The position numbers were made by a program, and so were the translations under genes. Source: Thermoflexales bacterium (GTDB taxonomy: Bacteria; Chloroflexota; Anaerolineae; Fen-1058). From it: DNA of 64,000 bases. This document shows positions 1 to 64,000 of the stretch, piece by piece. The notes below the pieces were generated by a model. That model saw only the letters and a list, made by a program, of their open reading frames with translations, searched no databases and had not been told where the DNA came from. Location: the NCBI GenBank assembly GCA_034434835.1, contig DAOTXX010000019.1, positions 21,361 through 85,360 of the forward strand, written 5' to 3'. Numbering within the stretch: position 1 is the first letter of the stretch; each line of letters starts with the position of its first letter.

Positions 1-980
1 CCGGCCAGGCTGGCCTGGTGGTGAATCACAACGTAGCGACGGTGGTCGCTCTTGCGCCAGCTTCACGGGTCGTCACAGCGGGCGATAGCGTGAACTATAC
101 CGTCGTCGCCACAGACACCTCGGGCAACTCGTGGGACGCGACCGGTACAGCAGCATACACCATCACGCCGGGGGCAGGCGGAACGTGGGCAGGGAACGTC
201 TATACGAGCCAAATCGCAGGAACGTGGACAGTTACGGCGACCGTAGGTGGCAAGTCGGGTAACGCCACCCTCTACGTGAACGCCGGTGCGCCGTTCGCCT
301 TGACGCTGCAGGCCAACCCCGCCACGCTGATGGCGAATGGAACCAGCACATCCACGATCACCGCACTGGTCGCCGACCAGTTCGGTAACCCGGTCGCCGA
401 TGGCACCAGCGTGAGCTTTGGCGCAACGCTCGGCACAGTCAGCACGCCGCACGTGACGACGAACGGCCGCGCTGTGGCGATCTTTACCGCGGGGACGCAG
501 GCTGGCACCGCCACCGTCACTGCCACAGCCAATGGTCGCAGCGGCAACGTCCAACTCATGCTGACGCAGGGATTGGTGGACCTCTCGCCTTCGGTCAAGC
601 GAGCCAGCGCGGCGACCTTTGCCTCGGGCGAGTTGTTGACCTATACCATCATCCTGACCAACTCGGGCAATTCGGTGGCAGCCAACCTCGTGGTGACCGA
701 TCCTATCCCGGTCGGAGCGACCTTTGTGCCCGGCTCGCTCAGCGGCAATGGCGCGACCTACAATACCAGCCAGAATCGCATCGAGTGGAATGGGACATTA
801 CAGCCTGGGGAATCGGCACAATTCGTTTACGCGATCACCGTCAGAACCCATCAAGTCATCACGATCACCAACAGGGCTTTTGTGAGTCTGGGCGGCGTGG
901 TGGATCGGATCCTCACCGTGGAGACGCAGGCGAGGCCCCGGTACATCTATTTGCCCGTCGTCATGCGCAACGTTCCATAG
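1..980 (+). CDS. 5'-partial secreted/cell-surface protein with Ig-like (Big_2-type) repeats and a DUF11 conserved-repeat domain; C-terminus ends YIYLPVVMRNVP
   Basis: The ORF is open to the window start with no upstream stop in frame. Repeated T/G-rich beta-strand modules are present (GTWTVTATVGGKSGNATLYVNAG; TATVTATANGRSGNVQLML). A DUF11-like segment reads LTYTIILTNSGNSVAANLVVTDPIPVGATFVPGS. A terminator hairpin follows. Confidence 0.6.
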   Translation, partial: GQAGLVVNHNVATVVALAPASRVVTAGDSVNYTVVATDTSGNSWDATGTAAYTITPGAGGTWAGNVYTSQIAGTWTVTATVGGKSGNATLYVNAGAPFALTLQANPATLMANGTSTSTITALVADQFGNPVADGTSVSFGATLGTVSTPHVTTNGRAVAIFTAGTQAGTATVTATANGRSGNVQLMLTQGLVDLSPSVKRASAATFASGELLTYTIILTNSGNSVAANLVVTDPIPVGATFVPGSLSGNGATYNTSQNRIEWNGTLQPGESAQFVYAITVRTHQVITITNRAFVSLGGVVDRILTVETQARPRYIYLPVVMRNVP

Positions 981-1004
981 CTCGTCCCCATCCTATGCAA
1001 TCTG

Positions 1005-1037
1005 GAGGCCGGCTTGATCCGGCCTCTGGTTTTTTTG
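1005..1037 (+). terminator. Rho-independent terminator-like hairpin (GAGGCCGG-cttgat-CCGGCCTC followed by TGGTTTTTTT)
   Basis: A perfect 8-bp GC stem plus a T-run lies directly after the stop of the first CDS. Confidence 0.5.
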
Positions 1038-1076
1038 GAGGGTATCTCCCATACAGCGTGGGTAAATCCCTACAAC

Positions 1077-1333
1077 CTGTCATTGTGAGAATCCCATACC
1101 CGTCGGCGGGCATGTTTAACGACAGAAACTGCTCGCGCCTGTGTGAGCGCGCTAAAAGCTGGCTTCAGCCAGCGCTGCTATGTAGACCGGCGATTCATCG
1201 CCGGTTGTACCTGCGGAAGGACGAGCGCAAGTTTCTGAGTAGCCGCCGAAGGCAGCGGCGCTGTGTTCTGCACGCAATCTCGTTTTTGCAATATGGAGAT
1301 TGCTTCGGGCGCTACGCGCCCTCGCAATGACAG
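1077..1333. repeat. MITE-like structured intergenic element bounded by imperfect inverted repeats CTGTCATTGTGAG ... CTCGCAATGACAG; interior is a string of perfect hairpins
   Basis: Terminal inverted repeats sit at about 1079-1091 and 1320-1332. Internal hairpins include GCTGGCttcaGCCAGC, ACCGGCGattcatCGCCGGT, GCAATCTCgtttttgcaatatgGAGATTGC and GGGCGCtacGCGCCC. The modules GAGATTGCTTCG and CTCGCAATGACAG are shared with the element at 6232-6380. Confidence 0.35.
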
Positions 1334-1452
1334 TGCCATCCACGTCAAGTGGAAAATACTCTTTTTTGATCGAGAATTGATCGCCATCATAGACGCGCAA
1401 CGCCAGACTGCTCCATCATCTGTGATATAATCCAATCAAAATTGGAGAGACG

Positions 1453-2229
1453 ATGCGAGTTCTGGTGACGAACGACGATGGCGTGGACGCGCCGGGACTG
1501 CTCGCGCTCAAGCGCGCGCTGGACGCGGTGGGCGAGACTCTGGTCGTCGCGCCGGAACACAACTGGTCAGCGGCCGGGCACCGCAAGACGATGCACAAGC
1601 CGCTGCGCCTGGCTCAGGCGCGGCTGGAGGATGGCTCGCTTGCCTATGCGGCCAGCGGCAGTCCATCGGATTGCGTCGCGCTGGTCATGCTGGGCGCGCT
1701 CCAGGTCAAGCCCGATCTGGTCGTCTCTGGCATCAACCCCAATCCCAACCTCGGCCAGGACATGACCTATTCCGGCACGGTGACGGCGGCGATGGAAGGG
1801 ACGATCAGCGGGGTCCCCTCGTTTGCTGTTTCGACCGATACGCGCGAAGCCAAAAAACGCGGCGTTGCAGAGCCTTTCACGCTCGCCGCCGATTTTGCTG
1901 CCGTCGTCGCGCGCAAGATCATGGCGGAGGGATTGCCGCCCGGCGTGCTGCTCAACGTGAATGTGCCCGGCGTGGCGAAGGAGAACCTCCGAGGCGTGCG
2001 CGTCACCCGCATGTGCCGCCGCATCTATCGTGATGAATTGGTCGAGCGCGCCGACCCGCGCGGCAGGCCGTACTATTGGATCGGCGGCGAAGAGCCGACG
2101 GCCGAGCCGGACGCAGGCACCGACTTTTGGGCGCTCGAAAACGGTTTTATCTCGGTCACACCGCTGCACCTCGATCTGACTGCCTATCCACAGATGGAAC
2201 TTGTAGCAGGCTGGGCGCTCCGACTGTAA
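1453..2229 (+). CDS. surE: 5'/3'-nucleotidase SurE
   Basis: The N-terminus MRVLVTNDDGVDAPGLLAL is the canonical SurE DDG motif. The size is 258 aa. Confidence 0.9.
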   Translation: MRVLVTNDDGVDAPGLLALKRALDAVGETLVVAPEHNWSAAGHRKTMHKPLRLAQARLEDGSLAYAASGSPSDCVALVMLGALQVKPDLVVSGINPNPNLGQDMTYSGTVTAAMEGTISGVPSFAVSTDTREAKKRGVAEPFTLAADFAAVVARKIMAEGLPPGVLLNVNVPGVAKENLRGVRVTRMCRRIYRDELVERADPRGRPYYWIGGEEPTAEPDAGTDFWALENGFISVTPLHLDLTAYPQMELVAGWALRL

Positions 2230-2251
2230 ATACCCAAGACCCAATACCTTT

Positions 2252-3460
2252 ATGCAACAGATGAATTTATTCTCCGCACCCGAACCCATGACCGTCAGCG
2301 ACCTCACGCGGTACATCCGCGAGATGTTTGAGGTGGACTATCGCCTGCAAGACGTGTGGGTCGAAGGCGAGGTCTCTGGCCTCACCCGCCATACCTCGGG
2401 CCACATTTACTTTACGCTCAAAGACGCCTCGGCGCAGATCGCGTGCGTGATGTGGAAGAATGTGGCGTGGACGTTTGGCGATCTGCTTTCGCATGGCGGT
2501 CAGATCGTAGCGCACGGCAAGGTGAGCGTCTATGAGACGCGCGGGCAGTACCAACTCTATGTGGACCGCGTCCAGCCCAAAGGCCTGGGCGACCTGCACG
2601 CGCAGTTCGAGCTGCTCAAGGCCAAACTCCAGGCCGAGGGGCTTTTTGCGCCAGAGCGCAAGCGGCCCCTGCCAGAATTCCCCCATCGCATCGGACTGGT
2701 CACCTCGCCCACTGGCGCGGTCATCCGCGACATTTGCAACATCCTCTCGCGGCGCTGGCCGCTGGTTGAGGTGTTGCTGGCGCCGACCCAAGTCCAGGGC
2801 GACGACGCACCGCCACAAATCGTCGCCGCGCTCGATACGCTGTATCGCCGGGATGATCTCGATCTGATCATCGTCGCGCGTGGAGGTGGCTCGCTAGAAG
2901 ATTTGTGGGCGTTCAACGACGAGCGTGTGGCGCGCCAGATCGCCCAATCGCCGGTACCGGTGGTGAGCGGCGTGGGCCACGAGGTAGATTTCACCATCGC
3001 CGATTTCGTCGCCGACCTGCGCGCCCCCACGCCTTCCGCCGCAGCCGAACTGGTCACCCCCGACCGTATGGAACTGAAGGCCCAAGTGGACGTGCTGCGC
3101 TCCAAATTGGTCTCGGCTATCCAGGACGATCTGCGCGACCGGCGCGCGGCCGTTCAATCCCAGGCGCGCGCCTTGGCTCATCTTTCGCCCCAGCAGCAGC
3201 TTGCCAACTTGCGCCAGCGTGCGGATGACCTGATCTCCCAAGCCACCTCGTCGGTCGCGCATCTGTTGCAACTGCGCCGCGCCCGCCTGACCGGCGCTCT
3301 GGCGCGGCTGGACGCGCTCAATCCACTGGCCGTCTTGCAGCGCGGCTATGCCGTCGTCCGGCGTGAAGGCCAACTGGTGCACAGCGTCTCCCAGGTGTCG
3401 CCCGGCGATCGGCTGTCCGTTCACGTCTCGGACGGAGATTTTGAGGCGACGGTGTCGTGA
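2252..3460 (+). CDS. xseA: Exodeoxyribonuclease VII large subunit
   Basis: An OB-fold N-terminus is followed by the XseA catalytic region (402 aa). The xseB gene follows immediately. Confidence 0.88.
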   Translation: MQQMNLFSAPEPMTVSDLTRYIREMFEVDYRLQDVWVEGEVSGLTRHTSGHIYFTLKDASAQIACVMWKNVAWTFGDLLSHGGQIVAHGKVSVYETRGQYQLYVDRVQPKGLGDLHAQFELLKAKLQAEGLFAPERKRPLPEFPHRIGLVTSPTGAVIRDICNILSRRWPLVEVLLAPTQVQGDDAPPQIVAALDTLYRRDDLDLIIVARGGGSLEDLWAFNDERVARQIAQSPVPVVSGVGHEVDFTIADFVADLRAPTPSAAAELVTPDRMELKAQVDVLRSKLVSAIQDDLRDRRAAVQSQARALAHLSPQQQLANLRQRADDLISQATSSVAHLLQLRRARLTGALARLDALNPLAVLQRGYAVVRREGQLVHSVSQVSPGDRLSVHVSDGDFEATVS

Positions 3461-3499
3461 GGCGCGACGGAACACGCAGTACGGAATACGGAGCAGGAC

Positions 3500-3739
3500 A
3501 TGAAGAAACAATCCAAGCCTGAAGAGATGACCTTTGAATCCGCCTTTGCTCAGCTCGAGGAAATCGTCGGCAAGCTGGAGGCGGGCGACCTGGCCCTCGA
3601 CGAGGCACTGGCGCTCTACGAGCAAGGACAAAAACTGGCTGCCTTTTGCAGTGCCCAGTTAGATCAGGCCGAGCTAAAGGTACAACAGCTTTCGGCCTCT
3701 GGCGCGGTCGAACCGTTTGATGTGAGCGAGGCGCATTGA
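3500..3739 (+). CDS. xseB: Exodeoxyribonuclease VII small subunit
   Basis: This is a 79-aa helical protein containing FEEALAQLEEIVGKLE-like XseB signature, located downstream of xseA. Confidence 0.85.
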   Translation: MKKQSKPEEMTFESAFAQLEEIVGKLEAGDLALDEALALYEQGQKLAAFCSAQLDQAELKVQQLSASGAVEPFDVSEAH

Positions 3740-4197
3740 TGACGGCGTTGGCCGGGCTGCTTTCGAACCAGGTGCTCATCGCCGCGCTGACGTGGTGGGC
3801 CGTCGCGCAACTGCTCAAGGTCCCCATTCACTACGCCGTCCACCGCAGGATAGACCTGCGGTTGTGGGTCAGCGCGGGCGGGATGCCCAGCTCGCACTCG
3901 TCGCTGGTCTGCGCGCTGGCGACGGGTGTCGCGCTCACCGATGGCCTGACCTCGCCCACCTTTGCGATCTGCGTGGCATTGGCAATGATCGTCATGTACG
4001 ACGCAGCCGGCGTCCGCCAGGCCGCCGGCAAGCAAGCTGCCATCCTCAATCAGATCATTGATGAGCTGTTCCAGGGACATCCGATCAGCGAGCAGCGGCT
4101 CAAGGAACTGCTCGGCCACACGCGCTTCCAGGTGATCGTCGGCGCGCTGATGGGTATTTTGGGCACGCTGCTCATGTGGGAATTGTGGCGACTGTAG
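3736..4197 (+). CDS. Divergent PAP2 (DUF212) family membrane protein
   Basis: The GGMPSSHS motif and hydrophobic helices are present. A 4-bp overlap with xseB suggests translational coupling. Confidence 0.75.
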   Translation: MMTALAGLLSNQVLIAALTWWAVAQLLKVPIHYAVHRRIDLRLWVSAGGMPSSHSSLVCALATGVALTDGLTSPTFAICVALAMIVMYDAAGVRQAAGKQAAILNQIIDELFQGHPISEQRLKELLGHTRFQVIVGALMGILGTLLMWELWRL

Positions 4198-4320
4198 AGC
4201 GCGCTTTCTGCAACAAGCCTGGGCAGCGAAACCGGTTGACTGATCATCAAGAGGCAAGGTATAATGGCTTGCATCAGGCTGAGGAGAACTGGGTATCACG
4301 AGTATCGGTTTGGAGGAGAG

Positions 4321-6084
4321 ATGACAACAGATAATGATCTCGTCGTTCGCATTGGCGGCGACAGCGCAGCGGGCGGCATCGTCACCACAGGTGAGGTGTT
4401 CGCCCGTATTGCTGCATACGTTGGACTGGAAATTTACACCACCCGCACCATCCCCGCGGAAATCAAGGGCGGTCACGTCATGTTCCAGGTGCGCGCCGCC
4501 GATCATCCGGTCCACAGTCAGGGCGATGAGTTGGATTTGCTCGTGGCATATGACCAGGAATCATACGATCGCTATTTCAAGCTGCTCAAGCCAGGCGGTA
4601 TCTTTGTATACAACAGCAATGACCTGACCCTGCCCCTCAGCAGCCAAGCCAGAATATACGGCATTCCACTCAACGAACTCGCACGCCAGATTGATTTCAC
4701 GCGCGGGCGCAACATCATTCTGATCGGCGCGCTGGTCAAGCTGTTCGACTTGCCGTACGACCGCGCGGTCCAAGTCGTCCACAAGCAGCTGGGGCGCAAA
4801 AAAGAAATGCTGGAGCAGAACCTCACCGCGCTCCAGGCCGGCTACCGCTGGGTCGAGGAAAACATTGGACTGGAATCGCCCTTTCATCTGCGCGGCAGGC
4901 CGCGCGAAAATGATGAGCGGTTGATCATCTCGGGCAATCAGGCCCTCGCCATCGGCGCGATCGCCGCCGGCTGTCGCTTTTATGCGGGCTACCCGATCAC
5001 GCCCGCGTCGGACATTATGGAGTTCCTGGCCGCCGAGTTCCCCAAGATCGGCGGGACGATGATCCAGGCCGAAGACGAGATCGCTGCGATCGGTATGGCG
5101 CTGGGCGCGTCGTTCACAGGCGCGCGTGCGATGACCGCGACGAGCGGCCCGGGCCTCGCGCTCATGGTCGAGATGATCGGCCACGCCTCGATGACCGAGA
5201 CGCCCGTCGTCATCGTGGACGTTCAACGCGCCGGGCCTTCGACTGGGATGCCGACCAAAGTCAGCCAGGGCGATTTGCGGCTGGCCGTCTTTGGCGGCAA
5301 CGACGACGCGCCGCGTTTTGTCGTCGCGCCGGTCAGTGTGGAGGACTGCTTTTATCAGATCGTCAACGCGTTCAATCTGGCCGAGAAATACCAGACGCCG
5401 GTGCTGTTCCTTTCCGACCAGGACATGAGCGTGCGCGTGCAGACGATCCCGCCGTTCGACCTTTCAAAGGTGAAGCACGAGCCGCGCCTGCTGTGGAACC
5501 CGCACGGCGATGGACCAAGTCAATACGAAAGGTACCAGGACACCCCCAGCGGCGTCAGCCCGATGAGCGTACCAGGCATGTCCGGCGGTCAATACACCGC
5601 CGAGGGCCTGGAGCATTATGCGTCTGGCGCGCCGGGCTATGACCCCGAATTGCACCGCACTAACATGGACAAGCGTTATCGCAAGCTCGAAAGCGCCCTG
5701 CCCGACATCGAAGCCTGGGGCATGTATGAGCAGTTCGGCGACGACGAGGCCGCGCTGGGCATCATCGGCTGGGGCAGCACGATCGGCCCGGTGCGCGAGG
5801 CGGTGGCGCGCGCCAAGGAAAACGGGATCCCGGTCGCCGTGTTCTACCCCAAGGCGCTGTTCCCCTTGCCGGATGCCAGGCTCAAGGCGTTCCTGGAAAA
5901 GCGGCAGGCTGTCATCGTGCCGGAGATGAATTACACCGGCCAGTTCGCGGGGATGCTCCGCGCTCGCGCGCAAAGCTATGGCATCGAGCGGCCGATCGTC
6001 AAGCTGAACCAGTATGGCGGCGTGCCGCTCTCGACGCGCGAGGTTTACGAGCAGATCGTGGCGGTTCACGAGACGCTCGAGTGA
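4321..6084 (+). CDS. korA: 2-oxoacid:ferredoxin oxidoreductase, alpha (fused alpha/gamma-type) subunit
   Basis: Start is trimmed to the ATG at 4321, which is preceded by a GGAGGAGAG RBS. The protein shows pyruvate/2-oxoglutarate:Fd oxidoreductase domain I/III similarity, and the TPP-binding beta subunit follows. Confidence 0.82.
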   Translation: MTTDNDLVVRIGGDSAAGGIVTTGEVFARIAAYVGLEIYTTRTIPAEIKGGHVMFQVRAADHPVHSQGDELDLLVAYDQESYDRYFKLLKPGGIFVYNSNDLTLPLSSQARIYGIPLNELARQIDFTRGRNIILIGALVKLFDLPYDRAVQVVHKQLGRKKEMLEQNLTALQAGYRWVEENIGLESPFHLRGRPRENDERLIISGNQALAIGAIAAGCRFYAGYPITPASDIMEFLAAEFPKIGGTMIQAEDEIAAIGMALGASFTGARAMTATSGPGLALMVEMIGHASMTETPVVIVDVQRAGPSTGMPTKVSQGDLRLAVFGGNDDAPRFVVAPVSVEDCFYQIVNAFNLAEKYQTPVLFLSDQDMSVRVQTIPPFDLSKVKHEPRLLWNPHGDGPSQYERYQDTPSGVSPMSVPGMSGGQYTAEGLEHYASGAPGYDPELHRTNMDKRYRKLESALPDIEAWGMYEQFGDDEAALGIIGWGSTIGPVREAVARAKENGIPVAVFYPKALFPLPDARLKAFLEKRQAVIVPEMNYTGQFAGMLRARAQSYGIERPIVKLNQYGGVPLSTREVYEQIVAVHETLE

Positions 6085-6231
6085 TTCGTGTTGCGTGTTC
6101 CGTGTTATACCCAACGCGGGCACAAATTGCGCTTTTCTCCTGTCAACGAATATTGAACGAATAAACGAATAGGCCCGCTGGCCGCGCTCAGTATACGTTT
6201 CCAACGCAAACGGACGGAATACGCAATACGA

Positions 6232-6380
6232 AAGTAACTACTCAGCCGTCATTGCGAGGAGGCCCGCGAAGCGGGCCGACGAAGCCATCTCACAGCAATC
6301 GGAGTACAGAGATTGCTTCGTCTGCCTTCGGCAGGCTCGCAATGACAGCCTGTGCGGTAGACTGGGCTGAGTAGTTACAT
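6232..6380. repeat. Nested-palindrome element related to 1077-1333 (TIR-like GTCATTGCGAGG / CCTCGCAATGAC; internal GGCCCGCGAAGCGGGCC hairpin; GAGATTGCTTCG module)
   Basis: The outer pair is GTAACTACTCAGCCGTCATTGCGAGG ... CCTCGCAATGACAGCC..GGCTGAGTAGTTAC. Perfect internal hairpins are present. The whole element lies in the korA-korB intergenic region. Confidence 0.4.
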
Positions 6381-6439
6381 ACGAAATACGTTTGTAGGTG
6401 ATGGGGTAAGATTGAGTCAGAGGTTTACAGGAGGAATAA

Positions 6440-7306
6440 ATGAGCACCGTGACGATTGAAGCCGCGCCGGTCAAATACACGGCGGCGGATTACAAGAGCG
6501 AGGTCAAACCGATCTGGTGCCCCGGCTGCGGGGATTTTGGGGTGCTTTCAGCGTTCTACAAGGCGCTGGCCGATCTGAACATGGACCCGGCCAACGCGGT
6601 GATCGTTTCGGGCATCGGTTGTTCAGGACGCTTTCCGGCGTTCGTCGAGGCGTATGGCTTTCACGGTGTGCATGGCCGCGCCTTGCCGCTGGCGACCGGC
6701 GTCAAGATGGCGCGGCCCGAGTTGACCGTCGTGACGGTGAGCGGCGATGGCGATGCGTTCTCCATCGGTGCAGGACACCTCCCGCACGCGGCGCGCCGCA
6801 ACGTGGACCTGTGTTACATCGTGATGGATAACGAGATTTACGGTCTGACCAAAGGGCAGCCTTCGCCCACCAGCCCACACGGCATGGAAAAGAAAGCCTC
6901 GCCTTACGGCAGCCCCGATACGCCGATCAATCCGATCTTGATGGCGATTGCGTATGGGGCGACGTTTGTCGCGCGCGGCTTTTCGTCCAAGCCCAAAGAA
7001 GTGACCGAGCTGATCAAGCGAGGGATCCTCCACAAAGGCTTTGCTCTCATCCAGGTCTACAGCCCGTGCGTCACGTTCAACGATACCTTTGATCACTTTC
7101 GCCAGGTCACCGCGCCCCTGCCGGCCGACCACGACCCGACCAACAGGATGATGGCGATAGAGCGCGCGATGTCGCTTGACCCACTGTACCTGGGCGTCTT
7201 TTACACCGAAGAGCGTCCCACCTACGATCAACAAATGGCCCAACTGCGCGAAAAAGCAGGGGGAGAATTCTCGTTAGAGAAGCTGATCGAAAAATACCGC
7301 ACGTAA
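6440..7306 (+). CDS. korB: 2-oxoacid:ferredoxin oxidoreductase, beta (TPP-binding) subunit
   Basis: The N-terminus carries CPGCGDFG near the N-terminus, and the GDG TPP motif is present (VSGDGDAFSIG). The RBS is GGAGGAATAA. Confidence 0.85.
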   Translation: MSTVTIEAAPVKYTAADYKSEVKPIWCPGCGDFGVLSAFYKALADLNMDPANAVIVSGIGCSGRFPAFVEAYGFHGVHGRALPLATGVKMARPELTVVTVSGDGDAFSIGAGHLPHAARRNVDLCYIVMDNEIYGLTKGQPSPTSPHGMEKKASPYGSPDTPINPILMAIAYGATFVARGFSSKPKEVTELIKRGILHKGFALIQVYSPCVTFNDTFDHFRQVTAPLPADHDPTNRMMAIERAMSLDPLYLGVFYTEERPTYDQQMAQLREKAGGEFSLEKLIEKYRT

Positions 7307-7307
7307 A

Positions 7308-7343
7308 CCAGCAGGCGTCAAACTTCAAACTGCTGGCTTTTAT
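7308..7343 (+). terminator. Rho-independent terminator after korB (CCAGCAG-...-CTGCTGG + CTTTTAT)
   Basis: A 7-bp stem with a 15-nt loop containing caaacttcaaa is followed by a T-rich tract. Confidence 0.5.
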
Positions 7344-7545
7344 CCGTTTCCTCAAGATCGGCCTGACCGATCAACAAACTATCGAGCGGCGGTTCGACGA
7401 TGCTCTGGCCCGCGCGCGCCTGATTGCTGCAGAGCGTGGCATCACTGAACAGGATATTGCTGAGGAAATTCAAGCGGTCAGGGCTGGACAGTGAAGCGTG
7501 TCGTCATAGAGAGCCATGTGATCCTGTCCGCAGCAACGAAGGAAC

Positions 7546-8037
7546 ATGACCAAACAAGAGTTGCTCCAGACCATTCAAAAGGAACGCGAGGCATTTGAGG
7601 CCGCGTTCGCCGGGCTGACGCCGGAACAGATGACCGCGCCAGGCGTGATGGGCGAATGGTCGGTCAAAGACATTCTCGGCCACATTGCGATGTGGGAATC
7701 GCAACTGGTCACGACGCTGTACGCCCTCGAGCGCGGCGTCGTGCCCAGGCTGCCGCGCTCGTCCGAGGTGGACGCGATCAATGCCCAATCCTACGCCGAA
7801 CAGCGCGAGCGCCCGCTGGATCGAGTGCTGGCCGACTTTTACGCCGTTCACGCCCAGTTGCTCAAGCGTTTGAACACCCTGCCAGAGCGCGATCTGACCG
7901 ATCCCAAACGCTGGCAGTGGATGGAAGGCGAGCCGCTTTTGAAGCTGGTGGCCGGTGATACCTTTGAGCATTACGCCGAACATCGCCCGGCCATCGAAGC
8001 CTGGCGCGCCAAACTCTCCAGTCAAGGGAGTCTGTGA
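7546..8037 (+). CDS. DinB/YfiT-like (DinB_2) metal-dependent hydrolase family protein
   Basis: The four-helix-bundle His motif reads EWSVKDILGHIAMWE and FEHYAEH. Confidence 0.7.
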   Translation: MTKQELLQTIQKEREAFEAAFAGLTPEQMTAPGVMGEWSVKDILGHIAMWESQLVTTLYALERGVVPRLPRSSEVDAINAQSYAEQRERPLDRVLADFYAVHAQLLKRLNTLPERDLTDPKRWQWMEGEPLLKLVAGDTFEHYAEHRPAIEAWRAKLSSQGSL

Positions 8038-8303
8038 TGTTCAGACCGATCACCCCGGATCGCCCCGGCATGACACTCGTCCACCGCGCGGCAGGATTGC
8101 TGCGGGCCGAGGTGATCAAGGCGCAACTGGAAAACGCCGGCATCCCGGTCCTGTTGGATTACGAAAGCGCGGGGCGAGTGTATGGGATCACCATAGATGG
8201 CCTGGGCGAAGTCCGCATCTTTGTGCCGAATGAACACGCGGAAGACGCCAGGCGACTGCTGGAATCGAACAGCCAAGTCAGTCCATCAGTGGACGAGGCC
8301 TAA
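8034..8303 (+). CDS. DUF2007-like small protein (putative signal-transducing protein)
   Basis: It is 89 aa with a GTG start that overlaps the preceding stop (GTGATG). A DUF2007-like pattern (conserved EA..IKAQLEsAGIP and D..RLLE) is present. Confidence 0.5.
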   Translation: MMFRPITPDRPGMTLVHRAAGLLRAEVIKAQLENAGIPVLLDYESAGRVYGITIDGLGEVRIFVPNEHAEDARRLLESNSQVSPSVDEA

Positions 8304-8312
8304 GGAGTCACT

Positions 8313-9167
8313 ATGACCACTCAATCGAGAATTCGCATCGTCACCGACACGACGGCCGTGCTGCCGCGCGATTACGTCCAGGCGCATCATGTCGAAAACG
8401 TGCCGCAGATCATCCTCTTTGGCGAAGAGAGCTTTCAGGAAGAGTACGAGCTTTCGTACGCCGATTTCATCCGTCGCCTGAGATCTTTATCGCAGTTACC
8501 CAAGACGGCGGCGCCGCCACCCGGCCTGCTGATCGAAGCCTACCGGCGGCAGTTGGCTGAGGCCGATACCGTCCTTTCGATCCATCCCTCCACCGAAGTG
8601 AGCGGCACCGTCCAATGCGCGATCACGGCCAAAGAGCAGGCCTTTCCCAACGCCGACATCCGCATCCTCGATACGCGCACGATCGGCTCCAACCTGGCGG
8701 CGATGGTGATGGACGCCGTCGAGTGGGCTGAAGGCGGCGTTTCTGCGGATGAGATCGTGAGTCGCCTGCAGGCCATGATCCCGCGCGGGCGGATTTATTT
8801 TTTGGTCGCCACGCTCGAGTATCTGCAAAAAGGTGGGCGCATCGGCGGCGCGCAGGCGCTCATCGGCAGCGTGCTTCAGATCAAGCCGATCCTCCAAATT
8901 CAGAATGGCCGCGTCGAGCCGCTGGAAAGAGTGCGGACGCATCATCACGCCATCGAGCGGCTCAAAGAATTAGTGTACGAGCAATGTCCTCGCACGCCGG
9001 GGGCACACCTGGCGGTGATGAACGCCGATGAGGTGAAGCTGGCGCAAACGCTGGCGCGCGAATTTGAAGCCAGGCTGGGGCTTGAGCGCGTCCCGGTCTA
9101 TAACGTCGGCGCGTCCATCACGACGCACGGCGGGCCGGGGATCATCGGAGTGGGATTCTTTGTATAG
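8313..9167 (+). CDS. degV: DegV family fatty-acid-binding protein
   Basis: The N-terminus reads RIVTDTTAVLP and DegV-wide similarity runs the length of the protein, which is 284 aa. Confidence 0.85.
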   Translation: MTTQSRIRIVTDTTAVLPRDYVQAHHVENVPQIILFGEESFQEEYELSYADFIRRLRSLSQLPKTAAPPPGLLIEAYRRQLAEADTVLSIHPSTEVSGTVQCAITAKEQAFPNADIRILDTRTIGSNLAAMVMDAVEWAEGGVSADEIVSRLQAMIPRGRIYFLVATLEYLQKGGRIGGAQALIGSVLQIKPILQIQNGRVEPLERVRTHHHAIERLKELVYEQCPRTPGAHLAVMNADEVKLAQTLAREFEARLGLERVPVYNVGASITTHGGPGIIGVGFFV

Positions 9168-9203
9168 GAAACCCGAAGGGTCTCGCAGACCCTTCGGGTT
9201 TTT
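9168..9203. terminator. Bidirectional Rho-independent terminator (AAACCCGAAGGGTC-tcgca-GACCCTTCGGGTTTTTT)
   Basis: A perfect 14-bp stem flanked by A/T runs lies between convergent degV (+) and the DUF350 gene (-). Confidence 0.7.
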
Positions 9204-9207
9204 TGGA

Positions 9208-9699
9208 TCAGGGAAAGATCAACTTGAGGATGCCATCCAGTGCCGTGCCGGAAAGGAGGGCCGTCGCAAGGATGACGCCTGCCAGCAAAACCGCCACGCC
9301 GACACTCCCCTTGCCGATCTCGGCCCACTCGTCCAGGTCGCCCGTGAGCCGTGTGAACAGCCACAGCGCAAAGGCAATGACGATCAACGAGAGGAACAAT
9401 CCTACGGCGACTAGAAGCGCCTGCGTGAGCAATCGCCAGATGACCTCAAGCGTAGCGCCAGTGTCCAGCTCAAGTGTGACCACTTGAAGCGCCGGGCGCA
9501 GAATGATCGCCACGCCGACGACGACGGCCGCCATCACTACGCCGACGGCCGGATTGCCCCGACGCAACTCGCTCCATTCGTCCAGCCCCGGCGTAGATCG
9601 GCTGAACACCCACAGGCCCAGGTAGGCCGCCAGCGCGCTCAACACGACCGCCAGCGCCAATTGAACAATGCTCAAAAAGATTGCCGCGACCATGGCCAA
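9208..9699 (-). CDS. Membrane protein with two DUF350 repeats
   Basis: An internal duplication is visible: FSRSTPGLDEWSELRRGNPAVGVVMAAVV.. and FTRLTGDLDEWAEIGKGSVGVAVLLAGVI.. Confidence 0.65.
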   Translation of the reverse strand: MAMVAAIFLSIVQLALAVVLSALAAYLGLWVFSRSTPGLDEWSELRRGNPAVGVVMAAVVVGVAIILRPALQVVTLELDTGATLEVIWRLLTQALLVAVGLFLSLIVIAFALWLFTRLTGDLDEWAEIGKGSVGVAVLLAGVILATALLSGTALDGILKLIFP

Positions 9700-9747
9700 A
9701 CCCTCTAACCTTCCAAAGGCTTGAAGCCTTCGGAAGGTTAATACAAA

Positions 9748-11046
9748 TCACGGAAAGACTCGCCGTGTCCACTGAAGTGGGTCAACATTCAGGCTACGGA
9801 TGCGCAAGTCCCAGTGCAAATGCGAACCGGTCGAAAGCCCCGTCGAACCGATCTTGGCAACCAACTGCCCCTGCTTGACACGCTGGCCGACCCACACGTT
9901 GATCTCGGATAAATGGTAAAAGCCAGAAAAGACACCCCAACCATGATCGATGATGACGGCGTTGCCACGCACGGTCAGGGGCTGCGCCAGGGCCACGACG
10001 CCATCGGCCGGGGCATAGACCGGCGCACCGCCGATCCCCCAAAAGTCCACGCCTTCGTGGTAACTGTTGAACGAGCCGCCCTCGTACGCGCGGCGCACCC
10101 CGAACCAAGAAGTGATATGCCCGGTCGCAGGCAGGGTGAACAGTCCGCTCCAGTAGCGCTGAGGCGTGAAAACGCCAAAGATGCTGGCGAGCTTGTTGCG
10201 TTCCGCCGTGACCAATTCCGGCGCAAGCAATTGCTGCCGGTCCTCGGGCAAGTCAATCCTCTCGTACGCAAACTTGCCTGCGACGACCTGGATGCTGGTC
10301 GTCATCGAGGTCCGACGTCCCCCTGAATCCACCGCGGTGAGTGTCATGGGGAACAGGCCCGTCTTTTGCATCGCGTGGATGCCGATCAGCGCGTAATAGG
10401 CATTGCCCTCTTTGGCAAAGGGGATCGCCCAGTCGAGGAACGTGCCGCTGAGCGAAACGCTACGGCTGGTCAGCACGGTGACCGCGATGGTGTTGCCCTG
10501 GACGACCGGCAGCGGCGCAATGTCCACGCTCACAAACGGATCAGGCAATGAGGGCAGCGCAGGCACGGTCTCGGAATGTTGCGAACCGGAGGGGATCAGC
10601 AGACGCTGCCCCCAGTAAATCATGGTCGGCGTCTCGAGCTTGTTATACGCCGCCAAGGTCCACACGGTGGTATTGAAGCGCAACGCGATGCGGTACAGGG
10701 TTTCGCCCGGCTGCACAATGTATACTGTGTCGCCGGCTGGAGCGGACGCGGATGCAGGCGTCGCCGTCGGCGAGGGGAGGGCCGACCCGCCGGGCAAAGC
10801 CGGCACAACCAGCGTCTGCCCGACATAGATCAACGCCGGGTTGACAATGCCGTTGAGCTGGGCCAACGTCGCCGCAGTGGTGTGATAGCGCGTGGCGATG
10901 CTAAAGAGCGTGTCCCCGACGCGGACTATATACGTCGTGGTGGTCGCGGGAGGGGTGGCCCGCTGGGCCAAGACCTGAGGGGCCGGCCATGCCAGGCCCA
11001 GGAATGTCAGGGCCAAGAGCACGGCGCAGAGGGTGCGAAGGGACAT
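9748..11046 (-). CDS. Secreted LysM-domain peptidase M23 (peptidoglycan endopeptidase)
   Basis: A signal peptide is followed by two LysM repeats (YIVRVGDTLFSIATRY...; YIVQPGETLYRIALRF...). The C-terminal M23 motifs are HEGVDF and GSTGLSTGSHLHWDLRI. Confidence 0.88.
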   Translation of the reverse strand: MSLRTLCAVLLALTFLGLAWPAPQVLAQRATPPATTTTYIVRVGDTLFSIATRYHTTAATLAQLNGIVNPALIYVGQTLVVPALPGGSALPSPTATPASASAPAGDTVYIVQPGETLYRIALRFNTTVWTLAAYNKLETPTMIYWGQRLLIPSGSQHSETVPALPSLPDPFVSVDIAPLPVVQGNTIAVTVLTSRSVSLSGTFLDWAIPFAKEGNAYYALIGIHAMQKTGLFPMTLTAVDSGGRRTSMTTSIQVVAGKFAYERIDLPEDRQQLLAPELVTAERNKLASIFGVFTPQRYWSGLFTLPATGHITSWFGVRRAYEGGSFNSYHEGVDFWGIGGAPVYAPADGVVALAQPLTVRGNAVIIDHGWGVFSGFYHLSEINVWVGQRVKQGQLVAKIGSTGLSTGSHLHWDLRIRSLNVDPLQWTRRVFP

Positions 11047-11429
11047 TATTTCTCTCCAATGTAGAGTTGATCGCCAATGGCAACCTGGTCGAGCAGTGCC
11101 GGCGCAGCTTCCAGCACATATCGGGCAGGGGCGCGCGGCGCATAAAAGGGACGGAACGGCCTGGCCAGCCTGGCATCCACCACACGGAACGCCTCATCCA
11201 GCCAGATGGCCGCGATCGGGAAAAATACAAACAGCATGTGAATCGCGGTCGCCGCGACGCTCGCCTTGCCTTCGTCAAGGAGCAGGCCCTCGTCCGGGGC
11301 AAGGCCGCGGCGGAACATCAATCCGCGCAAGCGGCAGAGAAAACTGCGGCACCACTTGACGCGAGCCAGCACCGCCGTGCCCCGGGTGCGATTCTCGACC
11401 ATGCGGCTATTATAGTCGAATCGGCTCAA
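11046..11429 (-). CDS. DUF192 (COG1430) domain protein
   Basis: This 127-aa protein carries conserved DUF192-like motifs (GLMFRRGLAPDEGLLLDEGK; HMLFVFFPIAAIWLDE). Confidence 0.6.
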   Translation of the reverse strand: MSRFDYNSRMVENRTRGTAVLARVKWCRSFLCRLRGLMFRRGLAPDEGLLLDEGKASVAATAIHMLFVFFPIAAIWLDEAFRVVDARLARPFRPFYAPRAPARYVLEAAPALLDQVAIGDQLYIGEK

Positions 11430-11472
11430 ATGCCAAGTAGGAGCGCCCTCTGGGCGCGATCACTGGGCGCGA

Positions 11473-12144
11473 TCACGGGCGCGGAGCCAGACCTAACCGG
11501 CGGATATATTTGGCATAGGTCGAAGCCAGATGCACAAGCGGTGAGCTGAGCCGCGCGTGAATCTCTGCCTGGGCCAGGCTCTCTAAAAACGACAGCGATG
11601 AATCGAACGGCGACATCCGCACGGTGGCGCAGCCTAATTCGAACACCGTGTGCGCATCGCTCCCGGCAAACATCAGTTTGCCGTACTCTTGGGCCAGGGC
11701 GCGCGCGCAATCGTTATCGCCAGGCGCAATGCATCGCGCGTTGAATACCTCCAGGGCATCTACCTGGTCAATGACAGGCAGCAGCCGGTCAACGCCCATC
11801 GCCTCACGGCGAAAGCCATCGCATGGATGGCTCACGCCGACCACGCCGCCTTGCGCCCGCACGCGCGCGATCGCTTCGCGCACGGGCAGGCCCGGCGGGA
11901 CGAGTTCCTGCAAAAAGTAAGCCATGATCTCGCCGCAATCCGTCTTGATCTCTTCGCCGACGATCACCAGTTCCGGCGCGATTTTTCGAGCCGCCAGCGC
12001 GCCTTCAACCGCATTGTGATCCGTGATCGCGATCTTGTCGAGGCCCTTGCGCCGGCACGCCGCCACAAGCTGCTCAGGCGTCACCAGGCAGTCCCCCGAG
12101 TACGACGTGTGCGCGTGAAGCTCAACGACCCAACTGGCTCTCAA
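11473..12144 (-). CDS. PHP-domain (polymerase/histidinol phosphatase) metal-dependent phosphoesterase
   Basis: The ELHAHTSYSGD and ITDHNAVEG motifs are present. Start is trimmed to a TTG that is preceded by GGAGG and overlaps the upstream stop (TTGA). The long ORF-track start at 12249 would overlap the upstream gene by 109 nt. Confidence 0.75.
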   Translation of the reverse strand: MRASWVVELHAHTSYSGDCLVTPEQLVAACRRKGLDKIAITDHNAVEGALAARKIAPELVIVGEEIKTDCGEIMAYFLQELVPPGLPVREAIARVRAQGGVVGVSHPCDGFRREAMGVDRLLPVIDQVDALEVFNARCIAPGDNDCARALAQEYGKLMFAGSDAHTVFELGCATVRMSPFDSSLSFLESLAQAEIHARLSSPLVHLASTYAKYIRRLGLAPRP

Positions 12145-13133
12145 CTCTCGACCTCCGACATTCCATTTTTGACCTCGAGCTTCTGTCTCCCGGACAACTG
12201 CTTGTGATAGAGCGTCAGCACGACAAATCCCAGCGTGACCCCGAACCACAGCGTACAGAAGCGGATCAACAGCGCTGCCGTGGCTGCCTCCTCACGTGGC
12301 AGGCCGACGATCAAGACAAGCATCCCGGCCAGGCTCACCTCCGCTGCGCCCAAACCGCCGGGCAGCGTGGACGCGCCGCCGACGATGACCGAGAACGCCA
12401 GGATGAACGTCGCCTGAAACAGCAGCCTGGCCGTCGGCGCAACGCCCAAGCCGGTGAGCACAAGGAAAAACGCCGCGCCTTCGCCCGCCCACGAGATCGT
12501 CCCCAAGCCAACTGCGACAGCGAGGTTCTTGAGCCGCAGCAACTCGAAACTACTCTCATAGAATTCGTGCAAGCCGTGTGCGAAACGCGAGACCAACGGC
12601 AATCGTTCGGCGATACCCAACAGCCACAGCGAGAACGGTCGGACCTGAATCACGACGATGCCGCCGATCATGGCGGCCAGAATCGCAGCAAAGACAGGCC
12701 AGTATTGCGGGTAAGCCAATACACCTACCGAAGCCAGCAGCGCGCACGCCAGCGCATCGCTCAGCCGCTCGGCGGCGACGACGGGCAACGTGCGGGCGAT
12801 GCTGGCGCCGGTCAGGTTTTTGAGCCACAGGCTCTTGAGCGCCTCGCCGACCTTGCCGGGCGTCACCGTCATCGAAAACCCGCCCAGAAATACCTTGAGG
12901 CTGTCCGCCCTGCTGATGTGATCGATCCCCACCTGCCGCAAATAGTAATGCCATTTGAAAAAGCGCAGCAAGTAGTTGAACGAGGTCAGGCCCAGAATCA
13001 CCGGCAGCCAGCCCCACTCGAACGCGCGCACCGTGCTCAGAACTTTGTGGAGGTCGGCCACGAGCGCCACGCCGACGATGACGGCCACGCCAAACAACAG
13101 CCCCAGGATGAGCTTGGATTTGATGCTGTTCAC
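12141..13133 (-). CDS. UPF0104 / lysylphosphatidylglycerol-synthase-TM-like (flippase-like) integral membrane protein
   Basis: This is a 330-aa polytopic membrane protein with the motifs LRFFKWHYYLRQVG and FLGGFSMTVTPGKVGE. Confidence 0.65.
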   Translation of the reverse strand: MNSIKSKLILGLLFGVAVIVGVALVADLHKVLSTVRAFEWGWLPVILGLTSFNYLLRFFKWHYYLRQVGIDHISRADSLKVFLGGFSMTVTPGKVGEALKSLWLKNLTGASIARTLPVVAAERLSDALACALLASVGVLAYPQYWPVFAAILAAMIGGIVVIQVRPFSLWLLGIAERLPLVSRFAHGLHEFYESSFELLRLKNLAVAVGLGTISWAGEGAAFFLVLTGLGVAPTARLLFQATFILAFSVIVGGASTLPGGLGAAEVSLAGMLVLIVGLPREEAATAALLIRFCTLWFGVTLGFVVLTLYHKQLSGRQKLEVKNGMSEVES

Positions 13134-13227
13134 AGGCAGACTTGACTTGAAGGATGGAAGGATTATAACACAACGTCTCTTGGCGATTCATCGGCTAGCC
13201 TAAACAGAGAAAGAAGCGTATACTGCG

Positions 13228-13689
13228 ATGAAGGATTCGATCATCGAGGATGTGCCCATGAAGCGAGAATATCCTGACGGGCCGATCCCGACCGTCGGCG
13301 GGATCGTGTTCAACGGCGAGCGCGTGCTGCTGGCGCAGCGCGGCCAGGAGCCGAACAAAGGACGCTGGACGATCCCCGGCGGTGCCATCGAGTTGGGCGA
13401 ACCTGCGCGCCAGGCGGTTGAGCGCGAAGTGCGCGAAGAGTGCGGCCTCACCGTGCAAGCTGACGCGGTCGTCCAGGTGCTGGACATGATCCAGCGCGAC
13501 GAAAGCGGCGCGGTGCGCTTTCACTATGTGGTGATTGACTTTTTGTGCGACTATGTCAGCGGAGAGCTGAGGGCCGGGGATGACGTGGCCGATGTGCGAT
13601 GGGTACATCCAGACGAGTTCGACGCCCTGAGGGTCGCTCAGCGCACCAGGGAGGTGATCGCCCAAGCGCGCGCTGTGTTTCGCTCGTAG
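13228..13689 (+). CDS. NUDIX hydrolase
   Basis: The Nudix box GGAIELGEPARQAVEREVREECGL is present. Confidence 0.85.
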   Translation: MKDSIIEDVPMKREYPDGPIPTVGGIVFNGERVLLAQRGQEPNKGRWTIPGGAIELGEPARQAVEREVREECGLTVQADAVVQVLDMIQRDESGAVRFHYVVIDFLCDYVSGELRAGDDVADVRWVHPDEFDALRVAQRTREVIAQARAVFRS

Positions 13690-13703
13690 CTCGCCGTTCA
13701 CGC

Positions 13704-14501
13704 CTAGCAGCGACGGTGCAAGACCATTGTCTCCAGATCGATCTCGGCCTGGCCGATCTTGGAGCGGTAGAGCCGCAACTGCGCCTCAAACGAAGAAAAG
13801 GGATGGCTGGCTTTGTAGCCCGCGATCATCTGTGTCAACCAGTCCTCCATGACGGCGCGATCGGCTTCTTTGTATTTGCCCTCGAAGCGAATCTGATCCA
13901 GCGGGAGCTTGGGCGGCATGGGCGGATATGTCCCCCGTGCGTATCCCAAGACGAGCGTCATCAACGGAATGACCCCATCCGGCAAGCTCAGTTTTTCTTT
14001 GAGATAGCCAGCATCCAGAAAGCCACTTTGACCGGTCTCGGATAGCATCACTGAAGACACGCCCAGAGCCTCGGCCGCCAGGTTCATGTTCATGGCGGCC
14101 AGCGAGGCGTTCATCACCGCGAGGGTGTATTCGATCAGCGGGCTGGCAGGAAAAACGTCGAGCACTTGCTTGTCCCGATGTGTGTCCCCCATGATCATCA
14201 CGGCCCGCTGGCCGTGGAAGGGGATGGAACTGCCAAAGGTCTCGCGCCACGACTGAGCGGTAAAGACCGCAAAAGTCCACGTCTGCAAATTGACGGTGGA
14301 GGGAGCCAGTCGCCCGGCCTCCAGGATAGCCGCAAAAATGTCGTCGGGTATCTCGCGGTCAGCAAAACTCCGCACACTCCGTCGCCCCAGGATGACCTTC
14401 AGCAATTCATTATCCTTCAACGAAGGGGGCACTTGAGGTTTTCCGGTCAGGATGCGTGCCAGGCTTTTGACAAAACCCAACGGGCCGATCTTGATCAGCA
14501 T
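13704..14501 (-). CDS. Nitroreductase-family flavoprotein
   Basis: The nitroreductase N-terminal motif reads RRSVRSFADREIPDDIFAAILEAGRLAPSTVNLQTWTF. Confidence 0.75.
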   Translation of the reverse strand: MLIKIGPLGFVKSLARILTGKPQVPPSLKDNELLKVILGRRSVRSFADREIPDDIFAAILEAGRLAPSTVNLQTWTFAVFTAQSWRETFGSSIPFHGQRAVMIMGDTHRDKQVLDVFPASPLIEYTLAVMNASLAAMNMNLAAEALGVSSVMLSETGQSGFLDAGYLKEKLSLPDGVIPLMTLVLGYARGTYPPMPPKLPLDQIRFEGKYKEADRAVMEDWLTQMIAGYKASHPFSSFEAQLRLYRSKIGQAEIDLETMVLHRRC

Positions 14502-14530
14502 GGTCTATTCCTCTCGAGTTGGCGCATCCA

Positions 14531-15760
14531 TCAGTGGCCTGGCGGTGCGGTTGCCTCTGCCTTTGAACGTGCGACCACAGAAACGAACCCGCCGAACAAC
14601 CGGTACTCGTCCATGCGGCATGAATTGATCAACTTGCCGTCATAGACCGTCATGTCCGGGCAGCTATCGCACATATCGGCGCGGCCATCCGGCAAGAGAT
14701 CAGGCGCCTGGATGATGCCAATGCTCTGAACATAGAGGCCATCGAACAACCGCCCCGGATGTCGCACGACATCCCCCAACCAACGGCGCGCAGCCTGGCG
14801 CACCGTGGGATCCCAGGGAGAGAGCAGAAACACCTTGGCCCCGACCCTGGCCGACGACAGGTAGGCCAGGTAGGTGCCTTTCCACGCATGATGCCCCGCC
14901 TGGGCCAGCTCCATCGTCTGTTTGCCGATCGAGCCGTATACTCTGTGCTTGGAGCCGATCAAAGCCCCAGCCAGCCACTTGTAAGAGGTGTGCAGAATGC
15001 TTCCCCCCAAATAACCCGACGGCTCATATTCTGGACAATTGTCTTTGATGATCTGATAGACCTCAGGCGCAGTGACAAATTTCTCGTCAAAGCTTTCCCG
15101 GACGTAGCTGAGCTGGCTGAGATCGATCTGTCGGTCAGCATAATCACGCGCGATGGTGTCGGCGGTGGTCCCCGTGCGATAGGTGATAAAGACCAGGCCA
15201 TGCACGCGGTCCATGTGGGCCTGTCCCCAGCGCACCACATCGGGGATCTCGTGAAAGGTGGAAGGATAGACCGTCGAATTGAAGATGACGCACAGGCCGC
15301 CCTCGGCGGCGATCATGTCAGCATAGTGCTGACGCAGCTCGTTCAGCTCGCGCTCCGTCTTGCCTTTCCAGCGAGGTCGGTTCTGATGGCTGTCAATGTG
15401 AATCGTAAAACCAGCCACGCCGGCCTTTTTCAGTTCCCGCAATAACTCGGGCGTCAAGGCCACCGCATTGGTCAAGATAATAGGCTTGAGACCATGCTGG
15501 GCGATAAAGGCTACAATATCCACGATCTGTGGATGGATCAGCGGCTCGCCGCCCGCAAGGGAGACATTGTCGGGATTGCGCCATCTCTTGAAAAAGAGAA
15601 CCTCATCTTTGACTTGCTCTAACGGCTTGTGGCCGGTCATGTATTGGCGATAGCATCCCTCGCAATGAATATTGCAGATGTCGGTCACTTCCAGCCAGGC
15701 GATCGGGTTATCGTTCATGGACCACGGCAGCCGGTACAGATTGCGTTTGTCGAGTGTCAT
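14531..15760 (-). CDS. Radical SAM domain protein (CxxxCxxC) with C-terminal Cys-rich auxiliary region
   Basis: VTDICNIHCEGCY is a radical-SAM cluster motif. An HpnH-like GGEPLIHPQI motif is present, and the C-terminal region reads CDSCPD...C. Start is trimmed to the ATG that is preceded by AAGGAG and avoids overlap with the upstream permease. Confidence 0.72.
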   Translation of the reverse strand: MTLDKRNLYRLPWSMNDNPIAWLEVTDICNIHCEGCYRQYMTGHKPLEQVKDEVLFFKRWRNPDNVSLAGGEPLIHPQIVDIVAFIAQHGLKPIILTNAVALTPELLRELKKAGVAGFTIHIDSHQNRPRWKGKTERELNELRQHYADMIAAEGGLCVIFNSTVYPSTFHEIPDVVRWGQAHMDRVHGLVFITYRTGTTADTIARDYADRQIDLSQLSYVRESFDEKFVTAPEVYQIIKDNCPEYEPSGYLGGSILHTSYKWLAGALIGSKHRVYGSIGKQTMELAQAGHHAWKGTYLAYLSSARVGAKVFLLSPWDPTVRQAARRWLGDVVRHPGRLFDGLYVQSIGIIQAPDLLPDGRADMCDSCPDMTVYDGKLINSCRMDEYRLFGGFVSVVARSKAEATAPPGH

Positions 15761-15794
15761 GGGTTGCTCCTTCGGCACATGCCAAGATACGATC

Positions 15795-16640
15795 TCACAG
15801 GTCACGCCGCGCAAACTGCCGCAGCGCCAGCATCAGCATCACGGCAACGTAAAACACCGCATAGGCGACCATCGCCGGGCTGGGCACGGAGGTCGAAGCA
15901 AAAGGCGACGCGCCCAACACGGCAGAGATCGAGCTTTGCATCTCATAAGCCGCACGCTTCCACAACGCTTCGCTGGGCATGAACAGGCTCGACACGATGC
16001 CGATGTTGACGGCGGTCTCGTTGTGCAACAGCGAGCCGATCTGCTCGATCCAGCCGCCGACGAACGCCAGCCCATACAGCCCAAAGGCCAACACGCCGTT
16101 AGCGAGCGTGGAAAGCGACGTGCCGCCCAAAATGCTCACGCTAAGGAGCACCGTCCCTTCCAGCATCATCAGCCCCAGCCCGCGCCACAAGCCAGGCGTC
16201 GAATAGCGCGTGAGCGCATACATCACCCCGGCCACGCCGCCGCCCATCAGCGCCACATACAGCGCGAGCATCCCCGCAAAGCCCAGCCACTTGCCCAGGA
16301 CGATCTCGCGTCGGCGTAGCGGCTTGGTAACCACCGCCTGCACCGTCCCCGATCCGATCTCGCCCGCGAGCGTGTCCACGCTGGTCAGCACCGTCATCAT
16401 CACGACGAGGAAATTGACCACGTACAACCCGGCCATCAGCAAGAAATTATACATCTCGCGCATCATCGCCTCCTGACGTGAGCTGGTCGTGCGCGAAATC
16501 TCTCGCTGAATGAAATACACGCCCACGCCATACAGCACCAGGAACGCCAGGCCCAAGATCAGCGCCGCCCACAGAATCTTGCGGCGGGCCGCCTCACGAA
16601 ATGTCAGTCGAGCGATGATCCAGGTGGCCATATCCCTCAC
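15795..16640 (-). CDS. ABC-2 type transporter permease
   Basis: It is a 281-aa protein with six TM segments, located immediately downstream of an ABC ATPase. Confidence 0.7.
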   Translation of the reverse strand: MRDMATWIIARLTFREAARRKILWAALILGLAFLVLYGVGVYFIQREISRTTSSRQEAMMREMYNFLLMAGLYVVNFLVVMMTVLTSVDTLAGEIGSGTVQAVVTKPLRRREIVLGKWLGFAGMLALYVALMGGGVAGVMYALTRYSTPGLWRGLGLMMLEGTVLLSVSILGGTSLSTLANGVLAFGLYGLAFVGGWIEQIGSLLHNETAVNIGIVSSLFMPSEALWKRAAYEMQSSISAVLGASPFASTSVPSPAMVAYAVFYVAVMLMLALRQFARRDL

Positions 16641-16680
16641 CCCTCATCCTTCATCCTTCCGCCTTCATCCTTCATCCTTC
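16625..16680. repeat. Heptamer-periodic repeat (CATCCTT/GAAGGAT family) between ABC ATPase and permease genes
   Basis: The sequence reads CCTCATCCTTCATCCTTCCGCCTTCATCCTTCATCCTTCAC. The same word family forms hairpins at 33205-33292 and 50210-50256. Confidence 0.5.
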
Positions 16681-17596
16681 ACAGCCCCCCATCTGTTCCT
16701 ACGACTTGCAAGAACAAATCCTCCAGCGAGAGCTTTTGTGGCGTCATGGCGTAAAGATCGCCACCCTGCTCCACAATCCACCGCGCCATTTGCGGCAACG
16801 CCTCTTCGGCGTCCACCGCCAGGTGAACGCGCTCGCCATCCACGCGCACGTCCTGTCCCCACCGCGACAGTCCCTCGATCATGTTCGGTGAGAGACGGCC
16901 CACACGCAGCTCGACGGTCGTTTGACCTTCGACCAGCGTCTGCAGCGCGGCTTGCCGGATCACCTGCCCCTGCTTGATGAACGCCACGCGGTCGCAGGTG
17001 ATTTCGACCTCGGACAGCAAATGCGAGTTGAGAAAGACTGTAGCCCCCTGGCTCTTGAGATCGCGGATAATGTCGCGCACCAAGCGACGCCCCACCGGGT
17101 CCAGCCCGGAGGTCGGCTCGTCGAGGAAAATCAGTTGGGGCTGGTTGAGCAGCGCCTGCGCCAGCCCAATGCGCTGCAGCATCCCTTTGGAAAACGATTT
17201 GAGTTTCTTGTCCGAGTGCGGCGCGAGGCCGACCAAGTCGAGCAGCTTGGGGACGCTCTCTCGCAACCGCGCCTCGGTCATGCCATACAGTTGACCGTGC
17301 AGGCGCAAGAACTCGGCAGCGTTGAGCCAATCGTGAAAGCGAAAGTGCTCCGGCAAAAAGCCGACGCGGGCGCGCGTCTTGACATCGCCCAGCGGCGCGC
17401 CGAGCAGCCTGCCCTGGCCGCTCGTCGGCGCAACCAAACTCAATAGCATCTTGACCGAGGTCGTCTTGCCCGCGCCGTTCGGGCCGAGAAAGCCAAATAC
17501 CTCACCCTGTCGTACTTGCAGCGTGAGGTCCTCAACGGCAACTTTGTGGCCGAACACTTTGCGGAGATGATGTGTTTCGATGGCTAGCTGTTCCAT
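16679..17596 (-). CDS. ABC transporter ATP-binding protein (ABC-2 / DrrA-like)
   Basis: Walker A is GPNGAGKTT. A degenerate C-loop is FSKGMLQRIGLAQAL, and Walker B is LIFLDEPTSGLD. Confidence 0.88.
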   Translation of the reverse strand: MEQLAIETHHLRKVFGHKVAVEDLTLQVRQGEVFGFLGPNGAGKTTSVKMLLSLVAPTSGQGRLLGAPLGDVKTRARVGFLPEHFRFHDWLNAAEFLRLHGQLYGMTEARLRESVPKLLDLVGLAPHSDKKLKSFSKGMLQRIGLAQALLNQPQLIFLDEPTSGLDPVGRRLVRDIIRDLKSQGATVFLNSHLLSEVEITCDRVAFIKQGQVIRQAALQTLVEGQTTVELRVGRLSPNMIEGLSRWGQDVRVDGERVHLAVDAEEALPQMARWIVEQGGDLYAMTPQKLSLEDLFLQVVGTDGGL

Positions 17597-17609
17597 GCTT
17601 GTTGTCCAA

Positions 17610-17760
17610 GTATATCATGAGCGTACTTGCTCACCGTCTATAGCCGCGAAATGAATTTCGCGGCTGTCACGCCCAGTCTGCTGAAGCAGACGGGGGCCAT
17701 CGCCAACCGGCTTTAGCCGGTTTCTCGTACCAGCCGGATGATTCATCATCCGGCCAGGGG
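17610..17760. repeat. Array of four consecutive perfect hairpins in a 212-bp intergenic region
   Basis: The hairpins are GCCGCGAAatgaatTTCGCGGC, GTCTGCtgaaGCAGAC, AACCGGCtttaGCCGGTT and CCGGATGATtcATCATCCGG, all between co-oriented minus-strand genes. Confidence 0.45.
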
Positions 17761-17807
17761 CGGGTTGGGCAGTGACTGCCAAAGGCGGTAAACAAGTACT
17801 CACGAGC

Positions 17808-18791
17808 TTATTCGCGCACGCGCGGATCGAGCCGCCAGTGAAGCGCATCCGCCGCAAGGTTGACCAAGCTATAGACGACCGCGCTCAACAACACCACACC
17901 CTGGACAACAGGCAAATCCTGCGCCAGCACCGCCTCGACCGCCAGACGTCCCAGACCTTGCCGGGCAAAGACCGCTTCCGTCACCGCCGCGCCGCCCAGC
18001 AGAAATCCGAATTGAAGCGCGATCATCGCCAGCACGGGCGGCAGCGCGACGGGCCACACGTGGCGCGCCAGCACGAGCCACCCGGTCAAGCCTTTGGAGC
18101 GGGCGACCGTGACGTGAGCTTCCGTCATCACGTCGAGCAGGCTGGCGCGCGTGAGCCGCGCGATCGCACCCGCCGAGGCCAGGCCTAGAACTGTGGCGGG
18201 AAGGATGAGATACAGCAAGCCGCCGCTGCCCGTGCCCGGCAGCCAACCAAGCGCGACTGAGAAAATCATCAGCGCCAGCAGCCCCGACCAAGCCACGGGC
18301 GTCGAAATGCCCAGCAGCGCCATAATCATGCTCGAGCTGTCGAGCCAGGTTCCGTGAAAACTGGCTGCGGACATTCCCAGCCCTGCACCGATCACGATCG
18401 CAACCAGCATCGCTGCAAGGGCCAGCTCCAACGTCGGCCCGGCCATTTCCAACAGCATTTGCGTCACCGGGCGGCCAACGATCCACGACTCGCCCAGGTC
18501 GAGGCGGACAAGCCGGCCCATGAATCGGACGTACTGCTCGCCCAACGGGCGATCCCATCCGATTTGCGCGCGACGTTCAGCGATCGCCTGCGGCGAAGCC
18601 CCGGCGCGGACCAGCATCTGCGTAGCCGGGTCGCCGGGGAGAAGGTGAACAGCAAAGAACGAAAGTGTGGCGGCCGCCCACAAAACGAGGAGGATGGTGA
18701 TCAGACGACGGATGAGGAATTTCAACTCTTGATCCAGTGCGAATACCCAAGATCGTCGAGAGCGTATGATCGCAAACGGTGAGACGCCCAT
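17808..18791 (-). CDS. Oligopeptide/dipeptide/nickel ABC transporter permease (DppB/OppB/NikB-like), orphan
   Basis: The binding-protein-dependent permease EAA-region reads VARSKGLTGWLVLARHVWP. ATG 18791 overlaps the upstream stop (TGATG). An alternative TTG at 18725 would give the classical MKFLIRRL N-terminus. No cognate DppC/D/F/A is adjacent. Confidence 0.7.
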   Translation of the reverse strand: MGVSPFAIIRSRRSWVFALDQELKFLIRRLITILLVLWAAATLSFFAVHLLPGDPATQMLVRAGASPQAIAERRAQIGWDRPLGEQYVRFMGRLVRLDLGESWIVGRPVTQMLLEMAGPTLELALAAMLVAIVIGAGLGMSAASFHGTWLDSSSMIMALLGISTPVAWSGLLALMIFSVALGWLPGTGSGGLLYLILPATVLGLASAGAIARLTRASLLDVMTEAHVTVARSKGLTGWLVLARHVWPVALPPVLAMIALQFGFLLGGAAVTEAVFARQGLGRLAVEAVLAQDLPVVQGVVLLSAVVYSLVNLAADALHWRLDPRVRE

Positions 18792-19591
18792 CACAGCTCG
18801 CGGGAAGGCGAACCCGGCCGTGCAGCCAGCAGAGCTATCCACCGGCCGAGGGCCCACGCCAGCACGGTGTGCAACAGAATGATCGCCCAGACGTTGCGAG
18901 CCATGACAAAAACCGTCGAGCTGAGCGCCAGCCATGCGATCTGCATGAGCAATGCCTCGCGCTGAGGGCCATCAGCAATGCCGGCTCGCCACGCGGGATT
19001 GAGCGTCCATTCCAGGATCACCAACGCCGCTCCGGCGAGCGTCGCCCAGTAGGGATCGGCCATGAACACGAGCGGCACTGCGCGATAGAACGCCCAGTGG
19101 ATTTCCGCATAGAGGCTTTCGCGCGCGACGACCAGAATCGAAGGGGCCGGCACCAAGCCACTGGCGGGAAATTCGCCACTCCCACCCGCCGGGAGCGCGT
19201 ACGTCGCGCGACGGACGTTCCACCAGCCCAGCACCAGGGTCATGGCCGCGATGCTACCCAACCCCGTGACCCAGCCAAAGGACCTGGCCCAATCGGTCAA
19301 CGGCCAACCCAAAGTCCATCCGGGCAAATCCGCCGTCCCGGTGCCCAGCAGACCGATCACGACCAGAGACAGCGCGTGGCGCAACAAAGCCGCATAAGGA
19401 ATCAGGAGATAGTAGGCAAATCGAACGAGGAAGATAATCGCCCGGCCCAAGGGGTTGCCAGACCAGCCCGCGCGAAAACGGCCCAGGGTGCTTTGCGGCC
19501 GATGCAGAGAAACCCACGCCAGTTGCGTGCCGATCCCATAGAGCAGGATCGAGCCCGCCGTCCACAGCACGAGTTCGATGCGCTCATCCAT
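18791..19591 (-). CDS. Polytopic membrane protein, possibly CPBP (CAAX protease/Abi)-like
   Basis: It has 7-8 hydrophobic segments. There is a weak E...FR/H-containing motif (ESLYAEIHWAFYRAV; LLHTVLAWALG). The family call is tentative. Confidence 0.35.
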   Translation of the reverse strand: MDERIELVLWTAGSILLYGIGTQLAWVSLHRPQSTLGRFRAGWSGNPLGRAIIFLVRFAYYLLIPYAALLRHALSLVVIGLLGTGTADLPGWTLGWPLTDWARSFGWVTGLGSIAAMTLVLGWWNVRRATYALPAGGSGEFPASGLVPAPSILVVARESLYAEIHWAFYRAVPLVFMADPYWATLAGAALVILEWTLNPAWRAGIADGPQREALLMQIAWLALSSTVFVMARNVWAIILLHTVLAWALGRWIALLAARPGSPSREL

Positions 19592-19600
19592 GTCGGAGGG

Positions 19601-21382
19601 CTATTCCTTGTGGAGCGGCACGGCCAGCGTGATCAGCGTGCCCTTGCCCGGGTGCGAGTCGAGGGTCAGGATGCCGTTGATTAACTCGGCGCGCTCGCGC
19701 ATGTTGACCATGCCCAGGCTGCCGCGCGATTCGTAGGCCGAGGTGACGCCTTGAACGTCAAAGCCTTCGCCGTCATCTTGAACTTCGGCAATGACGGCAT
19801 CGTGCTCGGCCCTCAAGCGCACCCAGATGTTGCTCGCCCGAGCGTGCTTGCGCGCGTTACCGACCGCCTCTTCGACGATGTAAAAGATAACGCCCTGCAT
19901 GTTCAGGTCAATCAGGTTTTCGACGGGCTGCGCTTGCAGGTGGATCGCCAGGCTGGGATCGGTCTCCTTAGACTTTTGGATGGACTGCTCCAGCGCAGCG
20001 GTCAGGCCTTGCGTTTCCAGCACCAGCGGGCGCAGCGTAAAGAGCATGTGGCGGATCTCTTTGGTCGTCCGCCGCGCCAACTCTTCGATCTTGGCCAGCT
20101 CGCCGTCCAGTTTGGTCGGTTCGTGCTCGGCCAGCTTGCGCGCATAGTTGAGTCGCATCGCAATCGCGGCGATACTCTGCGTGGGGCCGTCGTGCAAATC
20201 CCGCGCCAGCTTTTTGCGCGCGTTCTCTTCAATCTCGACGATACGATTCTTTTCCTGCTGCAGGCTCTGGTAAAGCTGCGCGTTTTGCATGGCAATCGTC
20301 GCCTGACTGCACACCGCCGTCAGCATCTCGATGTGCTCACCCGTGAACACGTCCGCATCGCGGCTGCCCACGACCACCAACCCGTACGTTTCAAAGCCCG
20401 CCCGCAGCGGAACGCATAGCACCTGCTTGCAATCCTGCAGCGCCACGAACTGGCTCAACTCCGGGTCTTCGAGGGGATTGTCCGCCAGGATGGGATCGGC
20501 GGATTTGAGCGCCTGGGCGACCAAGCCGGACTTGCCGGGGATCGTCTTGAGCTGATCGCGCGTCGTCAGGTGACGCGAGGCCGCTACATAGTAGCCACCT
20601 TTGTCGTACAGAAACACAACGCTGACCATCCGCCGCGCCGCTGGCCCCAGGTCCTTGAAGCCCATCGAGGCAATGTCGAGGATCGCATCCAGGATGCGCT
20701 CGTAGCTGAGCGTCGCGCCGAGCGTGCTGGCCATCTCGAACACGGCGCGCACCTGTTCGCGGGCCGTGCGCAGCCGGCGCAGCTCGGCCTCCTCCTCGGC
20801 CAGGCTCAACCGGGTGAGAATGTCTCGCATCCGATCGCCCACGCTGCCGGTCAACACGGCCGCAATGAGCAAGATGAGCGAGTTCAGGAGGACTGGAAAG
20901 AGATGCTGCATCCCCAGGTCGGGCAGCACCGGCCACACGACGATCACCGAATAGACGAGCGCAATGCTGCCCGCCGTGATCAGCCCGGCAATCCAATCAA
21001 ACCGCAGCACCGCGGTAAAGACTGGAAACAGACAGAAGAAAAACAGCGGGCTGCCTGCGCCGCCGGATGCAAAGACCAGTCCGACTGACAGCAAGCTGTC
21101 CAGCACCAATGTCAAGATCGGCATGAGGCGAGCCGACACGTGAAAGGCCAGCAGCAACATGCTCAGCAGGTTGTAGGCCGCACCGACCAGCAGCAAGCCC
21201 AAGGTCAGGGTCATGCTGGAATCGCTCCACGCAGTGCGATTGGGGCTAGCGAGCAAGACAAGACCTACACTGACCAGCAATAACCACCGCAGGTTGCCGA
21301 CCAGCCAATCTAACTGTGTCAGAGGTCTGGCTTTGGACTTTAAGCGTGGCATGTAACTTTTCACATCTGGGGAATTCACCAA
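19601..21382 (-). CDS. Membrane sensor histidine kinase (multi-TM N-terminus, GAF domain, HisKA_3 + HATPase_c; NarL/LuxR-partner type)
   Basis: The H-box ARDLHDGPTQSIAAIAM is typical of HisKA_3. A GAF-like central domain is present, and the C-terminal ATPase motifs include GEGFDVQG. The protein is 593 aa. Confidence 0.85.
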   Translation of the reverse strand: MVNSPDVKSYMPRLKSKARPLTQLDWLVGNLRWLLLVSVGLVLLASPNRTAWSDSSMTLTLGLLLVGAAYNLLSMLLLAFHVSARLMPILTLVLDSLLSVGLVFASGGAGSPLFFFCLFPVFTAVLRFDWIAGLITAGSIALVYSVIVVWPVLPDLGMQHLFPVLLNSLILLIAAVLTGSVGDRMRDILTRLSLAEEEAELRRLRTAREQVRAVFEMASTLGATLSYERILDAILDIASMGFKDLGPAARRMVSVVFLYDKGGYYVAASRHLTTRDQLKTIPGKSGLVAQALKSADPILADNPLEDPELSQFVALQDCKQVLCVPLRAGFETYGLVVVGSRDADVFTGEHIEMLTAVCSQATIAMQNAQLYQSLQQEKNRIVEIEENARKKLARDLHDGPTQSIAAIAMRLNYARKLAEHEPTKLDGELAKIEELARRTTKEIRHMLFTLRPLVLETQGLTAALEQSIQKSKETDPSLAIHLQAQPVENLIDLNMQGVIFYIVEEAVGNARKHARASNIWVRLRAEHDAVIAEVQDDGEGFDVQGVTSAYESRGSLGMVNMRERAELINGILTLDSHPGKGTLITLAVPLHKE

Positions 21383-21428
21383 AAGGCCGCGCCGCGCTCG
21401 AGCGCACGGCCGCGGCCGGCAAGCAGAA

Positions 21429-21502
21429 TGGGCGCGAGAGGGCTCGAACCTCCGACCTCATCAATGTGAGTGATGCGCTCTGACCGGCTGAGCTACGCGC
21501 CC
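21429..21502 (-). tRNA. tRNA-Val (anticodon CAC)
   Basis: The reverse complement folds as a 74-nt cloverleaf. The acceptor stem is GGGCGCG/CGCGCCC, the D stem GCTC/GAGC, the anticodon stem CATCA/TGATG with loop CTCACAT, and the T arm GGAGG-TTCGAGC-CCTCT. Discriminator is A, and no CCA is encoded. Confidence 0.85.
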
Positions 21503-21551
21503 GGACGGCCAGGATTATAACATCGAACGGGTGAAATGGCAACCATCCCCA

Positions 21552-23240
21552 TCACTTGAAAATAACAGGCAGATAAACCGCGCTCCCACCAGCAAAGACA
21601 AACCCATACGCCGGGGCATCCAACATAGGCGCGGTGACGGTGAACGTGTGTGTGCCTGTGATCGCGGGTGTAAAGGCCCACGTCCACACCAGCGGCACGT
21701 CCCCGCTCCTTCCTTCGTAGATCGGCGCGAGCAGTTGGCCTTCCGGGTCCGTCAGCGTCAGCGCGATGCCTGTGTACGGATAATACGCCAACGCGCGAAG
21801 AGTCACTGGCGCGTCCAACGGCGGAGCGGGCGGATGCGAGTCAACCCTCGCCTGTGAGACAACATTCACATCGGTCGTCAGCGGAGCTTGGATCAAACTC
21901 GCTGTAAAAGTGACGAGATGCGTCCCGGTCACCAGCGACGCAAAACGCCATGTATGTGTGTACGCCCCTGTGATGCCTTCGTCTATTGTAGCGACATTGC
22001 CCGCGGGGCTTGTGACCGTCAATCGCTGCGAGGCATAGGGATAAAATGCGCCGACGCGCACGGTCACGGTCTGGCTGAGCAGCGCCGTCGCAGGCTGGGC
22101 AGTCAAGTGCGCGGTGGCGAGAGCGTGCAGTGTAGACGTGACTGGCAGGGGCAAATCGCTTGCCGAAAAAGCCAGCGTGTACGTGCCCGGCACGGTCGGC
22201 GTGAACTGCCACGTCCATGTGTACGGCCCATCGCCCGAACTCAGCCCACCCTCGGGCGTGACCAGAGTCGAGTTGGGATCGGCGATTGTCAGCGCGACAT
22301 CCGCATGGTCAACCTCCGACCGAACCCGAACGCTTGTGAGCTGGCCCAGCTCCGGTTGAGCCGGTTGAAGCCAGAACTCGGCGGGCGGGCCAATGACGAC
22401 GAGGCTGGCATCGTCCACGTACACGTCGTTGTTGGATCGCGCAAAATCCCACTCTGGCCGCGAGTGCGTCCAGACAGTGATCGTGCTGGACAGCGCCCGG
22501 GCCTGGACGCCGAAATACGTCCACTGATCGAACGCGGGGGCCTCAGGCGACCAGACGATGTGGGTGCTGGTTGGGACCGTCCCACCGGTCGGATCAATGC
22601 CGATGCGGAGGTGCATATCGCTCGGCTGATCGGAGCGGCGTCCATAGTCACACTCATCAAAGTTGAAGCACATCCAGGTCTGCACCCAGGCGGTGAACTC
22701 GACCAGCGAGCCGGGAACGATGCCGGGGACTTGCTGGTAAAATCCGGCTTCGTGCATCCGCCCATAGGAAAAATATTTGGCCGCGGCCTCACCCGTATGA
22801 ACGCGATAGGGGTATTGTGGATAGAGGATCGCCACAAACTCGGGCCTGGCCCACATGCAGCCATAGTCTTTGCGGCAGACGCCCTTTTCGATGCAGTTCG
22901 AGGGGCACGGAATATAGCAATCTGGTCTCCACGGCCGGCACGGGGGAGGGTCGAAATACCAGGCCCACCAGCCATGCGCCACATTTACTTCTCCAGCCCC
23001 TTGCGGCACATAAGGCTGTTCAAAGCTGGGATTGACGAGCAAATTGCCCGGCACGGCAGCCGTTGGCTGCGGCGTGGGCGTGCGAGCGGCCAGGATGCCC
23101 AGCGGGGCAGTCGCTTGCGGTGTGCGGCGCGGCGCCAGAGTCGAGACCGCCCACCGGCTGAGGATCAGCATGACGGCGACCACGAGCACTAACAAAATAA
23201 CCCATGACGCTTTGCGGATGTCGGTGGGGTGCATGTCCAA
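21552..23240 (-). CDS. Secreted/signal-anchored protein with tandem Ig-like repeat modules; C-terminus ends GGSAVYLPVIFK
   Basis: An N-terminal TM helix is followed by repeated modules (PGTYTLAFSASDLPLP; TGTHLVTFTASLIQAPLT; TGTHTFTVTAPMLDAP). The protein is 562 aa. Confidence 0.6.
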   Translation of the reverse strand: MDMHPTDIRKASWVILLVLVVAVMLILSRWAVSTLAPRRTPQATAPLGILAARTPTPQPTAAVPGNLLVNPSFEQPYVPQGAGEVNVAHGWWAWYFDPPPCRPWRPDCYIPCPSNCIEKGVCRKDYGCMWARPEFVAILYPQYPYRVHTGEAAAKYFSYGRMHEAGFYQQVPGIVPGSLVEFTAWVQTWMCFNFDECDYGRRSDQPSDMHLRIGIDPTGGTVPTSTHIVWSPEAPAFDQWTYFGVQARALSSTITVWTHSRPEWDFARSNNDVYVDDASLVVIGPPAEFWLQPAQPELGQLTSVRVRSEVDHADVALTIADPNSTLVTPEGGLSSGDGPYTWTWQFTPTVPGTYTLAFSASDLPLPVTSTLHALATAHLTAQPATALLSQTVTVRVGAFYPYASQRLTVTSPAGNVATIDEGITGAYTHTWRFASLVTGTHLVTFTASLIQAPLTTDVNVVSQARVDSHPPAPPLDAPVTLRALAYYPYTGIALTLTDPEGQLLAPIYEGRSGDVPLVWTWAFTPAITGTHTFTVTAPMLDAPAYGFVFAGGSAVYLPVIFK

Positions 23241-23280
23241 CCTCTCAAGAGTGAACGTACGTCAGCCATCTGATGGCGTG

Positions 23281-24264
23281 TTACATCTTCACCGGGCGAC
23301 CTTCGCTGGCGGAACGCAGCAGGGCCAGGATCGCGGCCACATTGGCCCGGCTATCGGCCAGGCTGATACGCGGCGGCCGGCCCAGCAGGATCGCGTCGGC
23401 CATGTCCTCGACTTCGCCGAGGTACAGCATCATGTCAGGCACCTGGATCGTCTCTGTTCCGCCCTCGCGGGTCAGCAGGATCGGCTCATTCGGCTCGATC
23501 CGGAAAGGATGCGTCACGCGCAAGATCCCCTCACTTCCAACGATTTCGACATCCGTCCGATAGAACGCGCGAAAACCACAATCGAACTGGGCGCACACAT
23601 CATTGGGGAAACGCATTTGACCCGTAAAGGCCACATCCACACCCGTTGGGCCAATCGTCTGCCAGCCAAATACCTCAACCGGTTCCGCGCCGATCATGGC
23701 GCGCGCAAAGCTGATCGGGTAACACCCCACGTCCCAGATGCTCCCGCCGACAAGCTCACGACTGAGCCGCACGTCCGGATCGCGGGTGAGGTTGTAGGTG
23801 AACGCCCCACGCACCAGGCGCAGCGTACCGATCGCCCCGCCGTCTATCAGCTCTTTGAGCTTGAGCGTGATCGGATGGTGGCGATACATGAACGCTTCCG
23901 CAACGACCACCTTGTGGCGTCGGGCTGCCTCGATGATCGCGTCCACTTGTTCCACAGTCACCGCGAGCGGCTTTTCGCACAAGACGTGCTTGCCCGCCTG
24001 AGCGGCCTGGATCGTCCACTCGGCATGCAGGCTGTTGGGCAGCGGGTTATAGACCACATCAACGTCCGGGTCGGCCAGCATCGCCTCGTAACTGGCAAAC
24101 GCGCGAGGGATGTCCCATTCTTTGGCGTAAGCCTGGGCCTGTTCCATCGTTCGGCTGGCGACGGCGACGAGTTGATTGCGCTTGGACGCGCGCAAAGCGG
24201 GGATAAGCGCGCGGTTGATCCGGGCTGTGCTCAGCAGCCCCCAGCGAAGAACGTGATCAGCCAT
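23281..24264 (-). CDS. Gfo/Idh/MocA family NAD(P)-dependent oxidoreductase
   Basis: Start is trimmed to MADHVLRWGLLSTARINRA, a Rossmann N-terminus preceded by AAGGAG. The longer ORF-track N-terminus is a low-complexity artefact. Confidence 0.8.
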   Translation of the reverse strand: MADHVLRWGLLSTARINRALIPALRASKRNQLVAVASRTMEQAQAYAKEWDIPRAFASYEAMLADPDVDVVYNPLPNSLHAEWTIQAAQAGKHVLCEKPLAVTVEQVDAIIEAARRHKVVVAEAFMYRHHPITLKLKELIDGGAIGTLRLVRGAFTYNLTRDPDVRLSRELVGGSIWDVGCYPISFARAMIGAEPVEVFGWQTIGPTGVDVAFTGQMRFPNDVCAQFDCGFRAFYRTDVEIVGSEGILRVTHPFRIEPNEPILLTREGGTETIQVPDMMLYLGEVEDMADAILLGRPPRISLADSRANVAAILALLRSASEGRPVKM

Positions 24265-24421
24265 AACTCTCTCCTTTCCGGTATTGGCGCAACAGACAAT
24301 ATTATACACCAGCCGGCGCATCTTTCTGACGCCGATCGTCTTGCTCCTGCAACGTGCCTGCTCTTCCCCTCGCCAACCAAGTGAAGTATAATTCGAGCAT
24401 CTCAACTCAAAGGAGGTTCGA

Positions 24422-25363
24422 ATGCCCAAGTTCGCTTTCTTCAAGGATCGCCTGGTCCCCATCGAGGACGCCAAGATCAGCATCATGACACACGCTTTCA
24501 ATTATGGGACAGGTTGCTTTGAAGGGATCCGAGCTTACTGGAATGAGGACGAAGAGCAATTGTACGTGTTCAAGCTGCTCGAGCATTATCAACGCTTTCT
24601 CAACTCCAGCCGTATCCTCTTGATGAATCTGCCTCTCACCGCCGAACGCCTGGTCGAGATCACCCTCGACCTATTACGTCACGAGGAGTATCGCGAAGAT
24701 GCCTATATCCGCCCCATCGCTTACAAGGCCGACGAGATCATTGGCGTGCGACTGCACAACCTGCGCGACGAGGTCGCGATTTTCGCCACGCCGTTTGGCC
24801 GCTACATCGAAAAAGAAGAAGGCGCAAATGTCGGGGTGTCATCCTGGCGGCGGATTGACGACAATGCCGTGCCCGCTCGCGCCAAGATCACGGGCGCATA
24901 CATCAACTCGGCGTTCGCCAAAACCGAAGCGCAGACCAACGGTTTCGACGAGGCGATCGTGCTGGGCCAGGATGGTCACGTCTCCGAAGGCAGCGCAGAG
25001 AATCTATTCATCGTGCGCGACAGCGTATTGATCACCCCGCCCGTCACCGAAAACATCCTGGAGGGTATCACGCGCAAGGTCGTTATCGAGCTGGCTCGTG
25101 ATGAGCTGGGGATTCGGACATTGGAGCGCCCGATTGACCGCACCGAGTTATATGTGGCCGACGAGGCATTCTTTTGCGGGACGGGCGTGCAGATCGTGGC
25201 GATCACCAAGATTGACCATCGCCCGGTGGGCAGTGGCAGGATCGGCCCTATCGTCAAAGCTATCCGCGATCTATACTTTGATGTGGTGCGCGGCAGGGTG
25301 CGCAAGTATCGGCAGTGGTGCACACCCGTGTACGTGAAGGTGCCCGAGCCTGCTGCAGCCTAG
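24422..25363 (+). CDS. ilvE: Branched-chain amino acid aminotransferase (class IV)
   Basis: The protein is 313 aa with the motifs GTGCFEGIRAY and ENLFIVRD. The RBS is AAAGGAGG. Confidence 0.88.
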   Translation: MPKFAFFKDRLVPIEDAKISIMTHAFNYGTGCFEGIRAYWNEDEEQLYVFKLLEHYQRFLNSSRILLMNLPLTAERLVEITLDLLRHEEYREDAYIRPIAYKADEIIGVRLHNLRDEVAIFATPFGRYIEKEEGANVGVSSWRRIDDNAVPARAKITGAYINSAFAKTEAQTNGFDEAIVLGQDGHVSEGSAENLFIVRDSVLITPPVTENILEGITRKVVIELARDELGIRTLERPIDRTELYVADEAFFCGTGVQIVAITKIDHRPVGSGRIGPIVKAIRDLYFDVVRGRVRKYRQWCTPVYVKVPEPAAA

Positions 25364-25383
25364 AAGCTGCCTTCCCAAAATAG

Positions 25384-25896
25384 ATGCGCAAAACGTTTGC
25401 TCGTTTGTCTCGCCGCCAGATCGTCGCGCTCGCTGTCCTGCTGGTGAGCGACGTGGCCTTGCTGGCGGCGGGATTGCTGATCGTGACCGGGCAGCCTGCG
25501 CCTGTGAATGCTGCGATGCCAACGATGAGCCTGGCCAGTTGCCAGGCGATGGGCGCGGAGCGTCTGGCCGCTCGCCAGCTTGCGGGCGTGGCCCGGCTGG
25601 ATGCCGAGGGTGCGCTGCGCTTTGAGCTGAGCGGCCGCGATCTTGCGGGCCATGAATTGCAGCGCACGACGGAAGCGGCGTGGGATGCGCTGGCCGCAGC
25701 GTTTGCTCTCTCAGAGGCAGGCTGCGGTCCTTATCCGGCGGTGCGCGTGGACGTGCCTGATTCGAGCGGTCCCCCCGGCACGCATCTGCTGGTCGAGGTC
25801 AACTGGATTGACTTGCGCGCCTGGGGCGAGCACGAGCTGGACGACGGCGAGCTTTCGGCCCGATCCACCGCAACGACCTACGTTCGATCCGATTAG
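25384..25896 (+). CDS. Hypothetical signal-anchored protein
   Basis: An N-terminal TM helix is present. No family was recognised. Confidence 0.4.
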   Translation: MRKTFARLSRRQIVALAVLLVSDVALLAAGLLIVTGQPAPVNAAMPTMSLASCQAMGAERLAARQLAGVARLDAEGALRFELSGRDLAGHELQRTTEAAWDALAAAFALSEAGCGPYPAVRVDVPDSSGPPGTHLLVEVNWIDLRAWGEHELDDGELSARSTATTYVRSD

Positions 25897-26029
25897 TCAA
25901 CCTCCCGCAGGCTGGGAGATGCGTCTTTGGAGCTATCCCTCGAAATCCCCCCTGCCTTTTGAACTATTGACCCAACCTTCTCGCAGGCTCTAGAATAGAT
26001 ACATCGAAGCATGATTGGGAGGTTGACCT

Positions 26030-27073
26030 ATGATGACGCGACGACAATTCATTGAGCGGATGATGGCGCTGGGCTTGGGCACGAGCCTTACGGCACTGAC
26101 AGCGTGCGCGCCTCGCCCCCCCGCGTCCACACCCACGTCCGCTCCCCCGGTTCCACCTACACTTGTTCCCCAACCCATCCCGCCGACTGTGACAACTGGC
26201 AAAGTAGCAGCAACCCCAAGCGTCCCGACAACGACCGCCGCGGCGACCCCGGCTGTCCCGGCTTCGCAGGCGTATCTGGCCGTCGCGCGGGGCGATGATC
26301 CTGCGACGATCACGCAGCGCGCGGTCAAGGTGCTGGGCGGGATGGAACGATTTGTCCAGAAAGGGCAAAACGTCCTCATCAAGCCCAACATCTGCGTGGC
26401 CTATCACGGCCCCGAATACGCCGCCACGACGAACCCGCAAGTCGTCGCCGCGCTCGTGAAAATGTGTCGCGAGGCAGGCGCGTCGTCTGTGACGGTGATG
26501 GACCATCCCTTTGGCGGCACCGCCGAGAAGGCTTACCAGATCAGCCAGATCGGCGACGCAGTCAAGGCGGCAGGCGGGCAGATGGTCGTGATGGGGTCAG
26601 CCAAGTTCAGAGACACGCCCATCCCAGAAGGCAAAGACATTAAAAAGTGGCTGATCTACCAGGACGCGCTCAAGTTCGACGTGCTCATTGACGTGCCGAT
26701 TGCCAAGCATCACGGGTTGGCTCGACTGACGTTAGCAGGCAAGAACCTGATGGGCCTGACAGAAAATCGCGGCGGCTTGCACCCGAATCTGGGCGAGCGA
26801 CTGGTGGACCTGTACACGCTGTTTCGGCCCAGGCTGATCGTCGTGGATGCTTACCGCATGTTGATGAACAATGGCCCGACGGGCGGCAATCTGAACGACG
26901 TCAAGCTCGCCAAGACCGTCATCGCCAGCCACGACATCGTCGCCGCCGATGCTTATGCCACGACGCTGTTCGGCTTGCCGGCCGACGCCATCTCGTACGT
27001 CAAGGCGGGCGCCGCGCGCGGGATCGGCACCCTGGACCTCAAGAGCATCAAGATTGAGGAAATCACTGCATGA
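26030..27073 (+). CDS. DUF362 domain protein with Tat signal / lipoprotein Cys
   Basis: The N-terminus MMTRRQFIERMMALGLGTSLTALTAC carries a twin-arginine signal, and a Pro/Thr linker follows. The DUF362 core reads NVLIKPNICVAYHGPEYAATTNPQVV. The RBS is GGGAGG. Confidence 0.7.
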   Translation: MMTRRQFIERMMALGLGTSLTALTACAPRPPASTPTSAPPVPPTLVPQPIPPTVTTGKVAATPSVPTTTAAATPAVPASQAYLAVARGDDPATITQRAVKVLGGMERFVQKGQNVLIKPNICVAYHGPEYAATTNPQVVAALVKMCREAGASSVTVMDHPFGGTAEKAYQISQIGDAVKAAGGQMVVMGSAKFRDTPIPEGKDIKKWLIYQDALKFDVLIDVPIAKHHGLARLTLAGKNLMGLTENRGGLHPNLGERLVDLYTLFRPRLIVVDAYRMLMNNGPTGGNLNDVKLAKTVIASHDIVAADAYATTLFGLPADAISYVKAGAARGIGTLDLKSIKIEEITA

Positions 27074-27135
27074 TGCGTCAAACGTCATGCGTCATGCGTC
27101 AAACGTCATCTGTTGACGCCTGACGTTTGACGAAC
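27073..27135. repeat. Heptamer-periodic hairpin repeat (GCGTCAA/ACGTCAT words + inverted TGACGTTTGACG)
   Basis: The sequence reads ATGCGTCAAACGTCATGCGTCATGCGTCAAACGTCATCTGTTGACGCCTGACGTTTGACG. The same word family recurs at 31201-31262, 36463-36495 and 53812-53872. Confidence 0.55.
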
Positions 27136-27140
27136 CTGGC

Positions 27141-27647
27141 ATGAACACTTGCGATACGACCTGGGACATTTCGCTCGCTGAACTCAACGACCACCTCGGT
27201 GCTGCGGGCGTCGAGCCTGTGGTGCGCGAAGGTGTATCCTCCGCACGCGACCTGGACGCGCCGACGCGCCAAACACTGGTGACGGCATTGCGCCAGTCCG
27301 TGCGCCGCGCACGCGGGGACGCACCGCTGGTCGGGCAGTGGGCGGCAGCCGCGCAATCGCTGGTCATGAATCACGATTTCAGCCCGGCCGCGCGTCAACG
27401 CGAAGAGGCGTTCTGGTCCGCCCTCACGCGCATCGTCAACGGTTGTTATGCCCAGGTGTTGCTGGGCGACCTATCCGAGTTCCCATTCTTTATCGAGCTG
27501 CTCAGGCATCAGCCCGCGGGTCACCTGACCGAAATAGCAACTGGGGTGCTGCGCCACCATGTTGATCCAGCACGCAAGCTGGATCCCCCTCAACTCATCC
27601 GCCTCGCCGAAGAATGGTTTCAGACCCATCAGGTCGCCAAAGCCTGA
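27141..27647 (+). CDS. Hypothetical protein
   Basis: This is a 168-aa ORF with codon bias matching its neighbours. No family was recognised. Confidence 0.4.
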   Translation: MNTCDTTWDISLAELNDHLGAAGVEPVVREGVSSARDLDAPTRQTLVTALRQSVRRARGDAPLVGQWAAAAQSLVMNHDFSPAARQREEAFWSALTRIVNGCYAQVLLGDLSEFPFFIELLRHQPAGHLTEIATGVLRHHVDPARKLDPPQLIRLAEEWFQTHQVAKA

Positions 27648-27668
27648 CCGGTCTCGAACGAGGCGTGA

Positions 27669-29255
27669 ATGATTCGCAAGCCGCGACCTCGCACTCCCGA
27701 TCCCTCTGCGCTGCCCTGGCGACGCGCCCGGCGGATCACCCAAATCGTCGCGCTCTTGATCTTTATTGCGCTGCTGCTTGTGACGCGAGGCGGCGAATTT
27801 CCATCGCTCGGCGGCGCGGCCGGGGCGCCCCTGTTCTTTCGGCTTGATCCACTGGCCTGGCTGGCTTCGATCATTGCCGGACGGCGGTGGGTGGACGGGC
27901 TGGCGCTCGCGCTGGTCACGCTGGGGGTGACGCTCGTCGTGGGCCGCGTCTGGTGCGGCTGGATTTGTCCGCTGGGTACGACGCTCGATCTGATCCGCCC
28001 CCTCAGGAAATCGCGCCTGGTACCGCGCCCGGAGGGCGCTCCTACGGAACGTTGGCGTGCGGTCAAGTATGTCGTGCTGATCGCGATCTTGGGCGCGGCC
28101 CTGGCCGGCAACCTCACCTTGCTGGCGTTTGATCCGATCAGCCTCTTGACGCGCGGGCTGGGTTCGTTCGTGCTGCCCGGACTGAATCGGGTGACCGTCG
28201 GCCTGGAACGATGGCTCTACAACATCGAGCCGCTGCAAGGCGCGCTCGATTGGCTCGAAGCTTTTGTGCGTATGCCTCTCTTTCCGGCGGACGTGTGGCG
28301 CTGGTGGAATCTCCTGCCGGGGCTGCTGCTCATCGGCGTCATCGCGTTGAATTGGGTGGCAGATCGCTTTTGGTGTCGCTACCTGTGCCCGCTCGGCGGC
28401 CTGCTCGGGTTGATCAGCCGCGTGGCGATCATTCGTCGTGTGGTCGGTCAAGATGCCTGTCGTCATTGCCAACGCTGCGTGCGGGCGTGTCCCACTGGCA
28501 CGATCAATGCCGAAAGCTTTGAAAGCGACCCGGCCGAGTGCACCGTCTGCCTGGATTGCCTGCCCGAATGTCCCACGCCGAACGGACAAACCTTTGCGCC
28601 AGTATGGAAACTCGCACCCACACAGGAATACGATCCCGGTCGCCGCCAAGCGCTTGTGGCGCTGGGGGGCGGATTGATCGCCGCTGCGGTGTACCCACTC
28701 GTGCCCCCGGCCTTGCGCCGCGACTCGCGGCTCATCCGTCCGCCGGGCGCGCAAAGCGAAGCGTTCCTTTCGCAGTGCATCCGCTGCGGCGAGTGTCTCA
28801 AGGTCTGCCCGACTTCGGGCCTGCAGCCAGCGCTGTGGGAATCGGGGCTGGATGGCTTTTGGACGCCGACGCTCGTCCCGCGTCTGGGTTACTGCGACTA
28901 CTCGTGCCACTCGTGCGGCCAGGTCTGCCCAACCGGCGCGATCCCGAATCTTGCGCTTGAAGTCAAACGCCAGCAAGTCATCGGCAAAGCCGAGGTCAAC
29001 CGCGACCGCTGCCTGCCCTGGGCCAAGAACACGCCGTGCATCGTGTGCGAGGAAATGTGCCCGCTCGCGCCCAAAGCGATCGAGCTGGAAGCCGTCGAGG
29101 TCACCGACAGCGCAGGCCAACCCCTGACGCTCCAGCGCCCGCACGTGATCCAAGAACGCTGCATCGGCTGCGGCATCTGCGAGTTCAAGTGCCCGGCGGA
29201 AGGCGAGGCGGCGATTCGTGTGGAGAGTATCACCGCAGCCAAAAAAGCGACGTGA
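27669..29255 (+). CDS. Membrane-bound polyferredoxin (NapH/MauN-like N-terminal TM domain with CGWICPLG motif plus multiple 4Fe-4S CxxCxxCxxxCP motifs)
   Basis: TM helices precede the CGWICPLGT motif. Further cluster motifs are CRHCQRCVRACP, CTVCLDCLPECP, CIRCGECLKVCP, CHSCGQVCP, CIVCEEMCP and CIGCGICEFKCP. Confidence 0.8.
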   Translation: MIRKPRPRTPDPSALPWRRARRITQIVALLIFIALLLVTRGGEFPSLGGAAGAPLFFRLDPLAWLASIIAGRRWVDGLALALVTLGVTLVVGRVWCGWICPLGTTLDLIRPLRKSRLVPRPEGAPTERWRAVKYVVLIAILGAALAGNLTLLAFDPISLLTRGLGSFVLPGLNRVTVGLERWLYNIEPLQGALDWLEAFVRMPLFPADVWRWWNLLPGLLLIGVIALNWVADRFWCRYLCPLGGLLGLISRVAIIRRVVGQDACRHCQRCVRACPTGTINAESFESDPAECTVCLDCLPECPTPNGQTFAPVWKLAPTQEYDPGRRQALVALGGGLIAAAVYPLVPPALRRDSRLIRPPGAQSEAFLSQCIRCGECLKVCPTSGLQPALWESGLDGFWTPTLVPRLGYCDYSCHSCGQVCPTGAIPNLALEVKRQQVIGKAEVNRDRCLPWAKNTPCIVCEEMCPLAPKAIELEAVEVTDSAGQPLTLQRPHVIQERCIGCGICEFKCPAEGEAAIRVESITAAKKAT

Positions 29256-29299
29256 GAGCTCCCCACGTCCAATCTACCGCACAAGAGCGGATAAGTGGG

Positions 29300-29941
29300 T
29301 TAACCAAGTCGCTCAAACTCGGCAATGTGTGGAGTCAGATCAATTGAAGCCCAACAGGTGCGCGCGAGTTCAAAGCCTCTAGGCAAAAAATTGGCGTTGA
29401 TGACCTTGTGGCCTTTAGCACTCAGAAACTCGACGGCCGGTATAAAGTCGCGGTCAGAGGACACCAACACGGCGACATGCCACGCATCCTCCCATGCCAG
29501 TTTGATCATGTCTGTGACAATGGCCGTGTCAATTCCTTTTTCTGCTGTTCGCTGAATGGGAGAACCACAATGAGGACACTGGCTGATACCCTTGTGGCAT
29601 GAGGGGCAGATGGGATAGCTCTTCCATTTCCGCTCCTTGCTCGTCACATGAATCCCCGGAAAGCGGTTCAGCGTGTTGTTAGCCCACTCGCGCAGCTTGG
29701 CATCTTTTGGGCTTTTGGGGTCAAATGACAAGTAGACGTGCGTTCCCTCAAATTGGAATTGGCCGAGCGAACTGGAAGGAATCAAGGCAACCGCTTTCTG
29801 CATGAGCCAGGCCGGCAGCTTTTTCCAGTCAGGGCGGTAGCCAGGGCGCGCCACCTCATTGAGAGCCAACTGGAAATTCCAAAAGTCAACAAAGATGCGA
29901 AGTTTCTGTGGCAGAAAGGGAATAGGCTCGCTGGCTGACAT
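29300..29941 (-). CDS. NYN-domain (LabA/DUF88-like) protein with inserted Zn-ribbon
   Basis: Start is trimmed to MSASEPIPFLPQKLRIFVDFWNF. The Zn-ribbon reads CPSCHKGISQCPHCGSP, and the NYN motifs are EKGIDTAIVTDM...VLVSSDRDFIPAV. Confidence 0.65.
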   Translation of the reverse strand: MSASEPIPFLPQKLRIFVDFWNFQLALNEVARPGYRPDWKKLPAWLMQKAVALIPSSSLGQFQFEGTHVYLSFDPKSPKDAKLREWANNTLNRFPGIHVTSKERKWKSYPICPSCHKGISQCPHCGSPIQRTAEKGIDTAIVTDMIKLAWEDAWHVAVLVSSDRDFIPAVEFLSAKGHKVINANFLPRGFELARTCWASIDLTPHIAEFERLG

Positions 29942-30202
29942 GGCTGGCCTCCCAAAAATGCAGGGAGTGCGTTGAGCACTCCCTGGGGGTCTAATAGCGG
30001 ACAAGATACCACTTTGCCCGCGGGGTCTATTGGCTCTATTGTACACAACTCTTGAACCAGTGTCAATATCCATTTACAGGCGCTCGGCGATATGGCGTTG
30101 TGATATCGTTACCTCAGCGCACTGGACTTGAACCTCAATTTCTGCTAGAATGATACCATCCTCGACAGCCAGGCCGATTCCCATGCGATTGGATGGTGCA
30201 CG

Positions 30203-30523
30203 ATGAAACTTGTCATTGCCGTAGTCCAAGACGAAGATGCCGAAGCCACCGTGCAGGCCCTCACCGAGCACGGGCATCGCGTGACGCGACTGGCGACGAC
30301 CGGGGGCTTTTTGCGCCGGGGCAACACGACGCTGCTTACAGGTGTCCCGGACGACAAGGTGGACGACGTGCTCACCGTCCTGCGTCACACCTGCCGCCGC
30401 CGCACCGTGTACACCACGCTCGTCACCGAGACGCCCACGATGCTCCCTTCGTCTGTCGTCGAAGTCGAAGTCGGCGGCGCAACGGTGTTTGTGCTCGACA
30501 TGGAACACTTTGAGCAGGTGTGA
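30203..30523 (+). CDS. darA: PII-like c-di-AMP receptor DarA (PstA/DUF970) homolog
   Basis: The protein aligns almost end-to-end with B. subtilis DarA: MKLVIAVVQDEDAE...RVTRLATTGGFLRRGNTTLL...VEVEVGGATVFVLDMEHFEQV. Confidence 0.85.
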   Translation: MKLVIAVVQDEDAEATVQALTEHGHRVTRLATTGGFLRRGNTTLLTGVPDDKVDDVLTVLRHTCRRRTVYTTLVTETPTMLPSSVVEVEVGGATVFVLDMEHFEQV

Positions 30524-30612
30524 AAACCGGTCTGAGAGACGTTCGTACAGGCTGCGTAGCAAAAGTGGCATCGAACGGCACTTGTTGCGTTCCGTACCTG
30601 GGGGCGAACAAA

Positions 30613-30643
30613 CGACCGGCGCTCAAGTGCCGGTCACTTTTGT
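30613..30643 (+). terminator. Rho-independent terminator after darA (GACCGGC-gctcaagt-GCCGGTC + ACTTTTGT)
   Basis: A 7-bp GC stem is followed by a T-run, located 90 nt after the darA stop. Confidence 0.5.
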
Positions 30644-30772
30644 ATCTGAATCAGTTTCATCAACGCGCTTCGATCAATGCCGGGATGAGCCGCACGCCGG
30701 AGACTTGCAGCAAGTGTTGATGCTACACAGCCCAATCTGAAAGAGTGGTTTGCCTGACCGGAACGACGTGAA

Positions 30773-31201
30773 ATGAACTCCGAATATTCTGGCCCATGCC
30801 CCGGTGATAAAGTGTTGCTCGTCAGTGTCAAAGGAGACAAGCCGTTTGAATTGCTGCGCATGATCTTTGAGCAAAAGAAAGGCTGTCTGACCATCGTATC
30901 CACAGTTGCAGAGGCCATCAGCAAGCTGAGCGAACCATTTGACCTGGTGTGGATACAATTGCCGCTGCCCGACTTGAACGGGCGGCTCTTGATTGACCTC
31001 TTGCTTGCCACGCCTGATCTGGCCGATCGCGTCGGCGTGATGGATCCCCTCAAGGTCACGCTGCGACTGCTCGAGATGCCCATCCTGGATATCTTTGAAG
31101 GGCTGCCGATGCGAGACCGAAGGGGGATTTGGATCCGTATCCGTACCAAGGACGAGCGCGAGTGGGTACGGCATCATCTCGGCCAGTGTGTGCAAAGGTA
31201 A
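30773..31201 (+). CDS. Stand-alone receiver-like (pseudo-receiver) domain protein
   Basis: The CheY-like fold pattern is present. The expected phospho-acceptor position reads DLVWIQLPLPDLNG, with Q in place of Asp. Confidence 0.5.
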   Translation: MNSEYSGPCPGDKVLLVSVKGDKPFELLRMIFEQKKGCLTIVSTVAEAISKLSEPFDLVWIQLPLPDLNGRLLIDLLLATPDLADRVGVMDPLKVTLRLLEMPILDIFEGLPMRDRRGIWIRIRTKDEREWVRHHLGQCVQR

Positions 31202-31262
31202 GCTCAAACGTCACCACTTTCGTTGACGTCTGACGCATGACGTTTGACGCTTGACATTCTAC
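31201..31262. repeat. Heptamer-periodic hairpin repeat (CAAACGTCA / TGACGTTTGACG)
   Basis: The sequence reads AGCTCAAACGTCACCACTTTCGTTGACGTCTGACGCATGACGTTTGACGCTTGACA. Confidence 0.5.
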
Positions 31263-31435
31263 ATTTCCCATCCCCGACAAATGGCCGAAAATTGAGTGGC
31301 AATTGTCACTACTCAATGACCCCCTCGTTTCGTTATACTGACGTGTGCTACAAGATTTATCTCACCACCAAGAAAGACACCAGGTTCAAGTGTCTTGGTG
31401 CCTTCGTGGTGAACCTGCAATAGTGGGAGCAAGAC

Positions 31436-33226
31436 ATGAAACGCTTACTTTCCGGCAACGAAGCGATCGCCCTCGGCGCGTTCGAGGGTGGAGTGCGGTA
31501 CGCGGCGGCTTACCCCGGCACACCGTCCACCGAGATCCTGGAAAACCTCGCCACGTACAAAGGCGTCGTGGCCGAGTGGGCCTCGAACGAAAAAGTCGCG
31601 CTCGATAGCGCCATCGGCGCGGCGTTCGCAGGCGCGCGCGCGCTGACGGCGATGAAGCACGTCGGCGTGAACGTCGCCGCCGATTCGCTGATGAGCGCAA
31701 GCTACACGGGGGTGCGCGCAGGACTGGTGCTGGTGAGCGCGGATGACCCCGGCACGTTCTCTTCGCAGAACGAACAGGACAATCGCCAGTACGCCCGGTT
31801 TGCCAAGATTCCCTGCCTGGAGCCTTCGGACAGCCAGGAGGCCAAAGATTTCACGGCGCTGGCCTTTGAGATTTCGGAGCAGTTCGATACACCCGTCCTG
31901 CTGCGCTCGACGACGCGCCTGAGTCACGGCAAGTCCGCCGTCGAGGTGGACGTGCCTAAAGAGCGCGGCGAGCAGCCGCCGCTGCCCAAGTTCGAGCGCG
32001 ATCCACAAAAGTATGTCATCATCCCGGCGCACGCCAAGCTGCGCCACCCGGTCGTCGAAGAGCGCATGCGCCGACTCAGGGACTATGCCGAGACGACGCC
32101 GCTCAATCGCGTCGAGTGGGGCGATCGCAAGATCGGCGTCATCACGGGCAGCGTGGCGTATCAATACGCGCGCGAGGTTTTTGAAGGCTACAGCTTCTTG
32201 AAGCTCGGCCTGAGTTACCCCCTCCCCGAAAAAACCATCCGCGATTTTGCCGCGCAAGTCGAGACGCTCGTCGTCGTCGAAGAGCTTGACCCGTTTTGGG
32301 AAGAGCAGATCCGCGCGATGGGCCTCCGGTGCTACGGCAAAGATGTTTTCCCCATGGCGGGCGAGTACACCTTGACCGTCGTGCGCGAGAGCGCGCTCAA
32401 GGCAAGCCTGCCCGTCAAGCCGGTTGAAAAACCCAGGCCAGTCGAACTCACCTTCAAGGTTCCGCCGCGCCCGCCTGCGCTGTGCCCCGGCTGCTCGCAC
32501 CGCGCGCCGTTCTATTCACTTTCGCGCCACAAGGTGCTCGTCTCCGGCGACATTGGCTGCTACAGCATCGGCATGCTCCCGCCGTTCAACGCGATGGACA
32601 CCCTCATCTCGATGGGCGCGTCTATCGGCCTGGCGCATGGTGCCAATCAAGCCGGACTGGAAGACAAGATGGTGGCTGTCATCGGCGATAGCACCTTTTT
32701 CCACGCGGGCATCTCGGCGCTCGCCAGCGCGATCTATAACAACAGCCCGACGCTCACCATCATCCTCGACAACGGCACGACGGGCATGACGGGCCAGCAA
32801 GGCAACCCGGCGTCCGGCCAGACCCTGCAAGGCACGCCCGGTCGCCGTGTGCCGATCGAGCCGGTCGTGCGCGCGATGGGGATCGGACGCGTGTGGACCG
32901 TCAACGCGCTCGATGAGCCAGCCGTGGACAAGGCGATCAAAGAAGCGCTCGCCATCCAAGACCAGCCGGCCGTTGTCATTGTCGAGGGAACATGCGTGAT
33001 GCTCGACGAGTTCAAGCGGCGGTCGGTCGTTTCGGTGGACCTGGAGACGTGCAACGGCTGCGCGCTGTGCTTTCGCGTCGGCTGCCCGGCGATCCTCAAA
33101 TCATCCGATCTGGACGCCAAGACCAGTCGCCCCAAGGCGCAGATTGACCCGCTGTTGTGTGTGGGCTGTGACGTGTGTCTCCAAGTCTGCCCGCGCGATG
33201 CGATCTTTCGAAAGGATGAAGGATGA
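31436..33226 (+). CDS. iorA: Indolepyruvate:ferredoxin oxidoreductase alpha subunit
   Basis: The N-terminus MKRLLSGNEAIALGAFEGGVRYAAAYPGTPSTEILE is the IorA signature, and the GDIGCY TPP region is present. The C-terminus has two 4Fe-4S motifs (CNGCALCFRVGCPA; CVGCDVCLQVCP). Confidence 0.88.
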   Translation: MKRLLSGNEAIALGAFEGGVRYAAAYPGTPSTEILENLATYKGVVAEWASNEKVALDSAIGAAFAGARALTAMKHVGVNVAADSLMSASYTGVRAGLVLVSADDPGTFSSQNEQDNRQYARFAKIPCLEPSDSQEAKDFTALAFEISEQFDTPVLLRSTTRLSHGKSAVEVDVPKERGEQPPLPKFERDPQKYVIIPAHAKLRHPVVEERMRRLRDYAETTPLNRVEWGDRKIGVITGSVAYQYAREVFEGYSFLKLGLSYPLPEKTIRDFAAQVETLVVVEELDPFWEEQIRAMGLRCYGKDVFPMAGEYTLTVVRESALKASLPVKPVEKPRPVELTFKVPPRPPALCPGCSHRAPFYSLSRHKVLVSGDIGCYSIGMLPPFNAMDTLISMGASIGLAHGANQAGLEDKMVAVIGDSTFFHAGISALASAIYNNSPTLTIILDNGTTGMTGQQGNPASGQTLQGTPGRRVPIEPVVRAMGIGRVWTVNALDEPAVDKAIKEALAIQDQPAVVIVEGTCVMLDEFKRRSVVSVDLETCNGCALCFRVGCPAILKSSDLDAKTSRPKAQIDPLLCVGCDVCLQVCPRDAIFRKDEG

Positions 33227-33292
33227 AGGCAGAAGGATGAAGGCGAAAACGCTTCCGCCTTCATCCTTTCGCCTTCTGCCTTCACAAGAGGT
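33205..33292. repeat. Heptamer-periodic hairpin (GAAGGAT x3 ... ATCCTTC) spanning the iorA stop and the iorA-iorB spacer
   Basis: The sequence reads GAAGGATGAAGGATGAAGGCAGAAGGATGAAGGCGAAAACGCTTCCGCCTTCATCCTTTCGCCTTCTGCCTTCAC. The last iorA codons (RKDEG) are encoded by the repeat. Confidence 0.55.
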
Positions 33293-33298
33293 GACAAC

Positions 33299-33880
33299 AT
33301 GCTTGAAAAACTTGACATGCTCTTTGTGGGCATGGGCGGCCAGGGCATTCTCACCGCCAGCGACATTGTGGCCGAAGTTGGGCTGGCCGTGGGCTATGAC
33401 GCCAAGAAATCCGAAGTGCACGGCTTTTCGCAGCGCGGCGGCGTAGTGGATAGCCACGTGCGTTGGGCGCGGCGCGTTGCCTCCTCGACGGCTGAGGCAG
33501 GACAGATTGACATTCTGCTCGCGTTCGAGATGCTCGAGGCGGCCCGTTGGATTGACTGGCTGCGGCCCGGCGGGGCTGTGATCATCAACCGCCAAACGAT
33601 CGTCCCGATGTCGGTGAGCGTGGGCGATTGTAAGTATCCGTCCGAAGAGGACATCCTGGCGGCCATCAAAACACGAACGGACAGGGTCACCGTCGTCGAA
33701 GGGCTTGCCATCGGCGAACGCCTGGGCAAAGCGCAACTGGCGAATTCGGTCTTGCTCGGCGCGCTCAGCAAGCAGATTGAGGGCATTGACCCCGACGTGT
33801 GGACGACGGTCATCCAGCGGCGCGTGCCGAAAAAGTACGCTGAATTGAATCGGACGGCGTTTTGGGAAGGGAGGATGTAA
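33299..33880 (+). CDS. iorB: Indolepyruvate:ferredoxin oxidoreductase beta subunit
   Basis: The protein is 193 aa, with MLEKLDMLFVGMGGQGILTAS matching the IorB/PorG N-terminus. Confidence 0.85.
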   Translation: MLEKLDMLFVGMGGQGILTASDIVAEVGLAVGYDAKKSEVHGFSQRGGVVDSHVRWARRVASSTAEAGQIDILLAFEMLEAARWIDWLRPGGAVIINRQTIVPMSVSVGDCKYPSEEDILAAIKTRTDRVTVVEGLAIGERLGKAQLANSVLLGALSKQIEGIDPDVWTTVIQRRVPKKYAELNRTAFWEGRM

Positions 33881-33902
33881 AGCGGGTATTGGATATTGGG
33901 TA

Positions 33903-34469
33903 TTGGCAGGGGGCGATGTGAAATTGCCGTTTTTGAACCGGGAGCCGACGACGCTGCGCGAGCGACTGCTGGCCGCGGTCGAGCAGGGGCTGAAAGCCGA
34001 CCGGGTCTCATTTGTCCCGCTGGGCGAAGGGTTCTACGTCCACGTGATGCCACCCCGGTACGACTTTTTTGAGGAGCGTGAGCGCTTTGACCGCGAGGCG
34101 GAGGAAGCGCGCCGGGCGATGTTGGGCGATGCGCCGCTGGGCCGTTACGCGCTCATCAACTTTCGTGACGTGCGAGAAGGCAAGTTCCCGTTCTCTTTCG
34201 ATTACCAGGCGTGGGCCGGCAAGCTCGCGCTCAAGCTCACAGGCGAGATCGGGTTGATCTTTTTGGTGCGCGAACAAGAGGTGCGCCAGGTGATCGCGCG
34301 CGAGTGCGATCGCGTGGGATTGCAGTGCGAGCCGCATGGCCGGTGGGACATGCGCGTCGCAGGCACGTCACACGTTATCTACGTTGGCGATCTGGTGTAC
34401 GAGGCGATTGGCCGCGCCAGGAACTTGAGCGAGTTGGTGCGGGAGCAGTTGGCTTTACTGCTCGACTAG
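33903..34469 (+). CDS. Hypothetical protein
   Basis: This 188-aa ORF has a TTG start. No family was recognised. Confidence 0.4.
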   Translation: MAGGDVKLPFLNREPTTLRERLLAAVEQGLKADRVSFVPLGEGFYVHVMPPRYDFFEERERFDREAEEARRAMLGDAPLGRYALINFRDVREGKFPFSFDYQAWAGKLALKLTGEIGLIFLVREQEVRQVIARECDRVGLQCEPHGRWDMRVAGTSHVIYVGDLVYEAIGRARNLSELVREQLALLLD

Positions 34470-34526
34470 CAGCCTGTTGGAAAAAGCCCCGCTTCCCTCG
34501 TGCTATTTCCCTCTTCCGCTCCACAC

Positions 34527-35339
34527 CTACCTGTCCAGCCACTGCGCGAGGATGCGCTCCAGTGTGCCATCCGCTTTGACCTGCGCCAGCGCCCGGTTGA
34601 GCGCATGCAACAGATCGGGCGAGTCGGCGCGGACGGCGAGCGTATAGTGCGCGCTGGTCTGTCGCGGTCCGAGGCGCAGCGCTGGATGCCTGGCGACGTA
34701 TTGTCGCGCCGTCGCCGTATCGGTGAGCGCGGCATCGGCCTGACCAGCCTCCACGGCTTGCAGCGCCTCTTCCGGCGTGTCGCGCTGTAGCACGCGCAGC
34801 CCTACGGTGCGGCGAGCCAGCCAGCGCGCGCGCGTGTCCCCTTCCGAGCCGGCCTCGACAGCCAGCGTGCGTCCTGTCAGATCGTCCAGCCTGGACGCCG
34901 AAGGGACCACCGACACCAGCCCGGCATCAAAGTAAAAATCAGAGTAGCGAAAATCCTTCAAGCGCGCCGCTTCTGGCGAAAGCGCGCTGATGAGCGCGTC
35001 GCATTGGTGGGCGTCGAGCGTGTCGTAAAGCCTATCCGCGCCGATCTGGACAAACTCGGCGCGCAGACCCAGTCGCCGGGCCAGCTCGCGCGCGAGATCA
35101 GCGTCAATCCCCACAAACTCGCCCGTCGCCGTCATCCCATCAAACGGCATAAAGCCCGCATCCATCCCGAATCGGATCGCGCCGCTTTTTTGAATCCCGG
35201 CCCATGTCCTATCGGGCTGCAGCGGCGTGCCCTTTGCTGTGAACACATCCGCTCCCAGGACGATTGCCAATACCATAATACCTAATACCCATTTGAAACG
35301 GGATATTGGGTATGAGGTATGGGTCATCGCGCCGCCCAC
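34527..35339 (-). CDS. ABC transporter substrate-binding protein (family 3, polar amino acid type), membrane-anchored
   Basis: An N-terminal TM helix is followed by an SBP_bac_3-like fold (GIDADLARELARRLG; RYSDFYFDAGL). Confidence 0.7.
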   Translation of the reverse strand: MGGAMTHTSYPISRFKWVLGIMVLAIVLGADVFTAKGTPLQPDRTWAGIQKSGAIRFGMDAGFMPFDGMTATGEFVGIDADLARELARRLGLRAEFVQIGADRLYDTLDAHQCDALISALSPEAARLKDFRYSDFYFDAGLVSVVPSASRLDDLTGRTLAVEAGSEGDTRARWLARRTVGLRVLQRDTPEEALQAVEAGQADAALTDTATARQYVARHPALRLGPRQTSAHYTLAVRADSPDLLHALNRALAQVKADGTLERILAQWLDR

Positions 35340-36400
35340 TTTTGAACCTCCCAGTAAATGGGACGCGGCTCCAAGTCCACGCCGACGAAGGCAAAGTTAT
35401 CATGATAGCTGCCCATGAGCGTGGGATAACGGAACGCCCACATCGCCACGACCTTGCACCACGGCCAGTGCTCTTCGGCCCAGCGATAGGCGGCCAGCGT
35501 GTATTCGATCCGCTGCGCCGGGCGGACGGATTGATTCCAGCGCGGGCTGTCGTTCCATCCGGCTTCGGTGATATAGACCGGCTTGGCTTCGTCGCCATAC
35601 CGTACCATGATCTCGCGCACCAGCTCGACGCGGCGAAAGTTGAGCCGATCCGGCGCGGGAGGCTCTTCGGGGGGCGACTGGATGCCGTAGGCATGGACCG
35701 CCAGCGCGTCAAAATAAGGCGCGGCCCCGGCCTCGTACATCTTTTGCAGATAGACCAGATCGTTCATCCCGTGCGGGCTGCCCTCCGGTTCCAACGTCGG
35801 CGCGAGCGCGCCCGCCAAAACGATCATGTTCGGATCGGCTTGCCTGGCGCGTGGATAGGCCGCGCGCAGCAAGTCAGCGTATCCCTTGGGATCCACCGGG
35901 CGAAAGCCCCACTCGAACGTGAGGTTCGGCTCGTTCCAGAGAATGATCGCGTGAACCCGCCCTTTGTAATGCCGGACGAACTCGTAAACGAAATCGCCCA
36001 GGTCGTCGTAGCCGGATTCGTCAATGTAATTCATCGTGGTCTGTTGGCCCGTGTCGTGCGGACGCGCCCACCAGGGCGTCAGGCCGAGGCGCGCAATGAT
36101 GGTCAGGCCTTGCGCGCGCGCGTGTTCCACCACCATGTCCGCGTGCCCCAAGAACAACACGCCCTTGTATGGCTCGTAATATGCCCAGGGAAAGAACTCG
36201 ACGATCCATGGGCTGCCCATCTCGCGCACCATTTCGAGCGTCCGCCGAATCTTCCACGTTTCAACCTCGTCCGTCAACCGCGTGTGCACGCCGACGGTCG
36301 GATGCGCAGTACGGACGGTTTGCTGGGGCGGGAGCGTAACGATGGGCTGAGGTGGCTGCTCGATGGCCCACAGGAAAACGAGGACGATGAACAGGCGCAT
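35324..36400 (-). CDS. Secreted glycoside hydrolase, GH5-like TIM barrel (cellulase family)
   Basis: ILWNEPN marks the acid/base and YITEAGW the nucleophile. Start is trimmed to MRLFIVLVFLW. The longer ORF-track N-terminus is translated from the GCGTATT repeat. Confidence 0.65.
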   Translation of the reverse strand: MRLFIVLVFLWAIEQPPQPIVTLPPQQTVRTAHPTVGVHTRLTDEVETWKIRRTLEMVREMGSPWIVEFFPWAYYEPYKGVLFLGHADMVVEHARAQGLTIIARLGLTPWWARPHDTGQQTTMNYIDESGYDDLGDFVYEFVRHYKGRVHAIILWNEPNLTFEWGFRPVDPKGYADLLRAAYPRARQADPNMIVLAGALAPTLEPEGSPHGMNDLVYLQKMYEAGAAPYFDALAVHAYGIQSPPEEPPAPDRLNFRRVELVREIMVRYGDEAKPVYITEAGWNDSPRWNQSVRPAQRIEYTLAAYRWAEEHWPWCKVVAMWAFRYPTLMGSYHDNFAFVGVDLEPRPIYWEVQKWAAR

Positions 36401-36424
36401 GAGTAGCCGGCGGCTGGAGAGGAT

Positions 36425-36620
36425 AGAATGCCAGGCGTATTGCGTATTGCGTATTGCGTAGGACGTGAAACGAGAGACGTGAAACGTCATGCGTCAAATG
36501 ACCTGCTATACTGATCGCCTTTCAGATTTGTGAATTTCGGCGGCTCGTAGTAGCGACTTGAGTCGCTTGCCAACCTGGACGACTAGAGTCGTCACTACGG
36601 GCTAATTCACAAAATCCAAG
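36425..36620. repeat. Composite intergenic repeat region: GCGTATT x3 + GACGTGAAACG x2 + GTCATGCGTCAAATGAC heptamer words, followed by nested inverted repeats (GATTTGTGAATT...AATTCACAAAATC; GCGACttgaGTCGC; GACGACTagaGTCGTC)
   Basis: The composition is read directly from the sequence. The region lies upstream (5') of the minus-strand GH5-like gene. Confidence 0.5.
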
Positions 36621-36647
36621 TGCGCTCCGTATATCAGCCATTGGCCA

Positions 36648-37133
36648 TCAGCCACGCGAAGCGGCCATCCGCGACAAGCGATAGGCGAGGAGCAAAAGGA
36701 TCAGCCCTGCGCCGTCGAACGCGATGAACCGCAAGCCGGTGGCGCGCAGCGCGTCGTGGCCGGCGGGCAATCCGATCAGCATCAGCGATTCGCCGACAAG
36801 CCCGATGACTTGCATCGCCAGGACGCACGCCAGGGCGACGCGATGCCGGACCGGATGCAGGATCGCCGGAACGAACGGCACGGCCCACATCAAAAACAGG
36901 AGGCCGAATCCGCGCACGGCGACTTGGCCCGGCACGCCGCTCAACTCGAACGCGGCGGCGTAATCCGCGGGACGAACGACGTAGGGGATAGCCGCGCTCA
37001 GGTTGGAGACCAGGACCATCAACAGCATGACGCGGGCGAGGCGAACGCGGCTGGCGTCTCGTAAATGACTTGCTTGCATGGTTTCGAGCGGATAGACGAA
37101 TGACCCAAGTCGCCATCTTTCGTCATTGGTCAT
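36648..37133 (-). CDS. Hypothetical 4-TM membrane protein
   Basis: The hydrophobic frame is plausible, whereas the alternative frame is Arg-rich nonsense. An ATGA overlap with mobB suggests coupling. Confidence 0.45.
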   Translation of the reverse strand: MTNDERWRLGSFVYPLETMQASHLRDASRVRLARVMLLMVLVSNLSAAIPYVVRPADYAAAFELSGVPGQVAVRGFGLLFLMWAVPFVPAILHPVRHRVALACVLAMQVIGLVGESLMLIGLPAGHDALRATGLRFIAFDGAGLILLLLAYRLSRMAASRG

Positions 37134-37624
37134 TCGTCCTTCGTCAAAAAACGACGCTCAATCAAATCCACCAGCCCCCTGGCGTCGTCCAATCCAAACT
37201 GCGGCACGTCCAAGTCGAAAGGCTGGTCGGTGGCGAGCGCGACGAGTTCCTGGCGCGTGCACAGCAATTCGCGCCCCTTGGCCGCGCGGCTGACTTCGAT
37301 CTTGAGCGCCGGCCCGCGCTTGTAACCTTCGGTGAGGATAATGTCTACGTCGTGGATCGTGGAGACGATCTCGGGCAGGGTCAGTTCGCGCTCGATGTGT
37401 TGAATGTGCGCGATGCGCGTGGGCGAGGCGATGACGACGTGATCCGAGCCAGCCTGCGCGTGCCGCCAGGTGTCCTTGCCGGGCTGGTCCAGCTCAAAGC
37501 TGTGCGCGTCATGTTTGATGGTCGCCACGCGATAGCCGCGCGCTTTGAGCTCCCGGATCAGTTTTTCCAGCAGCGTCGTCTTGCCTACGTCGGATTTACC
37601 GACGATAGAGAGGACAGGGATCAT
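37130..37624 (-). CDS. mobB: Molybdopterin-guanine dinucleotide biosynthesis adapter protein MobB
   Basis: Start is trimmed to MIPVLSIVGKSDVGKTTLLEKLIREL, which carries the Walker A motif and is preceded by GGAAGG. Confidence 0.8.
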   Translation of the reverse strand: MIPVLSIVGKSDVGKTTLLEKLIRELKARGYRVATIKHDAHSFELDQPGKDTWRHAQAGSDHVVIASPTRIAHIQHIERELTLPEIVSTIHDVDIILTEGYKRGPALKIEVSRAAKGRELLCTRQELVALATDQPFDLDVPQFGLDDARGLVDLIERRFLTKDE

Positions 37625-37686
37625 GTCGCCTTCCCGGGTTAGTGCGAGTATAATAATAGCACATTGCAGAGATTTGGTGAGCACTC

Positions 37687-38784
37687 ATGCCCGAACCCAT
37701 TGGCCCGCGTGTGATCGGCACCTGGCGCGCAGAACGGTGGCAAGCCGACTGGCGGCGACGCCTTCGCGCCAGTCTGCGCGACCTGCTCGTGCTGCTGCGC
37801 GAGTTTCGCCTCATGCTGCTCCTCTTTGCTGCCTTGATGCTGATCGGCACGCTGTCATTCTGGCAGCTCTACCAAGACCCCGAGACCGGCCAGCGGCTGG
37901 GCGTGTTGCGATCGCTGTATGGCGTGTTTACGCTGGTGTTCTTCCAGGTGGCGTTCCCGTTTCCCAATCATCTCTGGCTCGACCTGTTGTACTTTATCAT
38001 CCCGATCGTCGGTCTGACCGCCCTGGCGAACGGCGTGGTGCGCTTTGGCGTGATGCTGTTCAACAAGCAAGCACGCAAGGAGGAATGGCAGGTGGCACTG
38101 GCTTCGACGTATCGCAAGCACATCGTTGTGTGTGGACTGGGCAAGGTCGGCTATCGCGTCGTCCGTCAGTTGTTGGATTTCGGCGAAGAGGTCGTCGGCA
38201 TCGAGCGAGAGCCATCACGCCCGTTCGTCAGCATCCTGCAACAGGGAGGGGTGCCCGTGATCGTCGCAGACGCGCGCCAGCGCGAGGTGTTGACCCAGGC
38301 GGGTGTCCAGCACGCCTCGGCGCTGGTGGCCTGCACCCAAGACGACCTGACCAACCTGGACATTGCTCTGGATGCGCGCGAGCTGAACCCTGACATCAAG
38401 ATCGTCATGCGCATGTTCGATGCGGAGCTGGCGAAAAAGATCGAGCGCGGCTTTGGCATCCACACGGCGTTTAGCGTGTCGGCGCTGGCGGCGCCCGCGT
38501 TTGCAGCGGCCGCCACGCGCGCCAACGTGTCGTATTCGTTTTACATGGACGATGTGCTGCTCAACGTCAGCCAGGTGACGATTGAACATGGCTCGCCATT
38601 GGTGGGCAAGACGCTCGCTCAGATCGAGCGCGAGCTGGACTTGACCATCGTCCAGTACAAGAGCGCGACCCGAATGGACCTGCACCCGGATCCCAACATC
38701 GTCATCGAGGGGAACGATTGCATCGCCGTGTTTGCCGAGCTGGGAACGCTGGGCCAGTTGAACACCCTGGCCAGGCCCAAGTAG
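37687..38784 (+). CDS. Membrane protein with TrkA-N/RCK NAD-binding domain (ion-channel-like N-terminus lacking GYG filter)
   Basis: Three TM helices are followed by the Rossmann motif VVCGLGKVGYRVVRQL and a second RCK-C-like region. Confidence 0.65.
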   Translation: MPEPIGPRVIGTWRAERWQADWRRRLRASLRDLLVLLREFRLMLLLFAALMLIGTLSFWQLYQDPETGQRLGVLRSLYGVFTLVFFQVAFPFPNHLWLDLLYFIIPIVGLTALANGVVRFGVMLFNKQARKEEWQVALASTYRKHIVVCGLGKVGYRVVRQLLDFGEEVVGIEREPSRPFVSILQQGGVPVIVADARQREVLTQAGVQHASALVACTQDDLTNLDIALDARELNPDIKIVMRMFDAELAKKIERGFGIHTAFSVSALAAPAFAAAATRANVSYSFYMDDVLLNVSQVTIEHGSPLVGKTLAQIERELDLTIVQYKSATRMDLHPDPNIVIEGNDCIAVFAELGTLGQLNTLARPK

Positions 38785-38968
38785 CGTTATCCCTCTCGTA
38801 GGTTTGTAACCTGCGGGAGGGTTCATTCTTAGTCCAAAAGGACTAGACCCCCTCTCCCTTTCCCCTCTGACGGGTCATAGACACCTGTCACGCGCCTCAC
38901 CTATAATAAAGTCACTTGTGTCCACCTTTGTGGAGGCGCAGCCCTCGCAAGGGTGAATCCGATGACTT

Positions 38969-40078
38969 ATGAGCCAGTGTCGAGTTCTCATCGTCTCTGA
39001 TCATCCTCTGTTTGCCGAAGGCGTTGGACGGCTGCTGGGCAACCAGGCCGGGCTGAAGGTCGTCGGCGTGCTTTCGGCCGAAGAGGCAGTCGTCAACATT
39101 CTCAGCCACAGCCCCGATGTCGTCATCGTGGATACCGACCGCGCGAATCAGACGATGCTGTTGCGGATGCTGCGCGAAAATCCGGGCACCAAGTTCATCG
39201 GCCTGTCGCTCGACAACAACGACATCAACCTGTACTACCAGCGCAGCAAAAAGACGACCGGCGTCGAGGCGCTGGTCGAGGCGATCCGGGAGCCGCTCGA
39301 ATGGAAGCCGCCCGAGCCTCGGCTGCGTCTGCTCGTCGTGACGCAAGACGCCTACGGCCAACGCATCGCCGATAACATCCGGCACTCGGCGCCGGAGCAT
39401 TGGATCGTCCAACAGTGGGTCGTCCCGCCAGCGCTCTTGAGCGCGCCCGATCCGCGCGAGCTGCTGCCGTCCACGCTGCCGTCCTTTGAGCTGATCCTGA
39501 GTCTGGGGCAGTCGCCGGTCGTTGCGCAACTGCTGCCCGACATCGCGTGCATGACCAACGCTAAAGGCATCATTGCGCCGATTGATGACGAACGCTGGTT
39601 GCCCTCTGACCTGAGAGCCGCCCTGGGCACCAGGTTGGAGCAAATGGGGGTGCCGTGTGTGTTCCCCAAACCGTTCTGCACTCTGACCGAAACACGGTAT
39701 AATGCAACCGAACACGAAATTGGCTTTACCGACGGCCCCATCCGCGAGTTTGCCAGCTTCTTTGGCCGACCCGCTTTGAAAATCTCGATTGACGCTCAGA
39801 CGCGCGCGCTCCGGGTGGAGGTGTCCCGCGATGGTCCCTGTGGCTGCGCGCGATACCTGGCCGAACAGCTTGCCGGCGTGCCCGCCAGCGAATTTGAGCA
39901 GCGCGCCCGCCCGGTGCAGCAGCGTTTTCCCTGTTTAGCCAGCGAGATACCCGATAGTGAGTATGGCGTGCCGCTGCTCCAGATCGCCGATCAGGTTTTA
40001 CAGGACGCAGTTTTTCACTCACCCGAACTGCACGCAACGTTACCGATTTTTCTGCAATCGGCTGGGCAGGTCATGTAA
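38969..40078 (+). CDS. Response-regulator receiver domain fused to an uncharacterised Cys-containing C-terminal domain
   Basis: The receiver domain reads RVLIVSDHP...DVVIVDTD...KFIGLS. The ~240-aa C-terminal domain carries CVFPKPFC and CGC motifs. No DNA-binding domain is present. Confidence 0.55.
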   Translation: MSQCRVLIVSDHPLFAEGVGRLLGNQAGLKVVGVLSAEEAVVNILSHSPDVVIVDTDRANQTMLLRMLRENPGTKFIGLSLDNNDINLYYQRSKKTTGVEALVEAIREPLEWKPPEPRLRLLVVTQDAYGQRIADNIRHSAPEHWIVQQWVVPPALLSAPDPRELLPSTLPSFELILSLGQSPVVAQLLPDIACMTNAKGIIAPIDDERWLPSDLRAALGTRLEQMGVPCVFPKPFCTLTETRYNATEHEIGFTDGPIREFASFFGRPALKISIDAQTRALRVEVSRDGPCGCARYLAEQLAGVPASEFEQRARPVQQRFPCLASEIPDSEYGVPLLQIADQVLQDAVFHSPELHATLPIFLQSAGQVM

Positions 40079-40158
40079 GGGTACACTATCTTTGTCATTA
40101 TGGTCTTACCATGTTCCATCCAACCCATCAGAGCCAAAGTCATTCAATGATCGTAACT

Positions 40159-40228
40159 ACTTGGCCAAGCCTCCCGCAGGTTGCTGCGGCGAGCCATTTC
40201 ACATTCAGGCCGTAAAATCGGCTAAACC
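40159..40228. repeat. Perfect 14-bp inverted repeat GCCTCCCGCAGGTT ...(42 nt)... AACCTGCGGGAGGC upstream of the large protease gene
   Basis: The 13-mer core also occurs at 25898-25912 and 38808-38820. Confidence 0.5.
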
Positions 40229-40315
40229 TGCGGGAGGCTGAGCAGTTGCCAATGCTCTTGGTCGCTCATTCTATCTGCGACGGGGTATCGTTCGACAACG
40301 AAAGGAGGACTGGAG

Positions 40316-43300
40316 ATGAGACGCGCATTCAGTCTCGCCATCGTCGCAATGTTCATTGCAGGCCTAGTGATCTCGGCCTGTGGGCCGGGAGCCACCCCTG
40401 GCAAGACTTTGCAAGGTGACAACACAGTGAAGATAAAACTGGCAGAGCCGGTGCGCTTTAACGAGCCGGTTGCGGTCACTATTACGGTGCAGGTAGAAAA
40501 GGAATTTCCTGAATTCGAGATATACCTACTCACACACGACTCTGATGCCATCATAGAAGGCGAAAGAAAATGGACAATCCATGCTTACGCGCACCAACCC
40601 GTCTCGGTGACCAGCAGCGTCAGGTTCACAAGGGAAGGGGACTTTGAAGTGATGGCCCAAACGCACGATCCCACCTTAGGGGGGTGGGTACTGGCGGGGC
40701 ATCAATACGTTCGCATCACCCGTGCAGGCGGGACGGTGAATCCGCCGCCAGATAGGTTGCCTGGCACACCGGGCGGGCTGATCAGGGTTACGCCTTTGTC
40801 ATCTATACCAACACCACTTGCTCCTCCCACGCCGCCCGATAAACCAACACCCAGTCCACCCTCGACCCCACAAGTCATGGTCGTCAATGCCAACCCGGCT
40901 CTTAACCTTCCCATCCCGGATAATGGCGCGTGGGTGACTTGTACCATTCCTATTACTGCTGCCCTACCTGGGGCTACGGTTATCGGCGTGAGCGTCAGGT
41001 TTGACATCACCCACCCACGCGCCCAAGACCTGGTTATGGAACTCGTTGGCCCCGATAAGACGACCGTGTATCGTGTGTGGGATCGCAAGACGCCCACTCG
41101 CGACGATTTTGAGTGGAGCATACGCAAAACGCCGCTCCCAGAAACAACGCCAGGTCCACTGATACCAAGCGCCAGCCAACTTGCCGTCTTTAACGGGCAA
41201 CCTGTCAACGGCAACTGGACACTGCGCGTTCGGGATGAAGCTCCGGGCGAAGCTGGAACCTGGTTAAACGCTTCCCTGGTAGTAAACTATCTGCGCCCTA
41301 CATCAGGCCAGGTTGTTCCCCCTCATCTGTTAGCTGGTAAGAGCCTGATGGGCGCTCAAGCCGCTGCCCAGGGCGACTGGCAGATCATCACCACTGAGGA
41401 CTTTGAGGGCGAGTGGCCTGTATTCTCGCCAGGCTGGTATGTGCGCGATCTGAACTGGGACGGCTACGAGCGTTATTGGGACGATGATGACTATCTGGCG
41501 CACAGTGGCGCCTGGGCAGCTTGGCCTGCCAGAGGCGGCGCTGATGGCCTGGACCCACAGTATTTTTACTACCCCAACAACATGGACACGAGGATGATTT
41601 ACGGCCCTTTTGATCTGAGTGACGCCGTCATGGCCGACACGGATTTTTATTTGTGGCGGGAAATAGAGGCTTACGATTACCTGGTGTTTGAGGTCTCGCA
41701 TGACGGTGCCACTTTTGAACCAAAGGTCTACTGGTCCGGTTCCTCTGGTTGGGAATTCCAAGATGTGTATTACAACAACTATGTGGGTGATAACACGGTG
41801 TGGATAGCTTGGCGTTTTTACAGCAACTCAAGCGGCTTTGACGATGGGCCGTTCGTGGATGATATTCGCATCTGGAAAAAGACGGCCGGTGATGTGACAG
41901 CCAGCGGTTATTTCTACTACTATGACCGCGACGACAATCTCGTGCCGGCCAAGTTCACCCGTGTTCGCCTCTATGATGCCGCCGTGGGGGGCGGCGGCTA
42001 CGAACTAGGCGCGACGACGACAGACGCTAGCGGCCGCTGGACGATTGGCCCAATCCTCAATCAGGACGAACCGGGTCAATTCACCCTCGATCTGTATGCT
42101 GTTGTTGAATTAGATGTGAATGACAGCTTATCGTCACGCCGGAGAGTGACCGACTTTGGAGATCAAACCTACCGCTGGTATACTCAGACTTTCTATGATG
42201 TGCCAGACGGAACGGTGGATTTTGGGGGATTAGCGATTTCCAATGGTGACGTTCAAGAGGCAGCGATGTGGATTTTCCAGGATATGCGTCGAGGTTGGGA
42301 GCACACTCGACACAACCCCGACACCGATCCCGGTTCATCCACTGCTCGATGGGAGAGAAACAAAGATTCATTAGCGCCATGCGCAAACGAGTGCTTTTGG
42401 CCTTTTCCTCCTGTGAACGGAATGTTCATACCCGACGTACGCAAATCGTCCGCTGATATCGTGGTTCACGAACTTGGACATCAGTATATGTACAATGCTA
42501 GCGGGCTGTGGGTAGACCTCTCCTGCCTCGGTCCTCACCAATTGTTTGAAAGAAGGGGCCAGTTGTGCGCCTGGGCTGAAGGGTGGGCTGATTTCCTTTC
42601 ATTGGCGGTGAACGTTGACCCATGCTACGACTGGGGCATGGGCCCTTGCGGCGCGAGAGGTGGAGCCTTTGAAAACCTTGAAATTCCTACTTGGCCAGTT
42701 CCACCCGATCAACGCCCGACAGGTGATGCCGTTGAAGGCCGTGTGGCGGGTGCATTGTACGATCTCTTTGATAGCGCCGATGATGGATATGACCAGACGA
42801 ATTTTGGCTTTACACCTATATGGAACATCGTGCATACTGCGCCAGCCGAATATAGCCTTGCCGACTTTTGGAACAGGTGGAAAGCCAACGGGAACCCCAA
42901 ACATCGCGCCGTGCAAGCCATCTATCAGAACACTATTGACTACGACACAGCGCCGATCATTGCCAACCTGCCGGACTGTATCGTGCTTCAGAACTTGACC
43001 TGGAATGATGCAATTGACCTCTGGCAGTATTCTTTCGACCCAGAAAGCTTTGACTGGGAATTGACCTGGCAGATCGTCAATACGACAGATCCGCGATGCG
43101 GCGCAGGTGTTGACACTTTGGGCAACATAGACCTTGCGCCCCAACCCGGTTGGTTGGGGTCGTGTGATGTGACCGTTCGCGTCTGCGACGGCATCAAGAC
43201 CGGCGACGACACGTTTACAGTGAATGTAGTGCTGGTGAGAGGGAGAGCCTATTTGCCCCTCATCCTGAAGAATGGCGGCGCGCAAGCCCAAAGCACCCAA

Positions 43301-43432
43301 CCTGGCCGCACCTCGTTCATCTCGCCGCTGGCGACGCTGCAAGCCCAACCATCGCCATTCAGGTCGCCATTGCCTACGCCTACACAGTCCAGTTCGTTTG
43401 TTTCACCGTTGCCCACGCCAGCGAGCCCATAA
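40316..43432 (+). CDS. Secreted lipoprotein: large zinc metalloprotease (HExxH) with proprotein-convertase P-domain and Pro/Ser/Thr-rich C-terminal tail
   Basis: The lipobox is LVISAC. The P-domain reads CTIPITAALPGATVIGVSVRFDITHPRAQDLVMELVGPD...NGNWTLRVRDEAPGEAGTW. HELGHQYMYN is the HExxH motif. The C-terminus carries AYLPLILKNG followed by an SPLPTP repeat tail. Confidence 0.75.
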   Translation: MRRAFSLAIVAMFIAGLVISACGPGATPGKTLQGDNTVKIKLAEPVRFNEPVAVTITVQVEKEFPEFEIYLLTHDSDAIIEGERKWTIHAYAHQPVSVTSSVRFTREGDFEVMAQTHDPTLGGWVLAGHQYVRITRAGGTVNPPPDRLPGTPGGLIRVTPLSSIPTPLAPPTPPDKPTPSPPSTPQVMVVNANPALNLPIPDNGAWVTCTIPITAALPGATVIGVSVRFDITHPRAQDLVMELVGPDKTTVYRVWDRKTPTRDDFEWSIRKTPLPETTPGPLIPSASQLAVFNGQPVNGNWTLRVRDEAPGEAGTWLNASLVVNYLRPTSGQVVPPHLLAGKSLMGAQAAAQGDWQIITTEDFEGEWPVFSPGWYVRDLNWDGYERYWDDDDYLAHSGAWAAWPARGGADGLDPQYFYYPNNMDTRMIYGPFDLSDAVMADTDFYLWREIEAYDYLVFEVSHDGATFEPKVYWSGSSGWEFQDVYYNNYVGDNTVWIAWRFYSNSSGFDDGPFVDDIRIWKKTAGDVTASGYFYYYDRDDNLVPAKFTRVRLYDAAVGGGGYELGATTTDASGRWTIGPILNQDEPGQFTLDLYAVVELDVNDSLSSRRRVTDFGDQTYRWYTQTFYDVPDGTVDFGGLAISNGDVQEAAMWIFQDMRRGWEHTRHNPDTDPGSSTARWERNKDSLAPCANECFWPFPPVNGMFIPDVRKSSADIVVHELGHQYMYNASGLWVDLSCLGPHQLFERRGQLCAWAEGWADFLSLAVNVDPCYDWGMGPCGARGGAFENLEIPTWPVPPDQRPTGDAVEGRVAGALYDLFDSADDGYDQTNFGFTPIWNIVHTAPAEYSLADFWNRWKANGNPKHRAVQAIYQNTIDYDTAPIIANLPDCIVLQNLTWNDAIDLWQYSFDPESFDWELTWQIVNTTDPRCGAGVDTLGNIDLAPQPGWLGSCDVTVRVCDGIKTGDDTFTVNVVLVRGRAYLPLILKNGGAQAQSTQPGRTSFISPLATLQAQPSPFRSPLPTPTQSSSFVSPLPTPASP

Positions 43433-43528
43433 TGACACAAGTATGCGAGTCAGTTTCTTCGTCGTAGCACCAGCGGCGCGGCAACAGGCCTGCGCTGCTG
43501 CAAACATCGTCAAAAAGGAGATTAAAAG

Positions 43529-45487
<1,959 letters not shown>

Positions 45488-45489
45488 TC

Positions 45490-45530
45490 GTGTTTTACGC
45501 ATCACGCATCACGTGAAGCGTGATGCGTAA
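45490..45530. repeat. Heptamer-periodic hairpin (ACGCATC x2 / CGTGATGCGTAA) after fhs
   Basis: The sequence reads TTTACGCATCACGCATCACGtgaagCGTGATGCGTAAAG, giving a perfect 12-bp stem. Confidence 0.55.
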
Positions 45531-45548
45531 AGAGCTTGGAGGGAACGA

Positions 45549-45884
45549 ATGGACAAACTAGTTTTGAACGTGCCCACGCTTTGGGCGGATCATCACGTCC
45601 TGCGCGTGCGGGAGGCCTTGGGCCGCTTGAACGGGATCGAAGATGTGTATGCCAGCTCAGCCTGGAAGCAGGTGCTGGTGACTTTTGACGCGGCCAAGAC
45701 GAATCGGGCGGCCATCGAGCAGGCGCTGGCTGAGGCCGGTTACCCCGTGGATCAAGGGGAAACGCCGGTGCTGGTTCAACCCGGCTTGAAAGGCCGCGAT
45801 CCCAAATGGGAAATGTTGGGTGCAAGGGTGACTCAGACGGATCGTGTTGATATCGAAATGTCCGGCGAGTTTAGGAAATATTAG
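45549..45884 (+). CDS. HMA-fold-like small protein with HH in place of CxxC (candidate metallochaperone)
   Basis: It is 111 aa with a beta-alpha-beta-beta-alpha-beta pattern: MDKLVLNVPTLWADHHVLRVREALGRLNGIEDV...AAIEQALAEAGYPV. It sits between fhs and cooS. Confidence 0.45.
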   Translation: MDKLVLNVPTLWADHHVLRVREALGRLNGIEDVYASSAWKQVLVTFDAAKTNRAAIEQALAEAGYPVDQGETPVLVQPGLKGRDPKWEMLGARVTQTDRVDIEMSGEFRKY

Positions 45885-45907
45885 CGATAGGATGGAGGTT
45901 TGAGAAA

Positions 45908-47902
45908 ATGGCAAAAAAGATACGAACACCGCAGGAGGCCAGCGCTGATGCGGCGGCCATGGCGCTTCTGGACCGAGCGTTGAGATTAGAGGTCGAGACG
46001 TGTTTCGTGCGCGCCGACGAGATCGCGCCCTGCCCCATCGGATCCGATGGCCTCTGCTGCCGCAACTGCGCGATGGGGCCTTGCCGTCTGGTGGGGAACG
46101 TCAAACGCGGCGTGTGCGGAGCGACGATAGATACGGTGGTAGCTCGCAACTTTGCCCGGGCCGTGGCGGTCGGCGCGGCCGCGCACTCGGACCATGGGCG
46201 GGGGCTGGCCTATACACTGTTGGAGGCCGCCGAGGGGCACGCGCCAGATTACCAGATTCGTGACCCCTTCAAGCTGCGCGAGATGGCCGGTTACCTGGGC
46301 GTCCAGTCCGACGGGCGGCCGCTGAACGAGGTCGCGAAAGATGTCGCGCTGGCAGCCCTGGGCGAGTTCGGCCGGCTTCAGGGAGAATTGATCTATCTGA
46401 AGCGCGCGCCGGACAGGCGGCAGCAAATCTGGCGCGACCTGGGGATCGCCCCGCGTGCCATAGATCGCGAAGTGGTCGAACTCTTGCATCGCACCCACAT
46501 TGGCAACGACCAGGACGCCGAGCACATCCTGGATCAGGCCATGCGCTGCGCGTTGGCCGATGGCTGGGGCGGCTCGATGCTCGCCACCGACCTGACCGAT
46601 ATCCTCTTTGGCACGCCTTCTCCGATCCAATCGGAAGCGAATCTGGGTGTGCTGCGGCCGGACATGGTCAACATCATTGTCCACGGCCACGAGCCGACAC
46701 TTTCCGAGATGATTGTCGCGGCGTCGCTGGACCCCGAGCTGGTCGCCTATGCCAGGAGCAAAGGGGCACAGGGCATCCAACTGGCGGGCATCTGTTGCAC
46801 CGCCAACGAGACGCTCTTGCGAGAAGGCATCCCGCTGGCGGGGAACTTTTTGATGCAAGAGCTGGCCGTCCTCACCGGCGCGGTCGAGGCGATGGTCGTG
46901 GACATCCAGTGCATCTTTCAGGGCCTGGTCTCTGTGGCGGAGCGCTTCCACACCGAGATCATCACCACCTCGCCCAAAGCCAAGATCACGGGCGCCACGC
47001 ACATCGAGTTCGAAGAGCGCCGGGCGCTCGAGATCGCCAAAGAGATCGTCCGCCGGGCGATTGACCGCTTCCCGCAGCGCGGCGAGACTATGATCCCCGA
47101 CGTCCACAGCGCGCTGGTGCCGGGCTTTTCACACGAGTACATTGATTATGCGCTGGGCGGCATCCATCGAGGGTCTTTCCGCCCGCTCAATGATGCCATC
47201 ATGCAGGGGCGCATCCGCGGCGTGGTCGCCAACATCGGCTGTAACAATGCCCGCATCCCTCACGACTCGCTGCACCGCTACGTGGTCCAAGAGTTCCTCA
47301 AGAACGATGTCCTGGTCGTCGAGACCGGTTGTGGCGCGATCGCCAGCGCCAAGCAGGGCTACATGACGCCCGAGGCGGCCTGGGAAGCCGCCGGGCCGGG
47401 CCTGCGCGAAGTCTGCGAGGCGGTGGGCATGCCGCCGGTGCTGCACATGGGCTCTTGCGTGGACAACTCGCGCATCCTGAGCGTCCTTTCCCAGATGGCA
47501 ACCGAGACCGGCCTGGGCGACGACATCGCCGACATTCCGGCCGTCGGCATGGCGCCCGAGTGGATGAGTGAAAAGGCCCTGTCCATTGCGACTTATTGTG
47601 TGGCTTCCGGGGCGTATGTGATCATGGGCGGCCGCAACCCCGTAGAAGGCAGCGAGACCGTCACGCGCCTGATCAGCGAGGGATGGGAAAAGAAAGTGGG
47701 CGGCAAGCTCGAGTTCATCGAAGACGGCGCCGAGATCGTCCGCCGGGCGCTGGCCCACATTGACGCCAAGCGGGCCGCGCTTCATCTGGCCGAGTACGAT
47801 CCCTCCAGGTGGGGCAAGAGCGGCGACTGGCGTTTGCCCACGCTGCTGGAACTCCCACTGGAAGAACGAGTCGAAGCGGTTTATGGAGCACCGGTGAGGT
47901 AG
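45908..47902 (+). CDS. cooS: Carbon monoxide dehydrogenase catalytic subunit (Ni,Fe-CODH; AcsA/CooS)
   Basis: The B/D-cluster motif is CPIGSDGLCCRNCAMGPCRL. The protein is 664 aa and lies immediately upstream of acsB. Confidence 0.9.
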   Translation: MAKKIRTPQEASADAAAMALLDRALRLEVETCFVRADEIAPCPIGSDGLCCRNCAMGPCRLVGNVKRGVCGATIDTVVARNFARAVAVGAAAHSDHGRGLAYTLLEAAEGHAPDYQIRDPFKLREMAGYLGVQSDGRPLNEVAKDVALAALGEFGRLQGELIYLKRAPDRRQQIWRDLGIAPRAIDREVVELLHRTHIGNDQDAEHILDQAMRCALADGWGGSMLATDLTDILFGTPSPIQSEANLGVLRPDMVNIIVHGHEPTLSEMIVAASLDPELVAYARSKGAQGIQLAGICCTANETLLREGIPLAGNFLMQELAVLTGAVEAMVVDIQCIFQGLVSVAERFHTEIITTSPKAKITGATHIEFEERRALEIAKEIVRRAIDRFPQRGETMIPDVHSALVPGFSHEYIDYALGGIHRGSFRPLNDAIMQGRIRGVVANIGCNNARIPHDSLHRYVVQEFLKNDVLVVETGCGAIASAKQGYMTPEAAWEAAGPGLREVCEAVGMPPVLHMGSCVDNSRILSVLSQMATETGLGDDIADIPAVGMAPEWMSEKALSIATYCVASGAYVIMGGRNPVEGSETVTRLISEGWEKKVGGKLEFIEDGAEIVRRALAHIDAKRAALHLAEYDPSRWGKSGDWRLPTLLELPLEERVEAVYGAPVR

Positions 47903-47914
47903 AAGGGGGAAGAA

Positions 47915-50197
47915 ATGTCACGATACATCGCAACACGCGCCATTCGCGGCGCCAATGCTCTCGTGGCCGAGGCGGATGCCTTGCTGGCCAAGACCATCGC
48001 CGAAAAGGGAGCCGATACGCCCGTGGCCTTTCCCAACACCGCCTACTACCTGCCGGTGGCTTTGGGGATGCTCGGGCATGAGGTGAGCAAACTGGGCGAC
48101 CTGGTACCGGTGATGGACTATGCCAAAAAGCTGCTGCACCCGGTGCCGAACGGCCAGGTCTGGGTTCCTTACTTGGGTGAGACGCTGGACGCCGGACAGG
48201 CGACCCTGCTGGCCGCTGAAACCATCGAAGGTGTTCGCTTTGCGTTAGGGCAGCAGCCGGAGCCTTATCCCGGCTTTCATCTGGCCGGCGGCACTTCGTT
48301 CACCAGCCCCGAGTTCGAGGCGGCGGCCGGCGATGGCCATCTCAACGGCCCGATTGACGACATCCAACTGCGCAGTTGGGGCATCCAGTTGGTGGATGGC
48401 CGGATGCCCGGCTTTGCGGCCATCGTCGGCGCGGCGCGCACCAACCAAGCCGCCGTGGCCATTGTGCGCGAACTTCAACAGCGCAACATCCTGGTCTTTC
48501 TCTCCGGCAACGTCAATGGCCGCTCGATCATTGACCAGTTGAATGAAGAAGGCGTGGAGATGGGGTACGACACTTACATCGTCCCCTTTGGGCGCGACAC
48601 GATCTCGGCCATCTATGCCCTGGGTTTTGCCACCCGCTCGGCGCTGACGTTTGGCGGCATGAAGGGCGGCCAATGGCGCAAGATTTTGCTCTATAACAAG
48701 TTCCGCGTCTTTGCCTTTGTCCTGGCGTTGGGCGAGGTAGATGACTTGAAGTATGCGGCGGCGGCCGGGGCGATCTCGTATGGCTTCCCCACCATCGCCG
48801 ATACCGTCATTCCGCAGATCCTCCCCACGGGCGTCACCCGCTACGAGCACGTGATCTCGATGCCGTGGAACGAGATAGACGCCGAGACCGACGAGGAGAA
48901 AGCGGCCAAGCTCGTCCAGCGCTGCATCGAGGTGCGCGGCGTCAAGGTGCGGATCACCCAGGTGCCCATCCCGGTGCCTTACGGTTCCGCGTTCGAAGGC
49001 GAAGTCGTCCGCAAGCAGGATATGCGCGTCGAGTTCGGCGGCAAACACTCGCGCTGCTTCGAGTACCTCAAGATGGCCGATTTCGACGCGGTGCAGGACG
49101 GCAAGATCACGATCGTCGGCCCGGGCTTTGAAAACGTCGAGCCGCAGGGCGCGACGGACATGGGCATCGTCGTCGAGGTGGCCGGCCGCAAGATGCAAAA
49201 GGACTTTGAGCCGGTGCTGGAGCGGCAAATCCACCACTTTGTCAACGGCGCGTCGGGCATCCAGCACATCGGCCAGCGCGACATTGCCTGGATCCGCATC
49301 AGCAACACTGCCGCCGACAAGGGTTTTACGCTGAAGCACTTTGGGGAGATCCTCATCGCGCGCTTCAAGTCCGACTTTGGCGCGATCGTGGACAAGGTGC
49401 AGGTCACGATCTATACCGAGCCGAACGAGTTTGCCAGGCAGTTAGAGAGCGCCCGCGCGGCGTACCAGGAGCGCAACATCCGTCTGGCCGATATGACCGA
49501 TGAGAGCGTGGATGTGTTCTATTCGTGCACGCTGTGTCAGAGTTTTGCGCCGACGCACGTGTGCGTCGTCAGCCCGCAGCGGCTGGGCCTGTGCGGTGCC
49601 TACAACTGGCTGGACTGCAAGGCCAGTTTCGAGATCAACCCGACTGGCCCCAACCAACCGATCCCCAAGGGACAGACGATAGACGAGTGGAAAGGCGTCT
49701 TTAGCGGCCCGGTCGAGTTCGTCTACGACCACAGCCAGCGCACGGTGGATAGCGTCACGATGTACTCGATCATGGAAAAGCCGATGACGGCCTGCGGCTG
49801 CTTCGAGTGCATCGCCATGCTCATCCCCGAAGCGAACGGCATCATGGTCGTCAGCCGCGAAGACCCAAGCATGACACCCGCGGGCATGACGTTCTCGACA
49901 TTGGCGGGCATGGCCGGCGGCGGCCTGCAGACGCCGGGCGTCATGGGCGTGGGCAAGTATTTCTTGACCAGCCCCAAGTTCATCCGCGCCGATGGCGGCT
50001 TCAAGCGCGTGGTGTGGATGTCGTCCGTCCTCAAAGAGACGATGGCGGCCGAACTGCAAGCTGTGTGCGAACGCGAAGGCGATCCTGATCTGATTGCCAA
50101 GATCGCCGACGAACGTGCAGTCACGTCGGTGGACGAGTTGCTGGCCTGGCTCGAAGAGCATCAGCATCCTGCGCTCACGATGCCGCCGATATTCTAA
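47915..50197 (+). CDS. acsB: Acetyl-CoA synthase (CODH/ACS alpha subunit, A-cluster)
   Basis: The A-cluster cysteine motif is CTLCQSFAPTHVCVVSPQRLGLCGAYNWLDC. The protein is 760 aa. Confidence 0.9.
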   Translation: MSRYIATRAIRGANALVAEADALLAKTIAEKGADTPVAFPNTAYYLPVALGMLGHEVSKLGDLVPVMDYAKKLLHPVPNGQVWVPYLGETLDAGQATLLAAETIEGVRFALGQQPEPYPGFHLAGGTSFTSPEFEAAAGDGHLNGPIDDIQLRSWGIQLVDGRMPGFAAIVGAARTNQAAVAIVRELQQRNILVFLSGNVNGRSIIDQLNEEGVEMGYDTYIVPFGRDTISAIYALGFATRSALTFGGMKGGQWRKILLYNKFRVFAFVLALGEVDDLKYAAAAGAISYGFPTIADTVIPQILPTGVTRYEHVISMPWNEIDAETDEEKAAKLVQRCIEVRGVKVRITQVPIPVPYGSAFEGEVVRKQDMRVEFGGKHSRCFEYLKMADFDAVQDGKITIVGPGFENVEPQGATDMGIVVEVAGRKMQKDFEPVLERQIHHFVNGASGIQHIGQRDIAWIRISNTAADKGFTLKHFGEILIARFKSDFGAIVDKVQVTIYTEPNEFARQLESARAAYQERNIRLADMTDESVDVFYSCTLCQSFAPTHVCVVSPQRLGLCGAYNWLDCKASFEINPTGPNQPIPKGQTIDEWKGVFSGPVEFVYDHSQRTVDSVTMYSIMEKPMTACGCFECIAMLIPEANGIMVVSREDPSMTPAGMTFSTLAGMAGGGLQTPGVMGVGKYFLTSPKFIRADGGFKRVVWMSSVLKETMAAELQAVCEREGDPDLIAKIADERAVTSVDELLAWLEEHQHPALTMPPIF

Positions 50198-50209
50198 AGG
50201 CGAAAGGTT

Positions 50210-50256
50210 GAAGGATGAAGGATGAAGGCGGGAAGGTTTTTCGTCCTTCATCCTTC
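50210..50256. repeat. Heptamer-periodic hairpin (GAAGGAT x2...ATCCTTC) acting as probable terminator after acsB
   Basis: The sequence reads GAAGGATGAAGGATGAAGGCGGGAAGGTTTTTCGTCCTTCATCCTTC. Confidence 0.55.
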
Positions 50257-50364
50257 CTCAGTATGACCCCGACGTCGCGCAGACCGATCGGGGTTTCTGT
50301 CTGTCATCGCTTGCCAGTTTAGGGTATAATAATGTGACGTGGTAGGTGATATGTAAACAGTTAG

Positions 50365-51471
50365 ATGGAGCGTGTAATGACTGGGCAACGATCTCGATCC
50401 AAAACCCTGATTAGCTGTATCACCGTGATTGTCGCCATTGCACTGGGGCATGGATTATCTACAAGCGACGCTCGAACACTTCCACGAACAACATTTCTTT
50501 CTCCACAACAACAATTGACGCCACGAGCTTGGTTACCCATTGTCATGAACAATTTCCCGCCTGTTCCGACTATATCTCGTTACCTGGCTAACACAAATAC
50601 TGTGAGTTATTCCTTTCTCTATAATCTTGGCTACAGCAGAGGACAGGCAACCTCGGCTGGCCAAAATGTCGTTATCATCCTTGATTTTGGCTATCCTGAC
50701 TATGATCCAGCGACGGGGCAGTATGGCGCAACGCTTCTTGTTGATAGAACTTTTCACAGCACTAGTGACATTTTGTATGCTGTTGAAGGATTTCTTTCTG
50801 GCTTCTATGCAGGCTCTCCCGCTGGTGCGCATCTCACACTTGCCATTGGAGTAAACAACAATGGTGCTGGCGTCACGGGGCCACATGGCGCGGCATGGGC
50901 GCAAACTGTGAATGGTCTGAATAGCTGGATCAGTATTCCACCAAGCTACGCGGACAAACTTGCTGTATGGGGAGCTATAGACGCCGAACTTCCGTGGAAT
51001 AACGCACAGGTCACACGCGCGTGGGTAGACGGTTATCAATCTACTTACGCGTTTGGTTCGTTCTACCTAAACTTTGGTTCGTGCGATGGTTGTCCAGTTG
51101 CAATGTGTCCTTCTCCAGATCATTCTGTGGGCTATGGTTGGACGTGCGATGACATCTGGTATGTGTCTTACGGCGCGACACCAGCGTACCCGATGCCCGA
51201 GATTTACTTGACAAGCGGCATAAACGCTGCTCAATGGTATGGAATGAGCTTGTATGCTTATAGCAATCACGGCGCCCGCATGAACTTTCGCGGTTCGGTA
51301 ACGCAATGGAATGCCTGCCAAGAACAAACTGATCCCAATGCATGCATCTATCCTGTCAGGACTGATAATATGCCCGCACAAGGCTACTTGCAGTTGTACA
51401 ACGCGATCAATGCCGACTGGCGAACAGCGGCGACAATGCCTTGGTCAACTGACATGAGTTGGCAAAAATAG
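50365..51471 (+). CDS. Low-GC insertion gene 1: signal-anchored Cys-rich secreted protein of unknown function (contains LPIVMNN motif after the TM helix)
   Basis: The TM helix is LISCITVIVAIALG. The protein is 368 aa and Gly/Tyr/Trp/Asn-rich, with Cys pairs (GSCDGCPVAMCPS; NACQEQTDPNAC). The A/T-rich codon usage is unlike its neighbours. Confidence 0.6.
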   Translation: MERVMTGQRSRSKTLISCITVIVAIALGHGLSTSDARTLPRTTFLSPQQQLTPRAWLPIVMNNFPPVPTISRYLANTNTVSYSFLYNLGYSRGQATSAGQNVVIILDFGYPDYDPATGQYGATLLVDRTFHSTSDILYAVEGFLSGFYAGSPAGAHLTLAIGVNNNGAGVTGPHGAAWAQTVNGLNSWISIPPSYADKLAVWGAIDAELPWNNAQVTRAWVDGYQSTYAFGSFYLNFGSCDGCPVAMCPSPDHSVGYGWTCDDIWYVSYGATPAYPMPEIYLTSGINAAQWYGMSLYAYSNHGARMNFRGSVTQWNACQEQTDPNACIYPVRTDNMPAQGYLQLYNAINADWRTAATMPWSTDMSWQK

Positions 51472-51489
51472 AAGGAAAGCGAGGTATCT

Positions 51490-52260
51490 ATGGTCTCCAG
51501 TGTAACTAGTTCTCGCCTAGAACAAGAACGAATGAGTGCTATGCTGGGTGTTCTTTTGCCGTGCGTATTATTCGTGTTGTGTTTGTTTCTGTCTGCATGT
51601 TTTGTTCCACCCGAATCAGGTTTAGCGCCTACTGTGGCTTTGCAAACTTCTGCATTGGATGCTACGCAAACTGCGGGCAGGGTATTGGCTTCTACTAAAG
51701 AAGCATCATTGAAAATGGCACAGCAAACGGCGGAAAGTGCTCGCTTAACGCCCCAACCTACTGGCTGGGCCATAAAGTTAACACCAAGTGTGGTTATAGT
51801 GTCTACACCCGCCCCGGCCATTTTTGTTCCTGAACGGCAAAGCACACCAGCAGGGGCAGGCGCTATCTTGAACGTCAAGTTAATACCACCGTTTTACACA
51901 CATGATTTTATTGTTGAGAACGTTTGGTATAGAGACTTTGATGGAGGAATCCAACGCGTATACGTTTACGGTGGATTCATACCCGATCCAAAGGGAGCGC
52001 CTACACCGCAAGGAGTAGTAGTTGTTCAGGTATTAAAAATGGATGCTCAAGGAAATCCGCAAATGATCTATTATGGGCGTTTTCCTACTCAGATGCAGGC
52101 AGGGCCAGTGCGCGTCACGGACGCAGTTGGCGAACGGTTGGTTCTTGAATCAACCAATGGGACTAGATTTTATTTTGATGTTCCATTACGCCAGTTTGTG
52201 CCTTCGCTCACGTGGGTTAGTCCCGTTGCAACACCTAGCCCGCAACCTGCCCGACCCTAA
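51490..52260 (+). CDS. Low-GC insertion gene 2: putative lipoprotein of unknown function
   Basis: The N-terminus is MLGVLLPCVLFVLCLFLSAC, with LSAC as the lipobox. The protein is 256 aa, and its AT-rich composition matches gene 1. Confidence 0.55.
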   Translation: MVSSVTSSRLEQERMSAMLGVLLPCVLFVLCLFLSACFVPPESGLAPTVALQTSALDATQTAGRVLASTKEASLKMAQQTAESARLTPQPTGWAIKLTPSVVIVSTPAPAIFVPERQSTPAGAGAILNVKLIPPFYTHDFIVENVWYRDFDGGIQRVYVYGGFIPDPKGAPTPQGVVVVQVLKMDAQGNPQMIYYGRFPTQMQAGPVRVTDAVGERLVLESTNGTRFYFDVPLRQFVPSLTWVSPVATPSPQPARP

Positions 52261-52380
52261 TGTGCTCAATCAAAATTGACCGAGCCGATCCGGTCAACCA
52301 TTGTGCTGTCACTGCCAGAATAACACAATTGCCCGACGAATCGTTTGATTTCTCAAAGACACTAAAGGAGGTCATCCATC

Positions 52381-53331
52381 ATGCCTGTCACCATCGAAAT
52401 CCCCAAAGAAAAATGGACTGGCAGGGTCCGTGAAATCACATTGGGCGCGACCGCTGCCGAAGGCGGGTCACGCAAAAAGACGGTTACCGTGGGCGGTGAA
52501 GCGACATTGCCCTTTTTGCATTTTGAAGGCGCGATCCCGCACCCGCCGGCGATCGCCCTCGAAATCAAAAGCCGCAAGCCCGATGACTGGTCGCCATTGC
52601 TGCTGCACGCCTGGGGCGAGGCAGCCAATGATCCGGGCGAGTGGGCCGGGGCCGCGGAAGCCGCTGGCGCGGACATTATCCTTCTGACGCTTTCCCTCCA
52701 GGACACGCCCGACGAGGCCAAGGCCGCGCTCAAGAAGGTGTTGGGCGTCACCGGGTTGCCGGTGGCGGTCTTTGGCCCCGGTCAGGCCGATAAGGACAAT
52801 GAACTGCTGGTGCCGGTCGCCGAAGCAGGCGCCGGCGAAAAGCTGCTGCTGGGCGTGTGCGAGGACAAGAACTATCGCACCATCGTCGCCGCTGCGCTCG
52901 CGCACGGCCACCTGGTAGACAGCCGCACGCCGATGGACGTGAACCTGTCCAAGCAGCTCATCATCCTCATCAAAGACATGGGCATGCCGCTGGAACGCAT
53001 CATCATGGATCCGAGCACGGGCGCGTTGGGCTATGGCATTGAATACGGCTATTCGGTGATGGAGCGCCTGAGGCTGGCCGCGCTGGGCGGAGACGGCATG
53101 ACGCAGCAGCCGATGCTCGTCACGGTGGGCGAGGAAGCCTGGAAGGTCAAAGAGGCCAAGGTTGGCGAAGGCGTCCCGGCGGCGTGGGGCGATTGGAAAG
53201 AACGCTCTATCAACTGGGAAGTGCTCACTGCGTCCGCCCTGATCGAATCCGGCGCGGACATTCTCGTCATGCGCCACCCCGAATCGGTCAAGCGCGTCAA
53301 GGCTATGATCGCCGAGCTGATGACAAAATAA
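52381..53331 (+). CDS. acsD: Corrinoid iron-sulfur protein small subunit (CODH/ACS delta; AcsD)
   Basis: The protein aligns with Moorella AcsD along its full length (LGATAAEGGSRKKTVTVGGEATLPFLHFEG; IDPSTGALGYGIEYGYSVMERLRLAAL; ILVMRHPESV). The RBS is AAAGGAGG. Confidence 0.9.
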   Translation: MPVTIEIPKEKWTGRVREITLGATAAEGGSRKKTVTVGGEATLPFLHFEGAIPHPPAIALEIKSRKPDDWSPLLLHAWGEAANDPGEWAGAAEAAGADIILLTLSLQDTPDEAKAALKKVLGVTGLPVAVFGPGQADKDNELLVPVAEAGAGEKLLLGVCEDKNYRTIVAAALAHGHLVDSRTPMDVNLSKQLIILIKDMGMPLERIIMDPSTGALGYGIEYGYSVMERLRLAALGGDGMTQQPMLVTVGEEAWKVKEAKVGEGVPAAWGDWKERSINWEVLTASALIESGADILVMRHPESVKRVKAMIAELMTK

Positions 53332-53337
53332 TCAAGG

Positions 53338-53565
53338 GTGACACACCCTATGGAGGATACTATGGCTGGGATGACCTGGGAGATGTTTTTCCAGATGATG
53401 ATGGCGGAAGAAAACGCCGCCCGTGACAAGTACAGGCTGGCGATGGAAAACGCCGAATCGCCAGAATTGAAAAAGGTCATGGAGCGACTGATGAACGAAG
53501 AAGCCGTTCACGCCGAAGTGCTGAGAGGCGAGTACGAACGGCTAACTAAAAAGATGAAGGTTTGA
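53338..53565 (+). CDS. Small helical ferritin-like/rubrerythrin-like hairpin protein (single ExxH)
   Basis: It is 75 aa. Two helices are predicted, carrying E..Y (MAEENAARDKY) and ExxH (EEAVHAE). Confidence 0.4.
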   Translation: MTHPMEDTMAGMTWEMFFQMMMAEENAARDKYRLAMENAESPELKKVMERLMNEEAVHAEVLRGEYERLTKKMKV

Positions 53566-53574
53566 GGAAAAGCA

Positions 53575-53811
53575 ATGGTTTCCGCGGAAGAGTACGCACG
53601 GATGAAAGAAGTGGTTGAGACGATCAGCCACTATGCTCAAATCTATCACAGCGGGACAGTCGAGTTGGCAGACTTTGACGGCGAGCACGTCAAAGTCAAG
53701 ATGGGTGGCGCGTGCGAAGGCTGCCCGCTCCTGCCGTGGACGCTCAAAATGACGGTCGAGCGCACCATCCACGATCTGTTCCCCAATGTGAAATCGGTCG
53801 AGGCTGTCTGA
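53575..53811 (+). CDS. NifU-like (Nfu) Fe-S cluster scaffold domain protein
   Basis: The protein is 78 aa. It reads VELADFDGEHVKVKMGGACEGCPLLPWTLKMTVERTIHDLFPNVKSVEAV, with the NifU C-terminal CxxC motif. Confidence 0.75.
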   Translation: MVSAEEYARMKEVVETISHYAQIYHSGTVELADFDGEHVKVKMGGACEGCPLLPWTLKMTVERTIHDLFPNVKSVEAV

Positions 53812-53872
53812 GTCAAACGTCGAGCGTCAAACGTCATGACGTCTTGCGTTTGACGTTTCACGTCTGATACCA
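53812..53872. repeat. Heptamer-periodic hairpin (GTCAAACGTC x2 / GACGTTTGACGTTTCACGTC) after nfu
   Basis: The sequence reads TGAGTCAAACGTCGAGCGTCAAACGTCATGACGTCTTGCGTTTGACGTTTCACGTCTGA. Confidence 0.55.
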
Positions 53873-53887
53873 CAAGGAGAACACACC

Positions 53888-55261
53888 ATGGCCCTTTCTG
53901 GACTCGAAATCTACAAGTTGCTCCCCGGTGGGCTAAAGCCGCCACATCCCAAAGCCAACTGCAAGGAATGTGGCTTTCCCACCTGCCTGGCGTTTGCGAT
54001 GAAGCTGGCTGCCAAGCAAGCCGAGCTCGGTCTGTGCAAGTACGTCAGCGACGAGGCGAAGGAAAAGCTGGAGGCTTCGGCCGCGCCGCCGATCCGCCTC
54101 ATCGCCTTGACCGCCGGTGATCGCAAGGCGCAGGCAGGTAACGAGATCGTCTTGTTCCGGCACGAAAAGACCTTTTTCAACCGGCCCGGCTTGTTTGTTC
54201 GGATCAAAGACACGCTGCCTGAAGCCGAAGCCAAAGCGCTGATCGATCAGGTCGCCCATTACATGGTGGACTATGTCGGCATTGAGCTGAGGATGGACGG
54301 CCTGGCGGTCGAAGCTGCGTCGGGCGATGCCGGCAAATTTGCGAACATGGTCAAGCTGGCCGCTGCCGCCAGGCTGCCGCTTGTCCTGATGGCAAGCGAC
54401 AAGGCGGTCATGGAAGCGGGTCTCAATGCGGCGGCGCCCATCGTCCCGCTGCTCTATGCGGCGGACGAATCCAACTGGCAGGCGATGAGCGAGTTGGCCA
54501 AGGCCAAGAATGCCCCGCTGGCGCTGCGGGGCAAAGGCGACTTGCAAGCTCTGGCGAACCTGGCCGATCAGGTCAAGAACGCCGGGCTGCAAGACCTGGT
54601 GCTCGACCCGGGCGCGCGCGGCTTTGCCGATAGTCTGCAAATCGCCACACAGATGCGACGACTGGCGATCAAGGCCAATCAGCGCGCGTGTGGCTTTCCG
54701 CTCATCACCTTCCCTGGCGAAGGCCCTGGCCCCGAGCTGGAAGCGTCGCTCGCCGCGCAGCATATTGCCAAGTACGGCGGCTTTGTCGTGCTCGACCACT
54801 TTAGCCCGGCGCTAGCCTACCCTCTGCTCGTCTTGCGGCAGAACATTTACACCGATCCACAAAAACCGGTCCAGGTGCAGCCCGGCATTTACGAGATCAA
54901 CAATCCCAAGCCGGAATCGCCAGTGTTTGTGACGACCAACTTTTCGATCACCTACTTTGCCGTCAAGAACGAAGTGGAAGGCAGCGGCATCCCGGCCTGG
55001 CTGCTCATCGCCGACGCCGAAGGTATGTCCGTGCTCACGGCCTGGGCCGCGGGCAAGTTCGATGCGGACAAGATCGTCAAGACGGTCAAGACCTCCAACA
55101 TCGAAAGCAAGATCGGTCACAAAAAGATCGTTATCCCCGGTGCAGTGGCTGTGCTTTCGGGCGAGGTCGAAGGCGAACTGCCCGGCTGGAACATCATGGT
55201 CGGCCCGCGCGAGGCCGTGGACATTCCATCGTACTACAAGAATGTGTGGAAGGCAGCCTGA
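53888..55261 (+). CDS. acsC: Corrinoid iron-sulfur protein large subunit (CODH/ACS gamma; AcsC)
   Basis: The N-terminal 4Fe-4S motif reads CKECGFPTCLAFAMKLA...CKYVSDEA, and the TIM-barrel region includes VLDPGARGFADSLQ. The protein is 457 aa with full-length similarity to Moorella AcsC. The RBS is AAGGAG. Confidence 0.9.
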   Translation: MALSGLEIYKLLPGGLKPPHPKANCKECGFPTCLAFAMKLAAKQAELGLCKYVSDEAKEKLEASAAPPIRLIALTAGDRKAQAGNEIVLFRHEKTFFNRPGLFVRIKDTLPEAEAKALIDQVAHYMVDYVGIELRMDGLAVEAASGDAGKFANMVKLAAAARLPLVLMASDKAVMEAGLNAAAPIVPLLYAADESNWQAMSELAKAKNAPLALRGKGDLQALANLADQVKNAGLQDLVLDPGARGFADSLQIATQMRRLAIKANQRACGFPLITFPGEGPGPELEASLAAQHIAKYGGFVVLDHFSPALAYPLLVLRQNIYTDPQKPVQVQPGIYEINNPKPESPVFVTTNFSITYFAVKNEVEGSGIPAWLLIADAEGMSVLTAWAAGKFDADKIVKTVKTSNIESKIGHKKIVIPGAVAVLSGEVEGELPGWNIMVGPREAVDIPSYYKNVWKAA

Positions 55262-55548
55262 CCTATCAGCGGGAGGGGGCTTTGGGACGTTTAAAGCCTC
55301 AGGCCCTTGAATATTTGCGCGGATATGCTCTGGCAGGCGAGTTCTTGAACGCCGAGCGCACAGAGCGTTTGGCGCGTATGACGCCGGAAGAGTCCAGAGC
55401 CATCTTTGACCAGTTGTGCGAGATATGGAATCGCACCGGGAGCAAGACGGGTGGTCATTTGGACGCGCTCGATGAATTGCGAGTTCGGTCGCTTTTCGCA
55501 CAGCGCCGCGCATTCGAGTTGTATGCCACGTCCAGGGGGCTGGTGTGA
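55246..55548 (+). CDS. Small helical protein, putative antitoxin-like partner of the downstream nucleotidyltransferase
   Basis: It is 100 aa. Its stop overlaps the next start (ATGA), and it begins inside the last codons of acsC. Confidence 0.4.
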   Translation: MEGSLTYQREGALGRLKPQALEYLRGYALAGEFLNAERTERLARMTPEESRAIFDQLCEIWNRTGSKTGGHLDALDELRVRSLFAQRRAFELYATSRGLV

Positions 55549-56117
55549 ATCCGCAGTTAGAGGCTGCCTGGGAGCTGCACCAGTTCCTGACGAGAGCGGG
55601 TATCCCGTATGGGATCATTGGAGGAATCGCGGTTCAGTTTTGGGGACGGCCACGCTTGACTGAGGATGTGGATTTGACCATTGCTGTTCCACTGGACGAA
55701 TCAGAACCGGTGGTACGCGCTATCGTTGAACGCTTTCATTCCCGTCACCCTGATCCGCTGGATTTTGCTCGCCGTACGCGGGTTGTGTTAATTCACGCTT
55801 CCAATGGATGTCCAGTGGATATTTCTCTGGCGCTGCCCGGCTATGAGGATGAAATGATGCGCCGGACTGTGAACTATGAGATTGAGCAAGGCCAAGTCGT
55901 GCGGCTTTGTTCAGCCGAAGACCTGATTATTCACAAAGCGGTAGCGGGCCGACCTCAAGACGTGGCTGACATAGAAGGTGTTGTCTATCGTCAGCAAGAC
56001 AGGCTCGACGTGAGCTATATCCGGCTGTGGCTGCGTGAGTTTGCGGCTTTGCTGGGGCAACCCGAGCGAATCGAGCTATTTGAGAAACCATGGCGAGAGT
56101 TACATTCGACCGCGTGA
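55545..56117 (+). CDS. Minimal nucleotidyltransferase-fold protein (AbiEii/MNT-like toxin family)
   Basis: It is 190 aa. The GG..(x)n..DVD motif (GGIAVQFWGRPRLTEDVDLTI) is typical of pol-beta-type nucleotidyltransferases in TA modules. Confidence 0.5.
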   Translation: MNPQLEAAWELHQFLTRAGIPYGIIGGIAVQFWGRPRLTEDVDLTIAVPLDESEPVVRAIVERFHSRHPDPLDFARRTRVVLIHASNGCPVDISLALPGYEDEMMRRTVNYEIEQGQVVRLCSAEDLIIHKAVAGRPQDVADIEGVVYRQQDRLDVSYIRLWLREFAALLGQPERIELFEKPWRELHSTA

Positions 56118-56126
56118 GGTTAAGGG

Positions 56127-56348
56127 ATGGTTGACAAGTTTGAAGGGATTCCGCCCGAGCTGCGCCCTCAGCCCGCGTGCTGGTTCTGCAACGAAGAGCG
56201 CCCGTGCACTTGGGCCTGTCTGGGGACCGATAGCCTCCTGGCCGGCTCGATGTGGATCGCCGAGGAGATGTTGGCGGATTTCGATCAAGCGGAAGCCGAG
56301 GCGCCCGCTGTCGCGTTGGTCACCCGGCGCATCGTCGAGAGCTTCTAG
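56127..56348 (+). CDS. Small Cys-rich hypothetical protein (CWFCx5Cx3C)
   Basis: It is 73 aa, with four Cys in the pattern CWFCNEERPCTWAC suggesting a zinc-ribbon-like knuckle. A GGG-rich RBS is present. Confidence 0.35.
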   Translation: MVDKFEGIPPELRPQPACWFCNEERPCTWACLGTDSLLAGSMWIAEEMLADFDQAEAEAPAVALVTRRIVESF

Positions 56349-56381
56349 TTCCCCTGAATCCCCCAAGTTCCAGGACAAGTC

Positions 56382-58322
56382 ATGCCTCGAGTCGTCTTTC
56401 ACCCGGGCGGAATCGCCGTTGACGTTCCTGTCGGATCGCTGATCCAGGAGGCCGCTCGAAAAGCCGGCGTAGAGATCGGGATGCCGTGCGGTGGACAAGG
56501 CCGCTGCGGGCGCTGCGCTGTCCGGGTTGAATCTGGAGCGGTGCGTCGTCGCTCGACCCTGCGCCTCTCGGCGGCTGACGTGCAGGCCGGTTACGCGCTG
56601 GCCTGCCAGACGGTCGTGGATGGTGACGCGGTCGTCCACGTCCCGCCGCAGGAAAAGCTCGAGCGCCGCCTCACCAGCGACAAGTCTGCGGCTCAGGTCA
56701 CCCTGCCCTTCGCCTACGACTATACGCGCGACCAGACCGTGCGCACGTTCTTTGTCCGCGTGGACCCACCCTCATATGCCGACAACACCGACGATTACGC
56801 CCGGCTGTGCCGGGCGCTGGCGGCCCAGCATAACGTTCGAAACATCCGCGCGACGCTGGGGGCGCTGCAACATCTCAGCGAGGATTTGCGAGCGGCGGAC
56901 TGGGATGTGACGGCAGTGTTGGAGATGAGCAATTGGCTCTCGCCGAACGGTCCTCCCCGGCTCATCGGCGTGTTCCCCGGCTATGTCCCAGCGATGTGGG
57001 GCGTGGCAATTGACATTGGCACCACCAGCAATGTCGTGTACCTGGTCAACCTGGAAACCGGCGAGGTAGTGGACACGGCCGCCGACTATAATGCTCAGAT
57101 CAAGCGCGGCGAAGATGTCATCAGCCGCATCATCTACGCCAGTAAGGATAGCGGGCTGAGCGAGCTGCAGCAGTTGGTCGTCGGCACGCTGAACCGGCTG
57201 ATCGAGCGGCTGTGTCGCCGCCAGCAGATCGAGCCAAACGTGATTTGCAAAGCCGTCGTGGCGGGCAATACGACGATGATGCATCTGTTCCTGGCCTTGC
57301 CGCCGGAAGTGATCCGCAAAAGCCCCTTCGTGCCGACGGTCAATCATATCCCGCCGCTCGTGGCGCGCAATGTAGGATTGAACGTTCATCCTGAGGCAGC
57401 GCTCGATTGCCTGCCGGGCGTCGCCAGTTACGTCGGCGCGGACATCACGGCGGGCGTCGTCGCCAGCGGGCTGGATCGCGCCGGGGCGCTGACCATGTTC
57501 ATTGACATTGGCACGAACGGCGAGATTGTCTTGGGCGATGGCTCATGGCTGATCTCGTGCGCGTGCAGCGCCGGCCCGGCGTTCGAAGGCGCCGGGGTGC
57601 AGTTTGGGATGCGCGCCACCGCCGGGGCGATTGAAGAAGTGTGGATTGACCACCAGACGCTGGAGCCGACGATCCGCGTCATTGGGAATGAAAAGCCGCG
57701 CGGCGTTTGCGGCAGCGGGTTGATCTCGCTGCTGTCGGAAATGTTTATCACCGGCGTGATTGACCGGGGCGGCAATTTCAACCTGGCGGCCCATCACCCG
57801 CGGATCCGAGAAGGCGAACACAGCGGCGAGTACGTCGTGGTGTGGGGCGATCAGACCGCCGACGGGCGCGACATTGTCATCACCAAAGTGGACGTGGACA
57901 ACCTGGTGCGCACCAAAGCCGCCATCTACGCGGGCTTTAGCGTGCTGGCGCAAAGCGTGGGCCTCCAGCTTTCGGACGTGCAGGACTTTATCATCGCGGG
58001 CGCGTTCGGGCAGTACATCAACATCGAAAAAGCGATCCAGATCGGCCTCTTGCCGGACATGCCCTGGGAGCGATTCCGCTTCTTGGGCAACACGAGCGTG
58101 CTCGGCGCATACATGGCGTTGCTTTCGCCGCAGGCGCGGGCGCGCATCGCCGAAGCCGCCAGCAAGCTCACATACCTTGAGCTATCGGCTGACAACTCGT
58201 TCTACGATCAGTTCACGTCGGCCATGTTTTTGCCACATACGGACATTACCAGATTCCCATCCGTGCAGCAGGTCCTGAGCCTTCCCACGACCGAACAGGA
58301 CGGTTCGCGCACGACAGCCTGA
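56382..58322 (+). CDS. acsV: Reductive activator of corrinoid protein (RACo/AcsV): N-terminal 2Fe-2S ferredoxin + ASKHA ATPase (DUF4445)
   Basis: The plant-type 2Fe-2S motif is CGGQGRCGRCAV...C. An ASKHA-fold ATP-binding core follows. The protein is 646 aa. Confidence 0.82.
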   Translation: MPRVVFHPGGIAVDVPVGSLIQEAARKAGVEIGMPCGGQGRCGRCAVRVESGAVRRRSTLRLSAADVQAGYALACQTVVDGDAVVHVPPQEKLERRLTSDKSAAQVTLPFAYDYTRDQTVRTFFVRVDPPSYADNTDDYARLCRALAAQHNVRNIRATLGALQHLSEDLRAADWDVTAVLEMSNWLSPNGPPRLIGVFPGYVPAMWGVAIDIGTTSNVVYLVNLETGEVVDTAADYNAQIKRGEDVISRIIYASKDSGLSELQQLVVGTLNRLIERLCRRQQIEPNVICKAVVAGNTTMMHLFLALPPEVIRKSPFVPTVNHIPPLVARNVGLNVHPEAALDCLPGVASYVGADITAGVVASGLDRAGALTMFIDIGTNGEIVLGDGSWLISCACSAGPAFEGAGVQFGMRATAGAIEEVWIDHQTLEPTIRVIGNEKPRGVCGSGLISLLSEMFITGVIDRGGNFNLAAHHPRIREGEHSGEYVVVWGDQTADGRDIVITKVDVDNLVRTKAAIYAGFSVLAQSVGLQLSDVQDFIIAGAFGQYINIEKAIQIGLLPDMPWERFRFLGNTSVLGAYMALLSPQARARIAEAASKLTYLELSADNSFYDQFTSAMFLPHTDITRFPSVQQVLSLPTTEQDGSRTTA

Positions 58323-58344
58323 TACGCCTTAAGCGGGCGAGCGT

Positions 58345-58353
58345 GCTATAATA
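58345..58353 (+). promoter_or_regulatory. Extended -10 promoter element TGCTATAAT in the acsV-acsE spacer
   Basis: The element is a perfect TGnTATAAT. It is followed by a ~100-nt GC-rich leader containing a CCGACGG...CCGTCGG inverted repeat, then an AAAGGAG RBS. Confidence 0.35.
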
Positions 58354-58457
58354 GCGATAGCGGACTGTTCAACACGGGGCACGCCCCGCACCAGTGGCTG
58401 CCCCTCGCAGCACCGACGGGGTTTTCCCGACCCCTCCGCTCCGTCGGCAGCAAAGGA

Positions 58458-58718
58458 GTGACAGAGATGAGCGAGCAAGAGGTCGCACGGGTGACGCATT
58501 ACTTTTCCCGCCTGGGCGTCGCCGTCCTGTCCTTGACTGGCACCTTGAGCGTCGGGGACCGGGTCCACATCTACGGACACAGCACGGACTTTGAGCAGAC
58601 TGTAGACTCGATGCAGATCGAGCACAAGCCTGTGCTCAAGGTCGGCCCCGGCGACGACGTCGCGCTGAGGGTCGCAGAGCGCGTCCGCGAAGGCGACATC
58701 GTGTATCGAATCACGTGA
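58458..58718 (+). CDS. Stand-alone EF-Tu domain-2-like small beta-barrel protein
   Basis: It is 86 aa and reads VTHYFSRLGVAVLSLTGTLSVGDRVHIYGHSTDFEQTVDSMQIEHKPV...GDDVALRVAERVREGDIVY. The RBS is strong. Confidence 0.5.
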   Translation: MTEMSEQEVARVTHYFSRLGVAVLSLTGTLSVGDRVHIYGHSTDFEQTVDSMQIEHKPVLKVGPGDDVALRVAERVREGDIVYRIT

Positions 58719-58752
58719 ATCCGCAACCGCACACCCTCAAAGGAGAGCAAGC

Positions 58753-59679
58753 ATGCAAGTCATAGGCGAAAACATCCACATCATTTCCCCCAAAGTGAAG
58801 GAAGCCATTGCTAACCGTGATGGGGCTTTCTTCGTTGACCTGGCGCGGCGGCAAATGCAGGCTGGCGCGTGGGCGCTCGACCTGAACATCGGTCCGCAGA
58901 AAAAGGCCGGCCCGGAGGTGATGAGCTGGCTGGTGGACGTGATGCAAGAGGCGGTCGGCACGGACGTGCCGCTGTCACTGGACACGACCAACCTGGCCGC
59001 CATCGAAGCCGGCCTGAAAAAGATTCCCAGGGGCCTTGCCATCGTCAACTCGATCAGCGCGCAGCCCGAGCGGCTGGCAAACATCCCGCCGCTGCTGACG
59101 CAATACGGCGCGCAGGTCATTGCGCTGACGATGGCCGAGTCCGGCATCCCCGTCAGCGCCGAAGCACGCGTGAGCATTTTCCTGGAAACGCTCGCGCCCA
59201 GACTCGAAGAAGCCGGCGTCCCGCTGGAGGACGTGATCATTGACCCGCTCGCGCTGACCGTGTCCGGCTGCCAGGAGTATGTGCCCGAGTGTGTGGAGGC
59301 CGTGCGCATCCTCAAGAACGCCGGGCTGCCGTGCAAGGTGAGCGTCGGGCTTTCGAATGTCTCCAACGCCGTGCCCGCGGCCAATCGCCCGCTGCTCAAC
59401 CGTGTGTACATGGTGCAGTTGATGGCTGCCGGCCTGGACATGGCGATCGCCGATCCGCTCGATAATGACCTCAACGAGTTTATCCGCATCGTCGAGCAGC
59501 GCGACGAGTCCACACCGCTGGGCAGACTGCTCGTCACGCTCTACGATCGCACCGCGGCGATGGAAGAACTGCAGCCCGAAGATGTGGACATGAGCGATCC
59601 GCAGCAAGCCGCCATCTGGAAGACGGTCCGTGTCTTGCGCAACAAGACCATTTATGCGGACGCTTATCTCACCATCTGA
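58753..59679 (+). CDS. acsE: Methyltetrahydrofolate:corrinoid/iron-sulfur protein methyltransferase (AcsE/MeTr)
   Basis: The pterin-binding TIM barrel reads MQVIGENIHIISPKVKEAI...ALDLNIGP...SLDTTN. The protein is 308 aa. The RBS is AAAGGAGAG. Confidence 0.88.
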   Translation: MQVIGENIHIISPKVKEAIANRDGAFFVDLARRQMQAGAWALDLNIGPQKKAGPEVMSWLVDVMQEAVGTDVPLSLDTTNLAAIEAGLKKIPRGLAIVNSISAQPERLANIPPLLTQYGAQVIALTMAESGIPVSAEARVSIFLETLAPRLEEAGVPLEDVIIDPLALTVSGCQEYVPECVEAVRILKNAGLPCKVSVGLSNVSNAVPAANRPLLNRVYMVQLMAAGLDMAIADPLDNDLNEFIRIVEQRDESTPLGRLLVTLYDRTAAMEELQPEDVDMSDPQQAAIWKTVRVLRNKTIYADAYLTI

Positions 59680-59733
59680 AAGACCTCGAAGGTTTCTCAA
59701 ACCTCCGAGGTCTCGCACTCAAAGGAGAATCGT

Positions 59734-61230
59734 ATGCCAAAGGCAACTCACCAACCGACGGTGGAAGAGTTAAAAGCCAAAGCCAATCAGCCGATGATTG
59801 ACGCGCTGAATCTCCACCCATTCTACAAGGGCAAGATCGAAACGACGCTCAAGTGCGCCGTGCGCAACTTTGACGATTTCGCCATCTGGTACACCCCTGG
59901 CGTCTCCAGGCCCTGCCTGGACATCCGCGATCACCCCGAGCGCGTGTACGACCACACCAACAAATGGAACACGGTCGCCGTCGTCTCCGATGGCACGCGC
60001 GTGCTGGGCATGGGCGACATTGGCCCCAAGGCCGGCATGCCGGTCATGGAGGGCAAATCGCTGCTCTACAAGTACCTGGGCGGCGTGGATGGTTTTCCGC
60101 TGATGGTGGATAGCAAAGACCCCGAAGACATTATCCGGGTCGTCAAGCTCTTGCAGCCGGGGCTGGGCGGCGTGAACCTGGAGGACATTGCGCAGCCCAA
60201 GTGCTTTTACGTGCTCGACACCCTGCGCGCCGAGTGCGAGATCCCGGTCTGGCACGATGACCAGCAAGGCACCGCGTGCGTTACGCTGGCGGGTCTCATC
60301 AACGCGCTCAAGGTCGTCGGCAAAAAGATTGACGAGGTCAAGATCGCGTTCATTGGCGCAGGCGCGGCCAACGTCGCCATCACCCGCCTGGTCTTTGCCT
60401 ACGGTGCGACCCCGGCGCTGTGCACGATGGTGGACAGCAAAGGCATCCTGCACAAGGGCCGCGCCGACATCGAGGCGCGCAAGTCCGAGTTTGTGGACAA
60501 GTGGAAGCTGTGCAACATCACGAACGCCGAAGGTCGCACGGGTGGCATCGCCGAGGCGCTCGTCGGTGCGGATGTGTGCATTGCGCTCTCCAAGCCTGGG
60601 CCGGACACGATCCAGAAGGAATGGGTCGCCAAGATGGCCCCCCACTCCATCGTGTTTGCCTGCGCCAACCCCATCCCAGAAATGTGGCCATGGGACGCTC
60701 AAGAAGCCGGCGTGGCCGTCTTTGCCACAGGCCGCAGCGACTTTCCGAACCAGGTCAATAACAGTCTGGGCTTTCCGGGCATCTTTCGCGGCACGCTCGA
60801 CGTGCGCGCCAGGACGATCACCGACGAGATGTGCATCGCGGCTGCGGAAGAACTGGCCAGGCTGGCGGAAGAGCAAGGGCTTGACGAAGAGTACATCATG
60901 CCGACGATGGACGACGTGGACGTCTTTCCGCGCGAAGCGGCGGCGGTAGCCATGAAGGCCATCGAGCAAGGCGTGGCCGGGATCACCGATCTGACCTACG
61001 AGCAGGAATACAAGTACGCCAAAGCTTTGATCGATCGCGCGCGGGGGATGGTGCAGGATGCCATGGCCTTTGGTTACATCCAGATGCCCAAGGGCAGCCT
61101 GACGCCCAAGCCGACCCGGCAGGCCATCAAAGCTATCGCCAAGGCGACCCCAAAGCCCGCTGCCAAGGCGACCCAGAAGGCGCCCAAGCGCACCGCCAGG
61201 AAAGCGACCAAAAAGCCTGCTCGCAAGTGA
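59734..61230 (+). CDS. NAD(P)-dependent malic enzyme with ~60-aa Lys/Ala/Pro-rich C-terminal tail
   Basis: The malic enzyme core runs from FYKGKIET through the GAGAANVA Rossmann motif. The C-terminal tail reads KPTRQAIKAIAKATPKPAAKATQKAPKRTARKATKKPARK. Confidence 0.88.
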   Translation: MPKATHQPTVEELKAKANQPMIDALNLHPFYKGKIETTLKCAVRNFDDFAIWYTPGVSRPCLDIRDHPERVYDHTNKWNTVAVVSDGTRVLGMGDIGPKAGMPVMEGKSLLYKYLGGVDGFPLMVDSKDPEDIIRVVKLLQPGLGGVNLEDIAQPKCFYVLDTLRAECEIPVWHDDQQGTACVTLAGLINALKVVGKKIDEVKIAFIGAGAANVAITRLVFAYGATPALCTMVDSKGILHKGRADIEARKSEFVDKWKLCNITNAEGRTGGIAEALVGADVCIALSKPGPDTIQKEWVAKMAPHSIVFACANPIPEMWPWDAQEAGVAVFATGRSDFPNQVNNSLGFPGIFRGTLDVRARTITDEMCIAAAEELARLAEEQGLDEEYIMPTMDDVDVFPREAAAVAMKAIEQGVAGITDLTYEQEYKYAKALIDRARGMVQDAMAFGYIQMPKGSLTPKPTRQAIKAIAKATPKPAAKATQKAPKRTARKATKKPARK

Positions 61231-61271
61231 TTCGCTTGATCATTGACCATTGAGAATTGGGAGGAGCAACT

Positions 61272-62177
61272 ATGTACGATTTGATTATCCTGGGAGGAGG
61301 GCCGGCAGGCTTGACAGCAGCCGTGTACTCGATCCGCAAGCGGCTCGACATTCTGCTCGTCTCGCCCGACCTGGGCGGCAAGACCGGGATGCACCTGCAC
61401 TTGCCGGACAACCTGGAACGCTTCCAGGTCATCACGGGTGACGAGGTGGTGTCCCGCTTCAAGAGCCAGATCGAATATCTCGAATTTGCTCGCAAGCTGG
61501 AGCACGGCCAAAAGGTCGAGGCGATCGAAGGCGGCTTTCGCGTGGCGACCAAGGAAGGCAACCAGTACGAAGCCCGGGCCGTCATCGTCGCCACCGGCGC
61601 GCAACCGGTCAAGCTCAACGTTCCGGGGGAAAGCAAGTATCGCCTGCGCGGGCTGGCCTATAGCGCCGTCTCGTACGCGCCGCTGTTCATTGACCGGACC
61701 ACAGCGGTCGTGGGCGCCAGCGACCTGGGCCTGCGCAGCGCGCTAGAGCTAGCACAGATCGCGCGCCAGGTGTACCTGATCGTGCCCTCGCTGAGCGTAC
61801 TCGACAATGCTATGGGCAAAAAGATCAAGGCGTCCAAGAACGTCACCGTGCTCGACGGCTACAGCGTCAAAGAGATCAAGGGCGAAGAGACCTATGCTCG
61901 CAGCGTGGTGGTCACCAAAGGCGGCGAGGAAAAAGAGCTGCCGGTGGACGTGACGTTCGTCGAGCTAGACTTGATCCCCAACTCGGATCCGGTCGCCGGG
62001 CTGGTCAAGCTCAACGACAAGAAGCAGATCGTCGTGGACAGCAACAACCGCACCAGCCGACCGGGCATCTTTGCCGCAGGCGACGTGACAGATGTCTATG
62101 CCGAGCAAGTGCTCATCTGCATCGGCGAAGGCGCCAAAGCCGCGCTGTCGGCTTACGAATATCTGCTGTCGCTCTAG
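61272..62177 (+). CDS. Thioredoxin-reductase-like FAD flavoprotein lacking the CxxC redox disulfide (candidate TrxR-type ferredoxin:NAD(P)+ oxidoreductase)
   Basis: YDLIILGGGPAGLTAAVY is the FAD Rossmann motif. Where TrxR has CATC, this protein reads YSAVSYAPLF. The second dinucleotide motif is VVGASDLG. The ATG at 61272 is preceded by GGGAGGAG. Confidence 0.65.
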   Translation: MYDLIILGGGPAGLTAAVYSIRKRLDILLVSPDLGGKTGMHLHLPDNLERFQVITGDEVVSRFKSQIEYLEFARKLEHGQKVEAIEGGFRVATKEGNQYEARAVIVATGAQPVKLNVPGESKYRLRGLAYSAVSYAPLFIDRTTAVVGASDLGLRSALELAQIARQVYLIVPSLSVLDNAMGKKIKASKNVTVLDGYSVKEIKGEETYARSVVVTKGGEEKELPVDVTFVELDLIPNSDPVAGLVKLNDKKQIVVDSNNRTSRPGIFAAGDVTDVYAEQVLICIGEGAKAALSAYEYLLSL

Positions 62178-62244
62178 AATCTCCCTTTCCCTCCCCCGGC
62201 TTCCTTCCTTTCCCAATGTTGGGAGAGGAAGGGAGTCAGGGGGG

Positions 62245-62562
62245 ATGAGGGCGGGAGGAGGGGACGTGAAGCGTTTCGGTTTGCGTCAGGCGTTCGGCGG
62301 GGAGGGGAACCCGTCGCAAGAAGGCCTCGCCGTGGAAGGCACCGGGCTGGACGCGGTCGAGATCGGGATCACTGGCGGCTGCATCACGCTGTTGGTCCCG
62401 GCCGATCTGCCCGATAGCGCCGTGGCCCGCCTGGATCGAATGACGCGCTTTGTCCGGTGGGAGATGGACCTGGAGGACGGCTCGACGATGATCGTCACCC
62501 TGCCCGCCGGCGCCGAAGACCTGGATGTCACGATCACCAGACCCGGCGAAGGCCGGGGGTGA
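62245..62562 (+). CDS. Hypothetical small protein (105 aa)
   Basis: Third-position GC is very high, consistent with coding. A GGGAG RBS lies 9 nt upstream. No family was recognised. Confidence 0.35.
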   Translation: MRAGGGDVKRFGLRQAFGGEGNPSQEGLAVEGTGLDAVEIGITGGCITLLVPADLPDSAVARLDRMTRFVRWEMDLEDGSTMIVTLPAGAEDLDVTITRPGEGRG

Positions 62563-62589
62563 TGGCTGATTTTTGATTGCTGGTAACTA

Positions 62590-62655
62590 TTCAGGCTCTT
62601 TGCCACGAATTACACGAATTGCACGAACTTGAATCTTTTCGTGGTCATTCGTGAA
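62590..62655. repeat. Heptamer-periodic repeat (CACGAAT words + inverted TTCGTGGTCATTCGTGAAAC)
   Basis: The sequence reads CCACGAATTACACGAATTGCACGAACTTGAATCTTTTCGTGGTCATTCGTGAAAC. Confidence 0.5.
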
Positions 62656-62789
62656 ACCTGTCCTCGCGCAGGCGGGGATTCGTGGCTGAAAACCGAATAA
62701 GCTGAACAGCTACGATTTCTGATTGTAGATGGCTGGAGCGGCTGTTCAATCAGCCATCAGCCACCTGCAATCCGCCATTGGAGACTGCC

Positions 62790-63704
62790 ATGACTGCTAC
62801 CATCATTGACGGCAATGCAGTTGCTGCGGCCATCCGCAACGAAGTCAAAGCCCAAGTCGCACAACTGCGCGAAAAAGGACTCGTGCCGGGCCTGGCGACT
62901 GTGATCGTGGGCGCCCGACCAGATAGCGTCAGCTACGTCACGTCCAAACGGCGGACGTGCGAGGAGCTGGGCATTGCGTCCATCGGGCACGAGCTGCCAG
63001 AGAATGTCTCGCAAGATGAACTGCTCGCCCTCATCAAGCGATTGGGCGAGGACCCCAAGGTGCACGGCATCCTGGTGCAATTGCCGCTGCCCAAGCACAT
63101 CAACGAAGAGACTATCCTCAACGCCGTGCCGATTGACAAGGACGTGGACGGCTTTCACCCGGTCAACGTGGGCAAGCTGGGTATGAAGGGCCGCGAGCCG
63201 CTCTTTGCGCCCTGCACGCCTTCGGGCGTCATCGAGCTGCTCGACCGGGTGGGCTGCAAGATCGCCGGGAGCCGCGCGGTGGTGCTGGGGCGCAGCAACA
63301 TCGTCGGGCTGCCCGTATCGCTGTTGCTGCTGGGCCGCGACGCGACGGTGACGATCTGCCACAGCAAGACGCAAAACATCGCCGGGGTCACGCGCCAGGC
63401 CGATATTTTGGTCGCCGCAATCGGCCGGGCCAAATTCGTGACCGCCGACATGGTCAAGCCGGGCGCGTACGTGATTGACGTGGGCGTGAACGCCATCCCG
63501 GTGCTGAACCCGGACGGCACGCCGGCGATCAGCGAAAAGACGGGCAAGCCCAAGACCAGGCTCGTGGGCGACGTGGACTTTGACGCGGTCAAAGAGATCG
63601 CGACGGCGATCACGCCCGTGCCGGGCGGCGTTGGCCCGATGACGATCGCGATGCTGATGAAGAACACGCTGCGCGGCGCCATGCACGCGTTTGGGCTATT
63701 GTGA
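62790..63704 (+). CDS. folD: Bifunctional 5,10-methylene-tetrahydrofolate dehydrogenase / methenyl-THF cyclohydrolase
   Basis: The start MTATIIDGNAVAAAIR, preceded by GGAG, is used; a TTG at 62778 is an alternative. The PGGVGPMT and GRSNIVG motifs are present. Confidence 0.88.
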   Translation: MTATIIDGNAVAAAIRNEVKAQVAQLREKGLVPGLATVIVGARPDSVSYVTSKRRTCEELGIASIGHELPENVSQDELLALIKRLGEDPKVHGILVQLPLPKHINEETILNAVPIDKDVDGFHPVNVGKLGMKGREPLFAPCTPSGVIELLDRVGCKIAGSRAVVLGRSNIVGLPVSLLLLGRDATVTICHSKTQNIAGVTRQADILVAAIGRAKFVTADMVKPGAYVIDVGVNAIPVLNPDGTPAISEKTGKPKTRLVGDVDFDAVKEIATAITPVPGGVGPMTIAMLMKNTLRGAMHAFGLL

Positions 63705-63752
63705 TTTTGGATTTTCGATTGCGGATTACGCAACAGCAACGCCTCTGCTCAG

Positions 63753-63790
63753 GCCCCCGGTGTCTCTTGGATGCCGGGGGCTTTGACATT
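63753..63790 (+). terminator. Rho-independent terminator after folD (GCCCCCGG-...-CCGGGGGC + TTTGACATTT)
   Basis: An 8-bp GC stem lies 48 nt after the folD stop. Further perfect hairpins follow at 63817-63838 and 63905-63926. Confidence 0.45.
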
Positions 63791-64000
63791 TGCTTCCAGG
63801 TGACATACAATTCAAACGGGCGTGACCAAAATCAGTTGGTCACACTGTAGGGGGAAGGCCCATGGGTGTCAACTTGAGGCTGGAGTGCAGGCTTCAGCCT
63901 GCATAAAACGCGGCCTGAAGGCCGCACTCCGGGGCTAAAGTTTACACCAATGGGGCAAGGCCTATCTCCCTCTTTAGGGGGTGCGCCCGCCCCATGCAGG

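Follow-up and report, generated by a model that had tools for sequence, protein, structure and literature searches.

The closest described counterpart of the motif discussed here is the YLP-box of NCBIfam, which is represented by two models, NF050076 ('sort_motif_YLP', 11 positions) and NF053834 ('ultrashort_CTERM', 10 positions). Both bear the description 'YLP-box putative sorting motif-containing protein' and both align to [IV]YLPLVLRN. The entry consists of a name without a mechanism; Pfam holds no model for the motif, and our literature search found no paper or experiment on it. Several other surface signals share part of this layout. The LPXTG signals of the sortases likewise mark Sec-exported surface proteins of highly varied cargo by a short signature with a proline, close to the C-terminus, and the PEP-CTERM/exosortase, PGF-CTERM/archaeosortase and GlyGly-CTERM/rhombosortase tags are, like the YLP-box, lineage-restricted, C-terminal, present in many copies per genome and often preceded by choice-of-anchor domains.

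We have analysed a window of 64,000 nucleotides (the whole stretch of contig DAOTXX010000019.1 under study) from a Thermoflexales bacterium of the Chloroflexota. A preliminary description of this DNA had claimed that a short motif recurs at or near the termini of four secreted proteins, and this holds true, as all four sites are present and the translations agree. In a six-frame translation of the whole window, the strict expression [YW]LP[VLI][VI][MLF][RKN] has exactly four matches, each inside a real gene, at 948-968 (+), 21575-21555 (-), 43250-43270 (+) and 50530-50550 (+), and the shorter core LP[VLI][VI][MLF][RKN] retrieves the same four sites only from approximately 128,000 translated residues. 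We refer to the four proteins as A to D; their features are as follows, with the source of each assignment in brackets.

3..980, + strand: protein A, a partial coding sequence whose 5′ end is cut by the window edge (translation, Pfam)
945..977, + strand: C-terminal YLP-box of A, I-Y-L-P-V-V-M-R-N-V-P, followed by the stop codon at 978-980 (translation, NCBIfam)
21552..23234, - strand: protein B, 560 aa (exact sequence in the protein collection, P0039; AF2 model)
21555..21578, - strand: C-terminal YLP-box of B, V-Y-L-P-V-I-F-K, with the stop directly after it and zero trailing residues (translation, NCBIfam)
40316..43432, + strand: protein C, 1038 aa (Pfam, sequence, family comparison)
43247..43273, + strand: YLP-box of C, A-Y-L-P-L-I-L-K-N (orthology to the terminal boxes of its family)
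43274-43429, + strand: P/S/T-rich tail of C, about 52 residues (translation)
50377..51471, + strand: protein D, 364 aa from the M at 50377, in an ORF that is open from 50365 (P0001, AF2)
50527..50553, + strand: N-terminal YLP-box of D, A-W-L-P-I-V-M-N-N, residues 55-63 (family conservation, AF2)

Given the amino-acid composition of the window, 0.003 matches would be expected in genes and 0.02 over all six frames, and neither the strict expression nor the core has a single wrong-frame match in the six-frame translation of the window. With four matches seen against 0.003 expected, and none in a wrong frame, chance recurrence of the four window motifs is excluded. The four genes are dispersed among housekeeping genes. 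B, C and D carry export features, namely a TM or signal anchor in B, a lipobox signal in C and an anchor helix in D, while the N-terminus of A lies outside the window. The distance from box to stop codon is three residues in A, zero in B and about 52 in C, and in D the box is N-terminal. None of the four motifs precedes a TM helix plus basic tail, in agreement with the earlier view that the known kinds of sortase and exosortase signal do not include it.

The window copies were scanned as tail or motif peptides against the two NCBIfam models, whose curated cut-offs are 10 bits for NF053834 and 15 bits for NF050076. The tail peptide of A reaches 13.6 bits on NF053834, which is above the cut-off, and 13.4 bits on NF050076, just under it; that of B reaches 14.3 bits on NF053834, again above the cut-off. 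The peptides of C (AYLPLILKN) and D (AWLPIVMNN) have no match to either model at E<=10. Full-length A-D likewise gave no match in NCBIfam at E<=1, where the HMMER filters probably drop matches this short. Taken together with the family evidence described below, the four window sites are almost certainly copies of the YLP-box. The motif is thus already catalogued by the NCBI curators, and its observation in the window is an independent rediscovery.

Protein A ends ...RPRYIYLPVVMRNVP followed by the stop codon at 978-980, with YLPVVMR at 948-968. Its domains (Invasin_D3 6e-18, of the Big_1/Invasin_D3 type, and DUF11 9e-15, both Pfam) are those of a surface protein. In protein B, an N-terminal TM/signal anchor precedes a conserved Cys-rich domain; three Ig-like domains and the terminal box follow. 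The protein ends ...GGSAVYLPVIFK, that is AVYLPVIFK and stop, with the motif at 21575-21555. In an AlphaFold2 model computed with the family alignment, the last 10 residues of B are coil with a pLDDT of 60, and the Ig-like domains before them have a pLDDT of 92-95. Orthologues of B retain the box down to 39% identity. Homologues of its conserved domain end in various ways, with a YLP-box, with a TM helix plus an RRR-type tail, or with LysM.

Protein C begins with a lipoprotein-type signal (LVISAC), followed by P_proprotein (the proprotein-convertase P domain; Pfam, 2.5e-8), a HELGH metalloprotease-like region, an Ig-like domain, the YLP-box and a P/S/T-rich tail. The motif lies in ...GRAYLPLILKNGG at 43250-43273 (AYLPLILKNGG), and the tail of about 52 residues begins right behind it, just as had been described for this P-domain metalloprotease. 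We compared 120 homologues of the protease and Ig-like region of C. Most of them end in ...VVPV..R.[YF]LP[LI][IV][LM][KR] plus 0-3 residues, and a subset (P0176-P0180, P0184, P0191 and P0250) shares the arrangement of C, in which the box is followed by a P/S/T-rich tail of 35-55 residues. As judged from this comparison, the box of C is the orthologue of the typical C-terminal boxes, to which a low-complexity tail has been appended. Two homologues carry SLH where the others have the box. The family contains a second conserved stretch, FLPLVVN, which the expression picks up falsely, as it is part of the protease domain.

In protein D the motif is part of ...PRAWLPIVMNNFPP at 50530-50550, and residues 55-66 read AWLPIVMNNFPP. 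The box is located between a signal/anchor helix (residues 2-32) with a disordered spacer on one side and, from about residue 69 onwards, the folded domain on the other. It had been placed directly after the signal anchor; it is indeed near the anchor, but about 24 residues past the hydrophobic segment and hence not directly behind it. The low GC that had been noted for D is borne out, with a GC content of 0.49 for D and 0.48 for the next ORF in a window of 0.605. D is a secreted, TIM-barrel-like protein (AF2 mean pLDDT 88), for which a fold search returned weak TIM-barrel/glycoside-hydrolase-like matches only. In the model, the box is coil with a pLDDT of about 50-80. The pattern [WYF][LFI]P[LVIF][VIA] is found at the position of the D box in approximately 22 of 26 aligned homologues, down to 33% identity; in the longer form [WYF][LFI]P[LVIF][VIA]..[ND] it is kept between a variable signal/anchor and the folded domain, while the flanking linker is variable, and three members of the family have a long Pro/Thr linker inserted immediately after the box. 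This family conservation argues that the N-terminal box is genuine. The homologues of B, C and D for which a source name is available come nearly all from Chloroflexi, Anaerolineae, Thermoflexales, Caldilinea or Herpetosiphonaceae.

How the motif is distributed beyond these families was surveyed by a genome scan in which YLPLVLRN, back-translated into TAYCTNCCNCTNGTNCTNCGNAAY, was searched in one genome per species across 185,579 species genomes. The scan yielded at least 120 matching stretches, and 121 YLPLVLRN matches, each in an 8-kb piece, were analysed as loci. According to the genome names, 104 of the 120 stretches listed are from Chloroflexota MAGs, 15 are from other phyla and one is from an unclassified bacterium. 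The Chloroflexota carriers listed are named as Anaerolineae/Anaerolineales, Thermoflexia/Thermoflexus/Thermoflexales, 'Chloroflexia' or simply 'Chloroflexota'. Of the 15 matches listed from other phyla, none terminates a long ORF; they are found either in mini-ORFs of a wrong frame or inside proteins, for example in the N-terminus of an FtsX-like permease. The sole match on a viral contig was set aside as chance (a 30-aa ORF on a contig of 37% GC). The box is therefore restricted to the Chloroflexota lineage, and the idea of a lineage-specific tag, which had been put forward from the window alone, is supported by these numbers.

Within the Chloroflexota, 90 of the 108 in-frame matches listed sit 0-3 residues from the stop codon, and for 59 of these the distance is exactly one residue. 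Internal copies account for about 14% of the Chloroflexota matches listed; their usual form is YLPLVLRN[YWH]-(P/S)-P-P, with CARDB-like or other domains behind it. The box is thus mainly, but not exclusively, C-terminal, and the proposed position at protein termini is supported by 121 independent loci from public genomes. Variants other than the seed, found in the neighbouring genes of the loci listed, behave in the same way, as 18 of 24 in long ORFs end four residues or fewer before the stop; in these non-seed neighbouring genes, 18 YLP-box ends compare with one clear LPXTG signal. From the YLPLVLRN matches listed, an extended consensus [YHF]-x-[IVL]-Y-L-P-L-V-L-R-N-x is obtained; in its general form the consensus is [YHF]-x-[IVL]-[YFW]-L-P-[LVI]-[VI]-[LMF]-[RK]-(N)-x0-3, usually at the stop codon. 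Up to seven exact YLPLVLRN copies occur per MAG among the matches listed, and single 8-kb loci hold up to four boxed proteins.

The same matches speak to whether the box is a tag at all. The motif might instead have arisen by chance, or be the final beta-strand of a domain that the proteins have in common, or a translated DNA element such as a terminator or a repeat, and it is true that the expression was defined post hoc from four sites and that hydrophobic strings are common at 60% GC. However, the independent genome scan confirms a motif that already exceeded its expectation in the window. Furthermore, all four bases are present at each synonymous site among the 121 YLPLVLRN matches listed, and since synonymous positions vary freely, selection acts on the peptide rather than on a DNA element; the box is also kept in the families of B, C and D where its flanks have diverged. 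What precedes the box is a set of mutually unrelated domains (right-handed beta-helix/choice-of-anchor Q, LVIVD/choice-of-anchor B, Ig-like, DUF11 and protease), and in the AF2 models of B and D the box lies outside the folds. With this evidence against them, chance, a shared strand and a DNA element are all excluded, and we regard the likelihood that the box is no tag at all as practically negligible. Because the preceding domains are unrelated and the box is low-pLDDT coil in the AF2 models of B and D, it is predicted not to be part of a fold, but to be a free, unstructured tag.

The suggested enrichment among signal-peptide proteins was likewise observed. Among ORFs with complete 5′ ends in the loci listed, a single N-terminal hydrophobic segment is present in 54 of 69 carriers, as compared to 73 of 339 other ORFs (odds ratio 13, p = 5e-19), and the signal peptides of the carriers resemble ordinary Sec signals. 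In view of this enrichment, it looks unlikely that the motif is equally frequent in cytoplasmic proteins. Adhesin-like repeat proteins, beta-helix proteins and proteases make up the cargo of the tag.

The proposal that the motif is a sorting, processing or attachment tag is thus supported, and the NCBI curators, who read it as a putative sorting motif, had independently arrived at the same interpretation. What kind of tag it might be is suggested by the homologues of B and C, in which the box shares its slot with a TM tail, LysM or SLH; by the same argument that is applied to choice-of-anchor domains, this points to retention at the surface. We consider it rather likely that the YLP-box is a sorting or retention tag of some kind. 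Our best explanation, which we hold to be probable, is that it is a surface-retention tag on Sec-exported proteins that is bound by a putative envelope component, probably without being cleaved. In this model, the carrier would be exported via Sec by its ordinary N-terminal signal peptide, leaving the box exposed as a loose hydrophobic peptide with a basic cap at one end of the protein. A putative envelope component would then bind the box, most likely non-covalently and uncleaved, and this binding would hold the carrier at the cell surface. We infer all three elements of this model, i.e., surface retention, docking over cleavage and the existence of a dedicated partner.

The main competitor to docking is covalent sorting, in which a putative transpeptidase (like sortase, exosortase/archaeosortase or PorU) would cut inside the box, for instance after L-P, and attach the carrier to the wall, a lipid or a glycan, with a remnant of 4-8 residues, LV(L)R(N)x, as the leaving group. 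Several features fit such a process. The box has a three-part layout in miniature, with the Y-L-P signature, three hydrophobic residues and a basic residue; it is tightly confined to the extreme C-terminus; some homologues of B have a TM helix plus RRR tail in its place; and one of the NCBI models bears the name 'ultrashort_CTERM'. However, there is no TM helix that would hold the substrate for an integral-membrane enzyme, and the box is kept at N-terminal and inter-domain positions. Moreover, one carrier MAG (L079) contains a genuine LPVTG protein with a TM segment and a basic tail, such that the classical sortase route exists separately, and neither the window genes scanned nor the loci listed yielded a candidate enzyme. 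Many boxes terminate exactly at K, R or H, as in ...YLPVIFK of B, ...FLPIILK and ...YLPIIMR, each followed directly by the stop codon. Since such boxes have no leaving group, cleavage after the box cannot be required, and a transpeptidation would have to cut inside it. Covalent sorting therefore appears unlikely to us, though it is the foremost of the competing explanations. A cut after R-N by an asparaginyl-endopeptidase-like or Arg-specific enzyme was dropped from consideration because many boxes end at K/R/H.

Alternatively, the box could mark the site of a maturation protease at the boundary of a propeptide or within a polyprotein, where a cut would free the downstream domain or trim the C-terminus. 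This would be in line with the roughly 14% of Chloroflexota matches listed that are internal and precede a Pro-rich linker and more domains, with the position of the D-family box between anchor and enzyme domain, and with the box of C, which precedes a disposable P/S/T tail. Against it, about 85% of boxes have 0-3 trailing residues, and many have zero, so that there is nothing to remove; and it is anchoring modules, not propeptides, with which the box alternates in homologues. We thus regard a protease site as improbable, more so than covalent sorting.

Of the modes of retention, we return to non-covalent docking, which is favoured by the N-terminal and inter-domain copies, by the absent leaving groups and by the exchange with LysM, SLH and TM tails. 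Taken specifically, docking is a tentative reading to which we give somewhat less than even weight, and there are arguments against it. The preference for 0-3 trailing residues is far stricter than a peptide that can work at any position needs, and seven hydrophobic residues alone provide little binding energy. The strict spacing from the end could instead reflect recognition of the free C-terminus, or processing.

The neighbourhoods of the boxes were searched for a partner. Clustering of 683 ORFs from the 121 loci listed (8 kb each) and the window revealed no candidate receptor or enzyme as a recurrent neighbour. The clusters that did recur comprised tail-fibre-like repeat proteins, ABC ATPases, a lipoprotein family and a sensor kinase, none of which is credible as a sorting enzyme. 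Among 30 further window genes scanned against Pfam there was no sortase, exosortase or rhomboid-type enzyme. These genes include housekeeping genes, Wood-Ljungdahl genes and a LysM-M23 peptidase, and the neighbours of the box genes include SurE, exonuclease VII, an ABC transporter, a GAF/HisKA_3 kinase and Wood-Ljungdahl genes. The results also bear on a further possibility, namely that the box serves a second export step, similar to that of T9SS CTDs or of T1SS, which would take proteins already exported via Sec through an outer envelope layer or out of it. In its favour, most boxes sit at the C-terminus of proteins with a Sec signal, and the cargo domains are highly diverse. Yet the modules that replace the box in homologues (TM tail, LysM, SLH) are retention modules, the box also occurs in N-terminal and internal copies, and no secretion-system genes were found near the boxes, either in the neighbourhoods of the loci listed or among the window genes scanned. 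We deem a second export step very improbable, well below a protease site.

If a retention tag is at work, it would be tempting to speculate on a helix-free route of surface display in these monoderm Chloroflexota, in which a peptide of 8-11 residues at either terminus or between domains docks in a dedicated acceptor, for example by strand insertion. We offer this as a doubtful extension, less likely than docking as such. Were it true, the curated definition of the motif as C-terminal would be a partial one, and the N-terminal copies of the D family and the tailed copies like that of C would be functional members.

The comparison with known systems places the YLP-box apart from each of them. 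As opposed to LPXTG/sortase signals, it has neither a TM helix nor a long basic tail, and it also occurs near N-termini. PEP-CTERM, PGF-CTERM and GlyGly-CTERM need a membrane helix and a basic cluster on which an intramembrane enzyme acts, whereas the YLP-box has only 3-5 hydrophobic residues past the proline; in NCBIfam, no sortase-signal or PEP-CTERM-type model matched A-D or the consensus-bearing proteins. LysM, in homologues of B, and SLH, in homologues of C, occupy the same C-terminal slot as the box, which suggests the same role in retention, but these modules are 45-55 residues long, fold, and bind known ligands, and the box is a linear peptide of 8-11 residues. The C-terminal domain of T9SS, in turn, is a beta-sandwich of approximately 80-100 residues, in contrast to a box of 8-11 residues that is predicted to be coil, and T9SS models from Pfam and NCBIfam found no match in A-D.

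In size and flexibility, the box resembles the peptides that load cargo into encapsulins and microcompartments. These are ultrashort docking tags at flexible ends of diverse cargo proteins, usually at the C-terminus and sometimes at the N-terminus. They act in the cytoplasm, however, whereas carriers of the YLP-box have export signals, and no encapsulin or shell gene is present among the window genes scanned. A conceivable mode of docking for a TM-less tag in a monoderm envelope would be that of donor-strand pili (the chaperone-usher type and the CPR Pam pilus, bioRxiv 10.64898/2026.03.03.709456), where a terminal hydrophobic strand is inserted into an acceptor. Donor strands have an alternating pattern, while the YLP-box has a central proline and does not alternate, and no acceptor or chaperone genes were found in the loci listed. 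Small YLP-box proteins from other loci reach 24.9 bits on NF058579 (PamT), at model positions 8-76 only, and with a cut-off of 240 this does not indicate membership in PamT.

In sludge, sediments and hot springs, Anaerolineae and related bacteria are abundant, and the construction of their cell surface is little understood. In this context, the YLP-box is probably a major route of surface display in these bacteria, and the discovery of its partner would define a principle of sorting or anchoring that is independent of a membrane helix. With respect to its nearest counterpart, the NCBIfam YLP-box, the tails of A and B carry the same motif, whereas the tailed copy of C and the N-terminal copy of D are missed by the models, and the 'putative sorting' of the entry is the same reading as that of the preliminary description. 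Our analysis goes beyond the entry in the N-terminal conservation of the box in the D family and in its tolerance of appended tails and domains. Furthermore, its replacement by TM tails, LysM and SLH in homologues supports a role in retention, and the predicted structures support a free tag.

Among the 121 loci (8-kb pieces, L numbers) collected from public genomes around YLPLVLRN matches, 13 hold a family of small secreted proteins of about 90-130 aa, each with a YLP-box (the Y-L-P-hydrophobic-basic peptide of Chloroflexota) and laid out as signal peptide, GGGYDLTWNTIDGGG...GGFWGG and YLP-box. The small gene lies directly downstream of a gene for a large Gly-rich repeat protein in at least nine of the 13 loci, often joined to it by a 4-nt overlap, and the two appear to form a conserved two-gene unit. 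In L089 the pair is:

1288-1677, (-), small YLP-box protein
1674-4319, (-), large Gly-rich repeat protein

The small-protein family also occurs in L019, L048, L100, L115, L013, L112, L028 and L076. Scored against NCBIfam, the small protein has a weak match, of 24.9 bits where the cut-off is 240, to the N-terminal part of PamT, the tip protein of the CPR pilus. The C-terminus of the large repeat protein, judged by eye, resembles a phage-tail-fibre intramolecular chaperone of the Peptidase_S74 type.

Directly downstream of the gene for B, a YLP-box protein of the window, is a multi-TM GAF/HisKA_3 sensor kinase (19601-21382, (-)), and kinases homologous to it are found close to genes for YLP-box proteins in L024 (3985-6486, (+)) and L053 (6750-7799, (+)). 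With only three loci, this proximity could be due either to chance or to one orthologous neighbourhood whose synteny is conserved.

A Wood-Ljungdahl gene cluster spans 43529-58322 of the window, and the source is therefore probably an Anaerolineae-like organism that is acetogenic or CO-using. The cluster also includes a NifU-like gene. The CODH/ACS cluster is split between ACS and CdhD by D, the low-GC secreted TIM-barrel-like YLP-box protein, and a lipoprotein ORF:

43529-45487, formate-tetrahydrofolate ligase
45908-47902, CODH catalytic subunit
47915-50197, ACS
50377-51471, (+), D
51490-52260, lipoprotein ORF with lipobox LFLSAC
52381-53331, CdhD
56382-58322, RACo

The GC content is 0.49 for D and 0.48 for the lipoprotein ORF, against 0.605 for the window, and the segment 50198-52260 looks like an insertion. 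Some D homologues are longer, at about 540 aa (P0023, P0024, P0026, P0027 and P0032), and their C-terminal extension may be the counterpart of the separate lipoprotein ORF.

Many proteins of the family of C, the HELGH metalloprotease-like protein, contain one more YLP-like string, F[LF]PL[VL]VN, about 224 residues from the end. When the stretch 41996-43279 of window C was compared with the homologues P0177-P0294, the counterpart of this string in C was FWPFPPVN, within the protease region. The string belongs to the catalytic domain, where it is conserved, and loose YLP regexes pick it up falsely.

A secreted LysM-LysM-Peptidase_M23 protein of the window (9748-11046, (-)), with a signal peptide and without a YLP-box, shows that LysM also serves wall attachment in this genome. 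In L079 (Anaerolineae MAG CAYHAR010000067.1), a 307-aa ORF bears a classical sortase signal of LPVTG, TM helix and basic tail; it shares the 8-kb piece with a YLP-box protein, and both types of tag therefore occur in one genome.

Follow-up and report, generated by a model that had tools for sequence, protein, structure and literature searches.

Classical MITEs, among them the Correia/NEMIS elements of Neisseria, ERIC and RUP, are limited to a genus or family and take their interiors from a parent IS. REPINs are lineage-specific and vertically inherited and generate no target duplication, and RAYT-associated REPs are defined by a GTAG head, and in those systems the repeat lies on both sides of a single-copy RAYT gene. 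For the REP and BIME sequences of E. coli, host roles as mRNA hairpins or as gyrase or IHF sites have been proposed. REPIN and BIME elements with RAYT transposases are reportedly the subject of work by Bertels & Rainey in 2011 and Nunvar et al. in 2010. The CGTC-tagged REPs, which include dRS3 of Neisseria and RPE-4/RPE-6 of Rickettsia, form one uninterrupted stem of 8-9 bp with a loop of 4-5 nt in their published families and have no associated transposase (Di Nocera, De Gregorio & Rocco, 2013, BMC Genomics 14:522). Here we describe two elements that combine known kinds, a MITE and a REP-like repeat, in a 64-kb window (the whole stretch of DNA analyzed). It is likely, taking the full explanation with its inferred steps, that each of the two loci arose by insertion of a non-autonomous cut-and-paste DNA transposon (MITE) into a genome of the Anaerolineae (Chloroflexota). 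Two oddly long intergenic regions of this genome would thus be explained as recent transposon insertions.

Insertions in the korA-korB spacer and upstream of surE

With perfect TIRs, a fixed 8-bp TSD, an empty site in a relative and a small, non-coding, multi-copy body, copy 2 has the traits of a MITE (Table 1). Its placement in the korA-korB spacer by an earlier sequence-only reading agrees with the gene context, a fused alpha/gamma 2-oxoacid:ferredoxin oxidoreductase subunit (4264-6084) followed by the beta subunit (6440-7306), and the outer inverted repeat ascribed to this copy alone was likewise recovered. This outer repeat forms the true ends of copy 2, and the ATACGAAA duplication directly adjoins it. 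A relative with a 94% identical KorB (L375) provides the exact empty site, reading ...ACGGAATACGCAATACGAAGTAGTTTG..., with a single 8-mer, one ATACGAAG, and no element where copy 2 sits in the window. Copy 2 is also absent from the 65-94 nt korA-korB spacers of L122, L123, L124, L127 and L128. Three independent assemblies end inside the element just upstream of korB, and in a fourth the right half of the element at korB is joined to another locus; the MITE family may lie behind a rearrangement or chimera at this gene.

Table 1. Coordinates of the elements and their parts in the window.
Feature	Positions	Strand	Evidence or remark
Copy 1, left flanking direct repeat TTTTTTTG, candidate TSD on terminator T-tract	1030-1037		7/8 vs 1361-1368
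Copy 1, whole insertion, ~323 bp	1038-1360		relative to L376 empty site
Copy 1, left outer arm, imperfect inverted repeat with 1334-1360	1038-1076	+	~16/22 pairwise matches
Copy 1, 5' box of left unit, GTCATTGTGAG	1079-1089	+	weak R1 match
Copy 1, long module in variable-hairpin position of left unit	1090-1273	+	frame recurs in other loci
Copy 1, 3' box remnant of left unit, GCAATCTC, CGAA missing	1274-1281	+	repeat analysis
Copy 1, right REP-like unit, intact, GAGATTGCTTCG-(GGCGC TAC GCGCC)-CTCGCAATGAC	1296-1331	-	R1 48.6 bits, E = 8.5e-10
Copy 1, right outer arm	1334-1360	-	aligned with 1038-1076
Copy 1, right flanking direct repeat CTTTTTTG	1361-1368		7/8 vs 1030-1037
Copy 2, left TSD ATACGAAA	6226-6233		identical to 6379-6386
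Copy 2, complete 145-bp MITE	6234-6378		14-bp TIRs, 8-bp TSD, empty site in L375
Copy 2, left TIR GTAACTACTCAGCC	6234-6247	+	perfect 14/14 match to right TIR
Copy 2, left REP-like unit GTCATTGCGAG-GA(GGCCCGC GAA GCGGGCC)GA-CGAAGCCATCTC	6248-6291	+	R1 33.5 bits, E = 5e-6
Copy 2, central loop between the units	6292-6308		sequence and length variable across family
Copy 2, right REP-like unit, inverted, GAGATTGCTTCG-TC(TGCC TTCG GGCA)GG-CTCGCAATGAC on + strand	6309-6346	-	R1 39.1 bits
Copy 2, right TIR, GGCTGAGTAGTTAC on + strand	6365-6378	-	14/14 vs left TIR
Copy 2, right TSD ATACGAAA	6379-6386		identical to 6226-6233
Third MITE, same TIR family (GTAACTACTTGGCC / GGCTGAGCAGTTGC)	40153-40249		flanks CAATGATC / CAATGCTC
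Fourth element, same TIR family (GTAACTATTCAGGC / AGCTGAACAGCTAC)	62583-62713		flanks GATTGCTG / GATTTCTG

For copy 1, alignment of the surE upstream region with L122 and L123 was uninformative, and it was a closer relative (L376, SurE 93% identical) that gave the empty site: its sequence here is GGTTTTTTTGATCGAGAAT, in which GGTTTTTTTG directly adjoins ATCGAGAATCGG without the 323-bp block. The interval 1077-1333 given in the sequence-only reading therefore holds as the extent of the repeats and not as the limits of the element, which are those of the insertion. That reading was also right to place the copy upstream of surE (1453-2229), though not in its leader, the insertion lying between the intrinsic terminator of the upstream gene (1002-1029 plus T7) and the conserved surE -10 box, for which reason copy 1 is probably untranscribed. 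The proposed check for target-site duplications was positive at copy 2 and yielded a 7/8 match around copy 1, which is the weaker evidence of the two because it falls in a T-run. The outer arms of copy 1 are ~73% complementary; GTAAATCCCTACAACC in the left one is possibly a decayed GTAAC-type end, and no second copy of the outer arm was found in the data compared. The left unit of copy 1 is interrupted by a long module (~185 nt) composed of a hairpin H1 (1095-1114), a long-range stem (1122-1130 / 1230-1237), AGTAG (1238-1242) and inner hairpins. The frame of this module stands directly 3' of GTCATTGCGAG in L318 (two copies), L363, L120 and L351 as well, and H1 shows compensatory changes between the copies.

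The family is multi-copy and is carried by at least 120 metagenome loci. Among 82 complete sister elements from metagenomes, a perfect 8-bp flanking duplication was present in 58, and one with no more than two mismatches in 64, against 0/82 in a shifted control. From 72 ends of elements delimited by their duplication, so that the ends themselves were not used for selection, the TIR consensus is GTAACTRYTCAGCC. The window holds three TIR-bearing elements; the third MITE lacks the GTCATTGCGAG core and the fourth element differs in its interior. With at least three copies in 64 kb, the family is flagged as dense and active and as one that breaks short-read assemblies. Open reading frames across copy 1 and copy 2 gave no Pfam match, and viral sequences scanned with the bare 14-mer TIR yielded only single matches, at about chance level. 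The original proposal of a non-autonomous mobile element is thus borne out by the empty sites in the nearest relatives, the flanking duplications and the multi-copy family. On this explanation copy 2 duplicated its 8-bp target as it entered the korA-korB spacer, and copy 1, a longer relative, entered the terminator T-tract of the upstream gene, on the 5' side of the surE promoter.

The REP-like core: structure, distribution and possible function

The sequence-only reading had taken the GTCATTGCGAG arms for the terminal inverted repeats. The arms are instead internal to the transposons and belong to a REP-like palindromic unit, present there as two copies head to head. As repeats they were found where that reading had put them, CTGTCATTGTGAG (1077-1089) and CTCGCAATGACAG (1321-1333) in copy 1 and GCCGTCATTGCGAG (6245-6258) and CTCGCAATGACAGC (6336-6349) in copy 2, with the pattern GTCATTG(C/T)GAG...CTCGCAATGAC common to both loci, and its internal modules are shared as well (GAGATTGCTTCG at 1296 and 6309, GCAATC, and GC hairpins). 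Within the 64 kb, the 11-mer GTCATTGYGAG has four exact occurrences, each of them one of the four arms, and shuffled sequence gave ~3 matches, only with one mismatch allowed. The covariance model R1 finds in the window exactly the three full units listed in Table 1 (33-49 bits) and an isolated left box at 1079, with nothing else above 12 bits.

The unit is a palindrome of 28-45 nt, YGTC-ATTGC-GA-G(variable hairpin)C-GAA-GCAAT-CTC, the 28-nt form being GTCATTGCGAGCGAAGCGAAGCAATCTC, and it is built of a 5-bp stem, a conserved GA/GAA internal loop and then a second stem, whose length varies. Every box position is 91-100% conserved (252 units), and the A4:T and T5:A pairs each occur in 247/260 units. 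GTC is preceded by T (129 units), C (93), G (19) or A (18), with C or T in 222/259; the tail is CTC in 218 and CCC in 17 units, and CCA in Novosphingobium. The variable region extends from 0 to more than 60 nt and may even contain nested elements, and its hairpin covaries at 6/6 pairs (score 0.155 vs 0.050 shuffled, with 0/500 as high). K-turn, loop-E and hammerhead motifs, considered by eye for the internal loop, were rejected on consensus misfit and the lack of an Rfam match.

Almost unchanged, the unit recurs across more than 20 bacterial phyla, in which at least 120 genome loci have it, and is also present on at least 120 contigs of IMG/VR, some of which carry portal and major-head genes. 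The GenBank plasmid and phage collections gave two weak plasmid matches (one in Novosphingobium) and no phage match, ~55 kb of relatives' loci held no unit, and searches of literature full text with the repeat strings and their translations returned unrelated primer matches or none. Among 154 elements, 74 are head-to-head dimers and 6 tail-to-tail, with few head-to-tail pairs and arrays; the units of a dimer lie 10-60 nt apart, and singletons and tandem arrays also occur. For the most part the unit stands alone, without TIRs or duplications: an outer inverted repeat was found in 14/70 cross-phylum dimers (control 3.7) and an 8-bp duplication in 12/69 (control 4.4).

The sequence-only reading had offered a structured ncRNA family as an alternative. 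The shared core would then control surE and korB as a leader, a riboswitch or an sRNA, and the predicted folds of the two regions are indeed very stable (-120.4 kcal/mol for copy 1 and -82.7 kcal/mol for copy 2, z = -4.7 and -9.2 vs shuffles). The variable hairpin covaries, moreover, and copy 2 almost certainly shares a transcript with korA-korB. Against these points, Rfam at the gathering score detects only a tRNA in the window, and at E <= 10 nothing relevant in either region; the element is missing from the same spacers of relatives whose proteins are 84-94% identical; and the genes neighboring the at least 120 loci are mutually unrelated. The conserved parts are stem sequences rather than loops or junctions, singletons show no orientation bias (15 sense vs 8 antisense), G:T and A:C mismatches show no asymmetry (12 vs 10), and copy 1 probably escapes transcription altogether. 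Because Rfam offers no match, neither strand is favored and the element is not conserved at orthologous sites, this alternative is not supported, and we regard it as highly improbable.

A role for the host, with the elements kept as mRNA-stabilizing or processing hairpins or as DNA sites of the gyrase or IHF type and mobility secondary, has more to recommend it and is nonetheless unlikely. The flanking genes are co-directional in 67 cases, convergent in 20 and divergent in 9, a location that favors the 3' side of genes or co-directional pairs; copy 2 sits inside an operon, the classic position of a BIME; and CGTC-tagged REPs have been argued to act likewise (Di Nocera et al., 2013, BMC Genomics 14:522). 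Selection against promoter disruption would explain the scarcity in divergent regions equally well, however, and the insertions are recent and lineage-specific. The korA-korB spacer, moreover, looks like a tolerated landing zone, since in L125 it holds a toxin-antitoxin pair and in the window a second, unrelated repeat. No T-run follows the hairpins, and they are therefore not intrinsic terminators. Under the transposon explanation, any effect on surE or korAB expression would be a side effect, which for copy 2 would take the form of a predicted -83 kcal/mol hairpin in the bicistronic mRNA.

Mobility and the candidate transposase

Within the MITEs, the core may act as a passenger or as a fold-back module whose long hairpin brings the ends together. 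The same core occurs inside MITEs with different ends (L060, GGCTC... ends), and the MITE explanation leaves its near-invariance across phyla unaccounted for. Outside MITEs, the core would spread by a second route, as proposed for CGTC-type REPs. Tentatively, and with some doubt, we raise the possibility that the 23-nt signature (GTCATTGCGAG ... CGAAGCAATCTC, with the GA/GAA loop) is the site of a widespread trans-acting protein and the core a pan-bacterial selfish hairpin with its own propagation. Such a protein might be a single-strand-DNA transposase, or else a factor of host or phage origin. If this were true, the core would nest at the tips of hairpins, build up tandem arrays and be carried in phage genomes, and would only secondarily hitch-hike in DDE-type MITEs such as the two in the window. 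In any case, the 23 invariant bases offer a defined sequence with which to seek the trans-acting factor.

A rival proposal is that the window elements are themselves REP/REPIN repeats, moved as single-stranded hairpins by a RAYT-like HUH tyrosine transposase without duplication, the outer repeats being incidental. The two imperfect palindromes head to head are the architecture of a REPIN or BIME, the core avoids divergent intergenic regions and has its head, its tail and the base of its stem in common with the CGTC-tagged REPs (Di Nocera et al., 2013), and a TSD is missing in most cross-phylum dimers. The 8-bp duplications outside conserved TIRs, found in the sister elements and at copy 2, are on the contrary a DDE signature. 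The unit has no GTAG head, no RAYT was detected beside the units in a weak test, tblastn with an approximate E. coli RAYT query, the genes between neighboring elements are ordinary housekeeping ones (GT2, AzlC, DapB, MFS, HsdS), and published CGTC REPs are themselves without an associated transposase. Taken together, we find this proposal quite improbable. A weak match to the approximate query, 2.6 kb from a unit in L051, was judged unrelated.

Under the preferred MITE explanation, the outer GTAACTRYTCAGCC ends would be recognized by a DDE transposase whose gene lies in another part of the genome. The sequence-only reading had proposed a search for a cognate transposase; neither such an enzyme nor an autonomous element bounded by GTAACTRYTCAGCC turned up in the window and the 2.9 Mb of compared loci. 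The search covered TIR pairs 0.6-5 kb apart, open reading frames after unpaired TIRs, and any GTAA...TTAC pair that a perfect 8-bp TSD flanks, all with negative outcome. A Mutator-like transposase that lies between neighboring elements in L016 has its own, different inverted repeats. Our best guess from the GTAA ends and the 8-bp duplication would be an enzyme of the IS66 family, and the family stays a guess because no autonomous GTAACTRYTCAGCC element was found. Elements of the IS66 family have 8-bp direct repeats and inverted repeats of 20-30 bp that start with GTAAGCG (PMC11946415), and GTAAGCGTCCGG... and GTAACCGTCCGGGCA have been reported as such repeats (PMC12888890). The present ends likewise begin with GTAA and the target duplication is likewise of 8 bp, whereas the TIR here is the 14-bp GTAACTRYTCAGCC, which diverges from GTAAGCG after the fifth base.

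Comparison with known repeat families

Like Correia/NEMIS, ERIC and RUP, the window elements are short, non-coding, multi-copy and intergenic, have TIRs and TSDs, form long hairpins and are often co-transcribed. They depart from these families in their interior, a repeat that also occurs on its own in unrelated phyla. With REPINs they share two inverted REP units with a short spacer, which form one hairpin of ~100 nt or two small ones, as well as singleton remnants and an intergenic location. They differ in having a YGTC head in place of GTAG, in a core that is nearly identical across phyla, and in the 8-bp duplication at copy 2 and the 7/8 flanking repeat at copy 1.

The core resembles the published CGTC-tagged REPs in its unpaired CGTC/TGTC head, in a stem that begins with A-T and T-A pairs, and in a 3-nt unpaired tail; the CCA tail of the Novosphingobium unit is the end of the published consensus. 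In both, head-to-head dimers predominate and tail-to-tail and head-to-tail pairs are rare, the repeats lie between co-directional or convergent genes with some copies inside ORFs, and no transposase gene adjoins the units. The peptide VIAGLDPAIH of CGTC-3 would back-translate to GTCATTGCC...GGCAATCCA, and would then share GTCATTGC...GCAATC with the present unit, the exact consensus of which is absent from the text and supplements of BMC Genomics 14:522. Many spurious 'hypothetical proteins' probably originate from translated copies of the unit, and its recognition helps annotation. The differences are nonetheless clear. The stem is in two tiers with a GA/GAA loop, not the single uninterrupted stem of 8-9 bp, and the tail in most phyla is CTC, not CCA. 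The CGTC-type REPs would be extended by a class with a two-tier stem, found in many more phyla (more than 20) and in phage contigs, which in Chloroflexota travels as the cargo of TSD-forming MITEs, one concrete route of its spread.

Redrawn element boundaries and target-site duplications

Two repeat-rich insertions, one upstream of surE (copy 1) and one in the spacer between korA and korB (copy 2), had been read from sequence as a mobile element bounded by GTCATTGCGAG-type arms. The mobile-element reading is right once the boundaries are redrawn, as the true ends lie further out in both copies. The elements make up a new MITE family, and the cargo they carry, a palindromic unit of 28-45 nt, belongs to a new class of REP-like repeats. 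The inverted repeats themselves, the outer repeat of copy 2 and the surE and kor contexts are borne out by sequence and Pfam alike (Table). Within the 64-kb window, exact GTCATTGYGAG is present solely at the four inner arms of these copies, and both regions are predicted to fold far more stably than shuffled controls (z = -4.7 for copy 1 and -9.2 for copy 2). Homologue names put the organism within the Anaerolineae, and the same surE is carried by the NCBI MAG GCA_964419895.1.

Features of the window and nested dimers of comparison loci
Feature	Coordinates	Sequence or ends	Flanks	Basis
Big_1/DUF11 surface protein gene	end at 980			Pfam
Copy 1 inner arms	1077-1089 / 1321-1333	CTGTCATTGTGAG / CTCGCAATGACAG		
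surE	1453-2229			Pfam
xseA	2252-3460			Pfam
Fused POR alpha/gamma subunit (korA)	4264-6084			Pfam
Copy 2 outer repeat (TIRs)	6234-6247 / 6365-6378	GTAACTACTCAGCC / GGCTGAGTAGTTAC		
Copy 2 inner arms	6245-6258 / 6336-6349	GCCGTCATTGCGAG / CTCGCAATGACAGC		
POR beta subunit (korB)	6440-7306			Pfam
Third MITE, same TIR family, 97 nt	40153-40249	GTAACTACTTGGCC / GGCTGAGCAGTTGC	CAATGATC / CAATGCTC	
Fourth element, same TIR family, 131 nt	62583-62713	GTAACTATTCAGGC / AGCTGAACAGCTAC	GATTGCTG / GATTTCTG	
Nested dimer in long module, L318	325-533			
Nested dimer in long module, L363	3961-4212			
Nested dimer in long module, L120	(minus strand)			

The outer repeat of copy 2 constitutes its terminal inverted repeats (TIRs), and a sequence resembling it, ...CTCGCAATGACAGCCTGAATAGTTAC, terminates two Anaerolineales loci. 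Sister elements, retrieved by a metagenome scan with GTAACTAYTCAG-N1-25-GTCATTGCGAG, measure 111-380 nt among the matches listed, run from GTAACTAYTCAG to CTGARTAGTTAC and carry direct repeats on both flanks. A perfect 8-bp duplication borders 58 of the 82 complete elements listed (64 with up to two mismatches), against none of 82 in a shifted control at the latter tolerance. The end not used for selection has the consensus GTAACTRYTCAGCC in 72 elements delimited by duplication alone. The target-site duplications for which the sequence-only reading had advised looking are thus found in these sister elements and, as the perfect pair ATACGAAA (6226-6233 and 6379-6386), directly outside the TIRs of copy 2. 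A relative (L375; KorB 94% identical) reads ACGGAATACGCA-ATACGAAG-TAGTTTG, an empty site with a single 8-mer and no element, and the spacers of five more relatives (84-92% identical) measure 65-94 nt without it. Three short-read assemblies of the same organism (L372, L373, L374) end within the element and a fourth contig (L371) joins its right half to another locus, which is the behaviour of a multi-copy repeat. In this fourth, a JGI contig with identical KorB, the MITE at 2560-2720 has the same right flank and differs in its left half and left flank (Lon protease side), reflecting recombination between two copies or else a chimeric join made at the repeat during assembly. Two further elements of the TIR family, with differing interiors, lie in the window: the third MITE is without the GTCATTGCGAG core and sits between co-directional ORFs (38969-40078 and 40316-43432), and the fourth repeats CACGAAT motifs without a canonical core between convergent ORFs.

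For copy 1, the closest surE relative (L376; SurE 93% identical) aligns to the window through GGTTTTTTTG (ending at 1037) and again from ATCGAGAAT (1369), so that a block of ~323 bp (1038-1360), flanked by TTTTTTTG and CTTTTTTG, is inserted in the window. The block went into the T-tract of the intrinsic terminator (1002-1029 + T7) that ends the upstream surface-protein gene; this terminator (1002-1036) is strong, with an 11-bp stem and T7. Ahead of surE and downstream of copy 1 lies an extended -10-like box, TGTGATATAAT (1418-1431), conserved in L376 and a second relative, L123. Since copy 1 falls between the T-tract and this box, it lies outside the surE leader and is not clearly transcribed. 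Its outer arms form an imperfect inverted repeat (matches at ~16/22), with no further copies among the collected sequences; GTAAATCCCTACAACC in the left arm is possibly a decayed GTAAC-type end.

The extra length within 1077-1333 is a module of ~185 nt that stands where the left unit would have its variable hairpin, framed as GTCATTGYGAG - hairpin H1 - ACAGAAAC - [insert] - GTTTCTGAGTAG - ... - GCAATC. This frame recurs after GTCATTGCGAG in L318 (two copies, one within intact GTAAC-type TIRs), L363, L120 and L351, so the two element sizes noticed at the outset represent two real subfamilies. H1 shows compensatory changes among copies. In three long-module copies the insert between ACAGAAAC and GTTTCTGAGTAG is a complete head-to-head dimer of the unit (Table), which points to hairpin apices as insertion sites of the repeat.

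The RNA alternative and the korA-korB spacer

The sequence-only reading had offered a structured ncRNA as its alternative. No evidence favours a dedicated RNA gene: there is no Rfam match, orthologous sites in relatives are empty, singletons among the matches listed have no orientation bias (15 sense, 8 antisense), G:T mismatches are not in excess over A:C (12 vs 10), and conservation resides in the stem sequence. Copy 2 is predicted to form a hairpin of -83 kcal/mol without a T-tail, 61 nt upstream of the korB start codon in a spacer that elsewhere measures 65-119 nt, and could plausibly affect mRNA processing or stability. The same spacer holds a second, unrelated dispersed repeat of ~110 nt (~6093-6200), whose other copy, ~90% identical on the opposite strand, is found ~11 kb upstream on this genome (L001 ~40-230). 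In another relative (L125 5680-6219; KorB 84% identical) the spacer contains a PhdYeFM antitoxin gene and a small ORF, a toxin-antitoxin pair. From these two cases, the spacer looks like a tolerated and recurrent landing zone for mobile DNA.

The mobilising enzyme

The TIRs, the constant 8-bp length of the duplication, the empty sites and the high copy number together show cut-and-paste movement, presumably by a DDE-type enzyme acting in trans. No autonomous copy with the MITE ends was found in the window or 2.9 Mb of comparison loci. The inverted repeats of IS66-family elements start with GTAAGCG and their direct repeats are 8 bp (PMC11946415; further inverted repeats in PMC12888890). The likeness to the MITE ends is partial; for GTAACTRYTCAGCC together with an 8-bp duplication, IS66 is the best match, and we tentatively propose that an IS66-family transposase might mobilise these MITEs. 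Two loci offer alternatives. On a Patescibacteria contig (L016 556-1838), two head-to-head dimers exactly bracket a Mutator/IS256-like transposase ORF. The ORF has ends of its own, GGTAATTAGTACCC, with inverted repeats GGTAATTAGTACCCTAATGGTTGA, and may represent a repeat-targeting IS or a composite element. In a Chloroflexota MAG (L060 4674-4812 and 6697-6848), two head-to-head dimers lie inside a different MITE, with ends GGCTCAATTAGAATCTAGGGGG... (GGCTC...) and 8-bp duplications TTGTTTGT and TTTTTTTA.

The core repeat and its relation to known REPs

Scanning 185,579 species-representative genomes with GAGATTGCTTCG-N3-30-CTCGCAATGAC matched at least 120 stretches, where 23 fixed bases would be expected to match less than once by chance. 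The matches listed include Chloroflexota, Bacteroidota, Patescibacteria, Planctomycetota, Omnitrophota, Gamma- and Alphaproteobacteria, Desulfobacterota, Myxococcota, Campylobacterota, Bacillota (Sporomusa, Oscillospiraceae), Atribacterota, Elusimicrobiota, Gemmatimonadota, Armatimonadota, Zixibacteria, Latescibacterota, Margulisbacteria and others. They give the consensus YGTC-ATTGC-GA-G[variable]C-GAA-GCAAT-CTC, of which the 28-mer GTCATTGCGAGCGAAGCGAAGCAATCTC is the simplest form, and box positions are each 91-100% conserved in 252 units, a set that takes in partner units outside the selection of the search pattern. The basal ATTGC:GCAAT stem is near-invariant, with few compensatory variants (ACTGC/GCAGT, ATCGC/GCGAT). 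GC-rich hairpins, often with a GNA loop or GA...GA base, make up the variable part, which covaries, with double changes in 6/6 pairs and a score of 0.155 vs 0.050 in shuffles (0/500 as high).

Among the matches listed, 74 of 154 elements are head-to-head dimers, 62 singletons and six tail-to-tail, with few tandem arrays (46-51 nt period in Chloroflexus). Head-to-tail arrays, sometimes capped by one inverted unit, occur in L005 (1283-1873), L042, L054, L079 and L107 (Chloroflexus, Caldatribacterium, others). Some long ORF calls contain single units, in L083 (2604-2635; type I restriction specificity subunit HsdS), L012, L019 and L048; these may be intragenic copies in frame, comparable to Rickettsia RPEs, or artefacts of crude ORF calling. 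In the window, three full units and no more are detected by a covariance model, and 6248-6346 has the canonical form of a head-to-head dimer. At least 120 IMG/VR contigs carry the motif too, several encoding portal and major-head proteins with units amid the structural genes, and such phage-borne units are a possible vehicle for transfer between lineages. Among such phage contigs, L144, L165, L182, L192 and L200 each have several units between structural genes, and one unit (L144 4707-4740) lies within the portal ORF as called. The surprise is how nearly invariant this cargo stays from one bacterial phylum to another and in phages, when no enzyme is known to mobilise it.

Cross-phylum dimers mostly stand alone: among the matches listed, an outer inverted repeat accompanies 14/70 (control 3.7) and an 8-mer direct repeat flanks 12/69 (control 4.4). 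MITE packaging is thus an overlay specific to Chloroflexota, and there must be a further route by which the core spreads. The core is not a RAYT-type REPIN: it lacks the GTAG head, and a search, albeit a weak one, found no RAYT. The CGTC-tagged REPs of Di Nocera et al. 2013 (PMC3733652) are closer, sharing an unpaired CGTC/TGTC head (Y precedes GTC in 86% of units), A-T pairs opening the stem, an unpaired 3-nt tail (here CTC; CCA in Novosphingobium), a predominance of head-to-head dimers and placement between co-directional or convergent ORFs (67 and 20, vs 9 divergent, among the matches listed); their want of a dedicated transposase is likewise consistent with the core. In contrast, their uninterrupted 8-9 bp stem and 4-5 nt loop do not describe our unit. 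With features so mixed, we treat the core as a new class allied to the CGTC-tagged REP superfamily, outside its four published families.

Follow-up and report, generated by a model that had tools for sequence, protein, structure and literature searches.

Heptamer repeat arrays, about half of them with hairpin potential, in the intercistronic spacers of Anaerolineae

The 64-kb window, by which we mean the whole stretch of Thermoflexales DNA analysed here, encodes acsB, fhs, folD, iorAB and a NifU-like protein followed by CdhD, and intergenic arrays of 7-mer units are found in approximately 16 of its spacers, two of which also contain arrays of 8- or 9-mers. Period-7 arrays were located with TRF at positions 3467, 6087, 16632, 27073, 31223, 33212, 33252, 33887, 36435, 36633, 37119, 45497, 50204, 53812 and 62749. 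A strict run detector, which misses short or imperfect arrays and flags 5 of the ~14 window sites, finds eight period-7 runs against 0.15 expected and six period-14 runs, representing higher-order units, against 0.3 expected, the expected counts being taken from order-1 Markov models of the window in which its dinucleotide frequencies are preserved. Strict-run counts for all other periods in the window are at chance level, and a 50-kb E. coli control contains zero strict period-7 runs. The arrays are not an assembly artefact, since independent assemblies agree letter for letter, six of them over the nifU-cdhD spacer and two or more over the fhs-HMA spacer. The individual elements are listed below, with folded intervals in brackets.

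3461-3499, + strand: direct array of ACGGAAC/ACGCAGT/ACGGAAT/ACGGAGC that occupies the entire 39-nt spacer from the xseA stop to the next ATG; z -1.3.
6085-6230, + strand: long-range stem after the POR alpha stop, with + strand pairing that includes G-U pairs; three CGTGTTN units in the 5' arm (6085-6107) and ACGGAAT, ACGCAAT, ACG in the 3' arm (6209-6230), flanking ~100 nt that contain the octamer pair AACGAATA (6156-6171); z -3.2 (6083-6232).
16632-16681, - strand: direct array of seven GAAGGAT-type units on the gene-sense strand, without an inverted partner, spanning from the ABC ATPase stop (TGA within the first unit) to the permease start; z -0.1.
27073-27135, + strand: five ACGTCAT/GCGTCAT/GCGTCAA units, a loop and inverted TGACGCC/TGACGTT/TGACG, reading in order ATGCGTC, AAACGTC, ATGCGTC, ATGCGTC, AAACGTC, ATCTGT, TGACGCC, TGACGTT, TGACG; between the DUF362 stop (27073) and an ATG at 27141; -33.2 kcal/mol, z -4.6 (27067-27141).
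31201-31262, + strand: weaker hairpin of ACGTCA/TGACGT units after an ORF ending at 31201, upstream of iorA; z -1.8 (31201-31262).
33209-33284, + strand: five GAAGGAT/GAAGGCA/GAAGGCG units, then an inverted CGCCTTC/ATCCTTT array, overlapping the last codons and stop of iorA and ending 14 nt before the iorB start; -43.0 kcal/mol, z -5.8 (33205-33292).
33884-33907, + strand: direct array of three TATTGGN units, found by both TRF and the strict detector, that occupies the 22-nt spacer after the iorB stop.
36433-36495, - strand: four GCGTATT units (36433-36462), then ACGTGAA/ACGAGAG/ACGTCAT units (36463-36495), upstream of, or at the 5' end of, a - strand ORF; no stable fold, z +0.35.
36633-36654, - strand: three ATCAGCC units (sense GGCTGAT) overlapping the stop of a 161-aa ORF; the word is shared with 62749-62778.
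37119-37146, - strand: four degenerate TTCGTCA units (sense TGACGAA) across the ATGA stop/start overlap of two - strand ORFs.
45494-45531, + strand: hairpin of two ACGCATC units with 19-nt arms that are 95% complementary, between the fhs stop (45487) and the start of an HMA-domain gene (45549); -25.1 kcal/mol, z -6.1 (45490-45535); identical in a second sample.
50204-50256, + strand: hairpin of 3.6 GAAGGAT units beginning 7 nt past the acsB stop, with a promoter-like site downstream (50301-50330); -29.5 kcal/mol, z -4.9 (50200-50262).
53812-53867, + strand: GTCAAAC/GTCGAGC/GTCAAAC hairpin between the stop of the NifU-like gene (53811) and the CdhD start (53888), with the SD sequence after the stem; -26.7 kcal/mol, z -4.0 (53808-53872); identical in five other assemblies.
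62604-62652, + strand: 2.7 copies of the period-9 unit CACGAATTA with a partial inverted copy, TTCGTGGTCATTCGTG; z -2.8 (62590-62655).
62721-62772, + strand: ATCAGCC-type hairpin (GATTGTAGATGGCTGG ... CAGCCATCAGCCACCTGCAATC) directly upstream of folD; -30.3 kcal/mol, z -5.0 (62710-62776).
63705-63735, + strand: degenerate direct array of TTTTGGA/TTTTCGA/TTGCGGA/TTACGCA immediately after the folD stop.

These elements are the longest inverted repeats in the window, and eight of them fold into stems of ~17-26 bp with z values between -2.8 and -6.1 relative to shuffled sequences. The initial annotation of this DNA had described at least ten stem-bearing sites; RNA folding bears this out for the eight strong cases, whereas 16625-16680, 3461-3499, 36425-36450 and 63705-63735 are direct arrays that lack an inverted partner, the first three with z near 0 to -1.3 and the last giving approximately -10.6 kcal/mol, a value without a shuffle control. 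Sense and antisense folding energies show no consistent difference within the window. The heptamer arrays that had been described are real, as the TRF results and the excess of strict runs demonstrate, except that the unit at 62604-62627 (CACGAATTA) has a period of 9 rather than 7, and the list of sites was incomplete, omitting those at 33884-33907, 37119-37146 and 36633-36654 and the ATCAGCC hairpin at 62721-62772. The observation that an array encodes the end of iorA is correct: the TGA at 33224-33226 and the four preceding sense codons lie within the GAAGGAT array. At least eight different 7-mer words are present within the 64 kb, with GAAGGAT recurring at three loci, ACGTCAA-type words at four to five and ATCAGCC at two, and clear intergenic enrichment of single heptamers in the window is confined to GAAGGAT, ACGCATC and CACGAAT.

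Repeats of this type occur throughout the class Anaerolineae. Our comparison set comprised 80 acsB loci (22-kb) from other Anaerolineae MAGs, amounting to 1.41 Mb of DNA, in which period-7 runs have a density of 846 per Mb in intergenic versus 29 in coding DNA and period-8 runs 264 versus 10, while periods 5, 10 and 11 reach ~0-35 runs per Mb in intergenic DNA. The original description of the elements as genome-specific does not survive the comparison with relatives, as 49 of 81 Anaerolineae sequences carry such repeats and it is the choice of words alone that is partly genome-specific. Word sharing amounts to 21% within genomes and 6% between genomes (permutation p = 5e-4), and the vocabulary extends to 66 canonical words in 96 arrays; single-linkage clustering chained nearly all of these words into one group and was uninformative.

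The placement of the elements relative to genes is consistent: the median distance is 7 nt from the stop codon to the element and 17 nt from its end to the next start, 58% of the spacer is taken up, and where an ORF is overlapped no more than its last few codons are involved, for example in iorA, in line with their original portrayal as extragenic sequences at or just past stop codons. Gene calls in the comparison set were home-made. Enrichment of repeats in same-strand spacers is significant (p = 9e-5) with all ORF calls, low-confidence ones included, and is a trend with the confident calls (93/457 same-strand spacers against 4/44, p = 0.07); among convergent spacers, a small sample, 1 of 15 confidently called examples contains repeats. 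Approximately one in five operon spacers of at least 30 nt carries repeats in Anaerolineae. A strong stem is present in 54 of 113 repeat-bearing spacers, with arms of 13-61 nt and a word and loop that vary as well, and the remaining half or so are plain direct arrays.

Elements are present or absent between orthologous spacers, and the changes come in blocks of units. For example, most genomes have an acsA-acsB spacer of 10-20 nt, but in approximately 14 it measures 55-156 nt and is packed with 7/8-mer arrays. Likewise, loci L053 and L068, from two related genomes, differ right at the stop codon by 29 nt of GGAAGTT/GGAAATT units, a block that represents in-situ growth out of a two-unit seed. 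Slipped-strand copying, suggested initially on the basis of the 7-nt periodicity, fits with this block change, with the period-14 units and with the range of 3 to 6 units per arm among genomes that possess the orthologous hairpin considered below. What slippage alone does not account for is the reappearance of identical words at several loci within a genome. On a shorter timescale, six near-identical assemblies (NCBI, JGI and Logan; 99.5-100% identity) show no copy-number variation in the nifU-cdhD spacer, one further assembly contains the fhs-HMA spacer, again without any difference, and there is no sign of hypermutability of the arrays across the six.

In Anaerolineae the heptamer repeats form a lineage-wide relative of those found previously in cyanobacteria, Beggiatoa, Xanthomonas and Chloroflexus. 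Such intergenic repeats have been described in cyanobacteria, Beggiatoaceae and Bacteroidetes (PMC4679880) and, with inverted pairs included, in Xanthomonas and Nostoc (PMC4692102), and heptamer satellites are reported in Chloroflexus aurantiacus (Subirana & Messeguer 2019, PMC6749651); we found nothing in the literature on heptamer repeats in Anaerolineae or Chloroflexi beyond these Chloroflexus satellites. The arrays resemble the STRR of heterocystous cyanobacteria (Mazel et al. 1990, cited in PMC4692102) in being tandem 7-nt units of intergenic DNA, repeated from a few times to about a dozen, and in drawing on a limited set of genome-preferred words over many loci. In contrast to the cyanobacterial STRR they belong to a different phylum and take the form of an array plus inverted array hairpin at about half of the sites, and the STRR1-3 words (CCCCAGT, TTGGTCA and CAACAGT) are absent from the window, with single-mismatch relatives in other loci only.

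Parallels in placement are provided by the TAACTGA repeats (MacGregor 2015, PMC4679880), which likewise occur in 2-6 copies, almost all intergenic and just upstream of starts, at times overlap the end of the upstream ORF and are found in filamentous hosts. Locus L072 contains arrays of (TCAGTTA)n, the reverse complement of TAACTGA, in addition to (TTACTGA)n. The BOGUAY genome differs in using essentially one word, with a single inverted set among 170 (PMC4679880), whereas here there are many words per genome and ~48% hairpins. As with GGGAATC in Xanthomonas and GGGGA(C/T)T in Nostoc (Rehm et al. 2015, PMC4692102), the repeats are intergenic and vary in length between related species at the same gene pairs, and some Xanthomonas arrays are also convergent inverted pairs with stem-loop potential (PMC4692102). 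Arrays of GGGATTA/GGGATCA are present in L016, L018, L029 and L076. The window words GAAGGAT, ACGTCAA, GCGTATT and ACGCATC are without G3 tracts, unlike the Xanthomonas and Nostoc G-tract words with their G-quadruplex potential (PMC4692102). The (GATAGRA)n repeat of Chloroflexus aurantiacus, from the same phylum, is similarly a species-specific heptamer at ~22 loci, but belongs to the class Chloroflexia and consists of a single word in tandem satellites, for which no hairpin or intercistronic geometry is reported (PMC6749651).

Cyanobacterial heptamer repeats were first noted 35 years ago, and those of Beggiatoa, Xanthomonas and Chloroflexus later, yet no function or origin has won general acceptance. 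The present data add the class Anaerolineae, rich in uncultured members, to the lineages with dense heptamer repeats, here often as long hairpins, and orthologous operons with and without an element offer a comparative handle on whether they are junk or post-transcriptional elements. In practical terms the arrays blur the calling of gene ends and start codons and complicate the assembly of MAGs.

The spacer downstream of acsB possesses a conserved hairpin slot that is occupied by heptamer hairpins. A hairpin of any kind is found there in 36 of 56 long spacers, compared with 85/460 (18%) elsewhere (p = 4e-12), and at least 10 of the 36 are made of 7/8-mers. The mRNA-stabilising or 3'-end role envisaged in the initial annotation is therefore plausible downstream of acsB, where the position of the hairpin is conserved across Anaerolineae. 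Among genomes that are 84-92% identical in acsB, an orthologous hairpin is 94% paired and has five compensatory pairs, giving a covariation score that was equalled by 1 of 500 shuffles. These compensatory changes could stem from DNA-level quasipalindrome correction and not from selection. There is also a suggestive orientation bias relative to transcription, the G-rich arm coming first in a ratio of 31:10 in the raw data (p = 0.0015) and 13:7 once word families are collapsed.

With moderate confidence, we favour a reading of the elements as STRR-like heptamer microsatellites of transcribed spacers that grow by slippage, acquire an inverted arm, probably by fold-back, and, as hairpins, have a putative role of REP or RNase III type and not as terminators. 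By this reading they would be heptanucleotide arrays, in a minority of cases with units of 8 or 9 nt, that gain and lose whole units via replication slippage; at about half of the sites fold-back or template switching may have generated the inverted arm, whereupon the spacer would be able to form a stem-loop of ~17-26 bp in the window and up to ~60 nt per arm in relatives. The arrays would persist almost solely in transcribed, non-coding, same-strand spacers, from the upstream stop to just short of the downstream SD. The REP/BIME of Enterobacteriaceae are extragenic, transcribed imperfect palindromes within or at the end of operons that stabilise upstream mRNA, and RNase III requires a duplex of ~20 bp. 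The hairpin forms probably function in mRNA as stem-loops of REP or RNase III type, and not as terminators: they may behave like REP/BIME or phage-T7-type intercistronic stems, presenting a barrier to 3'-to-5' exonucleases and, where the duplex is at least ~20 bp, a likely substrate for RNase III, such that the hairpins would determine how stable operon segments are relative to one another and how their translation is coupled. Direct-only arrays might be halves of this process that are either recent or in decay; alternatively, they might serve as platforms for single-strand binding.

It is possible, if rather unlikely, that the elements are instead a neutral by-product, with a lineage-specific replication or repair bias yielding 7-8-nt slippage and fold-back products that survive, functionless, in harmless spacers. 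The elements are patchy across orthologous spacers, a spacer of 10-20 nt suffices in many genomes, the arrays have a lower GC content (45%) than the genome (60%), as expected of unconstrained DNA, and the excess of heptamer SSRs in many bacteria has been ascribed to polymerase slippage (Mrazek 2007, as cited in PMC4692102). A sense-strand wobble bias might be expected from long-term selection on an RNA helix, and among 52 stems there is no such signal (53 sense-strand G:T versus 54 A:C); both this result and the half of sites that lack a hairpin count against the reading that we favour and are as a neutral origin would have it. The hairpin cannot explain everything, given that direct arrays with no structure make up roughly half of the sites. 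Neutrality is in turn difficult to reconcile with the conserved position of the acsB-downstream hairpin, in a slot filled by heptamer hairpins, with pairing that is kept through compensatory changes, with the sharing of words within genomes above chance and with the raw orientation bias.

A further proposal, which we consider unlikely, is that each 7-nt unit is a site for a single-strand binder of the cold-shock, S1 or CsrA type that exerts post-transcriptional control, with the hairpin masking the sites. Sites for single-strand-binding proteins have been proposed for the TAACTGA repeats, at about one Csp footprint per heptamer, and a 7-nt register, awkward for dsDNA binders, matches this spacing (PMC4679880). 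The arrays lie immediately upstream of the SD and start, as do the TAACTGA repeats of BOGUAY (PMC4679880), genome-preferred words are used at several loci, and TAACTGA-like arrays in forward orientation precede starts in L072 and L045. The diversity of words, both in the class and within the window, is hard to fit to one protein, however; duplex formation would tie up half of the arrays, and no candidate protein was identified in this analysis. A very unlikely elaboration is a heptad-register RNA code common to several, mostly filamentous phyla (Cyanobacteria, Beggiatoaceae and Anaerolineae), in which a unit would dock one OB-fold domain, the hairpin would be a switch opened by the terminating ribosome to couple or uncouple translation and decay of adjacent cistrons, and the words would define genome-specific regulons, spread by a further copying mechanism and not by slippage alone.

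Rho-independent termination at the 3' ends of genes, the first of the two functions originally suggested, is highly improbable. The elements resemble intrinsic terminators in being stem-loops directly after stop codons, a promoter-like site lies beyond the acsB hairpin, and the ordinary hairpins at the acsB position in relatives mostly lack clear U-tracts too. Nevertheless, no T-run follows any of the heptamer hairpins, terminator-like matches are at the level of shuffled sequences, and canonical U-tract terminators exist elsewhere in the window (1002-1039, 9170-9207 and 29269-29249). The stems are also far longer than those of intrinsic terminators and AT-richer. Most elements end 10-20 nt before the next start, apparently inside operons, several of them between subunit genes (iorA-iorB and nifU-cdhD), and convergent spacers, in the small sample noted above, contain repeats in 1 of 15 cases. 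Annotation of heptamer arrays as terminators or as CRISPRs is to be avoided; the latter had rightly been discounted at the outset, as in a CRISPR array a constant repeat of 23-50 nt alternates with unique spacers about as long, and the units here are contiguous 7-mers without spacers. No Rfam family matches the elements at the gathering threshold, at which the whole window yields one tRNA only (21429-21502).

It is extremely unlikely that mobile palindromes (REP with a RAYT transposase, or MITEs) inserted between the genes: one word does occur at several loci of a genome, spacers kept to a minimum in relatives are enlarged here and the Chloroflexus satellites were called "probably transposed" (PMC6749651), but copies have nothing in common beyond the 7-nt word, their length is not constant, neither terminal inverted repeats outside the array nor target-site duplications are present, L053/L068 shows growth in situ from a two-unit seed, and the sequence-conserved REP-like palindrome of these genomes is another element. 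A MITE was rejected likewise, no two copies being alike beyond the 7-nt word, with expansion of units in situ instead.

In true REPs a single conserved sequence of ~35 nt is present hundreds of times and is mobilised by RAYT transposases. The present elements share with REP/BIME an extragenic location within transcription units, evident from their stop-to-SD geometry and same-strand spacers, but they have no conserved sequence, their stems are made of 7-nt units and they are not known to be linked with a transposase. A single conserved palindrome of ~35 nt was accordingly rejected, as word, arm length and loop all differ, and the term REP-like family used in the initial annotation does not apply to a set with at least eight words in 64 kb.

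The 7-nt tandem arrays in the gene spacers of the window belong to a known class of intergenic heptanucleotide microsatellites. This class includes the STRR repeats of cyanobacteria (described by Mazel 1990, cited through PMC4692102) and the TAACTGA repeats of Beggiatoaceae, Cyanobacteria and Bacteroidetes, mostly positioned shortly before start codons (PMC4679880). It also takes in the Xanthomonas GGGAATC and Nostoc GGGGAYT repeats, which include some inverted pairs and vary in length at conserved gene pairs (PMC4692102), and (GATAGRA)n in Chloroflexus aurantiacus (PMC6749651). The arrays described here add to the class from the Anaerolineae, for which we found no earlier account of heptamer repeats in the literature searched.

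The window (60.5% GC) encodes exonuclease VII, two 2-oxoacid:ferredoxin oxidoreductases, an ABC transporter and a Wood-Ljungdahl cluster comprising fhs, CODH, acsB, CdhD-type subunits, RACo, a pterin-binding methyltransferase and folD; its sole Rfam match is a single tRNA gene (21429-21502, - strand). Tandem Repeats Finder located fifteen period-7 arrays. With a strict detector, which calls a run when 12 or more of 14 positions match at lag p, we observed 8 period-7 and 6 period-14 runs, against 0.15 and 0.3 expected from order-1 Markov simulations preserving the dinucleotide frequencies of the window. The remaining periods within 4-15 were at chance level, and 50 kb of E. coli K-12 sequence contained no period-7 or period-8 runs. 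Independent assemblies from NCBI, JGI and Logan reproduce the same spacers without a single base change, so an assembly artefact is excluded.

Re-reading the sequence confirmed the element at 27073-27135 as first annotated: five ACGTCAT/GCGTCAT/GCGTCAA units, starting right at the end of the DUF362 gene stop codon, precede a short loop and the inverted TGACGCC/TGACGTT/TGACG. The GAAGGAT array does extend into iorA, taking in its stop codon (TGA, 33224-33226) and the preceding four sense codons. Of the other annotated sites, four (16625-16680, 3461-3499, 36425-36450 and 63705-63735) consist of direct repeats alone, and the supposed heptamer unit at 62604-62627 is 9 nt long. Sites at 33884, 36633 and 37119 and a hairpin at 62721-62772 had been missed. 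The nonamer array at 62604-62627 (CACGAATTA, 2.7 copies) adjoins heptamer arrays, as does an octamer array at 6156-6171 (AACGAATA, two copies). At 37119-37146, among - strand genes, four degenerate TGACGAA units span the ATGA stop/start overlap of two ORFs and would be coding on both sides of it.

The initial annotation regarded these elements as genome-specific. MAG GCA_964419895.1 has an AcsB identical to the one encoded in the window, and the closest 80 acsB loci among GTDB species representatives, with 74-83% amino-acid identity, all come from MAGs of Anaerolineae or other Chloroflexota. At least one repeat-bearing spacer is present in 49 of 81 sequences, and the runs are concentrated between genes.

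Density of runs in 1.41 Mb of Anaerolineae loci, based on our own crude gene calls
Period 7: 846 per Mb intergenic, 29 per Mb coding
Period 8: 264 per Mb intergenic, 10 per Mb coding
Period 9: 141 per Mb intergenic, 31 per Mb coding
Periods 5, 10 and 11: 0-35 per Mb intergenic, 1.5-6 per Mb coding

The vocabulary is broad, with 66 canonical heptamers among 96 arrays, which are AT-richer than their genomes (45% versus 60% GC). Typical words in related loci are ACGTGAA, GAGATTA/GGTTGGA, GCGTACT, AGTAGGG, CAGTGAA and GGGATTA; four loci (L016, L018, L029 and L076) carry GGGATTA/GGGATCA arrays that coincide with a published family. Spacers within one genome share words more often than spacers of different genomes, both at up to one mismatch (21% versus 6%) and identically (9.8% versus 1.1%; permutation p = 5e-4 for the within-genome excess). 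Word choice is therefore partly genome-specific, whereas the heptamer-array phenomenon itself is not. One locus, L072, contains (TCAGTTA)n, which reads TAACTGA on the opposite strand, and thus uses the same word as the Beggiatoaceae and cyanobacterial repeats (PMC4679880), as does locus L045. In these Chloroflexota MAGs the long arrays (L072 4487-4643 and L045 9845-10000), of the form (TCAGTTA)5(TCAGTCA)7 with an inverted (TTACTGA)n arm, lie just upstream of start codons.

Across 105 spacers that carry repeats and separate same-strand genes, the median distance from the upstream stop codon to the element is 7 nt, with a quarter of the elements overlapping that codon, and the median distance from the element to the downstream start is 17 nt, which leaves room for a Shine-Dalgarno (SD) sequence; 58% of the spacer is taken up by the element. 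Among spacers of at least 30 nt, 18% of same-strand but 5-6% of convergent or divergent ones bear repeats (p = 9e-5, all gene calls); with confident gene calls only (93/457 versus 1/15 convergent and 3/29 divergent) this is a trend (p = 0.07). A strong ungapped stem is present in 54 of 113 repeat-bearing spacers, the remainder being direct arrays.

The longest inverted repeats of the window are elements of this set, eight of which fold far better than dinucleotide shuffles (z -2.8 to -6.1):
6083-6232, hairpin
27067-27141, hairpin
33205-33292, hairpin
45490-45535, hairpin
50200-50262, hairpin
53808-53872, hairpin
62590-62655, hairpin
62710-62776, hairpin
The hairpin at 31201-31262 is weak (z -1.8), and 16625-16680, 3461-3499 and 36425-36450 showed no structure against shuffles.

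Orthologous spacers are either minimal or array-expanded, at differing places in each genome. For example, the acsA-acsB spacer is 10-20 nt long (SD only) in most genomes but measures 55-156 nt in about 14, where it consists of 7/8-mer arrays or hairpins; the spacers on either side of the HMA-domain gene (fhs-HMA and HMA-acsA) follow the same pattern. Of loci L053 and L068, whose acsB genes are 90.7% identical, only one has a 29-nt block of GGAAGTT/GGAAATT units; the block abuts the stop codon and adjoins a two-unit seed present in both, and so represents an in-situ expansion or contraction of units. Such unit-wise indels, together with the period-14 higher-order units, support the earlier suggestion that the arrays would grow by slippage; the inverted arm of a hairpin may have been copied by fold-back or template switching. 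No copy-number change was seen between near-identical strains.

Downstream of acsB an orthologous hairpin is common to six genomes (acsB 84-92% identical); its loop, GTCTGACAA, is conserved, and each arm holds 3-6 units. Both partners have changed in five base pairs, pairing extends to 94% of cells, and covariation scores 0.200 against 0.094 in shuffles, 1 of 500 of which equalled the observed score. Hairpins occur in 36 of 56 post-acsB spacers of at least 40 nt but in 85 of 460 same-strand spacers elsewhere (p = 4e-12, odds ratio 7.9); 10 or more of the 36 are 7/8-periodic and the others are ordinary GC-rich stems, with which heptamer hairpins are interchangeable here. Selection thus appears to keep a hairpin at this position, a role that heptamer hairpins can take.

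The elements most likely act as REP-like or T7-like intercistronic stem-loops, which would determine how stable individual mRNA segments are, how they are processed and how their translation is coupled. We infer this function from their place in transcribed stop-to-SD spacers, their stems of roughly 17-26 bp, which are long enough for RNase III, the lack of U-tracts and the interchangeability after acsB. A purely neutral origin is a serious rival to this reading. Among stem mismatches, pairs that are G:U-compatible on the sense strand are not in excess (53 versus 54), and a bias towards G-rich 5' arms (31:10 raw, p = 0.0015) falls to 13:7 once word families are collapsed. Termination at the hairpins, as first annotated, is less likely: no window heptamer hairpin is followed by a T-run, terminator-like matches at them are at shuffle level only, and canonical intrinsic terminators (GC-rich stem plus T-run) occur in the same window:
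1002-1039, canonical intrinsic terminator
9170-9207, canonical intrinsic terminator, bidirectional, in a convergent spacer
29269 to 29249-29240, - strand, canonical intrinsic terminator
The organism thus uses classical terminators, with which the heptamer hairpins contrast. Readings of the elements as protein-binding arrays or as mobile elements are likewise less likely. The initial annotation is thus partly supported: its stem-loops and slippage stand, but its labels 'genome-specific', 'terminator' and 'REP family' fall.

A second, sequence-conserved palindrome family, CCTCCCGCAGG(TT)...(AA)CCTGCGGGAGG, recurs in intergenic spacers of the source genome and several other Anaerolineae MAGs, and, compared with the heptamer hairpins, bears a closer resemblance to a genuine REP-type element:
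25901-25913, palindrome, window
38791-38821, palindrome, window
40168-40239, palindrome, window
11838-11864, palindrome, locus L032
5499-5527, palindrome, locus L041
16366-16395, palindrome, locus L043
12285-12313, palindrome, locus L065
A long palindromic element without heptamer periodicity, ...GTCATTCTGAGGAGCGAAGCGACGAAGAATCTCG...CGAGATTCTT...CTCAGAATGAC, is common to several related loci (L015 9838-10032, the hma-acsA spacer of L008, and L064 18157-18455) and is possibly a MITE- or REP-like dispersed element. A promoter-like site, CTGTCA-18-TATAAT (50301-50330), follows the acsB hairpin and precedes the next ORF (50365); neither this ORF nor the subsequent one (51490-52260) has a Pfam match on record. 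The locus of JGI strain variant 3300010938 (L084) is 99.5% identical on both flanks of window 52474-52920, a 447-nt segment that fails to align (L084 400-846). This segment lies inside a CdhD-like gene (52381-53331), which is called differently in the variant, and may have been replaced or recombined.
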